From: Tubiluchus corallicola | Lineage: Eukaryota > Animalia > Priapulida | DNA length: 64,000 bases | Reading direction: 5' to 3' | NCBI GenBank assembly: GCA_030141605.1 | Contig: JAQGDQ010000012.1 | Location: 1,196,359 to 1,260,358 of the forward strand | Part shown: one piece after another, positions 1 to 64,000 of the stretch | Layout of the letters: each line of letters begins with the position of its first letter | How positions within the stretch are numbered: the stretch's first letter is position 1 | Made by a program: the position numbers and the translations under genes | The notes under the pieces: model-generated | Seen by the model: only the letters and a program-made list of their open reading frames with translations | Told to the model about the DNA's origin: nothing | Database searches by the model: none

Positions 1-2189
1 TTTTCTATTTGATTGAGTTTCCTAATCTAAATTCAAATGTTTTGCTTGCTAATTTAAATTTTGTTTCACCGCATTCGCCATATTATTTACTGTTCGCCAG
101 TTTTAATTTTAAACTCGCGTGAACTCATTGTTGTTAATTTTTACCAACTTATTTTTATTTTCTTGCTGTTTTCATATTGTTGATTATTATTAATTTGTGT
201 ATACCGACTTGACAAGGTCATTTTACTTTCTTTAATTTTGGATAGGGGTGGCTGACGTGGTGACAGTTGATTTTTTTCGCCACCCCGTCTCGTTCTTTTT
301 TGATTATATTTTTGCTTTTACTTATCTTTATCTTGTAAAATATTAGAGACGAATTACTTACTTACTTGCTGCTAAAATAGATGTTTAGGATGTATTTTGA
401 ATTTTTCTCGTACAATGTCGTAATTTTTTAGCATAGGGTATATTTAATGTCGTAATAACATGTAAAAGTTTTTAATTGAGCGTAGACGCAGACACTGTCG
501 GTGAACCTAGAGACTAAGAAATATACCAAAGGCATAATGCAAACATGGCTATAAACAATGAATGCAGATCAAACATGGGACTGAAACGCTTTCGCAAGTA
601 ACAACAATGTAACTACTTAGTATTAACACGCATAATAATTATTGTTTGTTTTATTCTTCGTGCAGTCAGAATGGGTAAGAAAGAGTCTGCTTCTAAGTTG
701 CAAGGGATTTTGTTGAAAATTTTTTTGTACTATAAAACAGCAACTGTGTAACTCCGCATTGCACATTTGTAATCTATCAATTAAAAAAATACAGCACATC
801 ATATGACCGCGTATGTTACAGGTTCTTATATAACCGCAAGGAAGGCCTACCAAGTACCGACAGTTCGAAGTTTCTGTTCCGTCTTCTCTCCTTGACATCT
901 ATATACGGTTACAGTAACTATATAGGTCTAACTCATTGTCTCCTTATGTAGTCGGCGACTATAAGTATAACAACCAGTTTGAGTGAATTAAATTTTGGAC
1001 CCCCATATTAAAGGTACGGACTTGTTCCTGTGTAAACAGCGGGTAAGATGGCATGTAATTTTTAAACTTTTCTGCTATTCTTAATTTGGCTTTCTTCATG
1101 TGCAAGATGTACATCAATAACAAAAACTTAAAATTTTGGGTAAATAAGTAAAAGTTCCCCAATCGATAGTGTCAAAATAAACAAGTCACTGCTAAACCCA
1201 TCCTTGGTTGTCAGAGTCCGGGCGTACACTCACAATTGACGAATTCGTATAATGGACAATAAAATCAGCGAGTGCCTTTGTCGTATTATGCCATAGTTCA
1301 ATACTTTTAACACCTTCTGCCAATAGAATTCCAAAAGGCGAAAATTTCAGCGACCATGCGCATCACGCCATGCACTTGCTAATAGAATCTTACCCCAGAA
1401 ACAAGTATTAAAGCCGGATGTATCGCTGGGCAAAAAACAGGAATTTGTCTGTCTATCATGAACTTAGCAGCTGTTTATGTTTTGCGACAGAACAGTAATT
1501 TTACACCTCCAACTTTTTGCTTGTTTCAAATCTCTAATCAGTGACGCCATTATGATGGTAGGATATAAGCAAGATGTTGCTAAATCTTAAACACTAAAAA
1601 TTATTATGTATTCATTTAGTTTTAAAACGTTGATTAACGATCCAGATAATTAGGCATTAGTCGTAACTTATCTTAACAAACGAATTCGAAAGTCTACATT
1701 GTTATTAAAGCGGTAAACATTAATAATTTTATTGTAGGCCCAATATAGCGGCCATTTTGTTAGCTGGACTTAATGGTACATAGCTGAATGAGACGCTAAT
1801 TATTCGAGCCTACAAAAAACCGATATCTGCAAAAGAGAGTAACAATGTCGTTTACACGGAAATTACACATTCAGAAACATACAAAGCATTATTCAAGAAA
1901 AGTAAACTTAGCATTTTGGAAGCTCAACAAACTTTCTAGGGTTACCATTGTCTAAATTCTCGACTTGTGAAGAACACATCTAAGCAGTCGGCATAGTTTT
2001 TAATCACGGTGCAAGCATTGACTGAATAACAAAAGACCTGTCTGAATTTTAAGCTACTTTATACTGGTTTTCCGCGTTGGATATTTATACAAGACAATTT
2101 TTTCAAAGTTATCTGACATATCAACGACATTATTCCGACATGTCTTATTTCAGGCGAATTTGGCTAATAAATTACGTATTGTATTAGAC

Positions 2190-2270
2190 GGGACGAATAG
2201 TGTCTGGCTTGAGGTGCAGCAGCAGGTGATGCAAAACATGATCGAATGGAGGAGATTAGTTACTGTAGGT
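2190..2270 (+). mobile_element. Possible relic of a non-LTR retrotransposon (RTE-like) ORF C-terminus
   Basis: Translates as NSVWLEVQQQVMQNMIEWRRLV, resembling the W...A.DR..WR.LV tail of RTE-type LINEs; short, no other domain seen. Confidence 0.3.
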
Positions 2271-4746
2271 ACTGAGAATAGCAGCCTCCAATATATCATC
2301 TGTATTCAAGTATTTTGTCACTTTTTGCCGTCTCTCTTGCTCTCAAAGGCGGCCGATTGTTAATTAGCAAAGCGGCTGCCACATCCGATGTTTCTGGATT
2401 GCGTCAGTAGTTAACTCGTTGTGCATGTATTTTGTCACTGTTTTTGGTTGAGATTATTCTTTATTAAGAATAAAAAATTCTAAAAACTGTCACTGAATCA
2501 CTCTAGTTCTTACTACACATTAATCTTTAGCTGCGCCAGCAGTGAATATGATGGATTACGATCACATGTAACTTGAAGGACCACTAATAAATGATTCAGA
2601 GCTTGTTGATTCTAGTCTGTTTGTGATTTCCACATGCAAGATATTAAAAGAATGCACAGTAGCAGTCAAGCTCAAATTTACAGAAAAAAAGAAATCCACA
2701 CGTGTTAACAAGAGAGCCGTAAAGGTTGCAGTACGTTTTGTTATAAATCAAATAAGCAACCATTATGACGAGAATAAGTCATTTAAACTTGAAAGCTCAA
2801 TCTACTACAAAACTTCATATAATAACTAAGTCTAGTCAGCAAGTTATTATAAAAAAAAACATGTATCCATATATTACATTGTGGGGAAAAAGGGAATACT
2901 CCCCAAATTACAAGAGATTGCTAAAGACGCACATCACCTTGCATTGGTAATAATTAAAACCAAGTGGACTGAATTTACAAACACAGACCTTTTACAATCA
3001 TTTTGCAAATGTAACTGTTTCTATTTTCTGCTCTCAAAGCAGCTTCTTTACAACAATGAAAGGAGATTCGCTGGTTATAAGTAAACCAGCTACCTACTTT
3101 TATTTACCGCCTTAAAAACATTTAATCATTAGTTTGACTTCTGTACAGTCGACAATCGCCAGTAATGGACAAGAAAAAAAGCACAACAAAAGGGAGGCGC
3201 AGTTAAGAAGGATCAGCATCTATTATCAGCTTAGTAAAGTTAGTTGGCATATGACATTCACTTAACCAACCGGAGAGCAGTTTCCCTGCGGGTACGAAGT
3301 TAACTGACAGAAAATCATTACTCTTTTTAACAATTTCCCGTGCAACAGTCTTCCATGTTAGACTGTGTACCTGTCCTTCGGGCCACAAAACCAGTTGGAT
3401 TTTGCGCACCACAAATCATTTGCTGTCAGTCGACTGGTTTGTCCTACCATTCAACACAAGACGTTAACTCTACCTAATGTGCTTTTTTGTGTAAATCGCT
3501 GTATGGATTTCCACGCCACGCACACAGCTACCATTTCGGATCAACTGCGTTTGGTTGACATTAATGTGACGCAAATTTGCGACTATGCGCCTCCAGGTCT
3601 GTATCGAGTTGCGCCATTTCCATCTGGTAATAATAAACGAAAAAGAGAAAATTGCCATGTTATAGACGCAAAAAAAATCTGAAAACGTCGGTTTGCAGTT
3701 TTTCAATGTTTCATACATTGAAAACAATGTGTACTTGCAATAATTCTTTTCTGCTACATGTTACACCACTAACACGATCCTATTTTCACACTATCAGTCT
3801 ACTGAAACGAGAATTTGCTACCCGGCATCAGCGACAACGAGTACAAAGCGTTAGCCAGTAAGATGTGAGCGGGGCTTTAAATGCAATGGCGCATCGTTGA
3901 CACGATTTATAATATTTAGCAGTGTTGAGTTACAATACGATAACTGTGGAAATAAGTTGATGAAATATTAAGGCACTACTGAAAAAAATTGTACGTAAAA
4001 AATAAATCTTCCTTCTTGCATGCTTAAAAGGACGACAGGCTCACTCAGAAGCTTCTTCAAATGGTAACTTTGGCAATAACGTGATTACAAATATATTTCA
4101 CAGTTAACACAAGACGACATGTACTGTGCAGAAATTCATAACGCAAATTATACGTCACAACGCCTACAAGAATAATGGACGAGCAAATTAGACACCTATA
4201 TTTGCCTACTACTGCATATAATACTGTTTACGTTGTTTTGTAATGTTCACTTGACAGAATCAACTTTTTGGGTGCACTTGATCAAATCGCCTGCCACTCT
4301 CTGAAAAGTGTTGTCCCCTCCGCCTCTTAGCTACACGCCAATGCTTAAATGCTTGTTACCTACTTCTTTCCAGTGATTATTCTTTCGTTTTTGGAGAACA
4401 TAATAAAAGCTCCGCACACACACACGCGCACCCTCTCACCTTCACACACACAATAATAACATCACTCGTCATTGTGTATAATGGAATGCATATATATACA
4501 ATTTAGTGCTTCACAAAATGAAATGTACAATTTTAGTGCGAAGATCTTCACATGCACACGCACACACGTAATTTATAAAAAAATGGGTGCTTTTGTTCTA
4601 CAAAGAAGTGATTTTGTCACTTGTCACACTAAAATAAATTATAATTACAATGCCCCATGCCAGGTCTATCGTCCACATTAGTCGTATAAGTGAAATGGCA
4701 AATTTATCCAACGTTTGTTTAAACTTTTAGGAAACTTGATTTCATT

Positions 4747-5094
4747 TAGGGCCGCCAAGAGAAATTTTGTAAGGCGGTACAAGAACACTTTGGGCCCCGA
4801 GACAGGCTAAGGATTTGATGTCCAGTAAATCTACATGTAAGCTCTCATAAATGCTTTATTTCCATAATCAGATATAATATAATGTAATAAACATATTCAC
4901 TTAATGCAGCAAGTGCCAATAACACAAATCAGTATTTGCGGTTACATTCACCAATCACCTTGTGTACATCGGGCTGGGGGTAGTAGAAAGTGCTTGTTCT
5001 AGAGAGGAGATGGGTGTTGCTGGTTGCTGTTTGGCCCTTCTTAGCTCTTGGGCTCCAGAACAAAGTACCGGTTGGACCATCTCTCAAAGGTCTG
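4747..5094. mobile_element. Non-autonomous hAT-type DNA transposon (MITE), 348 bp
   Basis: Exact 8-bp target-site duplication ATTTCATT at 4739-4746 and 5095-5102; imperfect terminal inverted repeats TAGGGCCGCCAAGAG / CTCTCAAAGGTCTG; subterminal GGGCCCC-like motifs. Confidence 0.8.
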
Positions 5095-7594
5095 ATTTCA
5101 TTAATTTTAATTTTAAAAATTTTGATGGAGAAGTTTATCAGAGCAGAACATTAACAAAAACAAAATCAAAAGGCAATACTGCTATTCTTTTACACAAATT
5201 GCACAAAACAGCACGAAGAGTTTGGAATTTGCAGGCAGTTTTTTTTATAAATCTAAGCACGTTACAAATATTTGCTAGTCCACCTTTATTTTTGTAAGAC
5301 CTAAGATAATGAGGTACACTATACAAATTTGCGCACAATAATTTAGCCATCTTCGCTCTTTATGACTGGTGAAAATTTAAAATTTCAACTCATAGACACA
5401 AATTTTGTATTCAAACAGGAGCAAGTCCACGAGTTCAAGCGATTGCGTTAATCTTAACGCGGGAAATATTTTCACAGCACCGCCCTTCTGTTGTTTGTTT
5501 GTTATAACAACAAGGCTGTACTTTTCCACGATTTTTAAAGACTCTTTTCCATTCATTCAATCCTGTAGAGTCAACTGTAGTCGTCTGAACTTGCTAAGTG
5601 GTGAACAGAAAAACACAGCCTTGGGCGTTAAAGCGGTGGGATCAGATTATAATCTACAGAATTTTGGTAGAAAACTTGCTCGGGGTTTAAAAGAGAAAGA
5701 TTATTTAGTTTCTTGACCTAGCAATTAATACTCTTTTATGCTCGAACAAAAATGGAATTTTGTCAAGCCTTTTGCTTCGTTATAACAGTTATATGAGTTA
5801 TAACATTTTTGTTAGCGATACTTGCTTCAACTTGTCTATAGTTTATAACATTCTACTTTCCTCAGTGGTCAGTATTACCAACCATTTTGCACTTATTCTA
5901 ACTGAATTTAGTCAATAAACGTTAAATTTAAACGGCACGATTATACAGACTTTATCATAATCTCTCTGATTAAAGCTTTGCTTTTCAGTAAGTCATAGGT
6001 ATTGGCACTATCGTATGTCATTGTCATTAGTGAAATTTTGTCAAACAGTTTCAACTAATGTTTATTGTATACTAGCATATATACTAGTGCAAATAGGTAT
6101 AATAGGCCTCTTAAAGTTGTTGGAAATAAACAGATTTGCCCCAACTTCATACTTAGTTTTTGCAAGGGAAAATTGGTTTTTGTTGCCATGATGACTACAA
6201 AAAGTTAATTACATTTGAATTCGGTTCTTATATTTGAACTTCCTTAATCCACATGCAATAATTGTGTACTAGTTCTTCCTAAGGTGGCACAAAGTGACCT
6301 TCATGTGGTTTCCTAAAACGAAGCCTCGGTCTGTGAAGCATTCGTTCCACTGGCTTCATGTACAGGCCTGATTCCTATGAACGAAGTTAGATCAAAACCG
6401 TAAACATTACCATGAATTTTAATTATATTTTAGGACAATTACAGAATATTGGTAGTGCGATGTCACTCGAAAGTGCTTTCTTAACAATTTTCATATTCTG
6501 ATTTGAAACATTCTCATTCGGTAATTTTCAAGTATTGACAGTACTGTACAAGAGAATGTAATACATTATTTCGCGTGTCATTCAGGGAAATTAATATCAC
6601 AATTCATGAAGTAGTTAGTAAAGTTAAAGCCATTGATTACTCATTGCTTAGATCAGATTACGAGTTGTCAAATAGACAAATTGGGGCAGTTTTAGAGGGT
6701 TCTATAATGGACCAGAAGTACGATTAAAAGCACTTTGCTCCGCTGTTAATATACACATCTATTTATTGTAATGTGCTGTTTAATTGAACACCCAGTTTTT
6801 TAACATTTGTTTTGAATGGATAAAATCTCTAAGCAAGTCAGATTTAGTGAATAAAAAAGAAAAATATTTCTATTTTTAATACAGTACAAAGTTTCGAAAA
6901 CAAAGATTCTGTGAACACTATTTTATTTATTAAAGTATTGTAATTAATCATTGGCATATTAACCACAAGTTTCTCGCAACTGAATGTGGGAACATAATTT
7001 TCGCTATTCCAAATGTAAGAAACGAGCATACATTTGCTGCAAAAATCTAAATAAATTTGTGTTGTTTTGAATTACTTAAACGTATATGCTTTAAAGCCTA
7101 AATTACTTGTACTAGTTCTCCAGTAGTAATATGCCCACAACTGTTATCTGTAGTTCTTCATGTAAATCACGTTTCTATGCAATATGTTTTCTTGTAATAT
7201 TTATTTGCCAACTGGCGACTTTCATCAACCTGTATGTTTTGCTGTTTTAACTACATTGTGCAACTTATTTGTCTATAACCAGTAATATACAATTTACCGC
7301 GCTTTTCTACGGTTGCGCTGCGCTTGAAAACCTATATCTTGTAAACAAGTAGTTCTGGCGAAAAAATTCCAATGTATTCAATACATGTAGTTCTGTTTCA
7401 TATTTAGTGAGTAATACGTGCTAAAATTCACAGTCCTAGAAAAACAAAGAACACGTGCCTTATACAGAGATACGTATATATTATCTTATAGAATAGGTTT
7501 AACACAATTATCTGGAATTAGAATTATTTACAGTGGCTTTATCCGAACCCTACAAAGCCAGGTTCAATTATTCCACACGTCATTATTTATTACC

Positions 7595-7915
7595 TATTGT
7601 AAATAGTCTGATGATCGCGTCAAAGTTGGGCAAAAAATAGCTAGTTTATTATAAACCAGTTAGTGAACATTCCAAGTGATTATAGCGCCCTATTATCTGC
7701 GCACAGTAAGGCATAATTGAACTCATACCGCCTAATAAAGCCATTCTTCGCCAACATCCAATCAGAACGGCTCAACGCTAGGTGACGTCATTGTTGATGG
7801 ACAAAGCCGGGGAAATGTCTTTCTTGTAATAATACACGACTCCTTTAGAATCAACAGAGCCAGATAAAAGCCGCATTCCTCGGTGGGCTAAGAACCAAAA
7901 CCGCTATTTACAATA
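7595..7915. repeat. Segment bounded by 12-bp perfect inverted repeats, possible MITE; contains CCAAT and a full CRE
   Basis: TATTGTAAATAG (7595-7606) and CTATTTACAATA (7904-7915); CCAAT at 7758, TGACGTCA at 7783-7790. No clear TSD. Confidence 0.3.
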
Positions 7916-10900
7916 ATAGGCTACTCGTCCTCTCTCAAGTTCCAACCTGAATGGCACCTATGCTTCTATCGTATACACGAGCTGTTTTGTTTACCAGATT
8001 GTAATGGGAACTGTTTTCTGTGCGTACCATTCATTCCAGGCGGCACTTTCTAACATTTTCAAAATGGCATATTCAATCGCATTTTAGAATTCAAGAACCA
8101 AAACATTTTCAGTATTTGCGACTCCAAACGCTACTTACTGATTGAAAAAACCAAAGTAGCGTAAATACCTTTAGTACTAAAATACAGCTATCCCAAATGT
8201 ATTAATATTAGAAGTTAACTTTCAGCAACATCATCAAATGATAACAGAATGTGAACAGACAGAGGCGAAAAGTAAACAGGATAAAACAACCTCAGTCTCA
8301 ATTAAAGTTTTAGGAAACTTACAGACGAAACAACTAGCTACCGCAAATGTCAAAAACGTTATGGTCAGCAACATTGGCATAAACATAGTCATAAATTAAA
8401 GTCTTCTTTTAATTAAACATTAGCAGACTGTTTAGCCTGTTTTTGCATATAATCTAACCAGCCAGTCGAACACCGAAGCACATTAATCAAAATGCCTACG
8501 TGCATGAGAACGCTATGTGAAGAATTCACACGTGTTCATCAAGTCAGTAAAATGTAACCCAGTTATAAACCATCGTACTCAGCTATTAATTACACAAGTT
8601 CCACGCTAATTATGAGATGAAAGCATAAAATAAACACAGCTTGATACGCAGTCAGCACAAAGCCGTTTTTCTGACATTTCGCGAAATTTAACTGTGAGAA
8701 TGAACGAAAATGCTCAGTTACATAGCAGAAAGAATGAAAACATCGACAAAACGAATTCTCCCAAACTAGCAAGCGATCATCAGGCCATTGTAAACATAAC
8801 CTTAACTATAAAAAAAAACAAAAAAATCTACACTTTTTTGATTTTGCGCTTTTACACTGAAAGCTAGGCTACACATGATCAATTATAATTATTAGTTATT
8901 TCAACAAAACAATATCTAATACTTTACACATAAACATGATCAGAGTAAAATTTCTGTCAGTCAGCGTCATCACTCACAAACAAATGGCAGTTCTCAGAAA
9001 ACAATCTCGCTTTCTTTATCAAAAAAAGTATTCCTATTATACAAGCATTATAATAATATGTTACATAGTTACTAAATAACTGCCAAAAAACCTATCACTT
9101 CAGAGGAATGTGTGCCACACCTCGCATCCGACTAGCTTAGACTTTCTATTTTAAAATCAACTTAGTTAAATGGCACAGGCTGAATCAATAATTACGCCCA
9201 GCATCTTTCATTCACAGAGAAAGCGCTGGAGGGTGGGTGTAACTAGGGAGATGTATAATAATTGAAGCCACACAGGCAATAGCTACTGTAGACGTTAAGC
9301 AAGGCCAATCAATGATTCTGGTTTCCTAGTTACCACAGCGCTAAAAAGGTTAATCAGTCGTGGCAAAACCACAAGCAATGACATCGTACTATCAATAACA
9401 GATACATTAAAAGGATTACACTTCCATTACAGCCTATGCAGTGACGTAAACAGCTAACAAAAACTGATTGACTAACCCTCTTTTGATATTACAAAAATAA
9501 ATCCAGCTCAGTAACGTTAGCGAAAATTATTTTTTCTAGGTTAGAACCTGGATTTTACAGCAACAATAACAATAATTCTCCTCGTGATGTATAATGTATT
9601 CATAGTACCACGCATAACATTTAAATGTGTATATCCATCCAATTTCAAAACCAATTTTACAGAGAACGACAATTCTTTAAAAACAACAGTCAAAATATGA
9701 GTGCCATCACAACCAGCAAGTGTCAACCATTTAGTACAAGTCACAGTTTTAGAACCATTGAGTACAAGTCATAATTTTGTAACAACAACCTATTAGCGAA
9801 CACGATCTTTGAAAAGCAATCAATACATATCCATATAACAATAATCAAAAAGTGATTTACACTACAGCGACTACAACATATACCCCTAGTACATCCTAGG
9901 AGGCATATGCTCAACATAATCAAGATGTATCAATTAGGGGATTCTGGGTTCAACAAAATCTTGCATATATGGCATAATACATACCAACTCAAAACACAAG
10001 GTATGATTTACTGACCTTAATCCCTGTATAAACAGTTTGCAATTTTCATATTTATGGCTCCTCAATTAATAAACATTATAAACACTATTACAATACTAGC
10101 AAATTCGTAAATTTTTACGAAACGTGTACATATTTACGAAAAACAATGTTACATTTCGGAACTTTTTTAATAAATAGCTGCCTTATTTTGTTTCTGTCTG
10201 GTAACAGTGTCAAGAAATATGCAACTTTCTCGTCTTTTAGACGAAATTTGGTTGTTGCTATCTAGTGCTTAAGAAATTAGTGGACTTATCATAATGGCAT
10301 TAACTGCAATAATCTGTGTTTTTGAACAAAATGACTCATATAAACATATCATTAACAATATATAGAACTAATATCCTTAATTTACAATAAGTATTACAAA
10401 TTAATTAAACAGCAAGTAATATAAAATTACCAACTGGTAGCTATAGAACATTTACACAGTGTAAACTTATGTAAACACAGTGTGACACAATATGGACAAC
10501 AGAACAAGTCTAATTACAAGCTAAATTGCAAGGTGCCAAAAACCACTACAATGGTGGGTTAAGAACTTATGATAAAAAACTAAAAATATCTGCACCGAGC
10601 AGTTTCGTTATTCAGCTACTCCACTCGCTTGTCAAAACAAAAGTGAAAGGTTGGTATCTGCACTTCAAGTTAAATTAAGGAAAATTTATAACCATCTTGG
10701 CACCAGAAAGTGACAAAATTCTCAGTTTTTAAAAAGCTAAAGCCAAAAAAATCCAAGGCATTATAAAAATTAGCAGAGCACTTGTAGCTGGCTATACCAA
10801 CTATGCTAATGAAATAAATAAATAATCCCAAGTCTTTGGATTTAAAGTATAAAAATAGTGTTCCTTACTCTAGGTAAACTATGTTCTAAGTATTCCTTAT

Positions 10901-11542
10901 AAAAAATTCCCGAACTCGAAGGCAGTGGAGAATTATAAAAGACAGTTTACATTAACATGGTTGACTGATATTGCTAAACATCATAAAGCCTGTTCACACA
11001 GACCAAAGGTAAGCAATGCCATTCAGCAAGAGTTGTATAATGTACATACACATACAGTACCAGCACCATAAAGTAACTGCTTAGCTTACTGCAACAGTGA
11101 AACATATAGCCAACTAGAACTATATGCATCTCTCTAACCTGAATGAAACTAAAAAAAAAATCAGTCTACCTATTTGAAGTAATTTGACTTTTTAACACTT
11201 TTACCAAAAAATTATTATTAATGAGGATCATAGCCTCATATAAAATTACTTAAACTAAAAATAACCTGCATAACAAAATGGGCACTTATACATTAACTTC
11301 AAAATGAATAAAAAAATTAAACCAGACTGTCAGTCATTACTCTCAGAAGGACCACAGTTAAAAGTATGACCCATTTCACATTTTCATAAATGTCACTGTC
11401 TGATTTACTACTGTCCCAGCAATTTCCCTTATTGCTTTAATATCTACCCTATACACGATAAGAAAATTTATATAAATCTTGTTCCTCAAATTCTGCAGTT
11501 CTCAGGTCCATGACAAGCACTGATACTGGCCAAGTAGTTAGA

Positions 11543-13369
11543 TCACAAGAGGTACCTGATTATCAACCACAGTATCAATGATACACCAACAGTGATGCTG
11601 TTAATGTCTTTTGAACAAGCTTTTGAAGGTTTATTGTTTCTGTTCCTGTTATTATTTTTTGGTGTTGATGGCGGTTGGTTGTAAAAATGCAAGTCATCTT
11701 TGCCGCCACTCACATTGTTCTCCTCATCAAGTCTGTCAATGGTGTACGGATCAATGCCATCACCAGATTCTACGCTATACTCGTCGCCGCTTCCATGACC
11801 ACTGCCACTACCACTCCCATGATCGGCTTGTACACCATGAATCATGATATCTGCCGTGTCAATCCAATCAACGTCGACACCATTATAGGCATTTGACAGC
11901 TTTGAAGAAGCAAGCTTCAGCTGCAAAATTTGCTGGTTGACAACGGAGTTGACCCGTTTGATGTCGACCTCTACTTCAGGATTGCTGTTCTGGCTTCCAA
12001 GACCATTCCCGACAACCTCGGGCAAATAGCGAGAGACTTGGTTGCCATTCCAGCAATTTACTTCATTAGTCGCTGTGGCAGCCAAATCTTCTTTGTTACA
12101 CATTGTGTATGGAAGGTTATGCCAAAAGTTCTCTGTTGCCTTTACTTTGTTCGAGATGTCCATAACAAGTTGCTCCAAAGTTGATGATGCATCACTGTTA
12201 TATCCATTACCTTTGTTCTGAAACCTAAGAGTTTTGTACTCGAGTTCTTTGTCAGCTACTGGATCAGCAACAGGTTGAGAAGCTGCTTCTCTCTTTTGCT
12301 TGTGGGTGCTAAGCCGTGGTTGACCACAACCGGAAAACACTTTCTGGGACACCTGTGCACCATTATCCTGAAAATTCATGATGGCATTAGATATCTTTAA
12401 ATTGATGGGTTCGACAACAGACTGTATGTTAAACGATCGCCTCAGACGTTCCCCCAGCAGCTGCAGCTTCTCTATATAGTTGTTCCACTCAGTGTTTAAT
12501 TCTGCATGATAAGCAAGGCAACCCTTCATGATATTCAAACAGTAATTGTTACACGGTTTAACTTGCATGATGCCATGGCAGGAAGGACAGTAAGACATTT
12601 TCATCAAAGCTTGTTGGCACTCAGGTGATGGTTCAATGTCACCCACAGCATTTATCACATCACGTCCAATAACGATGGCTTGCACAAATGTCCGGGCGGC
12701 AACAAACGAACGCTTAACTTGCAACGACAGTGTTTGCGGAACATCACCAAAGGGCTGCAGCTCATCTAAGTACTCACTGACACATACAAGGTATTTTTCA
12801 TCAAAATGATACGGTGCATTGAGTAGAATAAATATGCGTTGATACAGATTACTGAAAAAAGTATCCATAACGTCAATGAGATTCAAGTCTGAACCATTAT
12901 AATATGAATCCAAGTCATCAAATAACATAGAAAATACCTCAGAATTTTGTTCATATAAGATGCCATAAGTTTTTTGAAACATTTCGTGAAGTTCTTGTCG
13001 GGAATTCTTCAGTAAGGTTCTAAAGAATAAATCAAATTTTCGAGTTTGCTTAATAAACTGATTTCTGACAAGGGAAAGAGAGTCTTCTAGCAGTGACGAA
13101 AATTCTTTTGAACAATAATGAGAAAGCTTCTTCTCCATAGATTCAGTACAGCAAGTTTTTCGTGTTTTACAAATTCGAAGGTTTTCACCTTCAATTAGCA
13201 ATGGAGGCACATCATTGTCCACTTCTGGCAGACCCATAGATTTATAAAGTCGTTTGACATCTGTACATGTTGTAGCATTACTTAGCGCTAATGTGAAACT
13301 GGGAGAAATCACAACTAATAATACGAAAACACTAATATAGCACGGCGTTAGCCAACCTTCGCCCGCCAT
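11543..13369 (-). CDS. GPC4/6: Glypican, GPC4/6 (dally-like) subfamily, 608 aa, no coding introns
   Basis: N-terminal signal peptide; conserved Cys pattern (LRIC...TCC, CPSC...KPCNNYC.N.MKGC, CWNG); PFGDVP..L..QVKRSFVAARTF; basic convertase-like site KQKR; Ser-Gly heparan-sulfate attachment cluster in acidic context (GSGSGSGHGSGDE..SGD); hydrophobic C-terminal GPI signal. Confidence 0.97.
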   Translation of the reverse strand: MAGEGWLTPCYISVFVLLVVISPSFTLALSNATTCTDVKRLYKSMGLPEVDNDVPPLLIEGENLRICKTRKTCCTESMEKKLSHYCSKEFSSLLEDSLSLVRNQFIKQTRKFDLFFRTLLKNSRQELHEMFQKTYGILYEQNSEVFSMLFDDLDSYYNGSDLNLIDVMDTFFSNLYQRIFILLNAPYHFDEKYLVCVSEYLDELQPFGDVPQTLSLQVKRSFVAARTFVQAIVIGRDVINAVGDIEPSPECQQALMKMSYCPSCHGIMQVKPCNNYCLNIMKGCLAYHAELNTEWNNYIEKLQLLGERLRRSFNIQSVVEPINLKISNAIMNFQDNGAQVSQKVFSGCGQPRLSTHKQKREAASQPVADPVADKELEYKTLRFQNKGNGYNSDASSTLEQLVMDISNKVKATENFWHNLPYTMCNKEDLAATATNEVNCWNGNQVSRYLPEVVGNGLGSQNSNPEVEVDIKRVNSVVNQQILQLKLASSKLSNAYNGVDVDWIDTADIMIHGVQADHGSGSGSGHGSGDEYSVESGDGIDPYTIDRLDEENNVSGGKDDLHFYNQPPSTPKNNNRNRNNKPSKACSKDINSITVGVSLILWLIIRYLL

Positions 13370-13645
13370 TTTGATTCACGCTGTTGTAATATCACATTCC
13401 TTGCTTGATCAATACAATAAACGCCGTAGACTGTAAAAGCTAACTGTACATGGTGGCAACCAAAAGCGTTTAATTTTAACTAAAATTGTAATAGAATTTC
13501 GCACAACCAACGTTAAAATGTTCCTGTTCCCGTATGGCACAGAAAATACACTGTACGCCTCACATTCCTGTCAACTTCAACAAATTATGGAAGATGAACT
13601 TAAACACCAAACACACACAACGAAGGTTTTCGCAACAGGTTTTTC

Positions 13646-13657
13646 TGAGCATGCGCA
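13646..13657. promoter_or_regulatory. NRF1/Ewg-like site upstream of glypican
   Basis: TGAGCATGCGCA, 11/12 match to TGCGCATGCGCA, about 280 bp upstream of the ATG; a YY1-like CAAAATGGCGG also overlaps the start codon. Confidence 0.45.
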
Positions 13658-16399
13658 ATGCGTATGCCTACATAATCGCAGCTGTTAGTGGTTTAGACCA
13701 GTAGCTCTACAGTACTGGTACAGCATTATTAAAAGCCACTCTTCTCTACAGTTGCTATAAATATCTCTTCCTTCATACCGAGATGTTGTGTAACTCTTTC
13801 AGTTATCTCTAAAGATGAATCACTGACAAATGTTTGAAGCGAGAAGTCACTATAATCATTGATAAAAACCAACCCACCTACTCATTAACGAATTTAATAC
13901 TTTTATTAATAATATCCGATGACGCAATTATCATAATCATTTTTCGTTTCTTCGAGTACTTGAAATGAAATAAAGAAAAATGTTCGAGTTGTTAACCAGA
14001 AATTACCTGAATAAAGCATTATGTAAGATAATTGCGAGATAAAAAAAAATTAAGGAACTTTCGTGATTAATTTTTTTCGTAGGTTTCTGAAACTATAATT
14101 TATGTAATTAAGGGGTAATATGTTATCGTATGTGACATGTACAAATACGGGCGATATAATTCAAAAATGAGAAAAAATTCCGCACGCAAATTACATTTTT
14201 TTATCTTTTTTTTATCAATATTTTGTTTCCTGCACAGCGCAGTGCTATTTCTCATAAGTAATACATTAATCCAGTAATTAAGTAAATACAGGATTTCAAA
14301 CAAGGTGTGATCAAGATTTTTACACGGATTGCTGTTTTATCAGTATTGTCTGTAAACCGTATTATATGTAGACTTGCCGGTTAATCTATATGATTTATCA
14401 GGTGTCAGTTAACACCCTTAAGGTAGTACGATTACCTGTTGGCCCACACACAAGAAGTGTAATTATTCTGAGGTGAATCAAGTGAGGTTTTCCCTAACCG
14501 TAAGATGATTTGCGATATGAGACTTATAGTCGACTAAATCATGCTAATGCCGCGAATTTTCGCGCATGTGGTAGATTGACAGATATTAACTATACAGCCC
14601 ACACAAGTTAATACGGAGTATAAATATAAGGTCGAACTTACACATGAGCTGATAAAGTCAAATAAAGAATCGTGCAAATATAAAATGACCATCAAACAGA
14701 TTATAGATACGTCATTCATATTGAACAAAAGTACGTAGGGTTAGAGATGCCTCTTAATCTGCTATGCACAGTTACCTATCGAAAAAGTCAACTTCTTAAA
14801 CAATTGAGAACAGCTCAAATTTTATAATAAAACTCGACATGTGCAGTGTTGATTTGTGACTGTACAGCCTATTACCTGAATAATTGTACCACAATTTTGA
14901 TAACTAAAATCATGCAGCAGTCTGATATTGTAAACTTCTTGAACATCTGAAATTTGGTAAACTACCGCCAGCCTTTTATGGAAAAATGAGCTATAAATTT
15001 CAAGAAAAATGATTTCACATTAAGATTACAAATTATTTACACTATGTCTGATTAAGTAACTAGGTGTTGGGAATCACCTAATATTCTCAGTGATTTGTGT
15101 TGCAAAGAATTCATAATTTTTACAACATAAGAACAGTTTATTTACAAAGTTGACATATAAAAAAACTAACACGTTAAATTTTGGTACATTGACAATGCGC
15201 ACGCAACAAAATTGTATTAAGCTAATAGAGCGAACGCTAAAGAACGTCGGCCTTTTTGATGTTTATGCAGTGGCACTAGGTAATGCCGAAAAAACAGGCA
15301 GTGTTAACGCTTTGTAAATGTAACGTGCATGTGTGATTTTTATATTCTTACTAAATCTATTTTTTTATCAAGCTGGTGTTGGGCTACACACTGATAATTA
15401 TCGCAAATTGTAATGAAACAGTGGACAATGCTAAAATAAAAACAAATTTTGATTCTTTACTTGTAGCAATTGCACTGACAATTATTTGACAATTTTTCCG
15501 AAAATTCAATGATTTTGAAATAACTATTTTGAAAAGGCTAAAAGTTCACACTCACATACTGTAAAAACATGTAGAGAACACCGTGTTATTAAAATTAGGG
15601 GCAACGTGGTGTCGTAAATCTAAATCTAATTAATAAAGTCAATGACATAATTTTTGCAAAACATTATGTTTAGAACATTTGTTTTATTGGCCTTACTGCA
15701 CTGTAAGGATCTTTATGAATATAATTTTGCTTTGCAAGGTAACTAACAACTTGTAGAACACACTCAGGTTACACAGCGTTATCTTTGTGCTGGAGATTGT
15801 TAAACAATAAACATCAAGCCTGGTCAACAATGTGTACTTGTAGATGTTATAAGCAGAGCCCTGTATTCATTTACTACGTAAATATGTTTTCATATTTCAT
15901 CCCCTTGCGCCATCTGGCGAGTGAAAAAGTCAAAAATTTAATAACGGTGGCGCAACACAGCTAGTCAACTAATGGCATCACAAACATAGTGAGATTAACT
16001 AATTCTTTAATCGTTAGCTACAGTCAAGGTGCGATAAAGATTTCTTCGTTATCGTACTCCCTTTGTAATACCAACTTTGCTTAACCTCAAATTTTTCGCA
16101 AAGGAAAATGCGTACGCAAAGGCATGCCGGTATAATATTATATACGTCGTTACAATGCAATAATGCACCAAGTTGCCAACTTTATTTGTATCCTCAAAGT
16201 AGGCGGTATAATGAGGTTTGACTGTACGTTTATTCTGAGAGAAACTATTTTGTTGCGTACGCAACTGTGATCAGTGTACAAAAGGTTACGCGTATTAACA
16301 GCGCATAAAGAAGAAATATCGTGTTTTTTATTCTTTAATTTTTGGGATTTATTATTGCTCAAATTCAAATTCTTATTAAGAATCACCCAAGGGCACATA

Positions 16400-16720
16400 A
16401 CACAGTCGTGAAGAAAGAATAAAAATTTCTCAATCAAAGCGAATGTTATTTCATCATTATCATTAACGCATAACCTGACAAAAAGCACACAAATATTAAA
16501 CCTACTAATAACACAATATTTAATCTCGACAAAGGATTTCTCGGTCAAGGTAAATGTTATTCATGCATTCGCATTACTATCGTCATTGAATGTAATTTAA
16601 TCAACAGACAACAGCGCAAAAATTTACTCCTATCAAATAACACAAAAGTCTGTATGAGGAAGGATTTCTCAGACAAGGTGATTCTCACTCTCGTCACTAT
16701 TGTTAAGAAAGTAACGCAGT
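16400..16720. repeat. Degenerate tandem repeat, period about 110-130 bp, 2-3 copies
   Basis: Recurring core A(A/G)GATTTCTC.(G/A).CAAGG at about 16421, 16532 and 16660, with shared AATAACACAA upstream in two copies. Confidence 0.45.
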
Positions 16721-18158
16721 GATTTGATTGATTTGTTTTTTATTTTCAAATTCATAAGTGACGAAATTTATATACTGAAAGTTGCAATTTGCATGAAAGT
16801 TGTAATACAAGTACTATACTCCGTATTTACAGCTAAACGAAACCAGCTATTGCTAAAAAAAACGCACAGTTCGGCAGTGAGTCGCAAGAACAACCAATTT
16901 ATGCTATCAAACAGGAAAGCAAGTAAATGAAAATATAAAACAAGTAAAATAGCACGTAGGTTATAACTACTGCTTTACAATCTTAGAATGTAACCACAAA
17001 ACACAGCGTGTTAAAGCATTTATGATGACTGCTTTGATGATTAGTGTTAAAATACAGTTTGACCATAATAGTTAACTTCCATTTGCCATGATATAACTCA
17101 ATCATGCAAAATTATGAAGCCAAAAAATAATAAAGTGCATTAATAGTATTAAAATAAATAAATAATAGTAAAATGAAATAATTTTTCAATAAAAAAGCAA
17201 GCACGGGTATTGTTAGAGTTTAAAATAAAATGTTAAAAGTTTTCCTTATAAATTATAATTTAGACGTGGAATGTTGCCATGGCTATGTGACCACCCAAAC
17301 TAGTTATTTAATCTAATCACAATATGTAGGTACTGAACAGGCCATAATCTGTGCATGCATCTACTCATAATATGTAGGACTGAACAGACCAACAGAAGCC
17401 AGCATCAACTAGAAAGCCTAGTACTACAGTAAATTTTAGAACATTGTTGAAGAATTTAGTTATATATAAGCGGAGTTAGTAGACAATCTAATCTAAGAAA
17501 AAATCAAATTATCAGTTAACATGAATGTTCGAAAATTGAACTTGAATGTAAACAGTAACCACAACAATACTTATAATAGTAAATAATGTGATGTAATTAT
17601 GACAACTGTCAATTGATTAATATAGGGCATATACTACTATACTTCAAGTTTAACTTAAGGAAAAAAGCTTTGGTAATTTTACAGCTTAAGCAGGTACCTC
17701 AAAAAAGCACAAGAGTCACTAACATGTAATAGCATACAACAAACTTAATTTAAATGAGACCAAAATATGTGGAATGCATGCCAGTAATCTAATGAATATA
17801 GTATGACCAAAATCAATGAAATGGTTTAAGAACAACACAAGATCGCTATTTGGCAAAGAGCAGATGCCAGATTAAATAGATTCAGATTAAATAGTAAAAT
17901 TCACATTAATAGAAAAGACTGATTACTAAAATTTGGTTATCATTAACAACACCATGCTAAATCACATAAAAGTAAAACCCTCCTCAACAAAAATATAAAA
18001 AGTATCAACTGAAGGCTTACAACTGAAAAACTAAACTCAAACAGGTATGTATTACAGCTGCAGAATTAGAAGTAGTACATGTACTAGCTGATAGACTATA
18101 CATATCAGCATAATTAGAATTATCAACAAGTCTAAAAGCAAAGTAAATACAAATGATA

Positions 18159-18164
18159 TTTATT
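18159..18164 (-). terminator. Candidate polyadenylation signal for ADA2/ADGF
   Basis: AATAAA on the minus strand about 260 nt after the stop codon; weak evidence in AT-rich DNA. Confidence 0.3.
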
Positions 18165-18426
18165 CACGTTATCGTGCAAATAAAGTAACATATATACAAA
18201 GGCATACAGGATATATAAAAGGGATGAAATGCGATAATGATGCACCATACAGACAACACTGACAATGGGGCAATATAAATGATTTTAAGAAAATATAACT
18301 TTCAAAAAGCTCTTTGAATTTTAATTAAATGTATTTATAATACTGCAAATATTATTCGTGAACCCAAAATGCATGCAAGTATTTGCAAACCAAAGTACAC
18401 CTAGGAAAATGATGGTTTTGATTACT

Positions 18427-19998
18427 TTACACTTTTTGCGAGTATTCATCAACTACTTCTTGCAGAAATATTATCCACTTTCTTTGCCACAAATTATAAG
18501 CCTTCTCCTTCTCCTGTTCAGATAGGGTACTGTATTTGATAGAGTTGAGAGAAAGTTTCTTAAGTGTTGCCAAGTTGGCATCTTGACCAGCTATGCCCAT
18601 GAAAAACTCATAGAAATCATAGGACAGTCCACTGGCACCCCATAATGGAGGATCATCAGATCCAATTACCATGGGATGATCCTGCGCAAATAAAGTACTA
18701 GCTGGGTGGTTTTGCAAATTATTGACTAGGCCCAAGACTTGGTTTGATATTGGACACAGTTCAATGGGTATGTCTTTATCTTTTGTTACTTTAATGCACA
18801 TTGGGTGTTTTGTAATCGCATAACCATGTCCAATGCGTTTGGTATTAAGTAGTATAGCATCTATGAGATTTCTGTCAGAGGATGTGCCAAAATCATTAGT
18901 CTCGCCAGCGTGGAAGAAATATGGCAAGTCAACTGGGGGATTTAATGTAGACGGATACAGCAATTCATTTCGAAATTCATAAAGTGGCATTCCTAAATCC
19001 TCTTGACCAACTAGATCAAATCCTGTAAAAATATCCGGATAATTTTTCTGAAATGAAAGAGACTGTTTAACACATTCCAGAACAACCTCTTTTGAAGCTA
19101 CTCTGTGAATACAATATTGAAGTTTTGCACCAATAAAGTCTGTATTATCATTAACAAATTGTTTTGTCGTTTCATCGTACAATTTGAGTGCCCATTCCAA
19201 ATCATGAGTACTACCATCTAATTCATATACACCACCTGCTCCCAGTAAGGATCTAAATTCCAGAAACATTACATTGTCAGCATGAAATTCTGCTAAACCG
19301 GCATAATAATAATCTCTGAATACTGGAGCATAAAAAATCAAACCAATTATGGTGCCAAAAATCTGTTCGAAACGTTTCCAAACAACGTCTATATTAGGAT
19401 ACACCTTCTCTGGTTCAGCAACAAACAATGTCAGTTTACTGCTTAACCATTCATCAAACTCAGCAACATTCCTTGCTGCCTTACGCTCATCTGCTACAAG
19501 TTTCCATTCGCAATCATTCTCTTTTGCTGGAGGAGTAAGAGAAAACCGGAACTGCAGATTGTCTTTGCCAACACACATATAGCAATGCTCGCGATACGTA
19601 GCATTCTTTACAAGCCAGTCACCAGATGTGATAGCTAAGTCGTGAGTGTGCAAACACCCACCTTTTGGCATCTTTCTAATTATTCTGAAAACACGACTGT
19701 CATCTATTAGTTTTTTTGCACGGAAGAAATGCATGGCAGGTGGAAACAAGCGAGTCTTTTTAGCAGCCTCGAACTCGTCCAACTTTTCCCTGTTCAATAT
19801 TTCAGACACACGCTGTTCCAAACCAAACAAGTTTTCTCCTCCACCTAGCTGAAGCGATAACTCTTTTGAAAGAATATTCTTCCTCTTATCGTCGTAACTT
19901 CCCATGTTATTTAGCAAGCTCATCAGCACTAAACATAATCGTAGAACAGCACCGTATCGTTTTTTTCCTAGTCCAGCAATTGCGTCCCTGCACGCCAT
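18427..19998 (-). CDS. ADA2: Adenosine deaminase 2 / ADGF (CECR1) family protein, 523 aa, no coding introns
   Basis: ADGF N-terminal motif FPPAMHFF.AK..I..S.VF.II..MPKG; Zn ligands LHTHD and FFHAGET; GFDLVGQED; RIGHG; ELCPISNQVL; SDDP. Catalytic motifs intact. Confidence 0.96.
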   Translation of the reverse strand: MACRDAIAGLGKKRYGAVLRLCLVLMSLLNNMGSYDDKRKNILSKELSLQLGGGENLFGLEQRVSEILNREKLDEFEAAKKTRLFPPAMHFFRAKKLIDDSRVFRIIRKMPKGGCLHTHDLAITSGDWLVKNATYREHCYMCVGKDNLQFRFSLTPPAKENDCEWKLVADERKAARNVAEFDEWLSSKLTLFVAEPEKVYPNIDVVWKRFEQIFGTIIGLIFYAPVFRDYYYAGLAEFHADNVMFLEFRSLLGAGGVYELDGSTHDLEWALKLYDETTKQFVNDNTDFIGAKLQYCIHRVASKEVVLECVKQSLSFQKNYPDIFTGFDLVGQEDLGMPLYEFRNELLYPSTLNPPVDLPYFFHAGETNDFGTSSDRNLIDAILLNTKRIGHGYAITKHPMCIKVTKDKDIPIELCPISNQVLGLVNNLQNHPASTLFAQDHPMVIGSDDPPLWGASGLSYDFYEFFMGIAGQDANLATLKKLSLNSIKYSTLSEQEKEKAYNLWQRKWIIFLQEVVDEYSQKV

Positions 19999-21250
19999 AA
20001 CGAAAAACTGGTTTCAAAAACGAAATTCCTAGCGCTGTCGTGAGCGAACACGTCGTTACCAAGTAGAAACATCATTGTCGATGAGAACAATCACTGTTTT
20101 TTTATTTTTAGCGACAAATTTCAAACCACATTTTGCACTTAAGAGGCTAATTTCACGACAAATCTATAAACTTTTCTCTGCTATTCTCACCATATCATTA
20201 AATAACCGGAAGACATGCTGTACTTCCTCAGGCCACTTGACCTTCTTGACACTTCTGAAACCCTGCACTGCGCTGCTGCTGCAGTGCTGTACGTCTTAAT
20301 TCTTAACGACCTCTATAACATCACACAACATGCACGTGCGCATACATGACCAGCTCGGCTCGCTGCTCCTTTGCAACGCACAGCGTCATCTATTATACTC
20401 AAATAAATTTAAATCAATATGGTTATTTATCTATGTCGATTGCTGAGCACTATGCATTTTCATGCTCCGCTTGGCCAAGTGCTTGTTGTAAATTTCGGTT
20501 AGTCGGAATTCGGAACTTGCAACAAGTTCATCGGTCGTAGTAGATTAGTATGGTGTGGCCGTAGTTCACTCACGTGTCAGGCATCACACACCAGCTCTCA
20601 GTCACTCACGACTGTTTGTTGACCCAATTTACTTGCGCTCATCTATATTATCCTACTCATTGATTCATTTACTCATTGATTTACTCTACTCATCTACTCC
20701 TTGATCATACATCCACCCATTGACTCGTGCATTAAAAGAAAAGCCAAGGCTATTGGGTGAACTTATTTTAATATTTGAGAAAAATATTAATAAGTTTCAG
20801 CATTAAAACTCTGGTAAGCGTCTTGTGTAATTAATAAAATCAATTTAAAATCGCGATAATTTCATGTATGGGCGCGTTCATTTGAACGAAGAATAACCAT
20901 GTGGTTATCGTGCAAAATAAACACCTATCCATCCGGCATCCAGGTGCTGGAACAAACTAATGCAGCTGCAGTTACTATTATCAACTACAAACAATCCAAA
21001 ACGTTAAACGAGAAATAATTAATACTGTTTATCTCGCTACTCAGTATCTAATAAAAAGCAATCACCGAAGAAACAATCACCATGGAATTAACCCCGTGAA
21101 AGTAATAAAATAAACTAAAACCGAACTCAATAAATTAAGTAATTGCAGTGCGAGTGAAACTACAGACGCTTTGCAACGCGTGCTTTCACAACATTCACGT
21201 TGCCACCAGCTTACGTCATTTTTTCAGATATGCCTGCAGCGAGGTTTGTT

Positions 21251-21801
21251 CAGAGATGAGCGGATCACAGTCTGCGGCGTGGATTGAACCAACCAAGATT
21301 TGCAACAGTTTTTGCAGATCGGACCGAACTACAGATTTGTTATTGAAAATAATGCGGATGGCATAAAACATTTTTTTATCACTGTTAATCGCCGAAGTGC
21401 AGTCTGTGTTTAGTAAATGAGTCCGTTTTTATTTTATCCTGCTGATATTTACTGTCATTCTCAATTAATTTGTTTGTTTTGTTTTCCTGATGAGAACAGA
21501 CTGCAAACAACAATTTTTTTATTTTTTATCACACGTACTGCAGCTGCGCGTTTTTCAAAATGTAAGTTATCGTTGTACAAGATTTTTTGGTAAAAGAATT
21601 AACTTTTGATTAAAGTTAGCTTTTTGAGCAGGATTGCTAATTTGAAATTTTGCGAATCGGGCAGGAGTTCGATTCACAAATTGAAAAGTTCAGTGGCGGG
21701 AGCAAAATGCCGCTTTAAATGCAGTTCAAGCGGACTGCGGATTTGCAATTTACGGACCGATTTGTTGCGGACTGAGAAATTAGCCGATCCCTCCACTCAC
21801 G
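21251..21801. mobile_element. Degraded hAT-like non-autonomous element
   Basis: Starts CAGAGATGAGCGGATC; GCGGA/CGGAT subterminal motifs at both ends; right TIR only about half matching; flanks GGTTTGTT / TGTTCGTT match 6/8. Confidence 0.35.
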
Positions 21802-22336
21802 TGTTCGTTTGGCGGGCGGGAGATGAGAATAATTTAAATTTCTTTTGCATTTTTAAGTTCAGATTGTGTGATAATTTCGATTTTTTCAATTATTGCATAT
21901 TAATTTTTTGGAATACTGCATAACATTCTGATTCAGAAAGAACAAAAAGCATTTGCGTTGCAATTAATTCCAAAAACAACTGTGTTCTCCTTCAAATTAA
22001 CCTGATGTTCAACGAATTTTGAAGACTACTACGTAGAGGGCAACACAAGTCCTTGCAAAGATGCAAAAGTAACTTGATCACTAAACAAACAGTTAAACTA
22101 ATTAAGCGATCAGACTAACATCATAAATTTTGAAAAATATTTTGCCAGAAATTGACACCTCAGCACACGGAGCGTCGTTCACACATAACAGCAAGTGCAT
22201 CAACAAATTGACAATAGCGTCAAACTATAGAAAAATGTATATGTATATAATTACATATGATTACAAAAATCGGGGTTGCACTAGTCTTACCTCTTTGGGG
22301 CAGCTAAAAAAGCTAAAAACGTAAACGTGCACTTAC

Positions 22337-22468
22337 CTTAAAACTGCTGTTGAATTCTACTAGTCCATCTCTGTCTGCATCCACATCTATTGAGATCATA
22401 ACTGATGTGATGTGCACTTCCGCTTGAGATATCAATTCATTGCGCGATGTTTTATAATTATAAATGAC
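22337..22468 (-). CDS. PADI: PAD-like gene, coding exon 5 (132 nt, phase 0/0)
   Basis: Acceptor ttatctttttgcgattgtAG, donor AAG|GTAAGT. Encodes VIYNYKTSRNELISQAEVHITSVMISIDVDADRDGLVEFNSSFK, matching recalled human PADI2 VTVNYY...QAGLFLTAIEISLDVDADRDGVVEKNNPKK. Confidence 0.9.
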
Positions 22469-23133
22469 CTACAATCGCAAAAAGATAAATAATCGCTTAT
22501 TCGGTCTACTATTTATTAGCAAGCTTATTAGTCAAATAATATTACATACACATTAGCGTTATTCAAAATATAAAAGTAAAATAAAAATAAAAACAAATAC
22601 TTCAAAAATTACTATAAATGCAAGAGACTCCAGAAGCGCATAATTGCTTATTAACGACAAGGGCCACCATATAACACAGTCAATACTAGTCGTACACTGT
22701 ACAATATTGTACACTAGTCGTTACTGTACAATAAATAAAGAAGAAAATAATCGATCTATTTACATACATGCCTAATTAAAATAACATGACATGATCACCT
22801 AATTATTTAGCAAATAATGCTTGTGTTTATTTTTAAATCTAGAATTTAATTAGTTGGGCTTCGAATTTCAATTCCATTTCAGTCAATTCAATAGATTTAT
22901 TTGTCCCTTTGTGTTACATAATAAAGTACGCTGCATAATCATTGACTAACAAATGGAAACAGAAACGAGGCGGCGAAAAATCTAAAGTCACCTAAGCTGC
23001 CACCCCCATACCACCATCAATATTCATATTTGAATGCCATGTTATTTTTCGTGATATAGTATGAGTGCTTGGCTGCAGTATTTTCATTTATAGATGACTC
23101 TACCATATGCAATATCTATCACAGCTTTCCTAT

Positions 23134-23309
23134 TAGTCTGGTCTGTTAAGGCCAAATGTTGATGAAATGGGGACTGACTGGATACAGTTACCAAACTTTC
23201 AGGAATGTACTATTTGTACCATTTTGACCTAAAATGGCCTAAAAACATTCCTGGAAATTTGGTAGCTGTATCCAATCAGTCCCCTTTTTTCGGCTGACAG
23301 ACCAGACTG
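23134..23309. mobile_element. Palindromic MITE (about 176 bp), probably Tc1/mariner-type, in PAD intron 4
   Basis: AGTCTGGTCTGT / ACAGACCAGACT termini and a second inverted block GGGGACTGACTGGATACAGTTACCAAACTTTCAGGAATGT / ACATTCCTGGAAATTTGGTAGCTGTATCCAATCAGTCCCC; TA near both flanks. Confidence 0.8.
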
Positions 23310-23584
23310 TATTGCACACTTCAACTTCTACAATGAAATAAACACTTTTTGCGAGCAATTTTGTGCATATTGTGTCCGTTGCCACTGGTTCTAGCTTTAT
23401 TTTGTTTTGCTTACGGCACCTCAAGTAAAAGAAAATTGTTATCAACGTGCAACGACGAGCATTATTAAATTTAATGTCGGATAAAATGTTTTGAAAATGT
23501 AGGATGGCTCGCGCTGCGCAGCCTAGTTTTTATAACGATATTGCACACTGCACCAACACATTTACGTATGCTGTGCAGTTTTCT

Positions 23585-24562
23585 CGTGGCGCGGTGAAAA
23601 TGGCACGGTAAAGTGGCACGCAAAAAATGGCACAAATATAAAAGCAGGTAAAAGCAAGGCACGTATTTTGGTGCAATTGATTTTCATAATAAAACTAGAA
23701 TGCACTCAATAGGAAGCAGATCTCTACCAAAGTTGAACAATCCTAAACTTATTCGACTGATTCTTTAGATTAAAAAAATTAACAAAAAGATAAACAAGCA
23801 AATATACAAAAATGTGCCAGTATTGGTATTATATAGAGTAGCAAAAGGCTAATATTTGTTTATTAAACAGATTTATAATCAATAATGCACGAATGTTAAA
23901 CATAGTGTTTATCTCCCTTTTTAAAATTAATTTTGGCGATGGTAATAGACTGACAAATGTATACGTATTTACATACCAAATCACCTTATAACGCTATACA
24001 CATTAATAAGCAAAGGTTGTAGACAGCGCTACACAGTTTTACAAGCGAGAATTTCTCGAAATGGAACTGGAACTAACTCGTAGTTGTTTGTCTAGGTGGA
24101 GATAATAAAAAATAAGTATTAAACACTCCCACTGAGACCTTCACAAAATGCCTCACGAATGTTTTTTATATGTGGTGTTCGGTTAAGTTTTGCGAAAAAA
24201 GAACTGGCGAAAAGATTCCCAATTTGGTACCCTAAACCCCGCCTTTCTTCACAAGGTTTCTTGGAAATCTGTTAGATAGTTTTTGCGTAATAGGCTTACT
24301 GTTGTAACAGACGAAAAAACCAAACAAACAAACTATGTTGAATCATGACTTCCTTGGCAGAGGTAAAAATAAGTAAAATAATTATCCCCCACTGTAAACC
24401 TAACCCTAAACACAGATTTTACAAAGTGTGCCATTTCTTCCTGTGCTATTTTTACCTACGCCATTTTACTTTTTTTTCCATTTGTGCCATTCTTTCATGT
24501 GCCATTTTTACCATGCCATTTTTACTGTGCCATTTTTAGCTGTGCCATTTTACCTACACATT
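23585..24562. mobile_element. Non-autonomous DNA element with inverted terminal arrays of AAAATGGCAC (Mutator-like)
   Basis: AAAATGGCAC repeats at 23597-23662 face GTGCCATTTT repeats at 24428-24551; CCTAACCCTAA at about 24399; flanking direct repeat CAGTTTTC at 23576 and 24563. Confidence 0.65.
23694..24365 (-). mobile_element. Helentron/DINE-1-like non-autonomous element nested in the previous element
   Basis: Minus strand starts TTACCTCTGCCAAGGAAGT, then a (GTTT)n microsatellite, and ends CTTTGGTAGAGAT...GAGTGCATTCTAGTTTT: subterminal inverted repeat, CTAG end, inserted in an A/T run. Confidence 0.65.
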
Positions 24563-24625
24563 CAGTTTTCGCGCTAGATTCTGAGGTTTTTAATGATAAT
24601 CGTAGAAGAAACTTATCCCAGGTAC

Positions 24626-24770
24626 CTTTATATCATCTAAGCTCTTGCTGGCGTTATGCACATGTATAAAAGAAATAGGAGCGGTAGGATAAAAAATGTC
24701 TACGCTAACTCGCGAGGCGGCATCATAACCTTCGACTTCTGCATTGATAGTTGTAATGAGTGATGTTGCC
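24626..24770 (-). CDS. PADI: PAD-like gene, coding exon 4 (145 nt, phase 2/0)
   Basis: Acceptor ttttgatctctattttAG, donor AAG|GTACCT; open frame (G)ATSLITTINAEVEGYDAASRVSVDIFYPTAPISFIHVHNASKSLDDIK ending in AS....D.K as PAD exon 2 does; phases fit both neighbours. Confidence 0.78.
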
Positions 24771-25269
24771 CTAAAATAGAGATCAAAATAAGCATTGTAA
24801 CTTCACTTGTGCAAAACGCCATAAAGTCCGTTTTATTTTTTTTACCGATAGATGGAGCAATGTGCTTTTTGTTTCCTGCTGACTGAGCGTAGCATGTTAC
24901 TCACCTCAGCTTACTACCTCATACTAATGTTAGTTCTTACTCTTCCAAAAAGATGAAAAGTTAAAGATTAATGGTGAACGTCAAAGTAAAATTGGACTAG
25001 GTGTAGTCTGTTTGTTTAGTGCTAGTGGGGACTGTTCGTTTAGTTGTTTTTATACAAGATGCGATGTCTAGAAATCTATGTACAGTAGTTATATTCTCAC
25101 TCTTTAATATAATAAATAATTTTACTAGTGGCTTTAACTAATGTTTAAGACTAATAACTTCATGGACTTTTGTGTTCTGCATTCTCTATATAGCTATAGA
25201 CAAAAATAAGATTTAGGCATATTAGTCTATTCGACTGCATATTAACGAAAAATACTAAACGTTACTCAC

Positions 25270-25359
25270 CCTGTCAGCTTAACACAAGTTTTCTGCCCAA
25301 CAACATTGAGGACGTGCGACACGAGTCCAAATTTGAGTTCAACGATTCTCTGTCTTGAA
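25270..25359 (-). CDS. PADI: PAD-like gene, coding exon 3 (90 nt, phase 2/2)
   Basis: Acceptor ttttatattactctAG, donor GG|GTGAGT; only one open frame, SRQRIVELKFGLVSHVLNVVGQKTCVKLT, aligning with recalled PADI2 N-terminus LRERTVRLQYGSRVEAVYVLGT. Confidence 0.82.
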
Positions 25360-25731
25360 CTAGAGTAATATAAAACTCTGCAAGTCTATTAGGTATTTTA
25401 ATAGAACAATAATAATATTATTATTTTGACATCAGTACGAATAAATTAAATTAAGTGTATTAAAGGAAAGTTATTAAATACTCATTAATGTCAGATTGAA
25501 AGAAATCAAAAACAATTAACTAAGGACATTAGGATTTCCAGTCATGCACTTTTAAAAATGTTTCATTAGTCTTTTGCAACAAAAGCGAATAATATTATTG
25601 GGAGCAGAATCCTTCTAATACAGCTTTGAGTGGACGTTATAATTAAGTAGCCCAATTTTTTTATTTCTTTAAATATGTGCATATATAATTATTGTAATAT
25701 TTCTGGTGGCTCTGAAAGTCGAGATGATTAC

Positions 25732-25838
25732 CATTCTTTATGAAGATAATGATAGTGTCCGGCATGTGGATTGACTCGATTGCGTCGGTCGGTAAAGTGT
25801 TTTCTTCTTCTGGGTTCCGATATCAGAAAAGGAAGCGA
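25732..25838 (-). CDS. PADI: PAD-like gene, coding exon 2 (107 nt, phase 0/2)
   Basis: Acceptor gtttattttgactccAG, donor TG|GTAATC; open frame SLPFLISEPRRRKHFTDRRNRVNPHAGHYHYLHKE(C); phases fit both neighbours. No homology support. Confidence 0.65.
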
Positions 25839-26443
25839 CTGGAGTCAAAATAAACACATAACACGATATTAGCTAGAGCTGTCACGTTAGTGATTAAGTA
25901 ACAAAAAAAAAGCACAAACGCAAGTCGATTTTTCTTCAAATCGACAGTTTAGTTCTAGATCCACATTCTACGTTTATACTTTTAACTTGCTAATTTTCCA
26001 CACCACCCTTAGTTGGATGAAGTGGCCAGAAGAATAGAATAAAATGCCAACTATAGAATTTGTCAATTTAAAATTAAAGTAATTTATTTGGCATTATTAT
26101 CAAAATTGTGTACAATCGACAAATCTGTCCATTACAAATATCAAATTATACGCTACAAACTCTACACCTTATTATTATTGCGATTATCTTCATCCTATTT
26201 AGCTTACAGCTATACATTCAACCAAAAAACGGAAGCAGAATAAAACAAAGGAAGAAGACAGACACAAGAGAATGGAATGGAGAACTAGGCAAGGTAAAAA
26301 GAAAGTAAAAGCAGTCAGGCAGTCAGTTAGTCAATCAGCCAGCTACTTGACTGACAGTCTGTTAAATCAGTCGGTTGTCGGTTATTTCAATTGGAATAAC
26401 TATGTAGCACAAGCAAATAGACATAATTCCTTCATTCAATAGT

Positions 26444-26576
26444 CATTCATTCACTCGTTCGTTCGTTCATTCATTCATTCATTCATTCATTCATTCATTC
26501 ATTCATTCATTCATCCAGCCAGCCAGCCAGCCAGCCAGCCAGCGCCAGCTATTGATTCATTGATTCATTCATTCAC
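26444..26576. repeat. Compound microsatellite (CATT)n-(CCAG)n
   Basis: Directly visible tetranucleotide runs in PAD intron 1. Confidence 0.95.
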
Positions 26577-26723
26577 AAGTTGTTACTCACTCGGTCAGTC
26601 AGACAGCTAGCCAGCAGCCAATTAGTCAGGTTATTTTCTTTTGTCAATCAGTCGTATCCGGTATCCGAGTGGATATAAAATTTTAGCTCTAGAAGTAGCA
26701 AAGATGTCGTCACGAAAACTTAC

Positions 26724-26759
26724 CAACATGAATATAAATGCTATGGTCCTAGTTCTCAT
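26724..26759 (-). CDS. PADI: PAD-like gene, coding exon 1 (ATG plus 11 codons)
   Basis: ATG at 26759, MRTRTIAFIFML, then consensus donor TTG|GTAAGT in phase 0; joins exon 2 to give a continuous hydrophobic signal-like peptide. Confidence 0.65.
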
Positions 26760-27799
26760 GATTAACTTCAAGATGAAATGAAATTAAATCTTTTCTAATT
26801 CATTGTTAGCGATTCGAGCCCACCAATGAATTTTCTAGAAAACATAATAAAAGAACAAGAGAAATTTTTTTCATTAATCACCACTGTGTGTGCCGCACAA
26901 ATTGCTACTATCTCCATTTTTTACAAACCCGAATCCAAGTGATACAGATATATAGTCATGGTCATGGTGATCAAACGTTTGTCTGAGCTGGACTGGGCTT
27001 CTATTTCAAATTTGAAAGCCAGAATTATTCTGTGTGTAGCAACTTCGCTGTCGATTTTCGTGAAGAATATGTAAATATGTTCTTTTTATAAATTTATGAG
27101 ACGTTATAATGACAGAATGATAGTAGATTCGTCTGATCAAAAGAAAGATAGGCAGGCAACGAGGTAACGAAAATGTAAATGGTAATGATGATACTGTGTG
27201 CTACGTTTAAAAATTTTGCAGTCGAATAAGACTTATATGAAAACATAACTTTGTTCTTATTACTATAGTAACGTTGTCGCGTTGTTTTGATAATTGTTGT
27301 ATTACTTTTAGTCTTTCCTTTTCTAAAAGTAAAAATCCAAGAAAATATGACAGTTCATATCGGCTGTGGTAATATTCGTAATTTCAGTTTGCGATTTACC
27401 TAGAACGTGACTATATGGGTGCAAAACTGACTTCATTTATCGGCGATATGTAGTGAAAGTTAGTCAATGTCAGCAACTACTCCATTAGACGAAGGATCCC
27501 AGGGTAAGCATTTGGGATCATACATTAAATTCACTACAATAATGAACCAAAATTCAAGCTACCAACATGCTAAATTTACATACCTATTATGAAAGTTAAT
27601 GCTACTTAACAGCAAAAATCCATAAAGAGGAGCCACTTGGCTTATAATATAATCCAGACGTCATAGCTTGAAATAACAGAAAACATGCTGTCACGGTATA
27701 GTCTTGAGTTCACTGTTCGCAGCTGCACATGTCTCCGTGTTTTCTCACGCATCTGTGATGATAATAGCATCCTCCCTCCTGCAGTCAGTCATGTTTAGC

Positions 27800-28960
27800 A
27801 AGTTGGTTTGGTTGACTCTAAAAGATAGGACGCCAAAACAGCTGTATTGTTGGCAAATATCTGCAAACTATAGACCATCAGCTTAGGAAAAAATAAATGA
27901 GAAAACTTTCAGCAGTCTTTTACATATAGGTATCTTAATCTCACGTAGATACTGCTGTCAATTTTAGATAATTTAGCAGTAATGATAAGCAGTATAGTGT
28001 AAGCTCGATTAAAGATATTTATGTTCACAGTTGCTGGCAATTGATCAGAGATAGAAAGAGCACCTTTGGTATTTTTTGAAGAGTCAACTCAATCTCGAGC
28101 TGAATCCTACACAGATCGCTGATAAAACACAGATGGCAGCACTAAGCTAGGTTTGGGTTTAAATTATATTTATTAATACACTAAAAATTTAAATAATGCA
28201 TACATGAACAGCTGAAATCGTTTAACGGTACTGAGTGATTGGCTAATAGGCCTATATAAGACCTATATAAAAGCCTCTCAAGTGAAAACGATCGCACACA
28301 GTATTGATAATCATTATGAAATACGATATAACTTAAGTCAGGTCTTCTTGGCTAAGCCTCACAAATTTGGTGACAGTCTCTATCTCCTACATAAGGGAAA
28401 AACATGGAAAACAAGTGGACGTTTTGTAACGATTTCTCACTTATTCCAGGAAATGTATCACTGTTATGCTTACCCGACTACAAGAAATAAGAGTATTTAA
28501 TTATTTCGATCTATTTGTAGTATCAAGGTTTTGTGAAATCTTAAACGACCGGAATACTGGTCTTCAATGAAAAAAGTCTACCACCACACGAACTAGTTGG
28601 AAACTTACTTACGCTTTCAATAAAATTGTTTTCCAAGTGCCTCGAGATCAAAGTTCATTATGAAAATTAAAATTTTATTGCCCTTCCTGAATCTTTCAAC
28701 GAAAATTTTTCGAAGTGGTAAAGCAAATCTGAATCTTAGCTACTGAGAAGCGTAGTTGAGTTATAATCTATTTGTTGGTACAAAAATACATATAGGACTA
28801 CTTATGCATGACCAATTTAAAAGACTTGTGTAAGGATTAACGTTCGATTTTGAATGGCAAAGCTGTTTGCAGTCTTCATCCAGAAAAAAGAGACTTAGAA
28901 ATTGTCACTGTAACAATTGAATAATCATTATCATAACTCATAAAGTAGTTCATTGCCGAT
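27800..28960 (+). pseudogene. Heavily degraded hAT transposase relic
   Basis: Colinear motif remnants: WLTLKD...LYC (27807, TTF-zinc-finger-like), IADK.TDGS-like (28115), IAHSI (28291, CxxH-like), VTVTIE*SLS*L (28904, like the TS...ERSFSKL dimerisation motif); many stops. Confidence 0.4.
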
Positions 28961-30340
28961 ACATTTTGTAATGTCAGAATGTAATGATTGCCGAAAAATG
29001 GAAAAATCGTAGCTAGTTTGACTCCTGTAGCAAGTTAATGTATTTACTTATAGATGGCGACACATACCAACATAATTGTTAGTGTCGCAAAGCAAAAATG
29101 ATGAACTGAAACTAGCAAATAAATTTTCACTGGCCATGCTTCCCTAAAGGTGGAACCACCAACTGCCATTTCATTCATTCTGGTGTGTATACATACTGCA
29201 TTTTGTATTTTCCATGATAAAATTCTAAAAAATGTCACGCCTGATCGCATAAGCAGAGTGATACGGACTAATACCACAAACAACCATGGTTTCATAATCA
29301 TTATCCGTGTTAATTAACAAAAATGAGCAAAACGTCCACATACCACAGTCTGACACTGACTCAAACTCTTTGCATCAAAATCAAAAATTTCTATGTAATT
29401 TGCGAAAGTCTTATGACAAGAAACAGTTAGCCTAATGTCACAAGTGTGTATTGTATTTTTTATTTTTAGTCACTGCGTAATTTTTGTTTTGCTTTGCTTT
29501 ACTTTTCTTTCCTTTTTTAAGATGTGCGTATTAATGTACATGTATAATTCAATTCTGTGCTTGTTTTATGACGTTGCACGCGTTTTTCCAGATGGCCTTT
29601 ATCATGCAACAACATTTTGTCCATCTTCCACATTTTCGTCACAAGATACTAACATAAATTTATTTTTAAGCTGCAATAAGATAAATGATAAATATAGCTA
29701 CAAGTGTTTAATTCAATTCAATTTATTTCAGTCCAATCAATTATACCTACTCAACACCAGTTTAAGTGAGAAACTTTAGTGATTTAAAAGAATATAAACA
29801 AATCATCTTGACCATTAAGTGACACATTGTTTATGCTTTTTGAATGACAACAATCTTTTTAACGTTCTTATAACTTATACGATTTCTTTTGCTTTTCCTT
29901 TTGCATTTTCAGATGTATCTTAAAGTACTATTAGGCTATCTGCTATTTCCAGTAAGGAAAAAACTAATCTGATGGTATCAGTTCAGCTAGTCATTGAAGT
30001 TCCTGTGTTATTAATACACGAGCATGAGGGGTCGTTGTCTGACTTTGCTTGTGTTATAATTGTCACCTGCGCGTATTTGTCCACGCGTGATGATAGCCCT
30101 CGGACGCGTCAGTTTCAGTGACACTAAACACGAATTCCGGGACAAGTAACAGATACTAATTGTGACATCCCGCATTCGCTCAATCTCAGCACAGACCATC
30201 AATCAGTTTTTTGTAGAATTTGTTGTTTTTGAAAGAATAGGAGTGAGAAAACGATTTGCCTTTTGCGATTTATTTCGTTGTTCTACCTAAATGAATTCCC
30301 AAATCGCGACTGCACAACTTGACAAAATGAGACCTATCAG

Positions 30341-30420
30341 CTGCTACTGTTGCTGTTGTCGTTGTTGTCGTCGCCGTCGTCGCTGGTGCTGCTAGTGGCG
30401 GTTGGTGGTAGTGTTAGTAG
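30341..30420. repeat. Degenerate trinucleotide repeat (GTT/GTC/GCT/GGT)
   Basis: Directly visible. Confidence 0.8.
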
Positions 30421-33400
30421 TGATCATCAAAATTACTGCCGTTATCACGGTCATTGTCGTCACCATATTGTGGCCAGTGTTGTAGACGCTGAAAAACCTC
30501 TTGCATTGTTTGTGTTGTTAATATTTTTATTGTTGCTACTGGTGTTCTTTCGACAGTTCGGACGGCAACCAGGTGACAAACTTTACTGACGCAATGGATG
30601 TCCACCTGTAATTAAACCGGGAGAACGGCCAAACAAAAGACAAAGACGAATATGGAAGAGCATTGCACTGAAACCTTGAAGGCATGTAAGCTGTAACAGA
30701 GATGCGGTCACACTTCTGACTTTCAACTATCTGTGCTTTATACGGCACACCTCTTCAGGGGGCGGTGAGCGCTTGGTTGCTCCGCTTGAGAAACTGTGTA
30801 AATTCCGTTGATTTTTATCAGGAGTTATGGTGTGGTATGGCTGTCGAATTTAGTTGTTTTCTTCTGCAAAATAACACTGTGCGAAGTTCATTGTAGTAAG
30901 TGAAGAAGTGAAGTGAAATCAGAATTTTACATTATTCGTGGGGATATTGGATTACAGTGAAGTGGCTTAATGTATTTCTTTTTAACAGTGACACATTAAA
31001 AAGAAAGTTTAGCCCACATTAGTTTTTGAAGATTTCAGTTTTTACCATTTCAGGTGCAATAATGGAACCTCGCCATTTGAGAATGGAAACAACTTAGAAC
31101 CGTGTAAGAAATTTTTACTTTTTTCCAAGGTTATTTGGCTAATTTTAAATTATGTTGTTTTTGCTGCAAAACGTAAACTACCTGGGAAAGGCGTGCCTAA
31201 ATTTTCAAGTAAGGAAAATGTTTCATAAATGCTTATTATGTATAAATGGATGCCAGAGGCTAAACAACATTTATTATAGGTTTTTGCAAGCAGAATATGT
31301 TTGCATGTGGAATGTGATTTGTATGCAGCTTGCTGAGTATGTAGAACAACATCAATTCACACAGATGCGAAATGCAAAACAAATTCCAGTCATAAGACAC
31401 TCTAGCTATGTTATTTACTGTAAAAGATTTGTTAACAATAGCTGTAATAATAACAGCTACTGTTAATAATGATATATTTTTGTATGATGTATATTTTATT
31501 ACAAAATGTAATAGACTGAATTTTTTTAATTATGTGGTAAACAAGAAAACGCCTTATTGATTTTAAAACGTAAAATTATCAAATTTCTTATATGTTGAAA
31601 TGACCAAATATGCATGAATGTAAAACTAGTTTGTGCGCTATATATACACAAACTGTAACACACGAACCCACTACCAAGGTGATTTGTGCAAAATATGTAG
31701 GTATGTTACGATTTAAATAATGGTGCACAAAAACCATTACTATGTTTATCTACATGAAACTAAAAACTACTTCTTTTAGAAATTCTTTTTCAAAATTTTG
31801 GAGAAAGCAAACTCGTCTGTGGTAGTGTTTTCAAATTCCGAATATAGCTAAAACGACACCAATTCGTTAAATATCTCCGCTCACTAGGGGTGCATAGTTG
31901 AGGTGTAATGACGTGGAGCGCATGAAAAAGCACTGTAAGTCGTCTGAGGCCTTTGCGCTCCATACCCAATACATATACATATGTTATATACGTCTATATC
32001 CAATGCAGTACCACTTGATACATTTTTACAACCACATTACCACTGCACACTACCACTAGTGTTTTTGGAGCATTTCAATGACAGACATTCAGAGAGAGAG
32101 AGAAAGAGACAGAGGGGGACATTAATATTTAGACAATTTTAATATTAGCAAAACTAATCTACGCTAGAGGTAAACAGGCATGAGCTCTTGGCAAACACAA
32201 TCCTCTATGCACCATGAATGGGCATTGTTCGTCACCACTGTTGGATATAACATCAAGTAAGAAACCAAATCCTGAGAGCAAACAGGTGATCCTAATCTGC
32301 GTAATTTTTCTACCAAAGTGGATAATATGGATTAGAAAATCTGCCTAACTGTGGACTATATTGGGCCGAGGCCCGAGGATACTTATAACTTCTTAGAAGT
32401 AGTTGTAATTAGGCCATGAAATATTTCGTCGCTTTTAAAGTGCTTATAAAAGAACGCCGAAAAGTAATCATTGTGAATGAGAGACTGTAACAACAACTTA
32501 ACTGTCTGGACGAACTTATAATTGTAGTAGGTAACATGACCACAAGGAGGAAACGATTTTTCGAGGTTGTTTGATGGATCGTTGAAGGAAGAGTTGCGGA
32601 TGCGCCAGAAGTGATTTTCTTTATATGCTAATTGTGCGCCTATCTTTTGCCGATTTTTCTTTTCTTTCTACAACATGGTCTTTGCCAAGTGACCGACATT
32701 TTAAGGGCAAAGTGAACTCGCCTATACGTTAACATTTAACATTAAAATTAATTCACGTAGGTTATTCCGTAATGCGTATAATAGGAACTGCCATAATAGC
32801 ATTAATCTTCTTGTCTGTTGGCCGTGTTACCCTATGTAGGTTCAATGTGCCCCTCTTCATTGTAACACCTTTAGTATATTAATATGGTTATCAAAGTAAT
32901 TTATGTAAATTATGATTTTATAAAATATAGATAGTTGCTAAAGTGAGTACATCTACATGTTATGTGATGAACGCCCACGATTGTCTAAGCCGTCTTTCCG
33001 CAAATTTTGAAGTGTGATCAATGCTCATGAACTGATCTTAGTCAGTTGATCGTGTTCACTGTGCATTTACATTCTTAAATGCAGTAGTATGTCCAAAATC
33101 TTTTCCATTTTTTTAAGAAACCTCTTGCACAAGTTGCACTCTTGCAAAGTTTGCAAAATTTCCCGAACATTGATCTAATTTGAATAAGAAGGAATGGAAC
33201 CAACAAACTAGCTAATCTAAAAAACCGACAACATACTTATTTTTTGTAACTTGTATCGCCTCAATTTTTTCTCTTCATTGCCTTTCTGTCTGCCTGCCTA
33301 GGTGTCTCTGTAACACCTATATCTTTTAGATATTTTTGTTTACTCATCCACCAGTTTTTTCCGTAATTGATATAAGTGCATATACTTTTAAATAGTTTGA

Positions 33401-35092
33401 TAAAAATTGATTAATTTTTTTCTCCAACTGCTTTAAATTTTAACATGTCTTACAGCATGCATTCACGTATGTTTTCAATGTCTCTAAATAGGAGTTCTTT
33501 CTAGGGTCAAAATAATTATACGTCGGGCTGTGAGTTGTTGTCACTCAACCAACAGATGTTTGAAAGACGAACAATTTACACAGAAAGCTTGCAATATTAA
33601 TAAAAAATATTGTTTTATACGTGTGTTGATTCAGTCAAACATGAAGACATCTCACCAACTAATTACTATTCTGTGCCTTGGTAATGTCGTCATGACACTT
33701 TTTAGGACAGCCTGCGTGCCCAAGATTGCGAAGTCTAGTAAAATTTGGCGCTTAATTTAACACGCTCTGATATATGTATATATTAGGGTGCGTTAATCCA
33801 AGAACATATCGTCGTATAAAACGCAGATTCTAAACCGTAATCATTACAAAATAAAAAATAAAGTTTTAATTATTACTAGATCTTGGTTATGGGAGCCTTA
33901 ATTGACTACGCAGCAAAAACTAAGTTTTAAGTGGTACTGAGATTTATCAGTAAAAATCTAATTTAAATTAGAAAAATAATAATCATAAGGCGACTGTCAT
34001 CATTACCAAATTAACCAAGATATCTTTTTTAAATTTTTACTGGCGTATCTTTTTTCTGGACTAATGTCTACGAAACTAAGCGCCTGTATACTTTACAACA
34101 GTTATTGAGTTTAAAAACTTAAAGTTAACTATATATCATTACCATTAGTTAATCGTGTGGAAAAACTGCGAATTTGTGAAAATGCTGCTTCACTTTTATA
34201 ATGTCATTATTTCCCTTCAATTGTAATTTGCTCTATCGACAAGAACCAAATTTATTAATAATTTTATTTTGAAAAAACAGGGCAAATTAGAAGAGATACA
34301 GCTCGCCAGCACAACCTCTCTAGCGGTCATTCATGTGTAATACACCTGTAATTACGCCAGATAACGATGATGCGGGTTGTGTGTTGTGAATACTATGAGC
34401 CTAAGTAATAAACACTGGTTTTTACTGTGTGCTAACCGTGTGAAGTTATTATCGTAAAAGTTGAGAACAGGTTGCGCTGGCGTTTTAAATCGTAACCGCT
34501 TGGCTTTTATTCGTAATAACTGATCCCAGAATGGGTCAGAAAATGGTTAACAAAAAACAGCTTTTATTTTTATTGAATGGTTTTGCAGCTGAAGACGACA
34601 GTTTGGGAATGAAATTAGAACATAAATAATTTTTACTGCTTACGTTTTACCGTTTTGTGCATGTTGATGGTGATAGGTACGTGATCTTCGTGGATCTGAA
34701 TTAATAAGCTGCATGTTAAAAGTGCCAGGGTATTGTAACTGATAATGACAGACTTAGGCTGTGTCTGTTAGTACAATATTTTGAATAGCAATTTTCATTG
34801 ACAACGTTTAAATATTATAATTGATAACTCCATTTATCATAATCTACTTCATATCAAACGTGTGTAGCATGTGGGTCATTCGGTATGAATTATAAATTTA
34901 TAATTAATTCTATGCGAAATCATGAATGAGCCTGTGGTGATTCATGCATCTAAAACACATAATGCGTGATTTTCATGATTATTTTCTAATAAAATATTAA
35001 CTGTGGAATGTAATTTTTGTCAGTTAGTGGTGATACGAATGACCATTATTGGTTTCGCGGCATTACAGGCAGTGGCGGCGTCATAGCGATGC

Positions 35093-35290
35093 TATTATTG
35101 TCTCGTGCTGTTGCTGCTTTTGTTGTTGTTGCTCTTGTTATTGTCGTCGTTGTTGTTGTCGCCGCTGCTGCTGCCTGTGCTTTCTTGCTGTTCTTCTGTT
35201 GCTCTGTGGTCTGGTGTTGGTAGTGCGGCCGATGCTGCTGTATTGCTATTTTTATGTTCACAGTTTTGATGTTTCTGCTGTTATTGCTGT
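35093..35290. repeat. Degenerate (GTT/GCT)n microsatellite
   Basis: Directly visible; explains the low-complexity ORFs called here. Confidence 0.85.
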
Positions 35291-36377
35291 TTCCCTTTTT
35301 CGTAGCCATTGCCGTCGAGGAAATCGTCCACTGACTTAGGGCTAGTCGGCTGTTCGACAAGCTAAAGCATTTTCACGTTGTTGTAGCTGCGGCAATGGTC
35401 CAGCGTGGCTTTTTAGAGCGTGTTATTTTCCTTTTCGCACAATGCATTTTTTGTCCAGACGTTTTAGGGCGCAGGCACACGTATTGGGTTTGGGCGGCAA
35501 TGATGCGTGCGATTCAAGTAACGAGGAAAGCATGGGAATGTCCGACACCAGGACCGCGTTTTTCTCAGGAGTTTTGTTAAACAAAAATCTATGCGTGCTG
35601 CCTATAAAAGCGCACAATTTCACGGCTACTGTTACGGGTACGCATGATCCGCGTAATTATTCCGCGTACAGTGTCAGTTTAACACTGAAAGTGCCCTACT
35701 AATTCCCAAAGTTAAATTTTAACTTCTTATCCAAATCGTGCAAATTCGTCACTGCCCATGCATCTACTTTCACTTAACAAGCAAGAGACCTGTGAGAACC
35801 TCGAACATACTCCTCCACCCGCCGTGCTTTCGTTCCACTTTTCAACCAGAACAATACGGCTTAGTAGGAAAGCACCGATGGCATAGGTTATGCCCATGGT
35901 TGTATTAGAAGCGAATTTGAATTCTCTCTTGAGCGAGGAATATAATTAATATGGGTAAAAACCGGTTTCTCCACGAAGGGATGACAGAGGACTCACAATA
36001 AAGCACCAATGCAAAAAACCTAAATCTTAACGAGGTTATAACTCTATTGTGTCATCTCTACAACCGCTGTGTTACTTGCTTGAGATGCGATTACTTTGCG
36101 GCTGTTTGCTTGACGCTGTGCAAAATCGTTTAGAAAGAAAAAGTGATACGTGCGTAAGTTTTTATGGCGATTGCTCAGTAACGAAAGTGGTTTAACACTG
36201 TGAAAAAAGCTGAGAAAAATGTGATAGTGAAAACAGTCAGGAGTGGACAGTTAAATACAACTGTAAAATACTTTCACAATAAGCAGTGTGAAATTTTTAC
36301 CGATTCTTAATTACTATATGGTTTAGTCATGAGCCGTCACGGATAGTGGAATTACCAGAACAAATGAAGACTTACTG

Positions 36378-36470
36378 ATGGGAAAAAACTCAATCAACAA
36401 AATTTTCTATAGCAAAAAACATCTGACGACGAGTGGCATGGTTGATCGATGTAAAGTAGTTATTAAACTC
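36378..36470 (+). CDS. Candidate first coding exon of a small upstream ORF (31 codons)
   Basis: ATG...MGKNSINKIFYSKKHLTTSGMVDRCKVVIKL ending in phase 0 at CTC|GTAAGT; follows a CpG-richer region with CTATAAAAG at 35602. Confidence 0.4.
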
Positions 36471-37709
36471 GTAAGTAAATGTTTACCCACTCAGAAACTC
36501 CAAAACCATAATACTTGTAGTTGCCAAACTTGTAATTATTAAAACTTAAAGTTTCAAATTTATCTGTATAGTTTTATACTATGAAAAATTTTCACATTAA
36601 ATATTCATGCTACATTTCTTCTCTGGTCTGTTAATTTTAGCTTTTGCTGATTTCGAGAATTTTCTTGTTCATTTAAATAAATGAAATAACTAATAACAAA
36701 TCGGTTTATTAACGTTAAATAGCGTTGTTACGACCATTGTAAAACTTAGGGGATCAGCTTGGACACTATATACTACTTTCGTCGCCATGTACGAAGTTTT
36801 TATAGCAACTAGTGTCGATAGACATATTAAAATGTCAATTAAGCTGACGCTGATTGAATCGAGTAATTATGATTTAATCGACTTAGGATTTGGACTAATA
36901 GAAACCAGACATTTGCATTTTTATTTTTGGTTTTGTTATTGTTGCTTCAGGAAGTTTGCATGAAAGGAGTTAATACATAGTTACAATAGTATTTTATTCC
37001 TAGGAAAGTGCCGTAGCGTCACTATTATTAACTTTTTCGATTTTTTCTCACAGCTGACAATCAGATCAGCTTCACTTATTGATGTTTAGACAACTAAATC
37101 TTAGTATACAATGAACGATAAATGAAGGTAATAAAGCTTGTAGTATTTGTGTTGTAATACACAACATTCCATGTGGTGTATTCATTATTATGTAAACTAC
37201 ACACTTCAATGGATAAAAAGCAAATAGACATTTGATGAATGTATAAAACCACTTTTTTCAGCAACTGACATTTGACATAATCTTAAAAATCTTGGAAATT
37301 AATAACAACAATTAAATCTTGGTTCGATGTATGTTAGCGTTCATACTTACTGTCTCCAAAACGAGCGCTCTAAGAAAGTGGACGAGTACACACGAGTTTC
37401 AGTAAAAGCTGCAGAAACACAATTATTAATTTTACGTTTATAGCAATCTGTTATTTTTACGGTATCTATATAATATATAGACCTCGGTAAAAATATAATA
37501 TTACATATTAAATAAAGAGAACATAATATTATTATGTTCTCTTCACTTCATGACTTGGCTCATCCTGCAGGCTTTAACCTTATACACTAACGTTAGTCAT
37601 GACAATAGCATTACTGTCGCACAAAGCAAAGCTTTGTAACTAATACTGTTGTCAGAAAAGAGGAAGTGTTAATGTTGGTAGATCAGTTACTACCTATATG
37701 GAGAAGGTT

Positions 37710-37965
37710 CTCACAATGGCACTTTTGTACACCAAATTGACGATAGCGTCTCTGCACTTCTAGTTTCTTTGGAGTTCTTATGTAACAGATATACTAAAAG
37801 TGATGTGGTCTGACTTTCCGGGTGGAAAAACTGCCCCAAAAGGACCAAATACGATGAATTACTGGTAGTCACAAAAAAGGCACAGACACGGGCAGAAACG
37901 AAAAAGAGGTGCTGGGAGCTGCAACAAACTAAAAAGCAAAAAAATGGCATGAGTGTAATGTAAGC
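37710..37965 (+). mobile_element. Degraded 3' fragment of a non-LTR retrotransposon (RTE-related)
   Basis: Frameshifted remnants in order: YTKL...W..YVT, VMWSDFPGGK...GP.T, ..DTG, KKW, resembling DG.YTRLLR...SW..HVTN / W.P..G.R.RGRP / DTG / DR..WR. Confidence 0.4.
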
Positions 37966-40900
37966 GTGGTAATTCATCATAACATTTGTGGAAAACGAAA
38001 TGAAACAGATATATCCTATAAATATCACACATGAAAGTATGTTTTGAAGAATGAAGGTTAGAACCTGGGTACCTATCTTTCTGTACCTAATTATTTGCTG
38101 AATAAAAAACATTTATTGGTTTCAACAAAACCTATAATTTATTTCAGTTCGTCGCATTTTGCCAACGATCAGGTTATACCATTAACAGTTTCAATCATAA
38201 AACGTTTCACAGGTTAACATAATACTGCAAATATTATTTTATTTACCATTACATTTTAAGACACCATAGTATAAGCAGATGAAACTGTCAGTTGAGAAAT
38301 ATACTTATGATGACCTCACTAGCAACAAAATCATAGTTTAGATCACATGGTGCATGCGTGCCCCAAAAATGTCAAAAAAGTATAGCATTTAGCAAGCTAA
38401 CAGAAGTTTCGTTTTGTCAGAGCTTGGTTTCAAATATGCTCGGTATTACGTCATTCATGAAAAGCAATCGTGAAAAGGAGTTATACTTACCCATTAATTA
38501 CAAGTTGCTGTGATAGAAATAATCATGATTTTTAACACGGAATGTTGGATACATAATGCATCCGCATTACTCAGGCCACAGAAAAGTTAATCTATAGTTT
38601 GCGTGTATGAGTAGTGAGTTTCATAGTACATGATGTTGACAATGGCCATAAGCCGATTGATCATTAACAGTCTATATTAAATTATAATACCTTATAAGCA
38701 AGGTAGACGCTATATAGTCTGTGTGTTAGTGGCACGTTATATTCCTATTTTGATTCCAGTGTCTTTAAATCTGATCTAAATTCGAGACACTCCCTATAAC
38801 GAAACAAATGGGATATAGATAATTTATGATAAAATTTTATAGAGAGATTAATGCTACCACGTATAGGCAAGTTTGTACTAAGACAGTGGGGGTAATTTGT
38901 TTTTAAAACATGTCACTAACAGTCACTTACTTGAGATCCGTCAGTTGATCTTTTAAACTAAATACCGCGTTTAGAGGAATCAATCATAGTCACGACGCTC
39001 AGTGCGTCTGCAATTAAAGTTTCTGGTGTAACAATTGCTTTCTGTAATTAACCTTCCACCTTGAGTTCATCACTCACACAGTGTAAGAAAAGAAATAAAA
39101 ATATACGGGAATGTAATATTTGAAATTGGCTTGAATCCAATTGACTGGTAAATGTATTGTTATATAATAACGTAAAAAAATCAGGTTGCCATGTAATCTA
39201 TTAAATGTGCAAACGCATGCCTTCTGAGGTAACCCGACAGTGGCTATAGTAGTGGGTGGTTGATGTTAGGGCATGACACTCGTCTCAGCTTCATTTACAG
39301 GTGTTCCAATAATAATAATACTACTAATAATATTATTATTATTCGGAAAAGTCAATGCTACTCAAGATGATTTATGTTTGCAATGAAAATTTAATGATTT
39401 TTACACCCGTAGTTATAGTAATAGTAATAGTAACACTAACAATAGCAGTAACAGTAATAGTAATGGTAATAGTAAATTCATTTAGCTCCATTAATATAAT
39501 ATAATCGTTAAGAGTGTTAGCATATATTATACATATAAATATGAGCAGACATAACGAAAGATCATACGGTCACCCAGTCAGTCATCTCTAATTAGATGCT
39601 AGTATCATTAATATTGTGCCAGTGACAATTAGTCAAAATTACGATTACTTAAATTAAAGAAAAATACAACTTATACGTACATCATACATACACTCCGATT
39701 GAGAGAATAAGATAATAAGTAACATCATCACTAAAATGAGAAAGATAATACATGGGACTCATTATAGTTGTAGATAAATGATAAATAAGGAGACTGTGGC
39801 ACTAAAATATATAATTTGGTAAATTAAAATATGGTATAAACTAAAATACAGTAAGTACAAAATTAATTTGCAGTACTTAATTGATGCAAAATATTTTTAA
39901 GTGAATAGCATTCTAATGTAACAAATTTTTCATCAAGAAAACGATATTAAATACAATAAAATGAAATTTAAAAATAATAAGAAACTGACTATTATGTGAT
40001 TGAAGAAATTTATTTCAATATTTTGATATTGGTGTTTTAATTGATGTAAACAATTTTATGCTTTATCTTATAGATTTCGGTAAAATAGTTTCATGATGTT
40101 TTATATTGGGCAAGCCTTGGTTAGTACTAGTATAGGTTAACCGTTATTGCTTGCTATGGCCCTAGTATTGTAATTCTGTAGATCAGATATTTTAGTGAAA
40201 TAGTTGCTATGCAGATAGGGTAATAAAATACATTAATTTACATTATATACATTAATTTCTAATTTATATTAGTTTCAGAATTCCTAGAGCAATATTTGAC
40301 GGGGTAGTCCGTTGCCTGCTGAGAGAAAAGTCATTAGTTTAATTATTAAATTTTGTGAAGTAATAACAGTTTGGAGTTTGGTATCATCAGCATTAATATA
40401 GTTCATGCTGTTCCTGGCACCAAGATTACACAAGTGCAAGTGCTGGCTTTGCTTCATATATATCAGGTGGTGTAGGAAAACGAGCTGAAGTTTAGAATAC
40501 AATAATATTAGAAGAAAGTACCCTATGATGTTGAACTTTCCGTGTTGTATTACAACGTAATAGAATCAACAGAAGACTGTGTTACTGTTTTCGATGCATT
40601 GTTACATTGCAAGCCATATTAACTACACACAGAATTAACATACTTAACTTGTTTTAGTTTCTTGACCGAACCACTCCATTAACTCAGCATTATATAAATA
40701 AATCAAGTGGCATTTCGGAATATGCCGATTTTTCGAATTATCGAAAACTTTTACTTTTACCGCTTTGATAAGGACGAAATAAGTGCATCATTGTTAAATT
40801 ATATCATAAAAGTCAAGGCGTATAGAATCTATAGCTAACATGTTTCTCAGATTCTTTATGGAACTGCTTATAGCTTAAGGGTATATGTACACGAAAAATG

Positions 40901-41836
40901 TGATCGCTCTAAAATCAAGTTCGCATATAAAACTATGGAGAATCTAGTTTAATTGCCGGAGAGGGCACTTATGGGGAAACATCTCAGTTCAACAGATTTG
41001 TGGAACGAAATGAGATAGTTTTTTGTAACGGCGCACTATAATCAGTAAATCAAGCAGCTGATATTAAACGAAAAGTTGTGCAATTATTTGAAGACGGGCA
41101 CTATTTTCCGACCACCCATTCCTTTGAGTGATGTCCACTTTTCCTTTGACTTTGTCCGATCGAGTCAATGTATCCATTGTTTGGATGTGGAAAGTGTGCG
41201 AAGCTAGAATAACTGGCTTTTAAACACATTAAATGTAGTTAATGTGGAATAATTGAGAGGGAAATGACCAGCGGGCATTGAAAGGGTCGTTGATTCGAAG
41301 AGAAGAAACTTTTTTTCATTAACTGGAATAAGGGACTTATTGGGAAAAATCTTAAAATTTATTGCACGTGTATTGCAGTACAGAGTGAAAGAAAAAAGAT
41401 AGCCGCAACAGTATAAGAATTAAGGTACGAAATCATGTTTTCTTCCTAAAAATGATTTGTATAATTATGCATCTAACTTATAACATCAATAACTCATACA
41501 TACATAATTAAATAAGGTATTTCAAAAGTCCTTTATTATTGTTAAAAAATTAATAATAATTATTAGCAATTTAAATTTTACGGCAGGAACCAATGGCAGT
41601 GGAAATTTTAGTGGCACCAAACTTGGTTTCACAAGCTTACTTCAGCGATTTTAATTTACACCACTATACCACGTTAGAGTCAGCATAGCAGAATAAAAAA
41701 TTTGCGCAAAATTTCAAATGTAGATTAAAATAATTTCAGTTGGTGAATGAGAGTTTACGTCAAGATGAACGTTGTGAGTCGTTAACTGCATAGAAAATTG
41801 AAAGTCAAATTAGCTAGTGATTTATATATTACTTAG

Positions 41837-41993
41837 ATAGAGAAAGAAGAGGAGAAAGAGAGAGAAAAAGAGAGGGAAATGAGGAGAGAGTGTGAGGAAG
41901 AGGATGGGGAGGAGGTGGAGCTAGGAGGAGAAGCAGGAAAACGACGAGGAGGAGGAGGGTGCTTGGAGGAGAAACTGGAGGAGGAGAAAGAGG
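41837..41993. repeat. Polypurine (GA/GAG)n tract
   Basis: About 155 bp of almost pure purines on the plus strand. Confidence 0.9.
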
Positions 41994-44900
41994 ACACTGT
42001 GTGAATTCATTGTTGGGTTGAAGATGGATTAAATAATTAAGAATTTTAGAATTTTATTATTGGCATATACATTACATTACAATGACATATATACAGCAAA
42101 ACAACAACAAAATACAAAAGTACAAAACAGAACTGCTATGTAGCCAAAAACACTTAACAAATAACGAATATGTATATGTTTGTATACAGTTAGCGTATCA
42201 TAAATAATAATAATAATAGTTAATTATAATTCTTGCTATTACTGACACTAACACGCCACAAGCAGGCCGATTTTGCCCAAAGAGCGAGGAAAACTGTGCA
42301 TCTCAGTACTCGCTTAGAACGGGTGACCACTAAGTTTTTTCACGCAGTTTTAGGACATGGTGAAATTACCAACAAAATGACAATTTATGCATTTCTAGTA
42401 CATAGGTTATTATAATAAAGACGTTAAAATTCGCTATAGTTTCACTATTTTATTAGAGCATTCAGTTTTTTTATAATTGTAACGTACTACTCAATATCTA
42501 AACTACGCACAATTTTTCATGCCGTTTTGATGACATTCGATGAAAACATCATGCTATTTGATGAAAATATAAATGGTTGTTTCGCATGATAATTCATTAT
42601 AATGGAGGATTATAGAGAATCTTTGCGTGAATTAAGGCTTGATTGTGCACAGTTTGTTTTTAGAAGTTTTTAGTCTACAAAACCGTCGTTTTCGCTTCGC
42701 CTTTGGCATTCTAAATGTGGATTTAAGAAAAGAGAATAGTCAAAATCTGTTATTCAAATATTTAGAGCTACAGCCAAGAACACTTCCGAGAAGCACAATT
42801 TAAAATCTAAGTTCATTTCTTGTGTACAGTATACGATTATTCCACATAAATCATAATACCTATAAAACTGTATTCCCTACGCTCAGGTACATGTAAAAAT
42901 GTTTTGGCATTTTCAACTTTTTTAATGACCAGTTAGTGACAATTATTGGCGTTGACGTACGGCCGTTTTCGATATGATCACTTCATCATTTTTTGTGTAC
43001 AAGTAATTTGCAGGTGGACACTGACGCATTTAATGTTGTAAATACTTCGCCAATTTCTATTATGATTTCTTTTTGACAGTGTAAACATCTCTCCTCGCGT
43101 CAACTTTTTAGTCAGTAGTACGTTGCTACTGCTGTATATAAAAAACAAAGATATGTGCGAAGCTGTGAAAATCACGAACAGACAGGTTCTTTTTCAAAAT
43201 TTAAAATTTATCTCATTTTATTCCAAGGCGCCTGAACAAATATTTTTTGAAGTTGCCACACAATTTACGAGGTTTATTTTTGCTTTTTTAAATTTAAGTG
43301 TCTACAAAAGCACATTGCTACACAGTATATTGCGATCAGACATTGGGGCGTATTTACCGTACTAGACCTGAGACCTCCTACGGCACCGCTTACGCTTCAG
43401 TAGATTTTTTTATAGGCCTAAACCTCTAGATAGTAGAATTAAGTGCTGTTATTGAACAAAAACGGTTTTTCATCTAAACAGGTTGTTATATTTATAATTA
43501 TTTACCTTCTTTGGCGTCTTAACGCCTGGTTTTCAGTTGAGTTTTGGATCTGCCCTTTCTGAGTAAAGAGTTACGCTTTCGCTGTAAAGTAAATGTTATT
43601 TTTTGTTTAAAGTAAACACACGGAAGAAGCCCTTTAGCGCTAGTAAATCTTGTAACAGTTGCGAAGCCATTGACCTTACAAGTTCACGTTGGCTGATTTG
43701 TCCTTGAGCTCTTGGGTTACTCATGTTGGATAATTATGCAATTAGAAATTCTAGTTAACAAAAACGATTGTGATGTTGGTTTCTTTTTAATGTCATATTT
43801 TGGGCTGTCCTACTGCTTGATCTACAAATTTAAAGTTTCAGAAAGTATGACAATATATGAAACTATGTTATTATAATAGATTTTATTATAAACCACTTTA
43901 CATTTTTGTAGTTATTTTCCAAATAAGAACGGTCTGGCCTAGTAGAACCCTGAGAGAACATTTGCCTCTCAAGAGGCAATAATAGTATATAGGGTTCTAT
44001 TTTTTTAAATTTTTTAAATTAAGAGAAACGATTAGGTTTCTGAAGATTCTCAAGTTTTCCCACTGGGTGCATTGTCTTTCATCTAAAGCTCTAGTTGCTG
44101 CCATAATGTGTAGGCTGGCTGATCATTTGTACACCACATAATGTTTGCGGATATAAATTACTTATTTTATTAGTAATCATGTATGCTGAATGCACAAGTC
44201 ACAAAGGTTCATTTAAGCAAATTTATTTATTTCAATAAATATTCACGTAATGTTAATAATTAAAATAGATTAAAGTCTTAGAGGAAACATAAATTGTTTT
44301 ACGTCATTTCCTGCGTCATTCGTTTAAACTGTGTAATTTATTGTGTAAACACGTTTGTAATTTCAAACCTGCTTTCCCAAACTTTGATTTCTGTTCAGAA
44401 TTTGTTCTACAGATTTTTCATTCTGTACATTAATATTAACTAAAAATAAAAACAATAGCTCATAAAAAAATTCGTCATTCATGTATTTACTCAGTTACTT
44501 ACTCATCAATTTATTTATTTTTTAATTTATTCATGCACTTATTTATACTTTAAGTATTCATTTTTCTTTCATTTTTTTGTTTATGTTTGTTTTTTTGTTC
44601 GGTTCATTCGTTCGTTGTCCACTCATTTGTTCATATTGAAACATATATTCATTTGTTTTTGAATTTACTTGCCCGTTCACTTGCCTGTTCATTCATTCGT
44701 TTCTTCTTATTGAATTATACGTGTGACAGACATCAGACAACTCATAAATGATAATTAAAAACACTTTGTATAAAATTTATGCGACTATGTGTACACCATT
44801 CGTAAAATCTGGTTTTGACATTAGTAAATTAATGTTAACTAAACCTCTTTTAAATAATCTTCTACTTACAATAAGTTGACATTTTCTTAAGTCCGCGGAT

Positions 44901-45730
44901 TGGGCGATTAATACGCGGATGAGGATTTTAAGTTTGCTCTCCTTCAACCATAAACGAGTTTACAACGTAAAACCTTGAAAATGATTGTCGTTTTTGAGGT
45001 AACTTACCTTACTGCTGTTGAATTTTCCTCGATTTCTTTATTATGCGAATTATATGACAAGATTTGTTTGAAATAGATTTGGTTTGGAATAGTAATTACA
45101 GTATTTGAAAAATTACTATGAAATTGAAAAATGACGGGTAGTCGCCTAGTCGATGCAGAAAAAAGAGGTTTACAAGTTCCATTTCCAAAATATTATTGTA
45201 ATTAATTAGTTCCGCATCGATGTATATATTTTTCTTATGCTTACGTTCGTGTTGTTTGGACATTTTGAGGCAGTATTCTGGTTATTTTAGTATCGTTTTT
45301 TGCGCTTGCACTGCATATAATTGACTGAAACAGTGATACAATATAGTTTTCTTTACAAGTTTATTAGCCGATACAAAATAATAAAAACTGCTGAGCTTTT
45401 TTGTGTGCTTTATTTGTTGTAATTCTTAGCTGTCTGTGCAAAATTTGTGCTGCCAGTGTTACTTGAAAGAGGTATCTTTTCTGTTGAACAACAGTTTTTA
45501 AAAACACGCGATTTACCTCTTTTTCAGTTTGCAGTTTCAGCCAAAATTACTTTAATAAAGAGGTTTTTCGAATCCTGTTTTCTTAATGCTTTTGCGCAGT
45601 TTATAACCTTAGTAACATGTTAGCAACAGTTTATACCTAATCAGCGTTGCTAACTTGCTAGTAATGATTGACTAGAGTATAAAAATACAAATTGCTGCAC
45701 GATATTAAAAATCTTTTTTTATTTTTCTAG

Positions 45731-45790
45731 GGACACGAATTCTCAAGCGAAAAAATCAGTGTAGACGAAGCTCAAGGTGGTCACCATTAA
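45731..45790 (+). CDS. Candidate second part of the small upstream ORF (19 codons plus stop)
   Basis: Strong acceptor cttttttttatttttctAG|G at 45730; phase-0 reading GHEFSSEKISVDEAQGGHH-TAA. Confidence 0.4.
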   Translation, partial: GHEFSSEKISVDEAQGGHH

Positions 45791-45803
45791 ATTACGCTCA
45801 GCG

Positions 45804-48800
45804 ATGATTTCAATGTTGAAATCTCTGGGAAAATCTCACCAGCACTTCATTTCAGCGACAACAGACGGCAGCACAAACATAGTTAACGGTGATGATCAAA
45901 GAAATGGAGATGTTTGCAGCGCTGACAAAAAGATACCGAATCGCGCTGACAGTGAACAGGAATTAAAAAATAATCAACAAGTTTTGATTAATGGCCTTCC
46001 AGATCTGGCGCTGGATGCTGAAAGTGAATTTGCCAATTATAATGGTAGCGAGCGAAAAGCAGGAAAGGATTCCCGATTCAAGATAAGCCCGTCCGTGTTT
46101 TCGGAAACTAAAAATATCGAATCGCCAAGTACTGATATGAAATATAATGCGTCTGGCACACGAGTAAAAGTCAGTTCCTGTAAAAAACCGAACAGTTGCG
46201 ATACTATGTCATCTGTAATGGATTCGGTTACCACTTTGAGTTGTGAGCCGAGTTTAGCAAACGGCAGCAGCAGTGTAGCAACAGAGTGTTCCAGTAGCGA
46301 CATTTCCGCGGATTCAGTACAGGCGAAGCCAGAAGACGAGGTTCCGGAACCTATCTCAACAAATAAACAGAGTGAATGCGAAGAACTGGACATTGACTTC
46401 GCTCTGGGCATCGTTGATGTGCGTGGAAAAAGCAGCGAGAAAAAGTCAGTTGACGCTAGGAGTGAATCAAAAACAGGACTGCCTAACAAAACAAATGCAA
46501 GTCTGTACGGTTGTCAAAATGAAGTGAACGACAGTGATGATGACGTGTCTAACAAAATTCTTGATATATTAGTGGAAGAGTGCTCTCACTTGAACAATAA
46601 AGTTGTAAACAAACACGACCAATTTGATTTGGGAGTCTTGCAAAACGGCATTTTGAAAAACTGTGTCAAGTTTAGAGATGATTCGATCAGAAAGCGAGTG
46701 TCTTTTTCAAACAGTGTGACAGAAGTGAGTTTTGAAGTCGACAGTGACTCGTCCACTGATAATGAATCTACAGCTGAGGACAGTGCAGTCAGTGGGTGTG
46801 AAAACTTGAGCTTAACAGACAGATTGGCAGCTATAAAAGATCACTTAAATTACACAATAGAAGCGTCAACAACTGTACCTGCAGAGGACAATGTGGAAAA
46901 AATCTATTCTTGTGTCACAGGTAACATTACAAGTGGACCTATTTTATGCGAGGGAGAAGCCGATTTCTCTAGTAATAACAGTTTGCCTGTTACGCAAGAT
47001 TCATTAGCCGACAGCTGTGTGACGAATTCCGAAGCGAAGCCGTTTTCTCGAGTTACCAGCAATGAAAACACATCAAATGCCGATGCTCTTATTCCGACAC
47101 CTTACCGTCTACCGCGGCTTATATATCAACCCGGGCAGAACTCTGAATCCACAAATACAGCGACCGCGAACGTGACGGGTGTATACTCAGACGCACACTC
47201 TGGGCCTTTGTTGGAGATTTTCAACGCACAGTCCATTAACAATCATAACATCGAGTGCAATGATGTAAATAGTGGCATATATTACTGCAATGGTAAAACT
47301 GGTGATTTAGACTTTGAAAACAGACACATTAGTAATGACATTGTGGATCAAAGCGGAGACGAATTAACAAGAGAAAGTAATAACGCAATTAGTAAAGAGA
47401 ATAACGGTGTCAGCGTGTCAAAACCCAACGAAGAACACCTGGCGATGTTTGTTCAAAGTGAATATAAAGTAAAACCAGATCGTGGAAGCCATGCTCCGGA
47501 TTCGACCGGATTGCTGGCTGACGATAAACAGACTGACAAAACAACAACAACAACATCAACGTCGCAATTATTAGGTCATTTGGTTGAAATGGATATTGAT
47601 GACGCACTTCAAACTCGTGGTGAATTCGTCAGCAAGAACAGCAAAGTTTCTGCCGGTAATGATGACTACAGTTGTAATCTTGCTTTAAACAAAAGTCAGC
47701 CGAGTATAATGGGTTCAGATCAGAAAACTGATTACTGTATTAGCAGAAAACCAGATAAAAACAGAGCTGATGTGACATTTTCGAGTAATGAACTGCTGCC
47801 GTCCTCACCAGCATCAACAACTCAAGAGTCACAACAAGCCCCGCAACAAACACCACTGTCGTTACTGCTGTCGCCATCATTGAAACAAACTGACATCACA
47901 CAGGAAGACCGAATATGGCGCCGAGAAATGAGCCCTGGTGTTGATGATGAGGACAGTGATTCCAGCACTGCTTCACAGGACACCATGATTAGGCGGTCAC
48001 CTGTAAAAAGCATTCGTGTACCTCAGCAAGATAATGATCACTCTCTGGTAACACTTGAGCACAGAGAAAATGCAGAAATGGCTATTAAGTATCAGCAATA
48101 CGACTTGAAACGAAAAGCACTGGAACGGAAAAACTTAAATTTGAGAATAGGTCACTGCCCGGCTCTCAGACGGACAGCGGCCGCAGGCGTGGACGAGTCT
48201 TCATGTAATGATTTAGAAGAAAAACTAAAAATGCTTAATCTGTTCGAGAAGGGTAGTCAAGCAACCAATACACCTGATGCATTATCAGATAACTGTAATA
48301 TAGGTTCAAGTGGTCAGTGCGCTGGAATGGAGAAAATAAGTGAAAATACCTCAAGTGAATATGTTTCAGCGGTTGAGAGCAATGGTGAAAAATGTCCCAA
48401 TCCTCAGAACTTCCCCGCGTCATTGGTGCAAACAGTCGTGTCATGCATACCAGCAGTACCGTGTAATCTCTCGGTAGGCAAGCTGGCTGATAATTGTAGT
48501 TCAAAGACTTCTAATGACTGTTTGACATTGGATAGTATAATTACTAGCAAAACTGACCTGGATATGCTAATAACTGTAGCAAGTGTGACCACAGCAAACT
48601 CGGTTGAACAAAAGAGTGTTTTATCGCCGTGTTGCGCATCTCCAGGCAGTTTGGATGTGGTTATGGATGAGAAATTGAACGTTGCTGTGGGCAAAAGTGC
48701 AGACAACCTTGTTGAACGGTTCTATGACCCAACCGATTACAGACCACAGTGTAGCAGTGGTGATAGTTGCGTGCAAGATCGTAGTCCCTTCAGTCCGAGT

Positions 48801-51800
48801 AAGTCAAATACCGAAAAACGTGGTAGTAATTACACTGACGTGAAAGAAGATAACACTGTTGTTGCACAGTGTAGTGATAAATTAACTTCAGAAACAAACG
48901 ATTTTACAGAAGCGAGTTCCATCGAAAGTATCAGTTCAGGCAACATAGCATTGAATACTAGTAAAATAGCGTGCCGCGTTGATGAAGTGAAGCCTCATAC
49001 AGTCGCTGCAGCTGCATATACAAGCAGAGCCACTCAGAGTTTTAACCAAATAAAAACAAACAACCAATCTGTTTTAGCAAGAAAACCAGAGAGTCACACC
49101 GCCGCCGGAAACGACCCGTTTAAAGAAAAATTGAGTCGAACTAAATTCGAGGCTAAAGCTAAACCAGTCAAAATGATTTTGCCGCAGATGAATCATCAAG
49201 CCGGCGAAAGAAAAAGTGAATCCAGTTCATACAGTAACAGCGTGGATTGGGAAGATATTGGACTGCAACTGCATAAAAAGTATCAGAGCAATAATGTAAA
49301 TGACCTCTTGTACAGCATACATACCTCATACGGCATGGCGGATCAGCTGGATCAACTAGATTTGGATTTTCCGGATGTTAAAAATCTGGATCGCGATACT
49401 AGCGTATATTTAAGCGAGACTGAAGCGTCAAATGACAATATATGCAGCTCGCCCAGTCAACGAACTACTGACACTCATGAACAAAGGGTGAAGATGGAAC
49501 GAAAGTTGGAGCGCTTGCGCTTAGAAATGGAAAAAACTTGTTTCAGCTCCCGAGTGAAAAACAGGGCTAGAGGGCGACAGAAACGCAATCCAGACAGATT
49601 CTGTTTCTCCGACGTGGAAGACGACAATGAAGTGGAGTCCATGTCTCCATCGGATGACAGGTTCTATATGTCGGATTCTGAGTGTGTTAGAGGCTCAAAA
49701 ACAAAGAAACGAAGCAATAAAAGTTACACAGAGAAAGACCTGAATCAAGTTTTTCATCGGTTACAGATACCACAGAATGTGGGTAGAATATACAGTGATG
49801 ACGAAGTAACGCGTGTTATAACAAACAGCTTGCAACGTCACGTTGAGAATGAGATTGTTAGAAACAGCATGGACAACCTTCTGGACACACCAGACCATTA
49901 TAGTCCAGATTGGGACCAAATCGGATTTTCTGACAGTGAACTTTTGTCCGACGGCAGAACCAAGCCGGATCCAAAATTGTTGGGCAATGGAGACATTCAT
50001 CTCCGGGTTGATGAGGCATCACATAAACGCCTTGATGTTTCTGGCCCAACTTATGAGCAACATTATCCCACTGCAGAACCCAATTTTGCTATGTATGCTC
50101 AATCGCAGAAAAAACATATAAAATACGAGTCTCGTCTTCCAATTCCAAACAAACCCATTTATAAACCCCCAGGAATCCCAATTAGTGACCAGTCACCTGC
50201 TCGGTCCGTTCCTATAAAGCGAATGCCAGATATGCAATATCACCTTAAAAAGAACACAAACAGAAACACTGGTGCCTGTAACACGCCTAGCGCAAACGCA
50301 AAACCGTCAAGGAAACCGGATAGTTTAACACCTGACAAACAAAAGGAGGAAAAGACAAATCGGCAGGCATTGCAGCTCGAAGTGGAAAGTAATGCCCAAA
50401 GCAAAAATGCAAACGCGATTGACCCTGTTCAGCAACGTTTGTCAAGGCCATCTCGGATTTTTTGCAATTTTTTCAAGAAACAGAAACTAAATATCAGCAG
50501 GGCTCTGTCACCTGAACGGAAAGAGAAGAGTTCGCAGCCATCATTGAACTCTGACCAGATTCGAAAGAAAATGCAGGCTAATCTTAGCAAGGCAACCATT
50601 TCAGAGCCTCAAAATCTAAGGCGAATAACTCATTCTGCTGACAAATCCGACGAACTGAAGAAATTTGTCAGTCAAGACTATCAGCGAATTAGGAAAGTTT
50701 GTGAGCGTTATAAAAGAGACGAACGTGATGACTTTGAGAGTCCAAATCGCAGTGATTCGATCAGTAGTGGTCAGCGTCCAAAATTCTGCACTTCTGCGGA
50801 AATTTACCAACAACTGGAAAGCAGAGTACGCCCTCCACGTGTCCAGCCAAGGTCTGATTCAGCACCATTAAATGGTGTTGATCACACCCGTAGTGGCCGC
50901 CAAGGTGTAGCCAGAAGTCAAAGTCTTATAGCAGGAAGACCAGACAAAGTGCATTTACGAAATCGAATAGAGTCTCCGGGTTCCAGTTCTAGCGCACCTA
51001 CTATAGTTGAAGAACAACTAGCAAATTCCATTGACAGTAGTCCTCAGCATGGCCATCGAGGTAATATAATAAACATCAGACAACAACAAGTATTTTTGGA
51101 AAACGGTCACTCGGGAAGTTGTCATCAGGTTAAAAATAAAACGAAAATAATAAGACCAAATGCTAGTGGTCGTTCAGAAATACCGCGAAGTGGATTATCA
51201 TCCATAGTCCATGATCAACAAGGCTACATGCGGGGTTCACCCGGACATCATGGTTCTCCTCTTCGAGGTGGTTCTCCTCAGCAAGGGCAATCTCCTGCTT
51301 CTCAACAACGTCGACAGGTGTCGCCACAATTTGCACAGACCTCGCCAATATCTGTGCCGAACAATCAATCACACCCCATAGGTCCAGTTCCTCATTCACA
51401 AATGAATGGCTTCATTCGAAAATCAGCTGATACCTCTCTGCAGCTCCCTCTAGCTCAGGTGCTTTCCAGCAACATCCCGGAAACGGAAGTCAGTGGAGCA
51501 TCTCCCAGTCAGAATGTAAAACTGGTGACTAGGTACACAAATAATGGCGCATTCATTCAACTTGCGTACAAAGCTAGTCCTCAGACTCCGTCTCCCATAG
51601 CAACCAATCGCCATGAAGTTGAGCCTCCACCATTGCATTCACAAAAGTTATTAAATGATTTTCAAAATCCTAAAATTACTCACGATTCATCTTTGATTTA
51701 CCAGCACCATAACACACAGGCGAATTATCCTCACGGTGTCAATGGGTGGAATGATCCCGGTGTTTTACCTCATCGAGGGATGCCTTACCGTTACGGCTAT

Positions 51801-52082
51801 GAACATAACGAACGACAACCAGGGTCACCACAAATACGTCAAGGTTTACCAGTACTACATCGGCGGCGGCTGTTGCCAATGTACGCAGCTTCCCCTCTGG
51901 ATGAACAAAATAAGCCCGTGCCACCAATGAGATTAGAAAGTCTACCCAAATCGTCCAACGAAAATAATTTCAACTTTGATACTGAAAGAGGCTTAGTTCG
52001 AGAAGTTCACAATCTCAATCAACAAGATGCTCCTACTTTGGTTGACCGAAGTTCTGATGAAAGGACTTACTATCCACCCTGA
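45804..52082 (+). CDS. Uncharacterised 2092-aa Ser/Asp/Asn-rich, probably disordered protein; candidate PP1-interacting scaffold
   Basis: 6.3-kb uninterrupted ORF in AT-rich DNA; in-frame TAG at 45762 makes ATG 45804 (or 45813) the start; GILK and KRVSF motifs, SxIP-like motifs, short coiled-coil-like stretches; no globular domain recognised. Confidence 0.88.
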   Translation: MISMLKSLGKSHQHFISATTDGSTNIVNGDDQRNGDVCSADKKIPNRADSEQELKNNQQVLINGLPDLALDAESEFANYNGSERKAGKDSRFKISPSVFSETKNIESPSTDMKYNASGTRVKVSSCKKPNSCDTMSSVMDSVTTLSCEPSLANGSSSVATECSSSDISADSVQAKPEDEVPEPISTNKQSECEELDIDFALGIVDVRGKSSEKKSVDARSESKTGLPNKTNASLYGCQNEVNDSDDDVSNKILDILVEECSHLNNKVVNKHDQFDLGVLQNGILKNCVKFRDDSIRKRVSFSNSVTEVSFEVDSDSSTDNESTAEDSAVSGCENLSLTDRLAAIKDHLNYTIEASTTVPAEDNVEKIYSCVTGNITSGPILCEGEADFSSNNSLPVTQDSLADSCVTNSEAKPFSRVTSNENTSNADALIPTPYRLPRLIYQPGQNSESTNTATANVTGVYSDAHSGPLLEIFNAQSINNHNIECNDVNSGIYYCNGKTGDLDFENRHISNDIVDQSGDELTRESNNAISKENNGVSVSKPNEEHLAMFVQSEYKVKPDRGSHAPDSTGLLADDKQTDKTTTTTSTSQLLGHLVEMDIDDALQTRGEFVSKNSKVSAGNDDYSCNLALNKSQPSIMGSDQKTDYCISRKPDKNRADVTFSSNELLPSSPASTTQESQQAPQQTPLSLLLSPSLKQTDITQEDRIWRREMSPGVDDEDSDSSTASQDTMIRRSPVKSIRVPQQDNDHSLVTLEHRENAEMAIKYQQYDLKRKALERKNLNLRIGHCPALRRTAAAGVDESSCNDLEEKLKMLNLFEKGSQATNTPDALSDNCNIGSSGQCAGMEKISENTSSEYVSAVESNGEKCPNPQNFPASLVQTVVSCIPAVPCNLSVGKLADNCSSKTSNDCLTLDSIITSKTDLDMLITVASVTTANSVEQKSVLSPCCASPGSLDVVMDEKLNVAVGKSADNLVERFYDPTDYRPQCSSGDSCVQDRSPFSPSKSNTEKRGSNYTDVKEDNTVVAQCSDKLTSETNDFTEASSIESISSGNIALNTSKIACRVDEVKPHTVAAAAYTSRATQSFNQIKTNNQSVLARKPESHTAAGNDPFKEKLSRTKFEAKAKPVKMILPQMNHQAGERKSESSSYSNSVDWEDIGLQLHKKYQSNNVNDLLYSIHTSYGMADQLDQLDLDFPDVKNLDRDTSVYLSETEASNDNICSSPSQRTTDTHEQRVKMERKLERLRLEMEKTCFSSRVKNRARGRQKRNPDRFCFSDVEDDNEVESMSPSDDRFYMSDSECVRGSKTKKRSNKSYTEKDLNQVFHRLQIPQNVGRIYSDDEVTRVITNSLQRHVENEIVRNSMDNLLDTPDHYSPDWDQIGFSDSELLSDGRTKPDPKLLGNGDIHLRVDEASHKRLDVSGPTYEQHYPTAEPNFAMYAQSQKKHIKYESRLPIPNKPIYKPPGIPISDQSPARSVPIKRMPDMQYHLKKNTNRNTGACNTPSANAKPSRKPDSLTPDKQKEEKTNRQALQLEVESNAQSKNANAIDPVQQRLSRPSRIFCNFFKKQKLNISRALSPERKEKSSQPSLNSDQIRKKMQANLSKATISEPQNLRRITHSADKSDELKKFVSQDYQRIRKVCERYKRDERDDFESPNRSDSISSGQRPKFCTSAEIYQQLESRVRPPRVQPRSDSAPLNGVDHTRSGRQGVARSQSLIAGRPDKVHLRNRIESPGSSSSAPTIVEEQLANSIDSSPQHGHRGNIINIRQQQVFLENGHSGSCHQVKNKTKIIRPNASGRSEIPRSGLSSIVHDQQGYMRGSPGHHGSPLRGGSPQQGQSPASQQRRQVSPQFAQTSPISVPNNQSHPIGPVPHSQMNGFIRKSADTSLQLPLAQVLSSNIPETEVSGASPSQNVKLVTRYTNNGAFIQLAYKASPQTPSPIATNRHEVEPPPLHSQKLLNDFQNPKITHDSSLIYQHHNTQANYPHGVNGWNDPGVLPHRGMPYRYGYEHNERQPGSPQIRQGLPVLHRRRLLPMYAASPLDEQNKPVPPMRLESLPKSSNENNFNFDTERGLVREVHNLNQQDAPTLVDRSSDERTYYPP

Positions 52083-54530
52083 ACGAATGTATCATATTAA
52101 AAAACTAAGATTGTTTCCTGTTCAGAAAGTGATGCAATATTCATCTCAGGCAATGCTTGGATCGGTGACCACTGATGATGTGCACAACTGTACCACGTAC
52201 TGGGGTTTATAGCACATGATAATAGTTGTATAACTATTATGTAAGTTGGGTGAGATATTAACTTATTTTTCTGGCTACATTGGTTATTGTAAAAGCTACG
52301 CCTGTGTGTTAGTGTTTCGAGCAAAAGCAATGCCATTTAAATTGGTCTGTTCAATCAGCATTCTAATAGCTGTTACAGTTATGTAAGCTGTTTAAAATTT
52401 ATGACCGTACATGACCTATAAACACAATACATGTAAAATTTTCTTACTGCTAAAATCATTACTGCATTTAAAATCTTACAAAATGATTACCTAGAGGCAT
52501 ATTTTTTGTGTATAGTAAACTAAACGGGTCAATCTGAGGAAATTGTCTTTTGCTTAAGTGATAATAAAATGACACTGAGGAATTTAACATAATAGCAGTT
52601 TTCAAAACATCTCAAGTTTGTTGAGTTAAAAATTTGCTTTCTGATAAAGATGTTGTTGATATTTTGCTTTTCAGCATTCTACACAACCTTGAACGCCTGT
52701 TACGATGTTTAAACATATAATTTACAACATCTACGTTGACAATTAGATGCTCATGGCGATGTATAATTTAGAGTAATGATTTAGAATTATATATATTTTT
52801 TGTGAAGTCGCTAACGCGCTTTTAAAAATGGTTGTTTCAAATGTTTATGAAAAGACATGTGAGTATTGAGTACATGCATATTTAAACTCGGCTATGTACT
52901 AAGAATTGTTTGTTTAGTATCACTAAAATGCGCTTGGTCAGCAGATTTAAAGTTATTATATTTATGGAATTAATGTTAGAGTGATTAAATTTAAGAAATT
53001 TATTACAATAACTCTGTTATGATTCTGTACAGATAGATCACAAAGTGAATTTTGATCGTATAGAATATAAGGTTATGCTGCATACAATGCACTAGAATGT
53101 AAGAATACCTGTTGTAAATAATTGTTTAAAGTAACAGATTTTAACTAATGATTATTAAATGATTTTTACGGTTTCAGTGTGTCTGTGCTTAGGTAAAACA
53201 TTCTGTAATTTTTGTACGGTTTATTTTTAACTAATGTATCATGTAACATGACTACCACTAATTTAAAAACATTGTTTCTTTGATTTTGTTATTTTATTTT
53301 TAGAAGCAAAAAACGACAGTAATTTTTTTACTTTTTAATTTCAATGAAATTTCTACACCTTACAAACGCTTTAGTTAAACATTTGTAATACATCTTCGCG
53401 ATACTGATTTTTTATTTTTCATATTTCAAGTACAATACTATAGCTAGTAGTTCAACATTTAGGTTAGAAAACATATACTCGTATACGACAATGTAATTAA
53501 ATTATAATTAAATACAATGTAATTTACAAATTCTTTACATTGGGTAAATAAATGCAAAATCTAAATAAATTTTACACTCTGTTCAAACCTAATCTTGCAG
53601 GCAGTTTTGCATCGACTAATATAATCGATTATATTACTGTGACTGTAACAGGCAAACACGTTTAGTGCACTAATATTTCATCTATTTATTACAGTCAATT
53701 AAGGGTCATTTACTCTTGTTAATAAATAGGCCACAAGTCTAGACCGTTTTACATCTTCCTCGGAGTTACCGACAGCATACAAAAGCTACTTGTAGTTAAA
53801 GGGCGTCATAAACTTTCGTAGTAGAAGTATTGCTATTGATTTTTTCGGAAAACATTTAAAATCTATATTATTATAATCTATACTGCTAAAAGTACATTAT
53901 TTTAAAGCCAAAATGTTATTTTTTTAAAGCAGAAGTACTTAAAGAATTACGCATCTGCTCTTTATTAGCACAACGCTGCTGCCTAGGCCTACTGTGGTAT
54001 GATGTGTTAGGAAGCATGGGTAAAAACAACATTAACTCCTCATTATATATGTGACCACAAATTCAATGTCGCTAATGAAATTATAAGCTACATTAATTCA
54101 AAATGTCTATTACACAATACTCTATTGTAATATATCACTTCGAATTTCTTTAGTTTAAACAAGGTGACTATAAAAAAATCTGCAAAATTTTTGTATGTAT
54201 GCACGGCCCTCGATTTGTTACCCTAAGAGACTATCTTCACACAAATGACAATGTGTATTATGACTGCAGATCAGATCTACAATGTGCCTGGGCGTGAGCC
54301 TTGCATCTTTATCTATCAGTCGAAGCCGTTAATGAAGCTGACCAGACAAGTAATTTTCAAGATGAACGATACAGCTAAAAATGATACTCTAAGATTAGGC
54401 ACTAGACTGGCCATTCGGATTGTGTGTGCATCCTCTGTCAGTGTAGTAAATACATACCCATATGCAGGATATGGCAGATGAAGTGGCGACTATTCAACCT
54501 TCCCACTTATTGGCCAGAATTGCTGTTGCT

Positions 54531-54698
54531 TACAACAACAGCAACGACAACGACAGCGATGGCAAAAGCGACAACAACAACAACAACAACAACCACAAAC
54601 AATAACAAGAAAAAAGAATACATGCACAATTTTAAAACTGCAGGATCAGCAGCAGCAACAGCAACAGCAACTGCCAACAACCACGACAACAACAAAAA
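54531..54698. repeat. Degenerate (CAA/CAG)n microsatellite
   Basis: Directly visible. Confidence 0.85.
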
Positions 54699-55626
54699 AT
54701 AGCTGTAATTTCATGGCACTGTCGCCATAAGCAGTCATTGTGTTTTCATAATATAAACTCTTTAATAGCTTTTCAGTGTCGCCTACGAAAAACATGCGTT
54801 TGAAGGAGCTTGAAAATTGTTGGATTACGTTCTGATCGTTTCTTCCTATTCAACTACTATAAATTATCTATAGGTCAAGAAACTTTCGTTACAGTAATTT
54901 ATTACATTAAATTCGAAAATTATTTCATTTCCTCGAGCATTATCGCGCATATCTTTACGCTACTGTGGTTTGAAAAGTTTGTCTGACCGAGATCATCAAC
55001 AACCAACTTTTTTACATATATTTAATTGATATAAAATTATTATGACAACCGCAGAGTTATTGTTATGATAATAAATAAAGTCACAAAAGTGCCAATTCTT
55101 AATAAAATAGCTTGAGTAAGTATGCAACTGGAAATTTTCGGCTGTCATTCTACCTTTGGCGACTTAAGCCGCTTTCAACTATTCGCTGTGCGTGCGATCT
55201 GGAAATCGCACCTCACTAGACGAAGACAGGCTCTTTCAATTATAATGCCCGTCCCAATTCACCAACCTCGATCACGACTATAGAAAGGTGGAAGAGTGCT
55301 TTTAAATTAAAATGTAGTAAAGCGGGGGACAATTCCACAATTCACATTTTCCAAATTCCATAAGTCTGTAACATTATAAATTCTTCTTTAAACATAAGAT
55401 GGCATTCCTAAATTCCGTGAGGAATAAAAAACTGGAAAACCAACAGGTTTGTGCTAGTCATTATTAATAAAAATCTTGATATCAGTAATATAATAACTAA
55501 TTAATTACCTACGAAATTTCACGCTCTAAATGAATGAAAAAATCCAATTAATTAGAATCACTCTAGTGTGCGTATCTTACATTAAAAATACAGAATTTAG
55601 TTTGCTTTGATCACTCAAATACGGAG

Positions 55627-55698
55627 GATACAGTGACCTAGTGGTCTAAGGTGTCTGCCTTGTAAGCAGAATGTTCTGGTTCAATACAGACTGTGTCA
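55627..55698 (+). tRNA. tRNA-Thr(TGT)-like cloverleaf; probably a pseudo-tRNA or SINE head
   Basis: Acceptor stem GATACAG/CTGTGTC, D stem ACCT/AGGT with AGTGGTCTA loop, anticodon stem TCTGC/GCAGA with loop CT-TGT-AA; T arm TCTGG-TTCAATA-CAGA lacks one base (no G53-C61 pair). Confidence 0.6.
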
Positions 55699-55903
55699 CA
55701 ACTGTTTCACATTACCCGCTCTTTTAAACCTTTCGTTAAAATTTATTTATTATATCGATTTGTACCATAACAAAAGTGTCGGGAAAATTTTTTGTAAAAT
55801 GTGAACTTTGCAGACATTTTTAGAAAAATGAAATTGCAAATTTACTGTTATATTCTTTACTTTACCTCCAAACTTTAAGTAAAAACCATGGGCAAAAAGT
55901 AAT

Positions 55904-56351
55904 TACCCGTATTTTCCCGTGTATAAGAGACCCTCTTTTGCTCAGAATTTTCACTTTAAAAATAGGGGGTCTCTTATACATGGGAGTAAGTCTTTTCAAT
56001 AAGATGCATAAATTGTGACACTAATGATTTTAAAGAAATAAGTGCTCTACAACTGTTTTATTTCGAATAATTATAGTTTCCTTTCAATAAATCTTCTCCA
56101 TGGCTAAATTCTAATGATAAAATTAATGTACCGGGCAAGTTATTATTTTTTTAAATGTCTCTTTGGTATTGGAGAGAAATCGATTGTTCTGCAGCCAATC
56201 AACGCATCTGCATAAGCTCTATGCTTAATTTAATGATTTCTATGATGAATAAAGTTATTCATTACCAAAAAACTTTTTTCCAGAATTTTTGCCTAAAAAT
56301 TGAAGGGGTCTCTTATACACAAGGGTCCCTTATACATGGGGAAATACGGTA
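55904..56351. mobile_element. pogo/Tigger-type MITE, about 445 bp, TA target duplication
   Basis: Left TA-CCCGTATTTTCCCGTGTATAAGAGACCC; right end reverse complement TA-CCGTATTTCCCCATGTATAAGGGACCC; internal GGGGTCTCTTATACA copies at both ends. Confidence 0.88.
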
Positions 56352-56740
56352 TAGCTTCGCACTGATCATCAAAGGTAAACAAATGTAAAAAATTTTCTAA
56401 TTTTATTGGCTGGGAAATAAGAATAAGAGTTTCACGATTTACCTGACAAATGTAGTGTGATACTTTTAAATCCTGCTTTATGTTACTATATACAGCTCAT
56501 TGAGCTTAAGCAAAATTAAAAACCTATCGCTTGGTAAATAATGGCCTTACATAATCTACTAATGAATGTCTACTGATCAAAGTGGAATATAGGGTAAACC
56601 AACCCTAAAGTTGAAATATCCATCCTTAGTTTTTACGTTTTGCTAGAAAACGTGTGGCATTTTTATTCTTTTTAATTAATATACTACTGCTTGATGTGCG
56701 TGTTATGCTAATTTATTATTGGAATTGCCATCGCTACTAT

Positions 56741-56982
<242 letters not shown>

Positions 56983-57299
56983 CGTTACTGCTAATAAGTC
57001 GATTATAACTGCGGAAATATTCTTGGAAAGAAATGGCAGAAAACTTCTCGGTGTAACATACAAAAAGCGAAAGGAGAGAACTTACTTCTTAATTATAAAG
57101 ATCTTACTTTTTTGTTATTCTTCTGGTGCTTGCTGTCCTTATACATGACCTGCGTAATTGCTTACGTAGTCTTAAGGCCTGCAGTTACCTAGAGCTAGAC
57201 CAGTCTGTGTTGCCACCTGCCGAGAAAAATGCGAAATATAGTTCAAACATCACTAACTAGCATAACTACTACTGTTACTAAATATATACTATTGCTAAC

Positions 57300-57300
<1 letters not shown>

Positions 57301-57340
<40 letters not shown>

Positions 57341-57380
57341 GCATCAGCAGCAGCAGTAATAGCAACAACAGTACTGCAGC
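57301..57380. repeat. (CAG)n microsatellite
   Basis: Directly visible. Confidence 0.92.
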
Positions 57381-58134
57381 AGTTTACTATGAACTACTGC
57401 AGCGCTCTTGAAAGTATGTTTGAAATAGGTTTCTCTCTGGACACTACTCGGGGAGCTTTGAAAATTTTCTTAGTAGAGTCTGATTATTTTTGTAGATTTG
57501 AGTTGTAACTACAAGTGCGGCACAAATCCAGCTTTGCTTTTACTACTTTATCACTGATTTTTATTTCTTTGTGCTTTAGTGATAGTGATGCTGTGCTCCT
57601 GTCTTGATAAGAAAATGACAAAAAAGACAAGCAAAAACGATTAACGCCCGCAAGCTCATCCAAATCTCGACTTTGAGGTAGTGTATTCTTCAACAATACC
57701 GAGTGACTCACGGAGAACTTCGGAGATTGGAATCAACTATAGATGTGTATTACACGGGGCTAAACTTGAAAGGATTGCAGACGGTCATGTTATAACTAAA
57801 TTGCGCTGCACAGTACTTGTACAGAGTGTACCCTTCTTGTTTAGGACTAGTCCGTTTTTTGCTGTTTCTAAAAATGCTCCTTCGGGTAAAGAGTGGCAGT
57901 TCAATACCAGGAGCAGTAGTGGGATAATACAAATGCCCTCAAAATTTTCTTAAATCTCGAATTCCTTAAATACCAAAATGGCCAACGATTTGTTCTGACG
58001 TTTCAAATTAAGACGGGTGCTAGGTGCACAAATGCTTGGCAAAGAAATGTTATCATTCTTTTGCACAGATTTAAAAAAATCATAAAAAAGCGTAGGTCTT
58101 TTTAAGCAATTTTGAAATTAGTCTTTTTTAAAAT

Positions 58135-58441
58135 GGAATGTAACGAATCAGTTAGCATGTTCAATTGTTACTATCGCGAAATGCGTTAAAATGTAGCTAA
58201 AAAGTATAGGCCTGGTGTAAAAGTGAGAAAGTTGAGAAACGGGGAATGCACGAATCCCTTGCATAGATGGAGCCACCGACTAATAAAAAGTCACACAAAT
58301 CTCAAAATCACCGATCCATACGGCCCAAAGCCGTCAACTGCATTCCAGTGGCAAATCTAATTATTATTGACGAGCTGTGATTGGTCAACTTCCGTGACGT
58401 CAGAAGAATACTATGCGGTGGGGTAATGAGTTCTGTCAGTT
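58135..58441 (+). promoter_or_regulatory. kibra promoter: three TEAD/MCAT cores, CCAAT box, ETS core, CRE and initiator
   Basis: GGAATG at 58135 and 58243, CATTCC at 58341, ATTGG at 58380, ACTTCCG at 58388, TGACGTCA at 58395, TCAGTT at 58436, all within 400 bp of the ATG. Confidence 0.65.
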
Positions 58442-58529
58442 TAGGAAAGAAAATGGTGGCTGGCCTGTGCGTGATTTGTGCGAAAAAACCGATTTAGATG
58501 TGCTGAATTCAGTGGTATTACAGCGAAAT

Positions 58530-58657
58530 ATGCCAAAGAGAAAAAATGGGGAATTGCCACTACCCGATGGCTGGGATATGGGTCGAGATTATGATGGGAA
58601 AGTCTTCTTTATTGACCACAAAACTCAACATACAACTTGGGTTGACCCGCGAGACAG
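58530..58657 (+). CDS. kibra: kibra/WWC family gene, first coding exon (first WW domain); gene continues beyond the window
   Basis: [42 protein letters not shown](R) matches recalled WWC1 [27 protein letters not shown]...SWIDPRDR; donor AG|GTATGC in phase 2 within the last Arg. Exon 2 not found before 64000. Confidence 0.92.
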
Positions 58658-61600
58658 GTATGCATTGTGTTATTGCGGTTCTTAATTAATTTATATAGGA
58701 AGAGTACAGTTTTTTACATATTTTCGTGGAAAAGCCATACGAGCTGGGCGTTCAAAGCTAAATAGCAAATTGGCAATTGTTGTAAGCTTAGCTTGCAGCG
58801 CAGGCCTGATCAGTTAGAAATTTTATGCTATATTCTGTGATTTAATTAACACAGGTTAGGTACAAATTACATGAACTGTATGAAAGGTCACTGCATTATT
58901 TAACTTAAACCAACACTTTGTTATTGAAAGAGGTAGCATCTTTGAATATGAGCATTTGTATTCTTATCTACTTTGCATTGTAACCTTCAAACTGTGTAGC
59001 AAACCATAGAACGATGTAAATATTAATGTAATAATATTTTTAAACATTGGTGCACCAATGTCTTGTACTTTTTGTAGCTACTGAACTAAAACGTTTACAG
59101 TAGAAGTAAGCTATTTAAATAGACTGACTGTGTGTTTATTTATACATTTGGTTTATATTACCAAAGATACCAAATTTATTTCTTCATTTCAAAGTGTCAA
59201 AAAGTTGAGCCATTCTTTTTTATTGTTTTAATATTTGTGAAAGCCAATCTGTTTGAGGCATGCATGCAGTAGTACTGCAATAGCAGTGCAATGCTGATAT
59301 GTATTTATAAATCGAGGTTGCTCTTTTATAGAGGCAGAATGGATACCATATTTCATTCATGTCAAAGATAAATTATATTTCAAAGTATTTGTGTGTGATG
59401 CCTTTTTCTGTTATATATAATAGGTTTCATTTTTTGAGTACATTTGAATACAACTCACAATATTGAGCAGCAGGTTGCATTACAAAAATACATAATTTTT
59501 CACTCTAATTACTAAAGTTAATGTACATTTCTGGAATTCAATTCTCCCTGAATTTCTGAAGTGAAATGAATCAGTTGGATAGCGCTTTCTAAAGCAAAAC
59601 TAAAGAAATTAAAAGTGATAAATAGAAATGAATAAAAAACGGAATATCCTTCATACATACTTGAATTATGTTTCACAACCTGCTGCTGCATTCATATTCG
59701 GCTGTGACTTGATTTAGTTAATTTTATCTGATTCTAATTTTGTTTATGATTTTTATGCTAACAGCTTTTTTATGTGCTATTAGGCGTGCCTGCGTGCAAA
59801 GGTTGGCTTTGGTTTGCTAGTTTTGATTTTGCTGCTTTTGGCGACTGAGTTTCTGTAATACATAGTGATGCACCTGACGCATTTGCTTTTGACGCAGACT
59901 GTCCTATTCAACACTTGTTGATATTTTTAATACATTTTATTGCTGATAGCAATGGTAATTTATAGGCAATAAAAATATTTTAGCACAACTGCTATAAATA
60001 CTTTTGTTTGGTAGCTACAAAATTTACAATTCATTTTAGGCCATAATATAAAAGGTTTATAAGTTTTTAAGTTTTTTGCATGCGGTGGTCATGTTAGAAT
60101 ATTGAACTCTAAACTCTGCCATGTATTTTGGTTGAGCCTCATGCGCTCTTTTCAGCTATTTTCGTGTTACGACATTTTTGTTTTTTACCCCACCCATTTG
60201 TAACAGATCGCAAGGCCATATAACTCTAACCCAGTTCTTGGCTGTTTGCAGTGGTCATAATATCTGGGCTATGTCCACGACGACAGCAGTATTCTGCTAG
60301 CCGCTTACACGTTGCACCTCTACACACATATCAGCTAGAAACAATATATAAGCATACTGGAATAACTTAGACCTCTCTCCGATTCGCTCGCTCTTTCTCT
60401 CTCCGTGATCTAACTTCTGGCGTAGCATCTTGGCCTCACATTCGTCATTAACAGTTACTGTTTCTTTGTCTTGTTTACGTAATTTTTTATGGAAATTATT
60501 TAACAACTTAAAAGTGGAAAGTGAAATAAATTGTCTATTATATGTGCTAAGATGCAATGTGAAATTCGCTGAGCTTATACTTATTCGATTTCGTATAACT
60601 ACAGGTCTCGGTAGTCTTGGCAAAATTAGTATACAAAAGTTTGCATTTGTCGGCATCGCTGAGCTATACTTATGCTCATCAGTCATTTTTTACTGGCGCA
60701 ACACGCGGCTGTATGTTATTATTTTCTTTATCATGTGAACACAGTTTTTGGGGTGCTACAAGTTTGAATGATATTCATGAGCTACTCTCTTTCAAACAGT
60801 ATTATTAAAATAAAAAAGCTCTGTGTATTTTGCTTTTCTGTACTTAACAATAAAACTGCGCATTCACGTTCAGTCTGTATAATGAAGGGCCATTTCGTTG
60901 TTAAATGGTGTTTAAACTATCGTGTGTAAGTTTCTGTAATCACCGTCATATTGTGCTCGACAGAAATAGCTTGTAAATTCACTCTGTTCTTTTATCAATA
61001 ATTATTTTTCGGTTAGTTTTGTCGGGCCACCAAACATTCCAGGCCGATGATTTCATAATATGCAGCTGTACATACCTGTGCACTCAGTCATGGCCCATAC
61101 TACACAGACTGTACGTGTATTAATCATTTTACCTGGTTGGGCCTTTAGATTTTTGCACCTGCGGGGGACGGGGATAATTAATGAAGTTCTCGTAGCGGAA
61201 TGATTGAAAAGTTCAGAGCGGTTTACGCTTTGTTGAATGTGTTGTGTGAATTAATTCTTGTTTCGTAAAATTACTTACGTCCACAGATTTCATTTTCACA
61301 ATTTTCTGGCAGTCTATGCAGAAGTCGTAACTTGATAATTTCGAACTTGTAATAATGAACACAAGCCGTATGAACTATACACAAATGTTTATTGTTCCAA
61401 ATTCAAAATTTTATCTGTAATATCAAGTAAAAGGATAAAAATAAAATCGTGTCGCTGTTTGAAAAGAATCCTTATTGTTCCAAATCCTGTTGCTTTACAG
61501 TATTACTCCTGAATGAGTTTAGTGGTGCTCAATACATACCATGCGATGGTTCGGACAGAATTCGGATTCGGAAAATTCACTTAGTGACAGTTTGGCTAGA

Positions 61601-64000
61601 TTTGATGACGAAATGTCATTTAGCTGCTTATGTCGTTGCTTGTGGCTTATCTGCAAGTTAAGTTATATAAATCCATTTGCATGTAGCTGTATTACAAGAT
61701 TAAAGATATTATTGGAGAGAGATGATTAGCTACGGTGTTGAGCTGCGATAGTTAAACAGCCTCGAGTTTAGTTAACTAATAAATGGATTGGTGCTTCGGG
61801 GTGATTTCTTTTACTATACTGCCTCTGACCATTTTTCTCATTGAAGAACCACCATATTGAATTCTGACTTACTGTGTGTCGAATTACAGTATGTGGGTGC
61901 ATGCTGAAATCATATACCTTTGATAGATAATTTACTTCTTTCAAACAATTAACTAAGCACGTGAAATGCTGAAAATTCGAGTAATTAAAATAAAGGTAAC
62001 TTTTGACGTGGTAGACTTAAAATGCGTTTGTTGTGTTTTGAAAACTTTGAGAACACTGGTATCAAATTTTACTTGCTAAACAGCTATTGTAGCCTGAATA
62101 AGAAATTTACTGCATTTTGGTTCTCAAAATATTGCCTTTTTAAATTGGGCTTTAACAGTAATTATCAACAGAACTACTCTATTTTTTGCTGTAGAAACAT
62201 GTATCATATGAATGTTTGACTTTTTTTACGAATCATCATCGTCTGCACTGTGAGCGTATGCTCTGTCCCACGTCCGCCTTAGCAAGACTTTACGACACTG
62301 TTGGAATGCAACACAGTGGCGTGATCAGGAAATTGGTTGTCAAGATTTGTGGTTTGACGCCGGAAGCCGATTGACGCCACCACGGCAGAACAGGCTGTCC
62401 TCGAAATTAGCGAAACTGGCGTAGAAAGAAAGAGAAAAGCTCAAGTCCATCACTTACTCAATCCCAATCATTAGATATGTTGATAATAAAAAATCTTTCG
62501 TATCATAGACCTTCCTAAGAGATTTTTTATTAATGTGTTTTTTGTATTTTAAGGATCTGTAATGTTTTAGCATATATGATTTTTATATTTTTATTTTCAA
62601 TATTGACCACTTTATAAGTTTCAAACCAAACTTGAGAATCCTTAATAGAATGTAATTGGAATGTGCCGTAAAGGCGTAGTTTCATTAAAACTTATTTAAT
62701 TTGAATTATATTAGTAATTTCTTGGGAGGGAAGTGTGTTAGCGTTATTTTTGTTCTCTGCAAGCTTGTACCTAACATTCAGCGACATTATTTATTTTATT
62801 CTAATTTGATTTTTTTAGGAAATGTTCAGTTAGAGTGCCAAAGCATAAGATGTAAAAGCTAAACATAGTTAAGAAATTCCTAAGATCTGCCTGAGAATGT
62901 GATGATCCTGCAAAGAATTTGCTGTTGTTATTTTACACCTGCTATGTATGGCACTGCCACATGTAGGACCTAGGGTCAGTGTTAAACGTTTTCTAAATTC
63001 GTACTTGTCTAAAACTAAATGTTTCTAAAACTAAATGTCTGTCTAACCCCTGCAAGACGACCCTTAATTACACATAAAAGGTGATTTGCATGTTGATTGT
63101 CCAGTGTCCATCCACCCGGATAATTACGGCCAACTAAGGAATGCTGATCTGTTAATTTCTTTGTGACAACTTTTCTACACAAGGCGAAAAACTTGAGAAA
63201 AATGCGCTTGCAAGTCTTTCGAGCCTTTTTTGTCTTATGAGTATGCATATCAGCATGAGCATCACTATGAAGTATGCATAGCTGTAACTATAGTGACATT
63301 TTTAGACTTTGGACGAGATGCAATTTCAAACCTGTTGGGTCGTCTTTCGTGCTTTATTGAGTAATACATGTATGTATACATTGTATGAGCAGAACTTTTT
63401 GCCGTTTCCCAAAAAGTACATCGGAAAAGTAGTTATAGACAGGACTGGCTAGATCTAAACCTCTGAGTCTGCCGTATTTGCAATCGTAGTTATAATTAGG
63501 TTTTGCGGATTTCAGAATAAATTAAAATTTTGTAAATAGTAAATACATGTATGAGCGCCGGCTAAAGATGTCAACATACAGATTGAATTCAGTTTATATT
63601 CGTCAGTTTGCTCCGCTATTTGTTACGTTCTTGAGGCTTATTTGCCTTCTTAACACAAAAAAGACAATGTTGATTGTGCCTGCGGTTTTTGTGTCATTTA
63701 TCTTTAATTTTTTCAAATGCACGGTTTTCTAATAAGGTTTGCATAATGGTGAAATGTTAGCAATCTCGATCTGAAAACTACACGAAATTTTAGTGCTTGC
63801 AAGACGCATTGCAGGTGATAATTATTCAGAAACCTTCGGTCAACGTCAACACTGAAGTTTTTGCGCTGAAAGTATGCCAATAATCTATTCACACTCTTCT
63901 GGTATGCGATTTAGATATATAGTTACTTAGGATGTCCTACTTTCAAAACTGTGCACCGGGGCTGATCCAGGACAAAATGCAATGTAAACATCTCGAAATG

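Follow-up and report, generated by a model that had tools for sequence, protein, structure and literature searches.

A partial peptidylarginine deiminase gene model with a predicted secretion leader encoded by two exons of its own

Layout of the locus

We analysed a stretch of 64,000 nucleotides (the window) that carries five predicted minus-strand exons, three of which resemble peptidylarginine deiminase (PAD, or PADI in animals). The features are:

26724..26759, minus strand: coding part of exon 1, 36 nt, 12 codons; start ATG preceded by A at -3; covers a predicted signal peptide from its n-region to midway through its h-region; donor in phase 0
25732..25838, minus strand: exon 2, 107 nt; end of the predicted signal peptide, then an Arg/Lys/His-rich segment; phase-2 donor
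25270..25359, minus strand: exon 3, 90 nt; start of PAD_N, counterpart of the coding sequence in vertebrate PADI exon 1; phase-2 donor, coinciding with a chordate exon border at profile position 37
24626..24770, minus strand: exon 4, 145 nt; strongly diverged middle portion of PAD_N; phase-0 donor, coinciding with a chordate exon border at profile 97/98
22337..22468, minus strand: exon 5, 132 nt; last part of PAD_N and beginning of PAD_M; donor of consensus type in phase 0, coinciding with a chordate exon border at profile about 141
22355..22381, minus strand: DxDxDGxxE calcium-site motif, Asp156-Glu164, with the spacing of D125 and E131 in PADI2 site Ca6
22313..22336, minus strand: seven extra codons and a TAG stop if donor 5 is unused, giving a 177-residue product (rival model)
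20674..22007: repeat element of high depth between exon 5 and the ADA2 gene
21523: AATAAA-type signal
18427..19998, minus strand: ADA2/CECR1-type adenosine deaminase gene, intronless, with its own ATG and a signal-like leader
11543..13369, minus strand: glypican gene, intronless

The coordinates, lengths (36+107+90+145+132 = 510 nt), GT-AG sites, phases and 170 stop-free codons given in the preliminary description of this DNA were all reproduced. All four internal acceptors carry AG and all five donors GT, with phases 0, 2, 2, 0, 0. Scored with an approximate matrix built on textbook frequencies, the donors of exons 1-5 fall at percentiles 99.2, 92.7, 99.9, 96.1 and 99.9 among minus-strand GT sites, and the acceptors of exons 2-5 at 95.2, 90.1, 98.2 and 95.2. 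Exon 5 ranks first among 280 candidate internal exons in an ab initio scan of the window, and exon 2 has its best coding-model score in the frame used (4.6 bits, vs -6.4 and 2.7 in the other two); the coding scores of exons 1 and 3 are negative. Since exon 3 lacks an in-frame Met, the start codon must lie upstream of it. Of the 23 candidates for a first exon that lie within 10 kb of exon 2, exon 1 has the strongest donor (8.5 vs 6.3 bits for the next). An acceptor-like site is present at 26834, where exon 1 may begin with a 5' UTR. A second signal-like first exon (26874-26824) was discarded as a translated polypyrimidine tract. The four measured introns span only 0.4-2.2 kb, and no second copy of the PAD exons was found within the window.

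A look for RNA sources over 17500-27400 returned none. Sequencing run X1 extends over the introns and behaves as DNA. Only exon 4 is fully covered, with one substitution (synonymous by our own reading) and no indels, and about 1.06 kb of intron sequence shows 13 substitutions and 3 indels, counts too few to test selection. The RNA nature of run X2 is a guess; its contigs, which may be RNA, cover the glypican gene but none of the PAD exons. Neither run has a bearing on expression.

Exons 3 to 5 resemble the front of a PAD

Exon 5 alone retrieves human PADI2 chains as its first PDB matches (E=1.5e-4), and the spliced peptide scores 42.8 bits over positions 5-138 of our own profile, built from 31 PADs with Priapulus left out. 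Together these matches bear out the claim that the exons encode PAD_N, the start of PAD_M and a calcium motif. A profile match for exons 3-5, the lack of which had been named as grounds for overturning the assignment, was obtained with our own profile at 42.3 bits, a score reached by none of 500 versions with exons 3 and 4 shuffled (maximum 41.3, median 30.4). The best pairwise match to a PAD has E=1e-12, the three-domain PAD of Aulosira matches at E=6e-8, and 104 of 120 PADs match at E<=10.

Single exons give fainter signals. Exon 3 alone reaches Pfam PAD_N (PF08526) at E=0.088 and 13.6 bits against a cut-off of 25, and the open stretch of exon 5 matches PAD_M (PF08527) weakly (E=0.16), over profile positions 1-22 of 159 only; Pfam searches of exons 2, 4 and 5 singly gave no match. 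Exon 4 alone does not match our profile, and neither exon 3 nor exon 4 singly matches the PDB or Priapulus PADI. Queried with exon 5, the protein collection, genome contigs and Atlas returned no usable match and the plasmids only parE noise; a single match in the representatives library (P0121) was rejected as a tandem-repeat artefact.

The calcium site 6 motif is intact at residues 156-164, and D125 and E131 are the named Ca6 residues of PADI2 (PMC8826395). The Ca6 segment scores 30.5 bits here vs 34.8 for the equivalent Priapulus piece. Judged from sequence, the five predicted exons are likely the beginning of a three-domain PAD gene of animal type.

Shared introns and descent

All three introns within the PAD-homologous part fall at chordate PADI exon borders (profile 37, 97/98 and about 141), in agreement with the three positions that the preliminary description had thought common to vertebrate PADI. 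We took these borders from breakpoints in database protein gene models, not from genomic annotation, because no published PADI4 intron coordinates were found in the literature. Exon 5 lacks the intron that vertebrate models carry at profile 120/121.

The entry of PADI into animals has been placed at the root of either deuterostomes or bilaterians, a choice left open in work in which Priapulus is the sole protostome case (PMC8826395); the main text of that work does not use introns (0 occurrences). If the host is a protostome, three shared introns would speak for a single inherited gene rather than a second transfer, and if it is a priapulid, as is likely, an intron-bearing PADI would predate the protostome-deuterostome split. 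The introns are silent on horizontal transfer itself, because they could be gained after it, and would date the PADI gene to the common ancestor with chordates only. The earlier argument for vertical descent thus holds for an intron-bearing animal PADI ancestry but does not address transfer from cyanobacteria. A 100/100 branch parts 18 animal rows, window included, from the cyanobacterial rows in a tree of 135 columns that has two cyanobacterial rows, no outgroup and the window peptide on a long branch. The PAD_N region has a branch length of 2.5 vs 0.82 for Priapulus, with 28% identity between the two, as would be expected for a relaxed or repurposed paralogue.

A leader with a predicted signal peptide

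Exons 1 and 2 add 48 residues, a signal-peptide-like stretch followed by a basic segment, and show no PAD similarity against our profile. The whole peptide had been described as PAD-like and the leader overlooked; that label fits exons 3-5, but exons 1-2 form a separate leader. The basic segment in exon 2 comprises 29 residues, with 8 K+R, 5 H and one RxxR at residues 30-33. Our own signal-peptide heuristic, which is not SignalP, is positive for the leader and predicts cleavage after Ser19, at about 25818. The heuristic is also positive for 79 of 119 secreted ADA2 controls, missing the other 40 and the window's own glypican, and for 22 of 208 chance frames in this AT-rich DNA.

Secretion is favoured because the strongest-donor first exon gives a signal call, as do just 3 of the 23 candidates in all, and because the leader of Priapulus caudatus PADI isoform X1 is also called, as against 0 of 112 chordate PADs. 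The window and Priapulus leaders are not similar in sequence (1018 of 2000 shuffles score as high), and the low-complexity Priapulus X1 leader could be a translated UTR repeat. Two N-glycosylation sequons occur in the 122 PAD residues, at residue 117 (exon 4) and residue 166 (exon 5); sequon density in Priapulus PADI is ordinary (0.54 vs 0.41 per 100 residues in chordates). On this evidence we lean slightly towards a working signal peptide cut after Ser19.

The same data bear on an ordinary full-length cytosolic PADI, in which exons 3-5 are real, translation starts elsewhere and the leader is signal-like by chance. The start could lie in another first exon, 12 candidates being able to join exon 3 directly without a signal call, or at an ATG at the end of exon 2 joined to an acceptor 10 nt into exon 3 (25349), which would set Met straight before PAD_N. 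Such a model agrees with the chance rate of signal calls (about 11-13%; 22/208 and 3/23), with the below-zero coding scores of exons 1 and 3, and with the cytoplasmic or nuclear location of vertebrate PADIs given in passages of a review (PMC9174705). However, the alternative acceptor is weak (59.7th vs 90.1 percentile), exon 2 is open in the exact frame and phase required and has good splice sites, and Priapulus X1 provides a second signal-like leader, so that we regard a cytosolic product as unlikely.

The catalytic part and the surroundings of the gene

No further PAD exons were found in the window: of 3,489 six-frame fragments none but exon 5 exceeds 4.4 bits. In the control, made of 18 downstream Priapulus pieces of 30 residues, 16 score at least 12.8 bits. 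The catalytic PAD_C domain (PF03068), its Cys/His/Asp active site and the D389 calcium switch are absent from both strands of the window. All five exons of the gene first described are present, but they are not the whole gene, as about 500 residues, the entire catalytic domain included, are outside the window. Downstream of exon 5, the 22 kb are taken up by the intronless ADA2 and glypican genes, and the lack of a PAD exon there means either a very long intron or a truncated gene. If the PAD gene continues, both genes would nest in its intron 5; we consider it probable that this intron exceeds 22.3 kb and contains them, although two nested same-strand genes would be unusual.

If the PAD is truncated, through partial duplication, gene breakage or a break in the assembly, it would yield no product or a small secreted PAD_N protein of 177 residues. 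Truncation is in keeping with the fragment search and its Priapulus control, the long branch, the repeat element at 20674-22007 and the AATAAA-type signal at 21523. We hold it to be improbable, since the consensus donor and the conserved Ca6 strand are retained, the 170 codons contain no stop or frameshift, and even a partial duplicate, if recent, would point to a full-length parent that shares its front end. Splicing of exon 5 to the intronless ADA2 gene, which would fuse PAD_N and ADA2 in one protein, is very improbable: the acceptor AG before 20007 is fair (90.1th percentile) and in frame with the phase-0 donor of exon 5, and ADA2 is the nearest long coding exon downstream, but an in-frame join has a one-in-three chance, ADA2 has its own ATG in good context and a signal-like leader, and of 1391 ADA2 relatives (287-916 residues searched) the best 120 contain no PAD domain, nor is a Priapulus ADA2 among them.

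A putative secreted PAD

We favour, at a probability of roughly 45%, the front of a three-domain PAD gene with a predicted secretion leader, whose catalytic exons likely lie past the left edge of the window, across a long intron 5. A full-length gene is argued for by the near-perfect donor 5 (99.9th percentile) and by a Ca6 segment score near that of Priapulus, a sign that constraint may persist on a domain for which the missing exons are required. It is also argued for by the paucity of exons in the window, where a WW-domain exon has no clear next exon in the last 5.3 kb. With the catalytic exons outside the window, enzyme activity of the gene product is a prediction.

In a full-length secreted PAD, the leader of exons 1-2 would route the enzyme into the secretory pathway, and its putative activity would citrullinate proteins outside the cell. 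Going by known motifs, the basic segment may be cut at RxxR by a proprotein convertase or bind heparan sulfate. Passages of PMC9174705 describe vertebrate PADs as needing calcium far above cytosolic levels, with activation in vitro at ten times the intracellular level or more. High extracellular calcium would keep a secreted enzyme on without the calcium influx required by vertebrate PADs. Only tentatively do we extend this to a dedicated priapulid pre-pro-PAD, default-on in calcium-rich body fluid, with cuticle, matrix or immune targets and with PADI arrival before the protostome-deuterostome split. If true, such an animal PAD, equipped with a secretion leader of its own, would offer a natural model of citrullination outside the cell and would alter the view of the early animal enzyme's role.

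Comparison with known PADs

PADIs of Priapulus caudatus, Saccoglossus and Branchiostoma have already been published (PMC8826395), and with a priapulid host the occurrence of PADI in an invertebrate would not be new; the new point is a variant of the known family that is likely secreted. The three-domain cyanobacterial PADIs (Clade Ai, PMC8826395; Aulosira L073, Desmonostoc P0122) have a degenerate PAD_N and the same Ca6 motif as the window gene, but they lack introns, are 20-22% identical to the window region vs 21-31% for animal PADs, and, in the two rows used, are split from the animal rows by the 100/100 branch.

Vertebrate PADI2 (PDB 4n20 series, 9ovq) and fish PADI2 share with the window gene the order PAD_N then PAD_M, the Ca6 motif and introns at 37, 97/98 and about 141, for which read-through models agree with phases 2, 0, 0. 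Vertebrates have the extra intron at 120/121, whereas the window gene has two extra 5' coding exons. The Branchiostoma PADI paralogues have gene-model breakpoints at the same three borders, and four models of B. belcheri go from 97 to 141 in one step, as exon 5 does; unlike the window leader, theirs are short and give no signal call.

The Priapulus caudatus PADI2-like proteins XP_014670176.1 (X1, 740 aa) and XP_014670183.1 (X2, 693 aa) are of the invertebrate three-domain type and carry the same Ca6 motif. In X1, but not in X2, 47 additional residues form a leader that lies outside the PAD fold and is called as a signal peptide; the Priapulus sequence in the supplementary alignment of PMC8826395 begins without a leader. 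The window gene differs in its 28% identity over the shared region, the lack of supported grouping and an unrelated leader, and the catalytic motifs on record for Priapulus have no counterpart in the window. Parts of PMC1215517 report mouse ePAD/PADI6 as a secreted cortical-granule protein, an earlier example of an animal PAD claimed to carry a signal sequence and to be secreted, and a later review places PADI6, in the passages concerned, in the cytoplasm (PMC9174705). The prediction for mouse ePAD/PADI6, as given in those parts of PMC1215517, came from SignalP 2 on a protein apparently without a separate leader, whereas the window leader is a separate two-exon addition.

A PAD gene fragment on the minus strand

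We followed up a preliminary description of a five-exon gene for a peptidylarginine deiminase (PAD). The exons and the single-exon genes beyond them are as follows.

26724-26759, minus strand: PAD exon 1
25732-25838, minus strand: PAD exon 2
25270-25359, minus strand: PAD exon 3
24626-24770, minus strand: PAD exon 4
22337-22468, minus strand: PAD exon 5
18427-19998, minus strand: ADA2, single exon
11543-13369, minus strand: glypican, single exon

The five predicted exons hold as described, with GT-AG borders, phases 0, 2, 2, 0 and 0, and 170 codons without a stop. Scored with an approximate matrix, the five donors all reach the 92nd percentile of minus-strand sites or better, and the four acceptors the 90th or better. 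The family assignment stands for part of the peptide: against our own profile of 31 PADs, with Priapulus left out, the spliced peptide scores 42.8 bits over profile positions 5-138, whereas exons 1-2 find no match to it. Exons 3 and 4 contribute about 12 bits above the shuffled median; none of 500 shuffles reached the observed score, the best falling within 1 bit of it. Human PADI2 is the first PDB-sequence match of exon 5 (E=1.5e-4), and the DxDxDGxxE motif is spaced as in calcium site 6 of PADI2. The PAD exons are thus a real gene fragment, of a PAD gene family that is already known.

The PAD region is 28% identical to Priapulus PADI and sits on a long branch; the gene may therefore be a paralogue that has diverged, or may belong to a distant genus or phylum. 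Identity between ADA2 and its relatives among the matches listed is about 44-51% throughout, and the ADA2 tree gives no clear placement.

The missing 3' part and neighbouring genes

A six-frame scan of the window (3,489 fragments) gave a best PAD score of 4.4 bits besides exon 5. As a control, 18 pieces of 30 residues were cut from the downstream part of the Priapulus protein, and 16 of them scored at least 12.8 bits. tblastn with 80 bacterial PAD frames, collected by a motif scan of prokaryote genomes, likewise found no further PAD exon in the window, and none of the catalytic residues was found there. Four bacterial PADs (P0228, P0230, P0235, P0240) have 1,294-1,625 residues and are fused to OmpA-like and peptidoglycan-binding domains.

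The 22.3 kb past exon 5 hold ADA2 and glypican, both intronless and on the same strand as the PAD exons; in animals, both genes usually have several introns. Either a very long intron 5 contains the two genes, or the PAD gene is truncated, or exon 5 is joined to ADA2, which has an acceptor in frame with it. Continuation of the PAD gene past exon 5 is favoured because the donor is near-perfect and the calcium strand is conserved.

ADA2 and glypican lie in tandem behind the PAD exons, and PAD, ADA2 and glypican would all encode extracellular or surface proteins. Read depth in sequencing run X1 marks high-copy repeats at 20674-22007, between exon 5 and ADA2, and at 23342-24560, in intron 4. Much of 8001-11540 on the minus strand, the 3.5 kb that follow the glypican stop, is matched at ~90% identity by contigs of run X2, which may be RNA; this suggests a long 3' UTR for glypican. 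On the plus strand, 45765-52082 is a single open frame of 2,105 codons, rich in Ser, Pro and Gln and without a match in Pfam; a donor-like site at 51881, ahead of the stop, means it may be a giant exon. A WW-domain exon at 58404-58657 (plus strand), resembling the start of KIBRA/WWC, has no clear next exon up to the window end.

A predicted secretion leader

Exon 3 begins at the vertebrate PAD start position but lacks an in-frame Met, so exons 1-2 supply 48 extra residues. This leader opens with a short, positively charged n-region and 15 residues free of charge, with a plausible cut after Ser19; the segment that follows contains 8 Lys/Arg, 5 His and a single RxxR. Our own simple and crude signal-peptide rule was positive for it, for 79 of 119 ADA2 controls, for none of 112 chordate PADs and for 22 of 208 chance frames. 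Among 23 candidate first exons, no donor is stronger than that of the exon 1 in the preliminary description, and the rule calls a signal in this exon and two others. In Priapulus caudatus, PADI isoform X1 has a 47-residue leader that the rule also calls, and isoform X2 has none. Several points speak against a secretion signal: the two leaders are unrelated in sequence, that of Priapulus is of low complexity, the rule is crude, and translation may start at cytosolic forms instead. The likely secretion leader is the new element of this PAD.

The leader would most likely take the protein into the ER and then be cleaved off. The basic segment, judged by putative motifs, would next either be cut away by a proprotein convertase or tether the enzyme to heparan sulfate. 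Extracellular calcium would occupy the calcium sites and hold the enzyme active.

In fish PADI2 genes (pairs P0283/P0288, P0267/P0270 and others), the first coding exon comes in two alternative versions, either of which gives the first PAD_N strands. A Branchiostoma PADI paralogue (P0125, P0127, P0196, P0197) starts Met-Gly with Cys at position 4, a pattern we take to resemble myristoylation plus palmitoylation; judged by it, one amphioxus PAD may be membrane-anchored.

A signal sequence has been claimed for mouse ePAD (PMC1215517), and XP_014670176, the Priapulus isoform X1, is cited in one table row of PMC5422933. The main text of PMC8826395 contains "intron", "signal peptide" and "secret" zero times. 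In a search that left most subscription literature outside, we found no paper on a PAD signal peptide in Priapulus, on a deiminase in a priapulid genome, or on invertebrate PADI intron positions with citrullination; three papers pair Priapulus with a deiminase, two of them being versions of a single study.

Introns in common with chordate PADI

Chordate exon borders were inferred from breakpoints in database protein models, not from vertebrate gene annotation. The PADs compared, besides the 80 bacterial frames, were 120 long ones, mostly animal, found with a cyanobacterial three-domain PAD as query, and their cluster members; the set is skewed toward proteins of at least 684 residues. Profile position 37 is where first exons are swapped in four pairs of fish isoforms and where Branchiostoma isoforms carry an inserted cassette; the phase-2 intron of the gene described here splits this codon. 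The 97/98 border shows as a retained intron in one bird model and as the start of skips in a sturgeon and four B. belcheri models; the phase-0 intron found here lies directly after 97. The border near 141 shows as a retained intron in one mammal model and as the end of the sturgeon and B. belcheri skips; MAFFT places Lys170 at this border, although hmmalign leaves the last residues unplaced. Phases 2, 0 and 0 would fit the translated read-throughs of the chordate models.

The three shared introns proposed earlier are thus borne out, at 37, 97/98 and ~141. Coincidence of all three by chance has a probability of roughly 1e-5, allowing one codon of slack and leaving insertion-site bias out of account. 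The shared positions show that this PAD gene and chordate PADI genes descend from one ancestor; they are no test of a cyanobacterial origin, because introns could be gained after transfer. Vertebrate PADI models have a fourth border, at 120/121, which is seen in vertebrate models only and is absent from this gene.

What the first reader, a model, noticed from the sequence alone, without database searches (positions are those of the whole stretch)
25732..26759. The PAD-like protein seems to carry a signal peptide and basic pro-segment: a candidate secreted citrullination enzyme
Seen: two extra exons ahead of the PAD-homologous part encode MRTRTIAFIFMLSLPFLIS-EP (basic n-region, hydrophobic core) followed by RRRKHFTDRRNRVNPHAGHYHYLHKE, which has an RxxR site and several His. 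Known: vertebrate PADI1-4/6 lack signal peptides and need high calcium, which the secretory and extracellular space supplies. Inference: a dedicated secretory animal PAD family acting on matrix, mucus, adhesive or immune proteins, possibly with a cleavable pro-peptide. This is the best candidate for an undescribed system here, but exons 1-2 rest on splice and phase logic only.
Basis: partly seen in the sequence, partly recalled or inferred. Interest (0 to 1): 0.85.

Follow-up and report, generated by a model that had tools for sequence, protein, structure and literature searches.

The report
Invertebrate PAD with predicted export signal
The start of an invertebrate gene for a calcium-dependent protein-citrullinating (PAD) enzyme lies behind two small predicted exons that would add an export signal, absent from the vertebrate and priapulid-worm enzymes compared, so it likely makes a secretory-pathway form, although no transcript links the exons and the catalytic part is not in the window.

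Summary
It is the homologue of vertebrate PADI residues 2-31 (best of 2670 windows), has no ATG and needs a phase-2 coding exon upstream. With it the PAD_N domain is complete, so the 47-residue leader is a true extension if it is spliced on. Exons 1-2 are the best of 3 chains within 1.5 kb that can feed it and pass my signal-peptide heuristic (0 of 110 PADI homologues do). Chance chains pass in 4 of 118 real and 6 of 600 simulated regions; none is as good. Against: no RNA covers the exons, the exon-2 donor is weak, the Priapulus PADI has no such leader, basic residues behind the hydrophobic core fit export poorly, and nothing past PAD residue ~135 lies in the window; the next 22 kb hold same-strand ADA2 and glypican genes. 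Verdict: animal-type PADI 5' end; leader real ~0.6; secretory, full-length enzyme ~0.33.

The parts
26724..26759 (-). Exon 1 (predicted): ATG, basic n-region and first half of the hydrophobic core, 12 codons, phase-0 donor
   Evidence: donor score in the 99th percentile of 1270 GT sites; A at -3; no homology, no RNA
25732..25838 (-). Exon 2 (predicted): rest of the hydrophobic core, predicted cleavage after Ser19, Arg/His-rich segment; phase 0 to 2; reading through its donor stops at once
   Evidence: (acceptor 96th, donor 93.5th percentile); GC 43% against 30-34% in flanks, codon usage uninformative
25270..25359 (-).
   Evidence: (best of 2670 stop-free windows and of 151 with a phase-2 GT; donor GTGAGT), (donor 99.8th, acceptor 78th percentile)
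24626..24770 (-).
   Evidence: vertebrate profile aligns without a gap across its 3' junction; one synonymous difference in run X1 at 24635
22337..22468 (-). End of PAD_N and start of PAD_M with the DxDADRDG motif; equivalents of calcium-site-6 residues D125 and E131 kept; phase-0 donor GTAAGT; last PAD exon in the window
   Evidence: human PAD2, E 1.5e-4; 31 bits, E 1.6e-8; site-6 residues named in PMC8826395
25660..25665 (-). AATAAA about 60 nt behind the read-through stop of exon 2; possible end of a short leader-only transcript
   Evidence: weak, the hexamer occurs 1.8 times per kb in nearby non-coding DNA

Best explanation
This is the 5' end of an animal-type PADI (protein-arginine deiminase) gene whose N-terminal domain is encoded by three exons, and two upstream exons likely splice onto it to add a predicted cleavable signal peptide and a basic, His-rich segment, so that a full-length enzyme, whose catalytic exons are inferred to lie beyond the window, would enter the secretory pathway. 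Shown: the three PAD exons, their phases, the lack of an ATG in the first of them, and the intact calcium-site-6 motif. Inferred: splicing of exons 1-2 (about 0.6); export rather than anchoring (about 0.7 if spliced); a continuation past a 22-kb or longer intron that holds ADA2 and glypican (about 0.65, partly tied to the first step). Most likely working: the signal peptide is cut after Ser19; the enzyme meets high calcium in the ER, Golgi or secretory granules, where cell-derived thiols could keep the catalytic cysteine reduced, and citrullinates Arg-rich cargo before or just after release. The Arg-rich segment could be trimmed by a convertase at its dibasic or RxxR sites, or act as a self-substrate; both are guesses.
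For: New exon is the top match to vertebrate PADI2 residues 1-31 and ends at a phase-2 donor where vertebrate models break (7 bird partial models begin at residue 32). It has an in-frame stop upstream and no ATG. Within 1.5 kb only 3 chains can feed it and exons 1-2 score 7.2 against 0.7 and 0.7; joining exon 1 directly shifts the frame. The hydrophobic core runs across the exon 1-2 junction. The heuristic passes 92 of 116 ADA2 homologues and 0 of 110 PADI homologues; the leader scores 2.51 with charge +2. Null tests: 4 of 118, 6 of 600, 1 of 250 signal-like, 0 as good. The core fits the vertebrate profile better than the bacterial three-domain one (56.6 against 29.1 bits). The fold can be exported: 48 of 64 bacterial PADI frames carry a hydrophobic leader. 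No stop or frameshift in the PAD exons.
Against: No transcript links any exon. The exon-2 donor is weak (0.55) and the preferred acceptor of the new exon scores low (-2.0) on recalled matrices. Exon 2 is nearly open in all three frames and codon usage does not favour the leader frame (-1.8 against +2.0 and +0.3). The Priapulus PADI starts with about 16 extra polar residues and no hydrophobic stretch (PMC8826395 supplement). Net charge behind the core exceeds that in front by 2.5, seen in 0 of 85 ADA2 leaders. No PAD sequence past residue ~135 in 3489 six-frame fragments. Human PADs need reducing conditions and are inactivated outside cells (PMC4858833 abstract). A signal peptide was once predicted for mouse ePAD (PMC1215517), a protein that a later review places in the cytoplasm as PADI6 (PMC9174705; the ePAD = PADI6 link is recalled). 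The heuristic is home-made and missed the window's own ADA2 leader. Two N-glycosylation sequons are not unusual: 4 of 25 vertebrate PADI2s have 2 or more there.
Confidence: 0.33

Rival explanations
1. An ordinary cytosolic invertebrate PADI like that of Priapulus. The true first coding exon is another one (short, polar, perhaps far upstream), and exons 1-2 are either a chance splice solution or a separate small gene for a 48-residue secreted Arg/His-rich peptide that ends at the stop behind the exon-2 donor.
For: Priapulus PADI has only a short polar extension; 0 of 110 PADI homologues have a leader. Three single ATG exons with phase-2 donors of score 2.5-2.9 lie 5-9 kb upstream (30605, 33655, 34643). 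Read-through of exon 2 gives an immediate stop and an AATAAA follows. T-rich DNA behind acceptors translates as hydrophobic residues (inference).
Against: Signal-like chains arise by chance in about 1-3% of regions and none as good. The distant candidates have weaker donors than exon 1 and would have to splice over exons 1-2. No ATG exon with a phase-2 donor of score 0.5 or more lies between exon 2 and the new exon.
Confidence: 0.27
2. The leader is real but the gene is cut short: a 5' relic or partial duplicate, or a small secreted non-catalytic protein made of the leader plus the PAD_N domain, ending 7 codons past the exon-4 donor.
For: No PAD_M/PAD_C exon in the 22.3 kb behind exon 4 or elsewhere in the window. 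That stretch holds two intact genes on the same strand, whereas the four introns seen are 0.4-2.2 kb. A high-copy repeat lies between exon 4 and ADA2. Read-through of the donor stops after 7 residues.
Against: The exon-4 donor is the strongest of the gene (99.9th percentile); the calcium-site motif, which belongs to PAD_M, is intact; no good terminal exon stands out behind it; all PAD exons are open.
Confidence: 0.22
3. The leader is real but is not an export signal: the short hydrophobic stretch followed by basic residues works as an N-out, C-in membrane anchor (ER or mitochondrial surface) or as another targeting sequence, leaving a membrane-tethered PAD facing the cytosol near calcium-release sites.
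For: Charge behind the core (+5.5) exceeds that in front (+3), unlike 85 of 85 ADA2 leaders; the positive-inside rule (recalled) favours a cytosolic C-terminus; a reducing, cytosol-facing site suits the catalytic cysteine.
Against: The core is only 13 residues with a basic n-region, a Pro at -5 and a small residue at -1, the usual signal-peptide layout (rule recalled). The ADA2 comparison is a single family.
Confidence: 0.15

Closest known systems
Vertebrate PADI2 (human PAD2, PDB 4n20/9ovq) and PADI1-4/6
   Same: PAD_N aligns from profile position 2 to 130; 35-37 identities in 122 residues to mouse, shark and sea bream PADI2; calcium-site-6 motif; an exon boundary after residue 31.
   Different: 47 predicted extra residues ahead of the vertebrate Met1 position, with signal-peptide features that 0 of 110 homologues show; shorter loop in the middle of PAD_N; catalytic part not seen.
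Priapulus caudatus PADI (alignment in the supplement of PMC8826395)
   Same: Invertebrate three-domain type; by eye it shares a Cys at PAD_N position 26 and a similar strand before the conserved Lys; it also extends ahead of the first strand.
   Different: Its extension is about 16 polar residues with no hydrophobic core; compared by eye only.
Actinobacterial and myxobacterial two-domain PADIs
   Same: Same PAD_M/PAD_C family; most carry a hydrophobic leader (48 of 64 frames), so exported PADI-type enzymes are predicted in bacteria.
   Different: They lack PAD_N (PMC8826395); the two three-domain bacterial frames in that set (L020, L064) have no leader; the window gene has introns and fits the vertebrate profile better.
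centiPAD of centipede venom and Porphyromonas PPAD
   Same: Secreted peptidylarginine deiminases, one of them in animals, proposed to modify co-secreted proteins (PMC7864903 passages).
   Different: A separate enzyme family taken from bacteria by recent transfers and described there as unrelated to human PADs; the window gene is of the PADI family.

Membership tests
Animal three-domain PADI | PAD_N domain | tested here: met
   Profile of 25 vertebrate PADI2 N-termini aligns over positions 2-130; 15.5 bits without the motif block. Pfam gave no hit on exons 3 and 4 scanned singly.
Animal three-domain PADI | Start of PAD_M with calcium site 6 (D125, E131 of PAD2) | tested here: met
   D158 and E164 of the model; residues named in PMC8826395; hit to human PAD2.
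Animal three-domain PADI | Rest of PAD_M with calcium sites 3-5 | tested here: inconclusive
   Not in the window; the gene may run off its end.
Animal three-domain PADI | PAD_C domain with catalytic Cys, His and two Asp | tested here: inconclusive
   Not in the window; no whole genome is held.
Animal three-domain PADI | Calcium-dependent citrullinating activity | not testable with these tools
   Needs an assay.
Cleavable eukaryotic signal peptide | Basic n-region, uncharged hydrophobic core, (-3,-1) cleavage site | tested here: met
   Home-made heuristic: charge +2, mean hydropathy 2.51 over 12 residues, cut after residue 19.
Cleavable eukaryotic signal peptide | Flank in front of the core at least as positive as the flank behind | tested here: not met
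   C minus N = +2.5; 0 of 85 ADA2 leaders reach that. A tendency, not an absolute rule.
Cleavable eukaryotic signal peptide | Leader is present in the mRNA and is recognised by SignalP-class predictors | not testable with these tools
   No RNA run covers the exons; no such predictor is on hand.
PPAD / centiPAD (Porphyromonas-type deiminase) | Lacks PAD_N and PAD_M | tested here: not met
   The gene has PAD_N and the PAD_M start; PPAD lacks both (PMC8826395).

The most novel reading that the evidence does not exclude
An invertebrate lineage has given the animal three-domain PADI its own signal peptide and Arg/His-rich pro-segment, perhaps captured from a small secreted-peptide gene, making the first PADI that enters the classical secretory pathway and citrullinates lumenal or extracellular cargo by design. 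The weak exon-2 donor would let the same locus also make a 29-residue cationic His-rich peptide.
Probability: 0.33. Interest if true: 0.72.

Novelty: new variant of a known kind. Interest (0 to 1): 0.5.

Why it matters
Mammalian PADs sit in the cytoplasm or nucleus, yet need at least ten times more calcium than cells normally hold (PMC9174705 passages) and lose activity outside cells unless reduced (PMC4858833). A PADI with its own export signal would be a natural test of how the enzyme works where calcium is high and thiols are scarce, and would point to programmed citrullination of secreted proteins in animals. Even without the leader, the gene adds an intron-bearing PADI to the three invertebrate carriers listed in 2021 (Priapulus, Saccoglossus, Branchiostoma; PMC8826395), which bears on the transfer-then-loss history of the family; the host here may or may not be a priapulid.

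Tried and rejected
RNA: no RNA holder listed for 18000-27500; run X2 (RNA is a guess; a relative about 90-95% alike) covers glypican only, and X1 covers none of exon 1, exon 2 or the new exon: no evidence either way. No whole genome is held. Direct searches with exon 4 found no relative: 4 candidates, none scored; one hit among 1.84 billion representatives, P0121, a repeat protein and an artefact; none in genome or metagenome contigs; only weak parE matches in plasmids; no usable Atlas hit for exons 3 or 4. No named invertebrate PADI was among the 120 listed of 625 hits, so orthologues could not be aligned; the Branchiostoma row in the supplement lacks its N-terminus and I saw no Saccoglossus sequence there. 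Rejected: my early idea that exons 1-2 are just a diverged PAD_N start, and that another frame of exon 2 is the PAD frame (no profile match; ranks 82 and 440 of 2670; the real homologue is the new exon). Rejected as unlikely: splicing of exon 4 to an in-frame AG ahead of ADA2, since ADA2 has its own ATG and hydrophobic leader and that acceptor scores 0.4. Pfam on 150 of 285 minus-strand frames below exon 4 gave no PAD hit; the rest were covered. The ADA2 tree leaves the host unplaced: outside the vertebrate, mollusc and amphioxus clades, long branch, no priapulid in the tree. Literature: searches listed no report of a signal-bearing animal PADI apart from the 2005 ePAD prediction; subscription papers are not covered. 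No structure was predicted, since the spliced product cannot be given to that tool.

Full report
Setting. The window is AT-rich animal DNA. On the minus strand, below the finding, lie single-frame ADA2 (20013-18427) and glypican (13375-11543) genes. ADA2's best relatives are at most 51% identical, and a tree of 29 rows leaves it outside the vertebrate, mollusc and amphioxus clades without a supported partner. Earlier scan notes on this genome suggest a non-arthropod invertebrate, perhaps a priapulid (unchecked). No whole genome is held.

The observation. The two leader exons are at the stated places and join in frame. The exon at 22468-22337 matches human PAD2 (E 1.5e-4). To get homologues I scanned prokaryotic genomes for the catalytic motif (123 loci), picked frames with a PAD_M hit, aligned five fragments with exon 4 and searched with that profile (625 hits, 120 listed). 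A profile of 25 vertebrate PADI2 N-termini gives 53 bits for exons 3+4, with no gap at their junction.

A missed exon. A scan of all 2670 stop-free 31-codon windows between 45000 and 24771 with a profile of residues 1-31 from 19 vertebrate PADI2s settled it: the best window (26.8; mean -26.3, SD 8.9; next 10.5; vertebrate self scores 43-74) lies at 25361-25269 and ends exactly at a phase-2 GTGAGT donor. Seven partial bird models begin at residue 32, in line with an exon boundary there; that the vertebrate intron is phase 2 is recalled. The exon is 25359-25270, 90 nt, phase 2 to 2, with no ATG and an in-frame stop upstream. The five-exon product is 170 residues and the profile aligns from residue 49 to 167 (positions 2-130). 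The core scores 56.6 bits with the vertebrate profile and 29.1 with one from 38 bacterial three-domain PADIs.

Is the leader real? The new exon needs an upstream coding exon ending in phase 2. Within 1.5 kb there are 3 possible chains; exons 1-2 score 7.2, the others 0.7. Three single ATG exons with donors of 2.5-2.9 lie 5-9 kb away. Splice scores rest on recalled matrices: donors of exon 1, the new exon and exon 4 are in the top 1% of 1270 GT sites, the exon-2 donor is weak (93.5th percentile) and the new exon's acceptor is only at the 78th. A simple signal-peptide rule passes the leader (hydropathy 2.51, charge +2, cut after Ser19), 92 of 116 ADA2 homologues and 0 of 110 PADI homologues, but misses the window's own ADA2. 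Signal-like chains appear at 4 of 118 non-coding anchors, and in 6 of 600 and 1 of 250 simulated regions; none equals the observed chain. The criteria were fixed after seeing the sequence, so I read this as a likelihood ratio of some tens against a low prior, about 0.6 that the leader is spliced on. Codon usage does not help. No RNA run covers the exons.

Results against. The Priapulus PADI in the supplement of PMC8826395 starts with about 16 extra polar residues and no hydrophobic core (compared by eye). The 15 residues behind the core carry +5.5 against +3 in front; 0 of 85 ADA2 leaders show that excess, which leaves room for a cytosol-facing anchor. Two sequons in the core are matched or exceeded by 4 of 25 vertebrate PADI2s. 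Reading through the exon-2 donor stops at once and an AATAAA follows, so exons 1-2 could also form a 48-residue peptide precursor. Most important, nothing beyond PAD residue ~135 is in the window: motif scan, Pfam on 150 of 285 frames, a full-length profile over 3489 six-frame fragments and tblastn with 29 homologues, and a sliding profile find only the exons named. Either intron 5 exceeds 22 kb and holds two same-strand genes, or the gene is cut short. The strong exon-4 donor and the intact calcium-site-6 residues favour a continuing gene but do not show it.

Mechanism. If spliced and complete, the protein would be cut after Ser19 and enter the ER. Human PADs need calcium well above cytosolic levels (PMC9174705 passages) and a reducing agent, and are inactivated outside cells (PMC4858833 abstract). 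I therefore expect work on cargo inside the secretory pathway or at release, not a long-lived extracellular enzyme. Residues 20-47 (6 Arg, 2 Lys, 5 His; RxxR at 30-33) could be a convertase-trimmed pro-segment or a self-substrate; nothing here tests that.

Comparison. PADI is known from vertebrates and three invertebrate genera (PMC8826395 section 5); that paper's main text never mentions signal peptides. Exported PADI-type enzymes are predicted in bacteria: 48 of 64 frames of suitable length among loci L001-L080 have a hydrophobic leader, while the two three-domain frames there do not. Secreted animal deiminases exist as centiPAD, but of the unrelated Porphyromonas type (PMC7864903 passages; PMC9325314 passages). 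A signal peptide was predicted in 2005 for mouse ePAD (PMC1215517 passages). My searches listed no other case. PMC11016909 (passages) added nothing on this point.

Verdict. An animal-type PADI 5' end is shown, with a corrected five-exon structure. A secretory, full-length enzyme is the single most likely reading (0.33), ahead of an ordinary cytosolic PADI with another first exon (0.27), a truncated or non-catalytic form (0.22) and a membrane-anchored form (0.15). New variant of a known kind; interest 0.5, and 0.72 if confirmed.

Noticed in passing
window 20013-18427 (-) and 13375-11543 (-): ADA2 (523 aa from the first ATG) and glypican (608 aa) are each one intact reading frame without coding introns, in tandem on the PAD strand and possibly inside PAD intron 5; both families usually have many introns (recalled). 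Run X2 covers glypican and its long 3' end down to about 9020.
   Followed up: partly
window 26759, 19998, 13369 (-) and 58530 (+): Each of these four predicted start codons has an AG 6-11 nt upstream, three of them CAG: 5' UTR introns or trans-splice acceptors. Acceptor scores are low (1.4, 0.4, -4.5, -2.1).
   Followed up: partly
window 45765-52082 (+): 2105-codon Ser/Gln/Pro-rich open frame with no Pfam hit.
   Followed up: no
window 58398-58685 (+): Frame with a WW-domain start that looks like the first coding exon of KIBRA/WWC (name by recall, not searched).
   Followed up: no
window 20261-20183 (-): Possible small exon upstream of ADA2 (AG and GTGAGA ends, open in frame with ADA2); more likely a 5' exon of ADA2 than a PAD exon, since the PAD profile scores that frame 0.6 bits.
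   Followed up: partly
window about 21240-21820 and 23300-24620: High-copy repeats by depth in run X1, one between exon 4 and ADA2, one in the intron before exon 4.
   Followed up: no
P0122, P0124-P0138 and related; L023, L054: Bacterial PADIs of 1260-1900 aa fused to OmpA-like and peptidoglycan-binding domains (PF00691, PF01471) recur among the hits.
   Followed up: no
L020, L064: Three-domain-length PADIs close to the animal type in Ruegeria and an Oceanospirillales genome (390 bits to human PAD1 for L064), outside cyanobacteria.
   Followed up: partly
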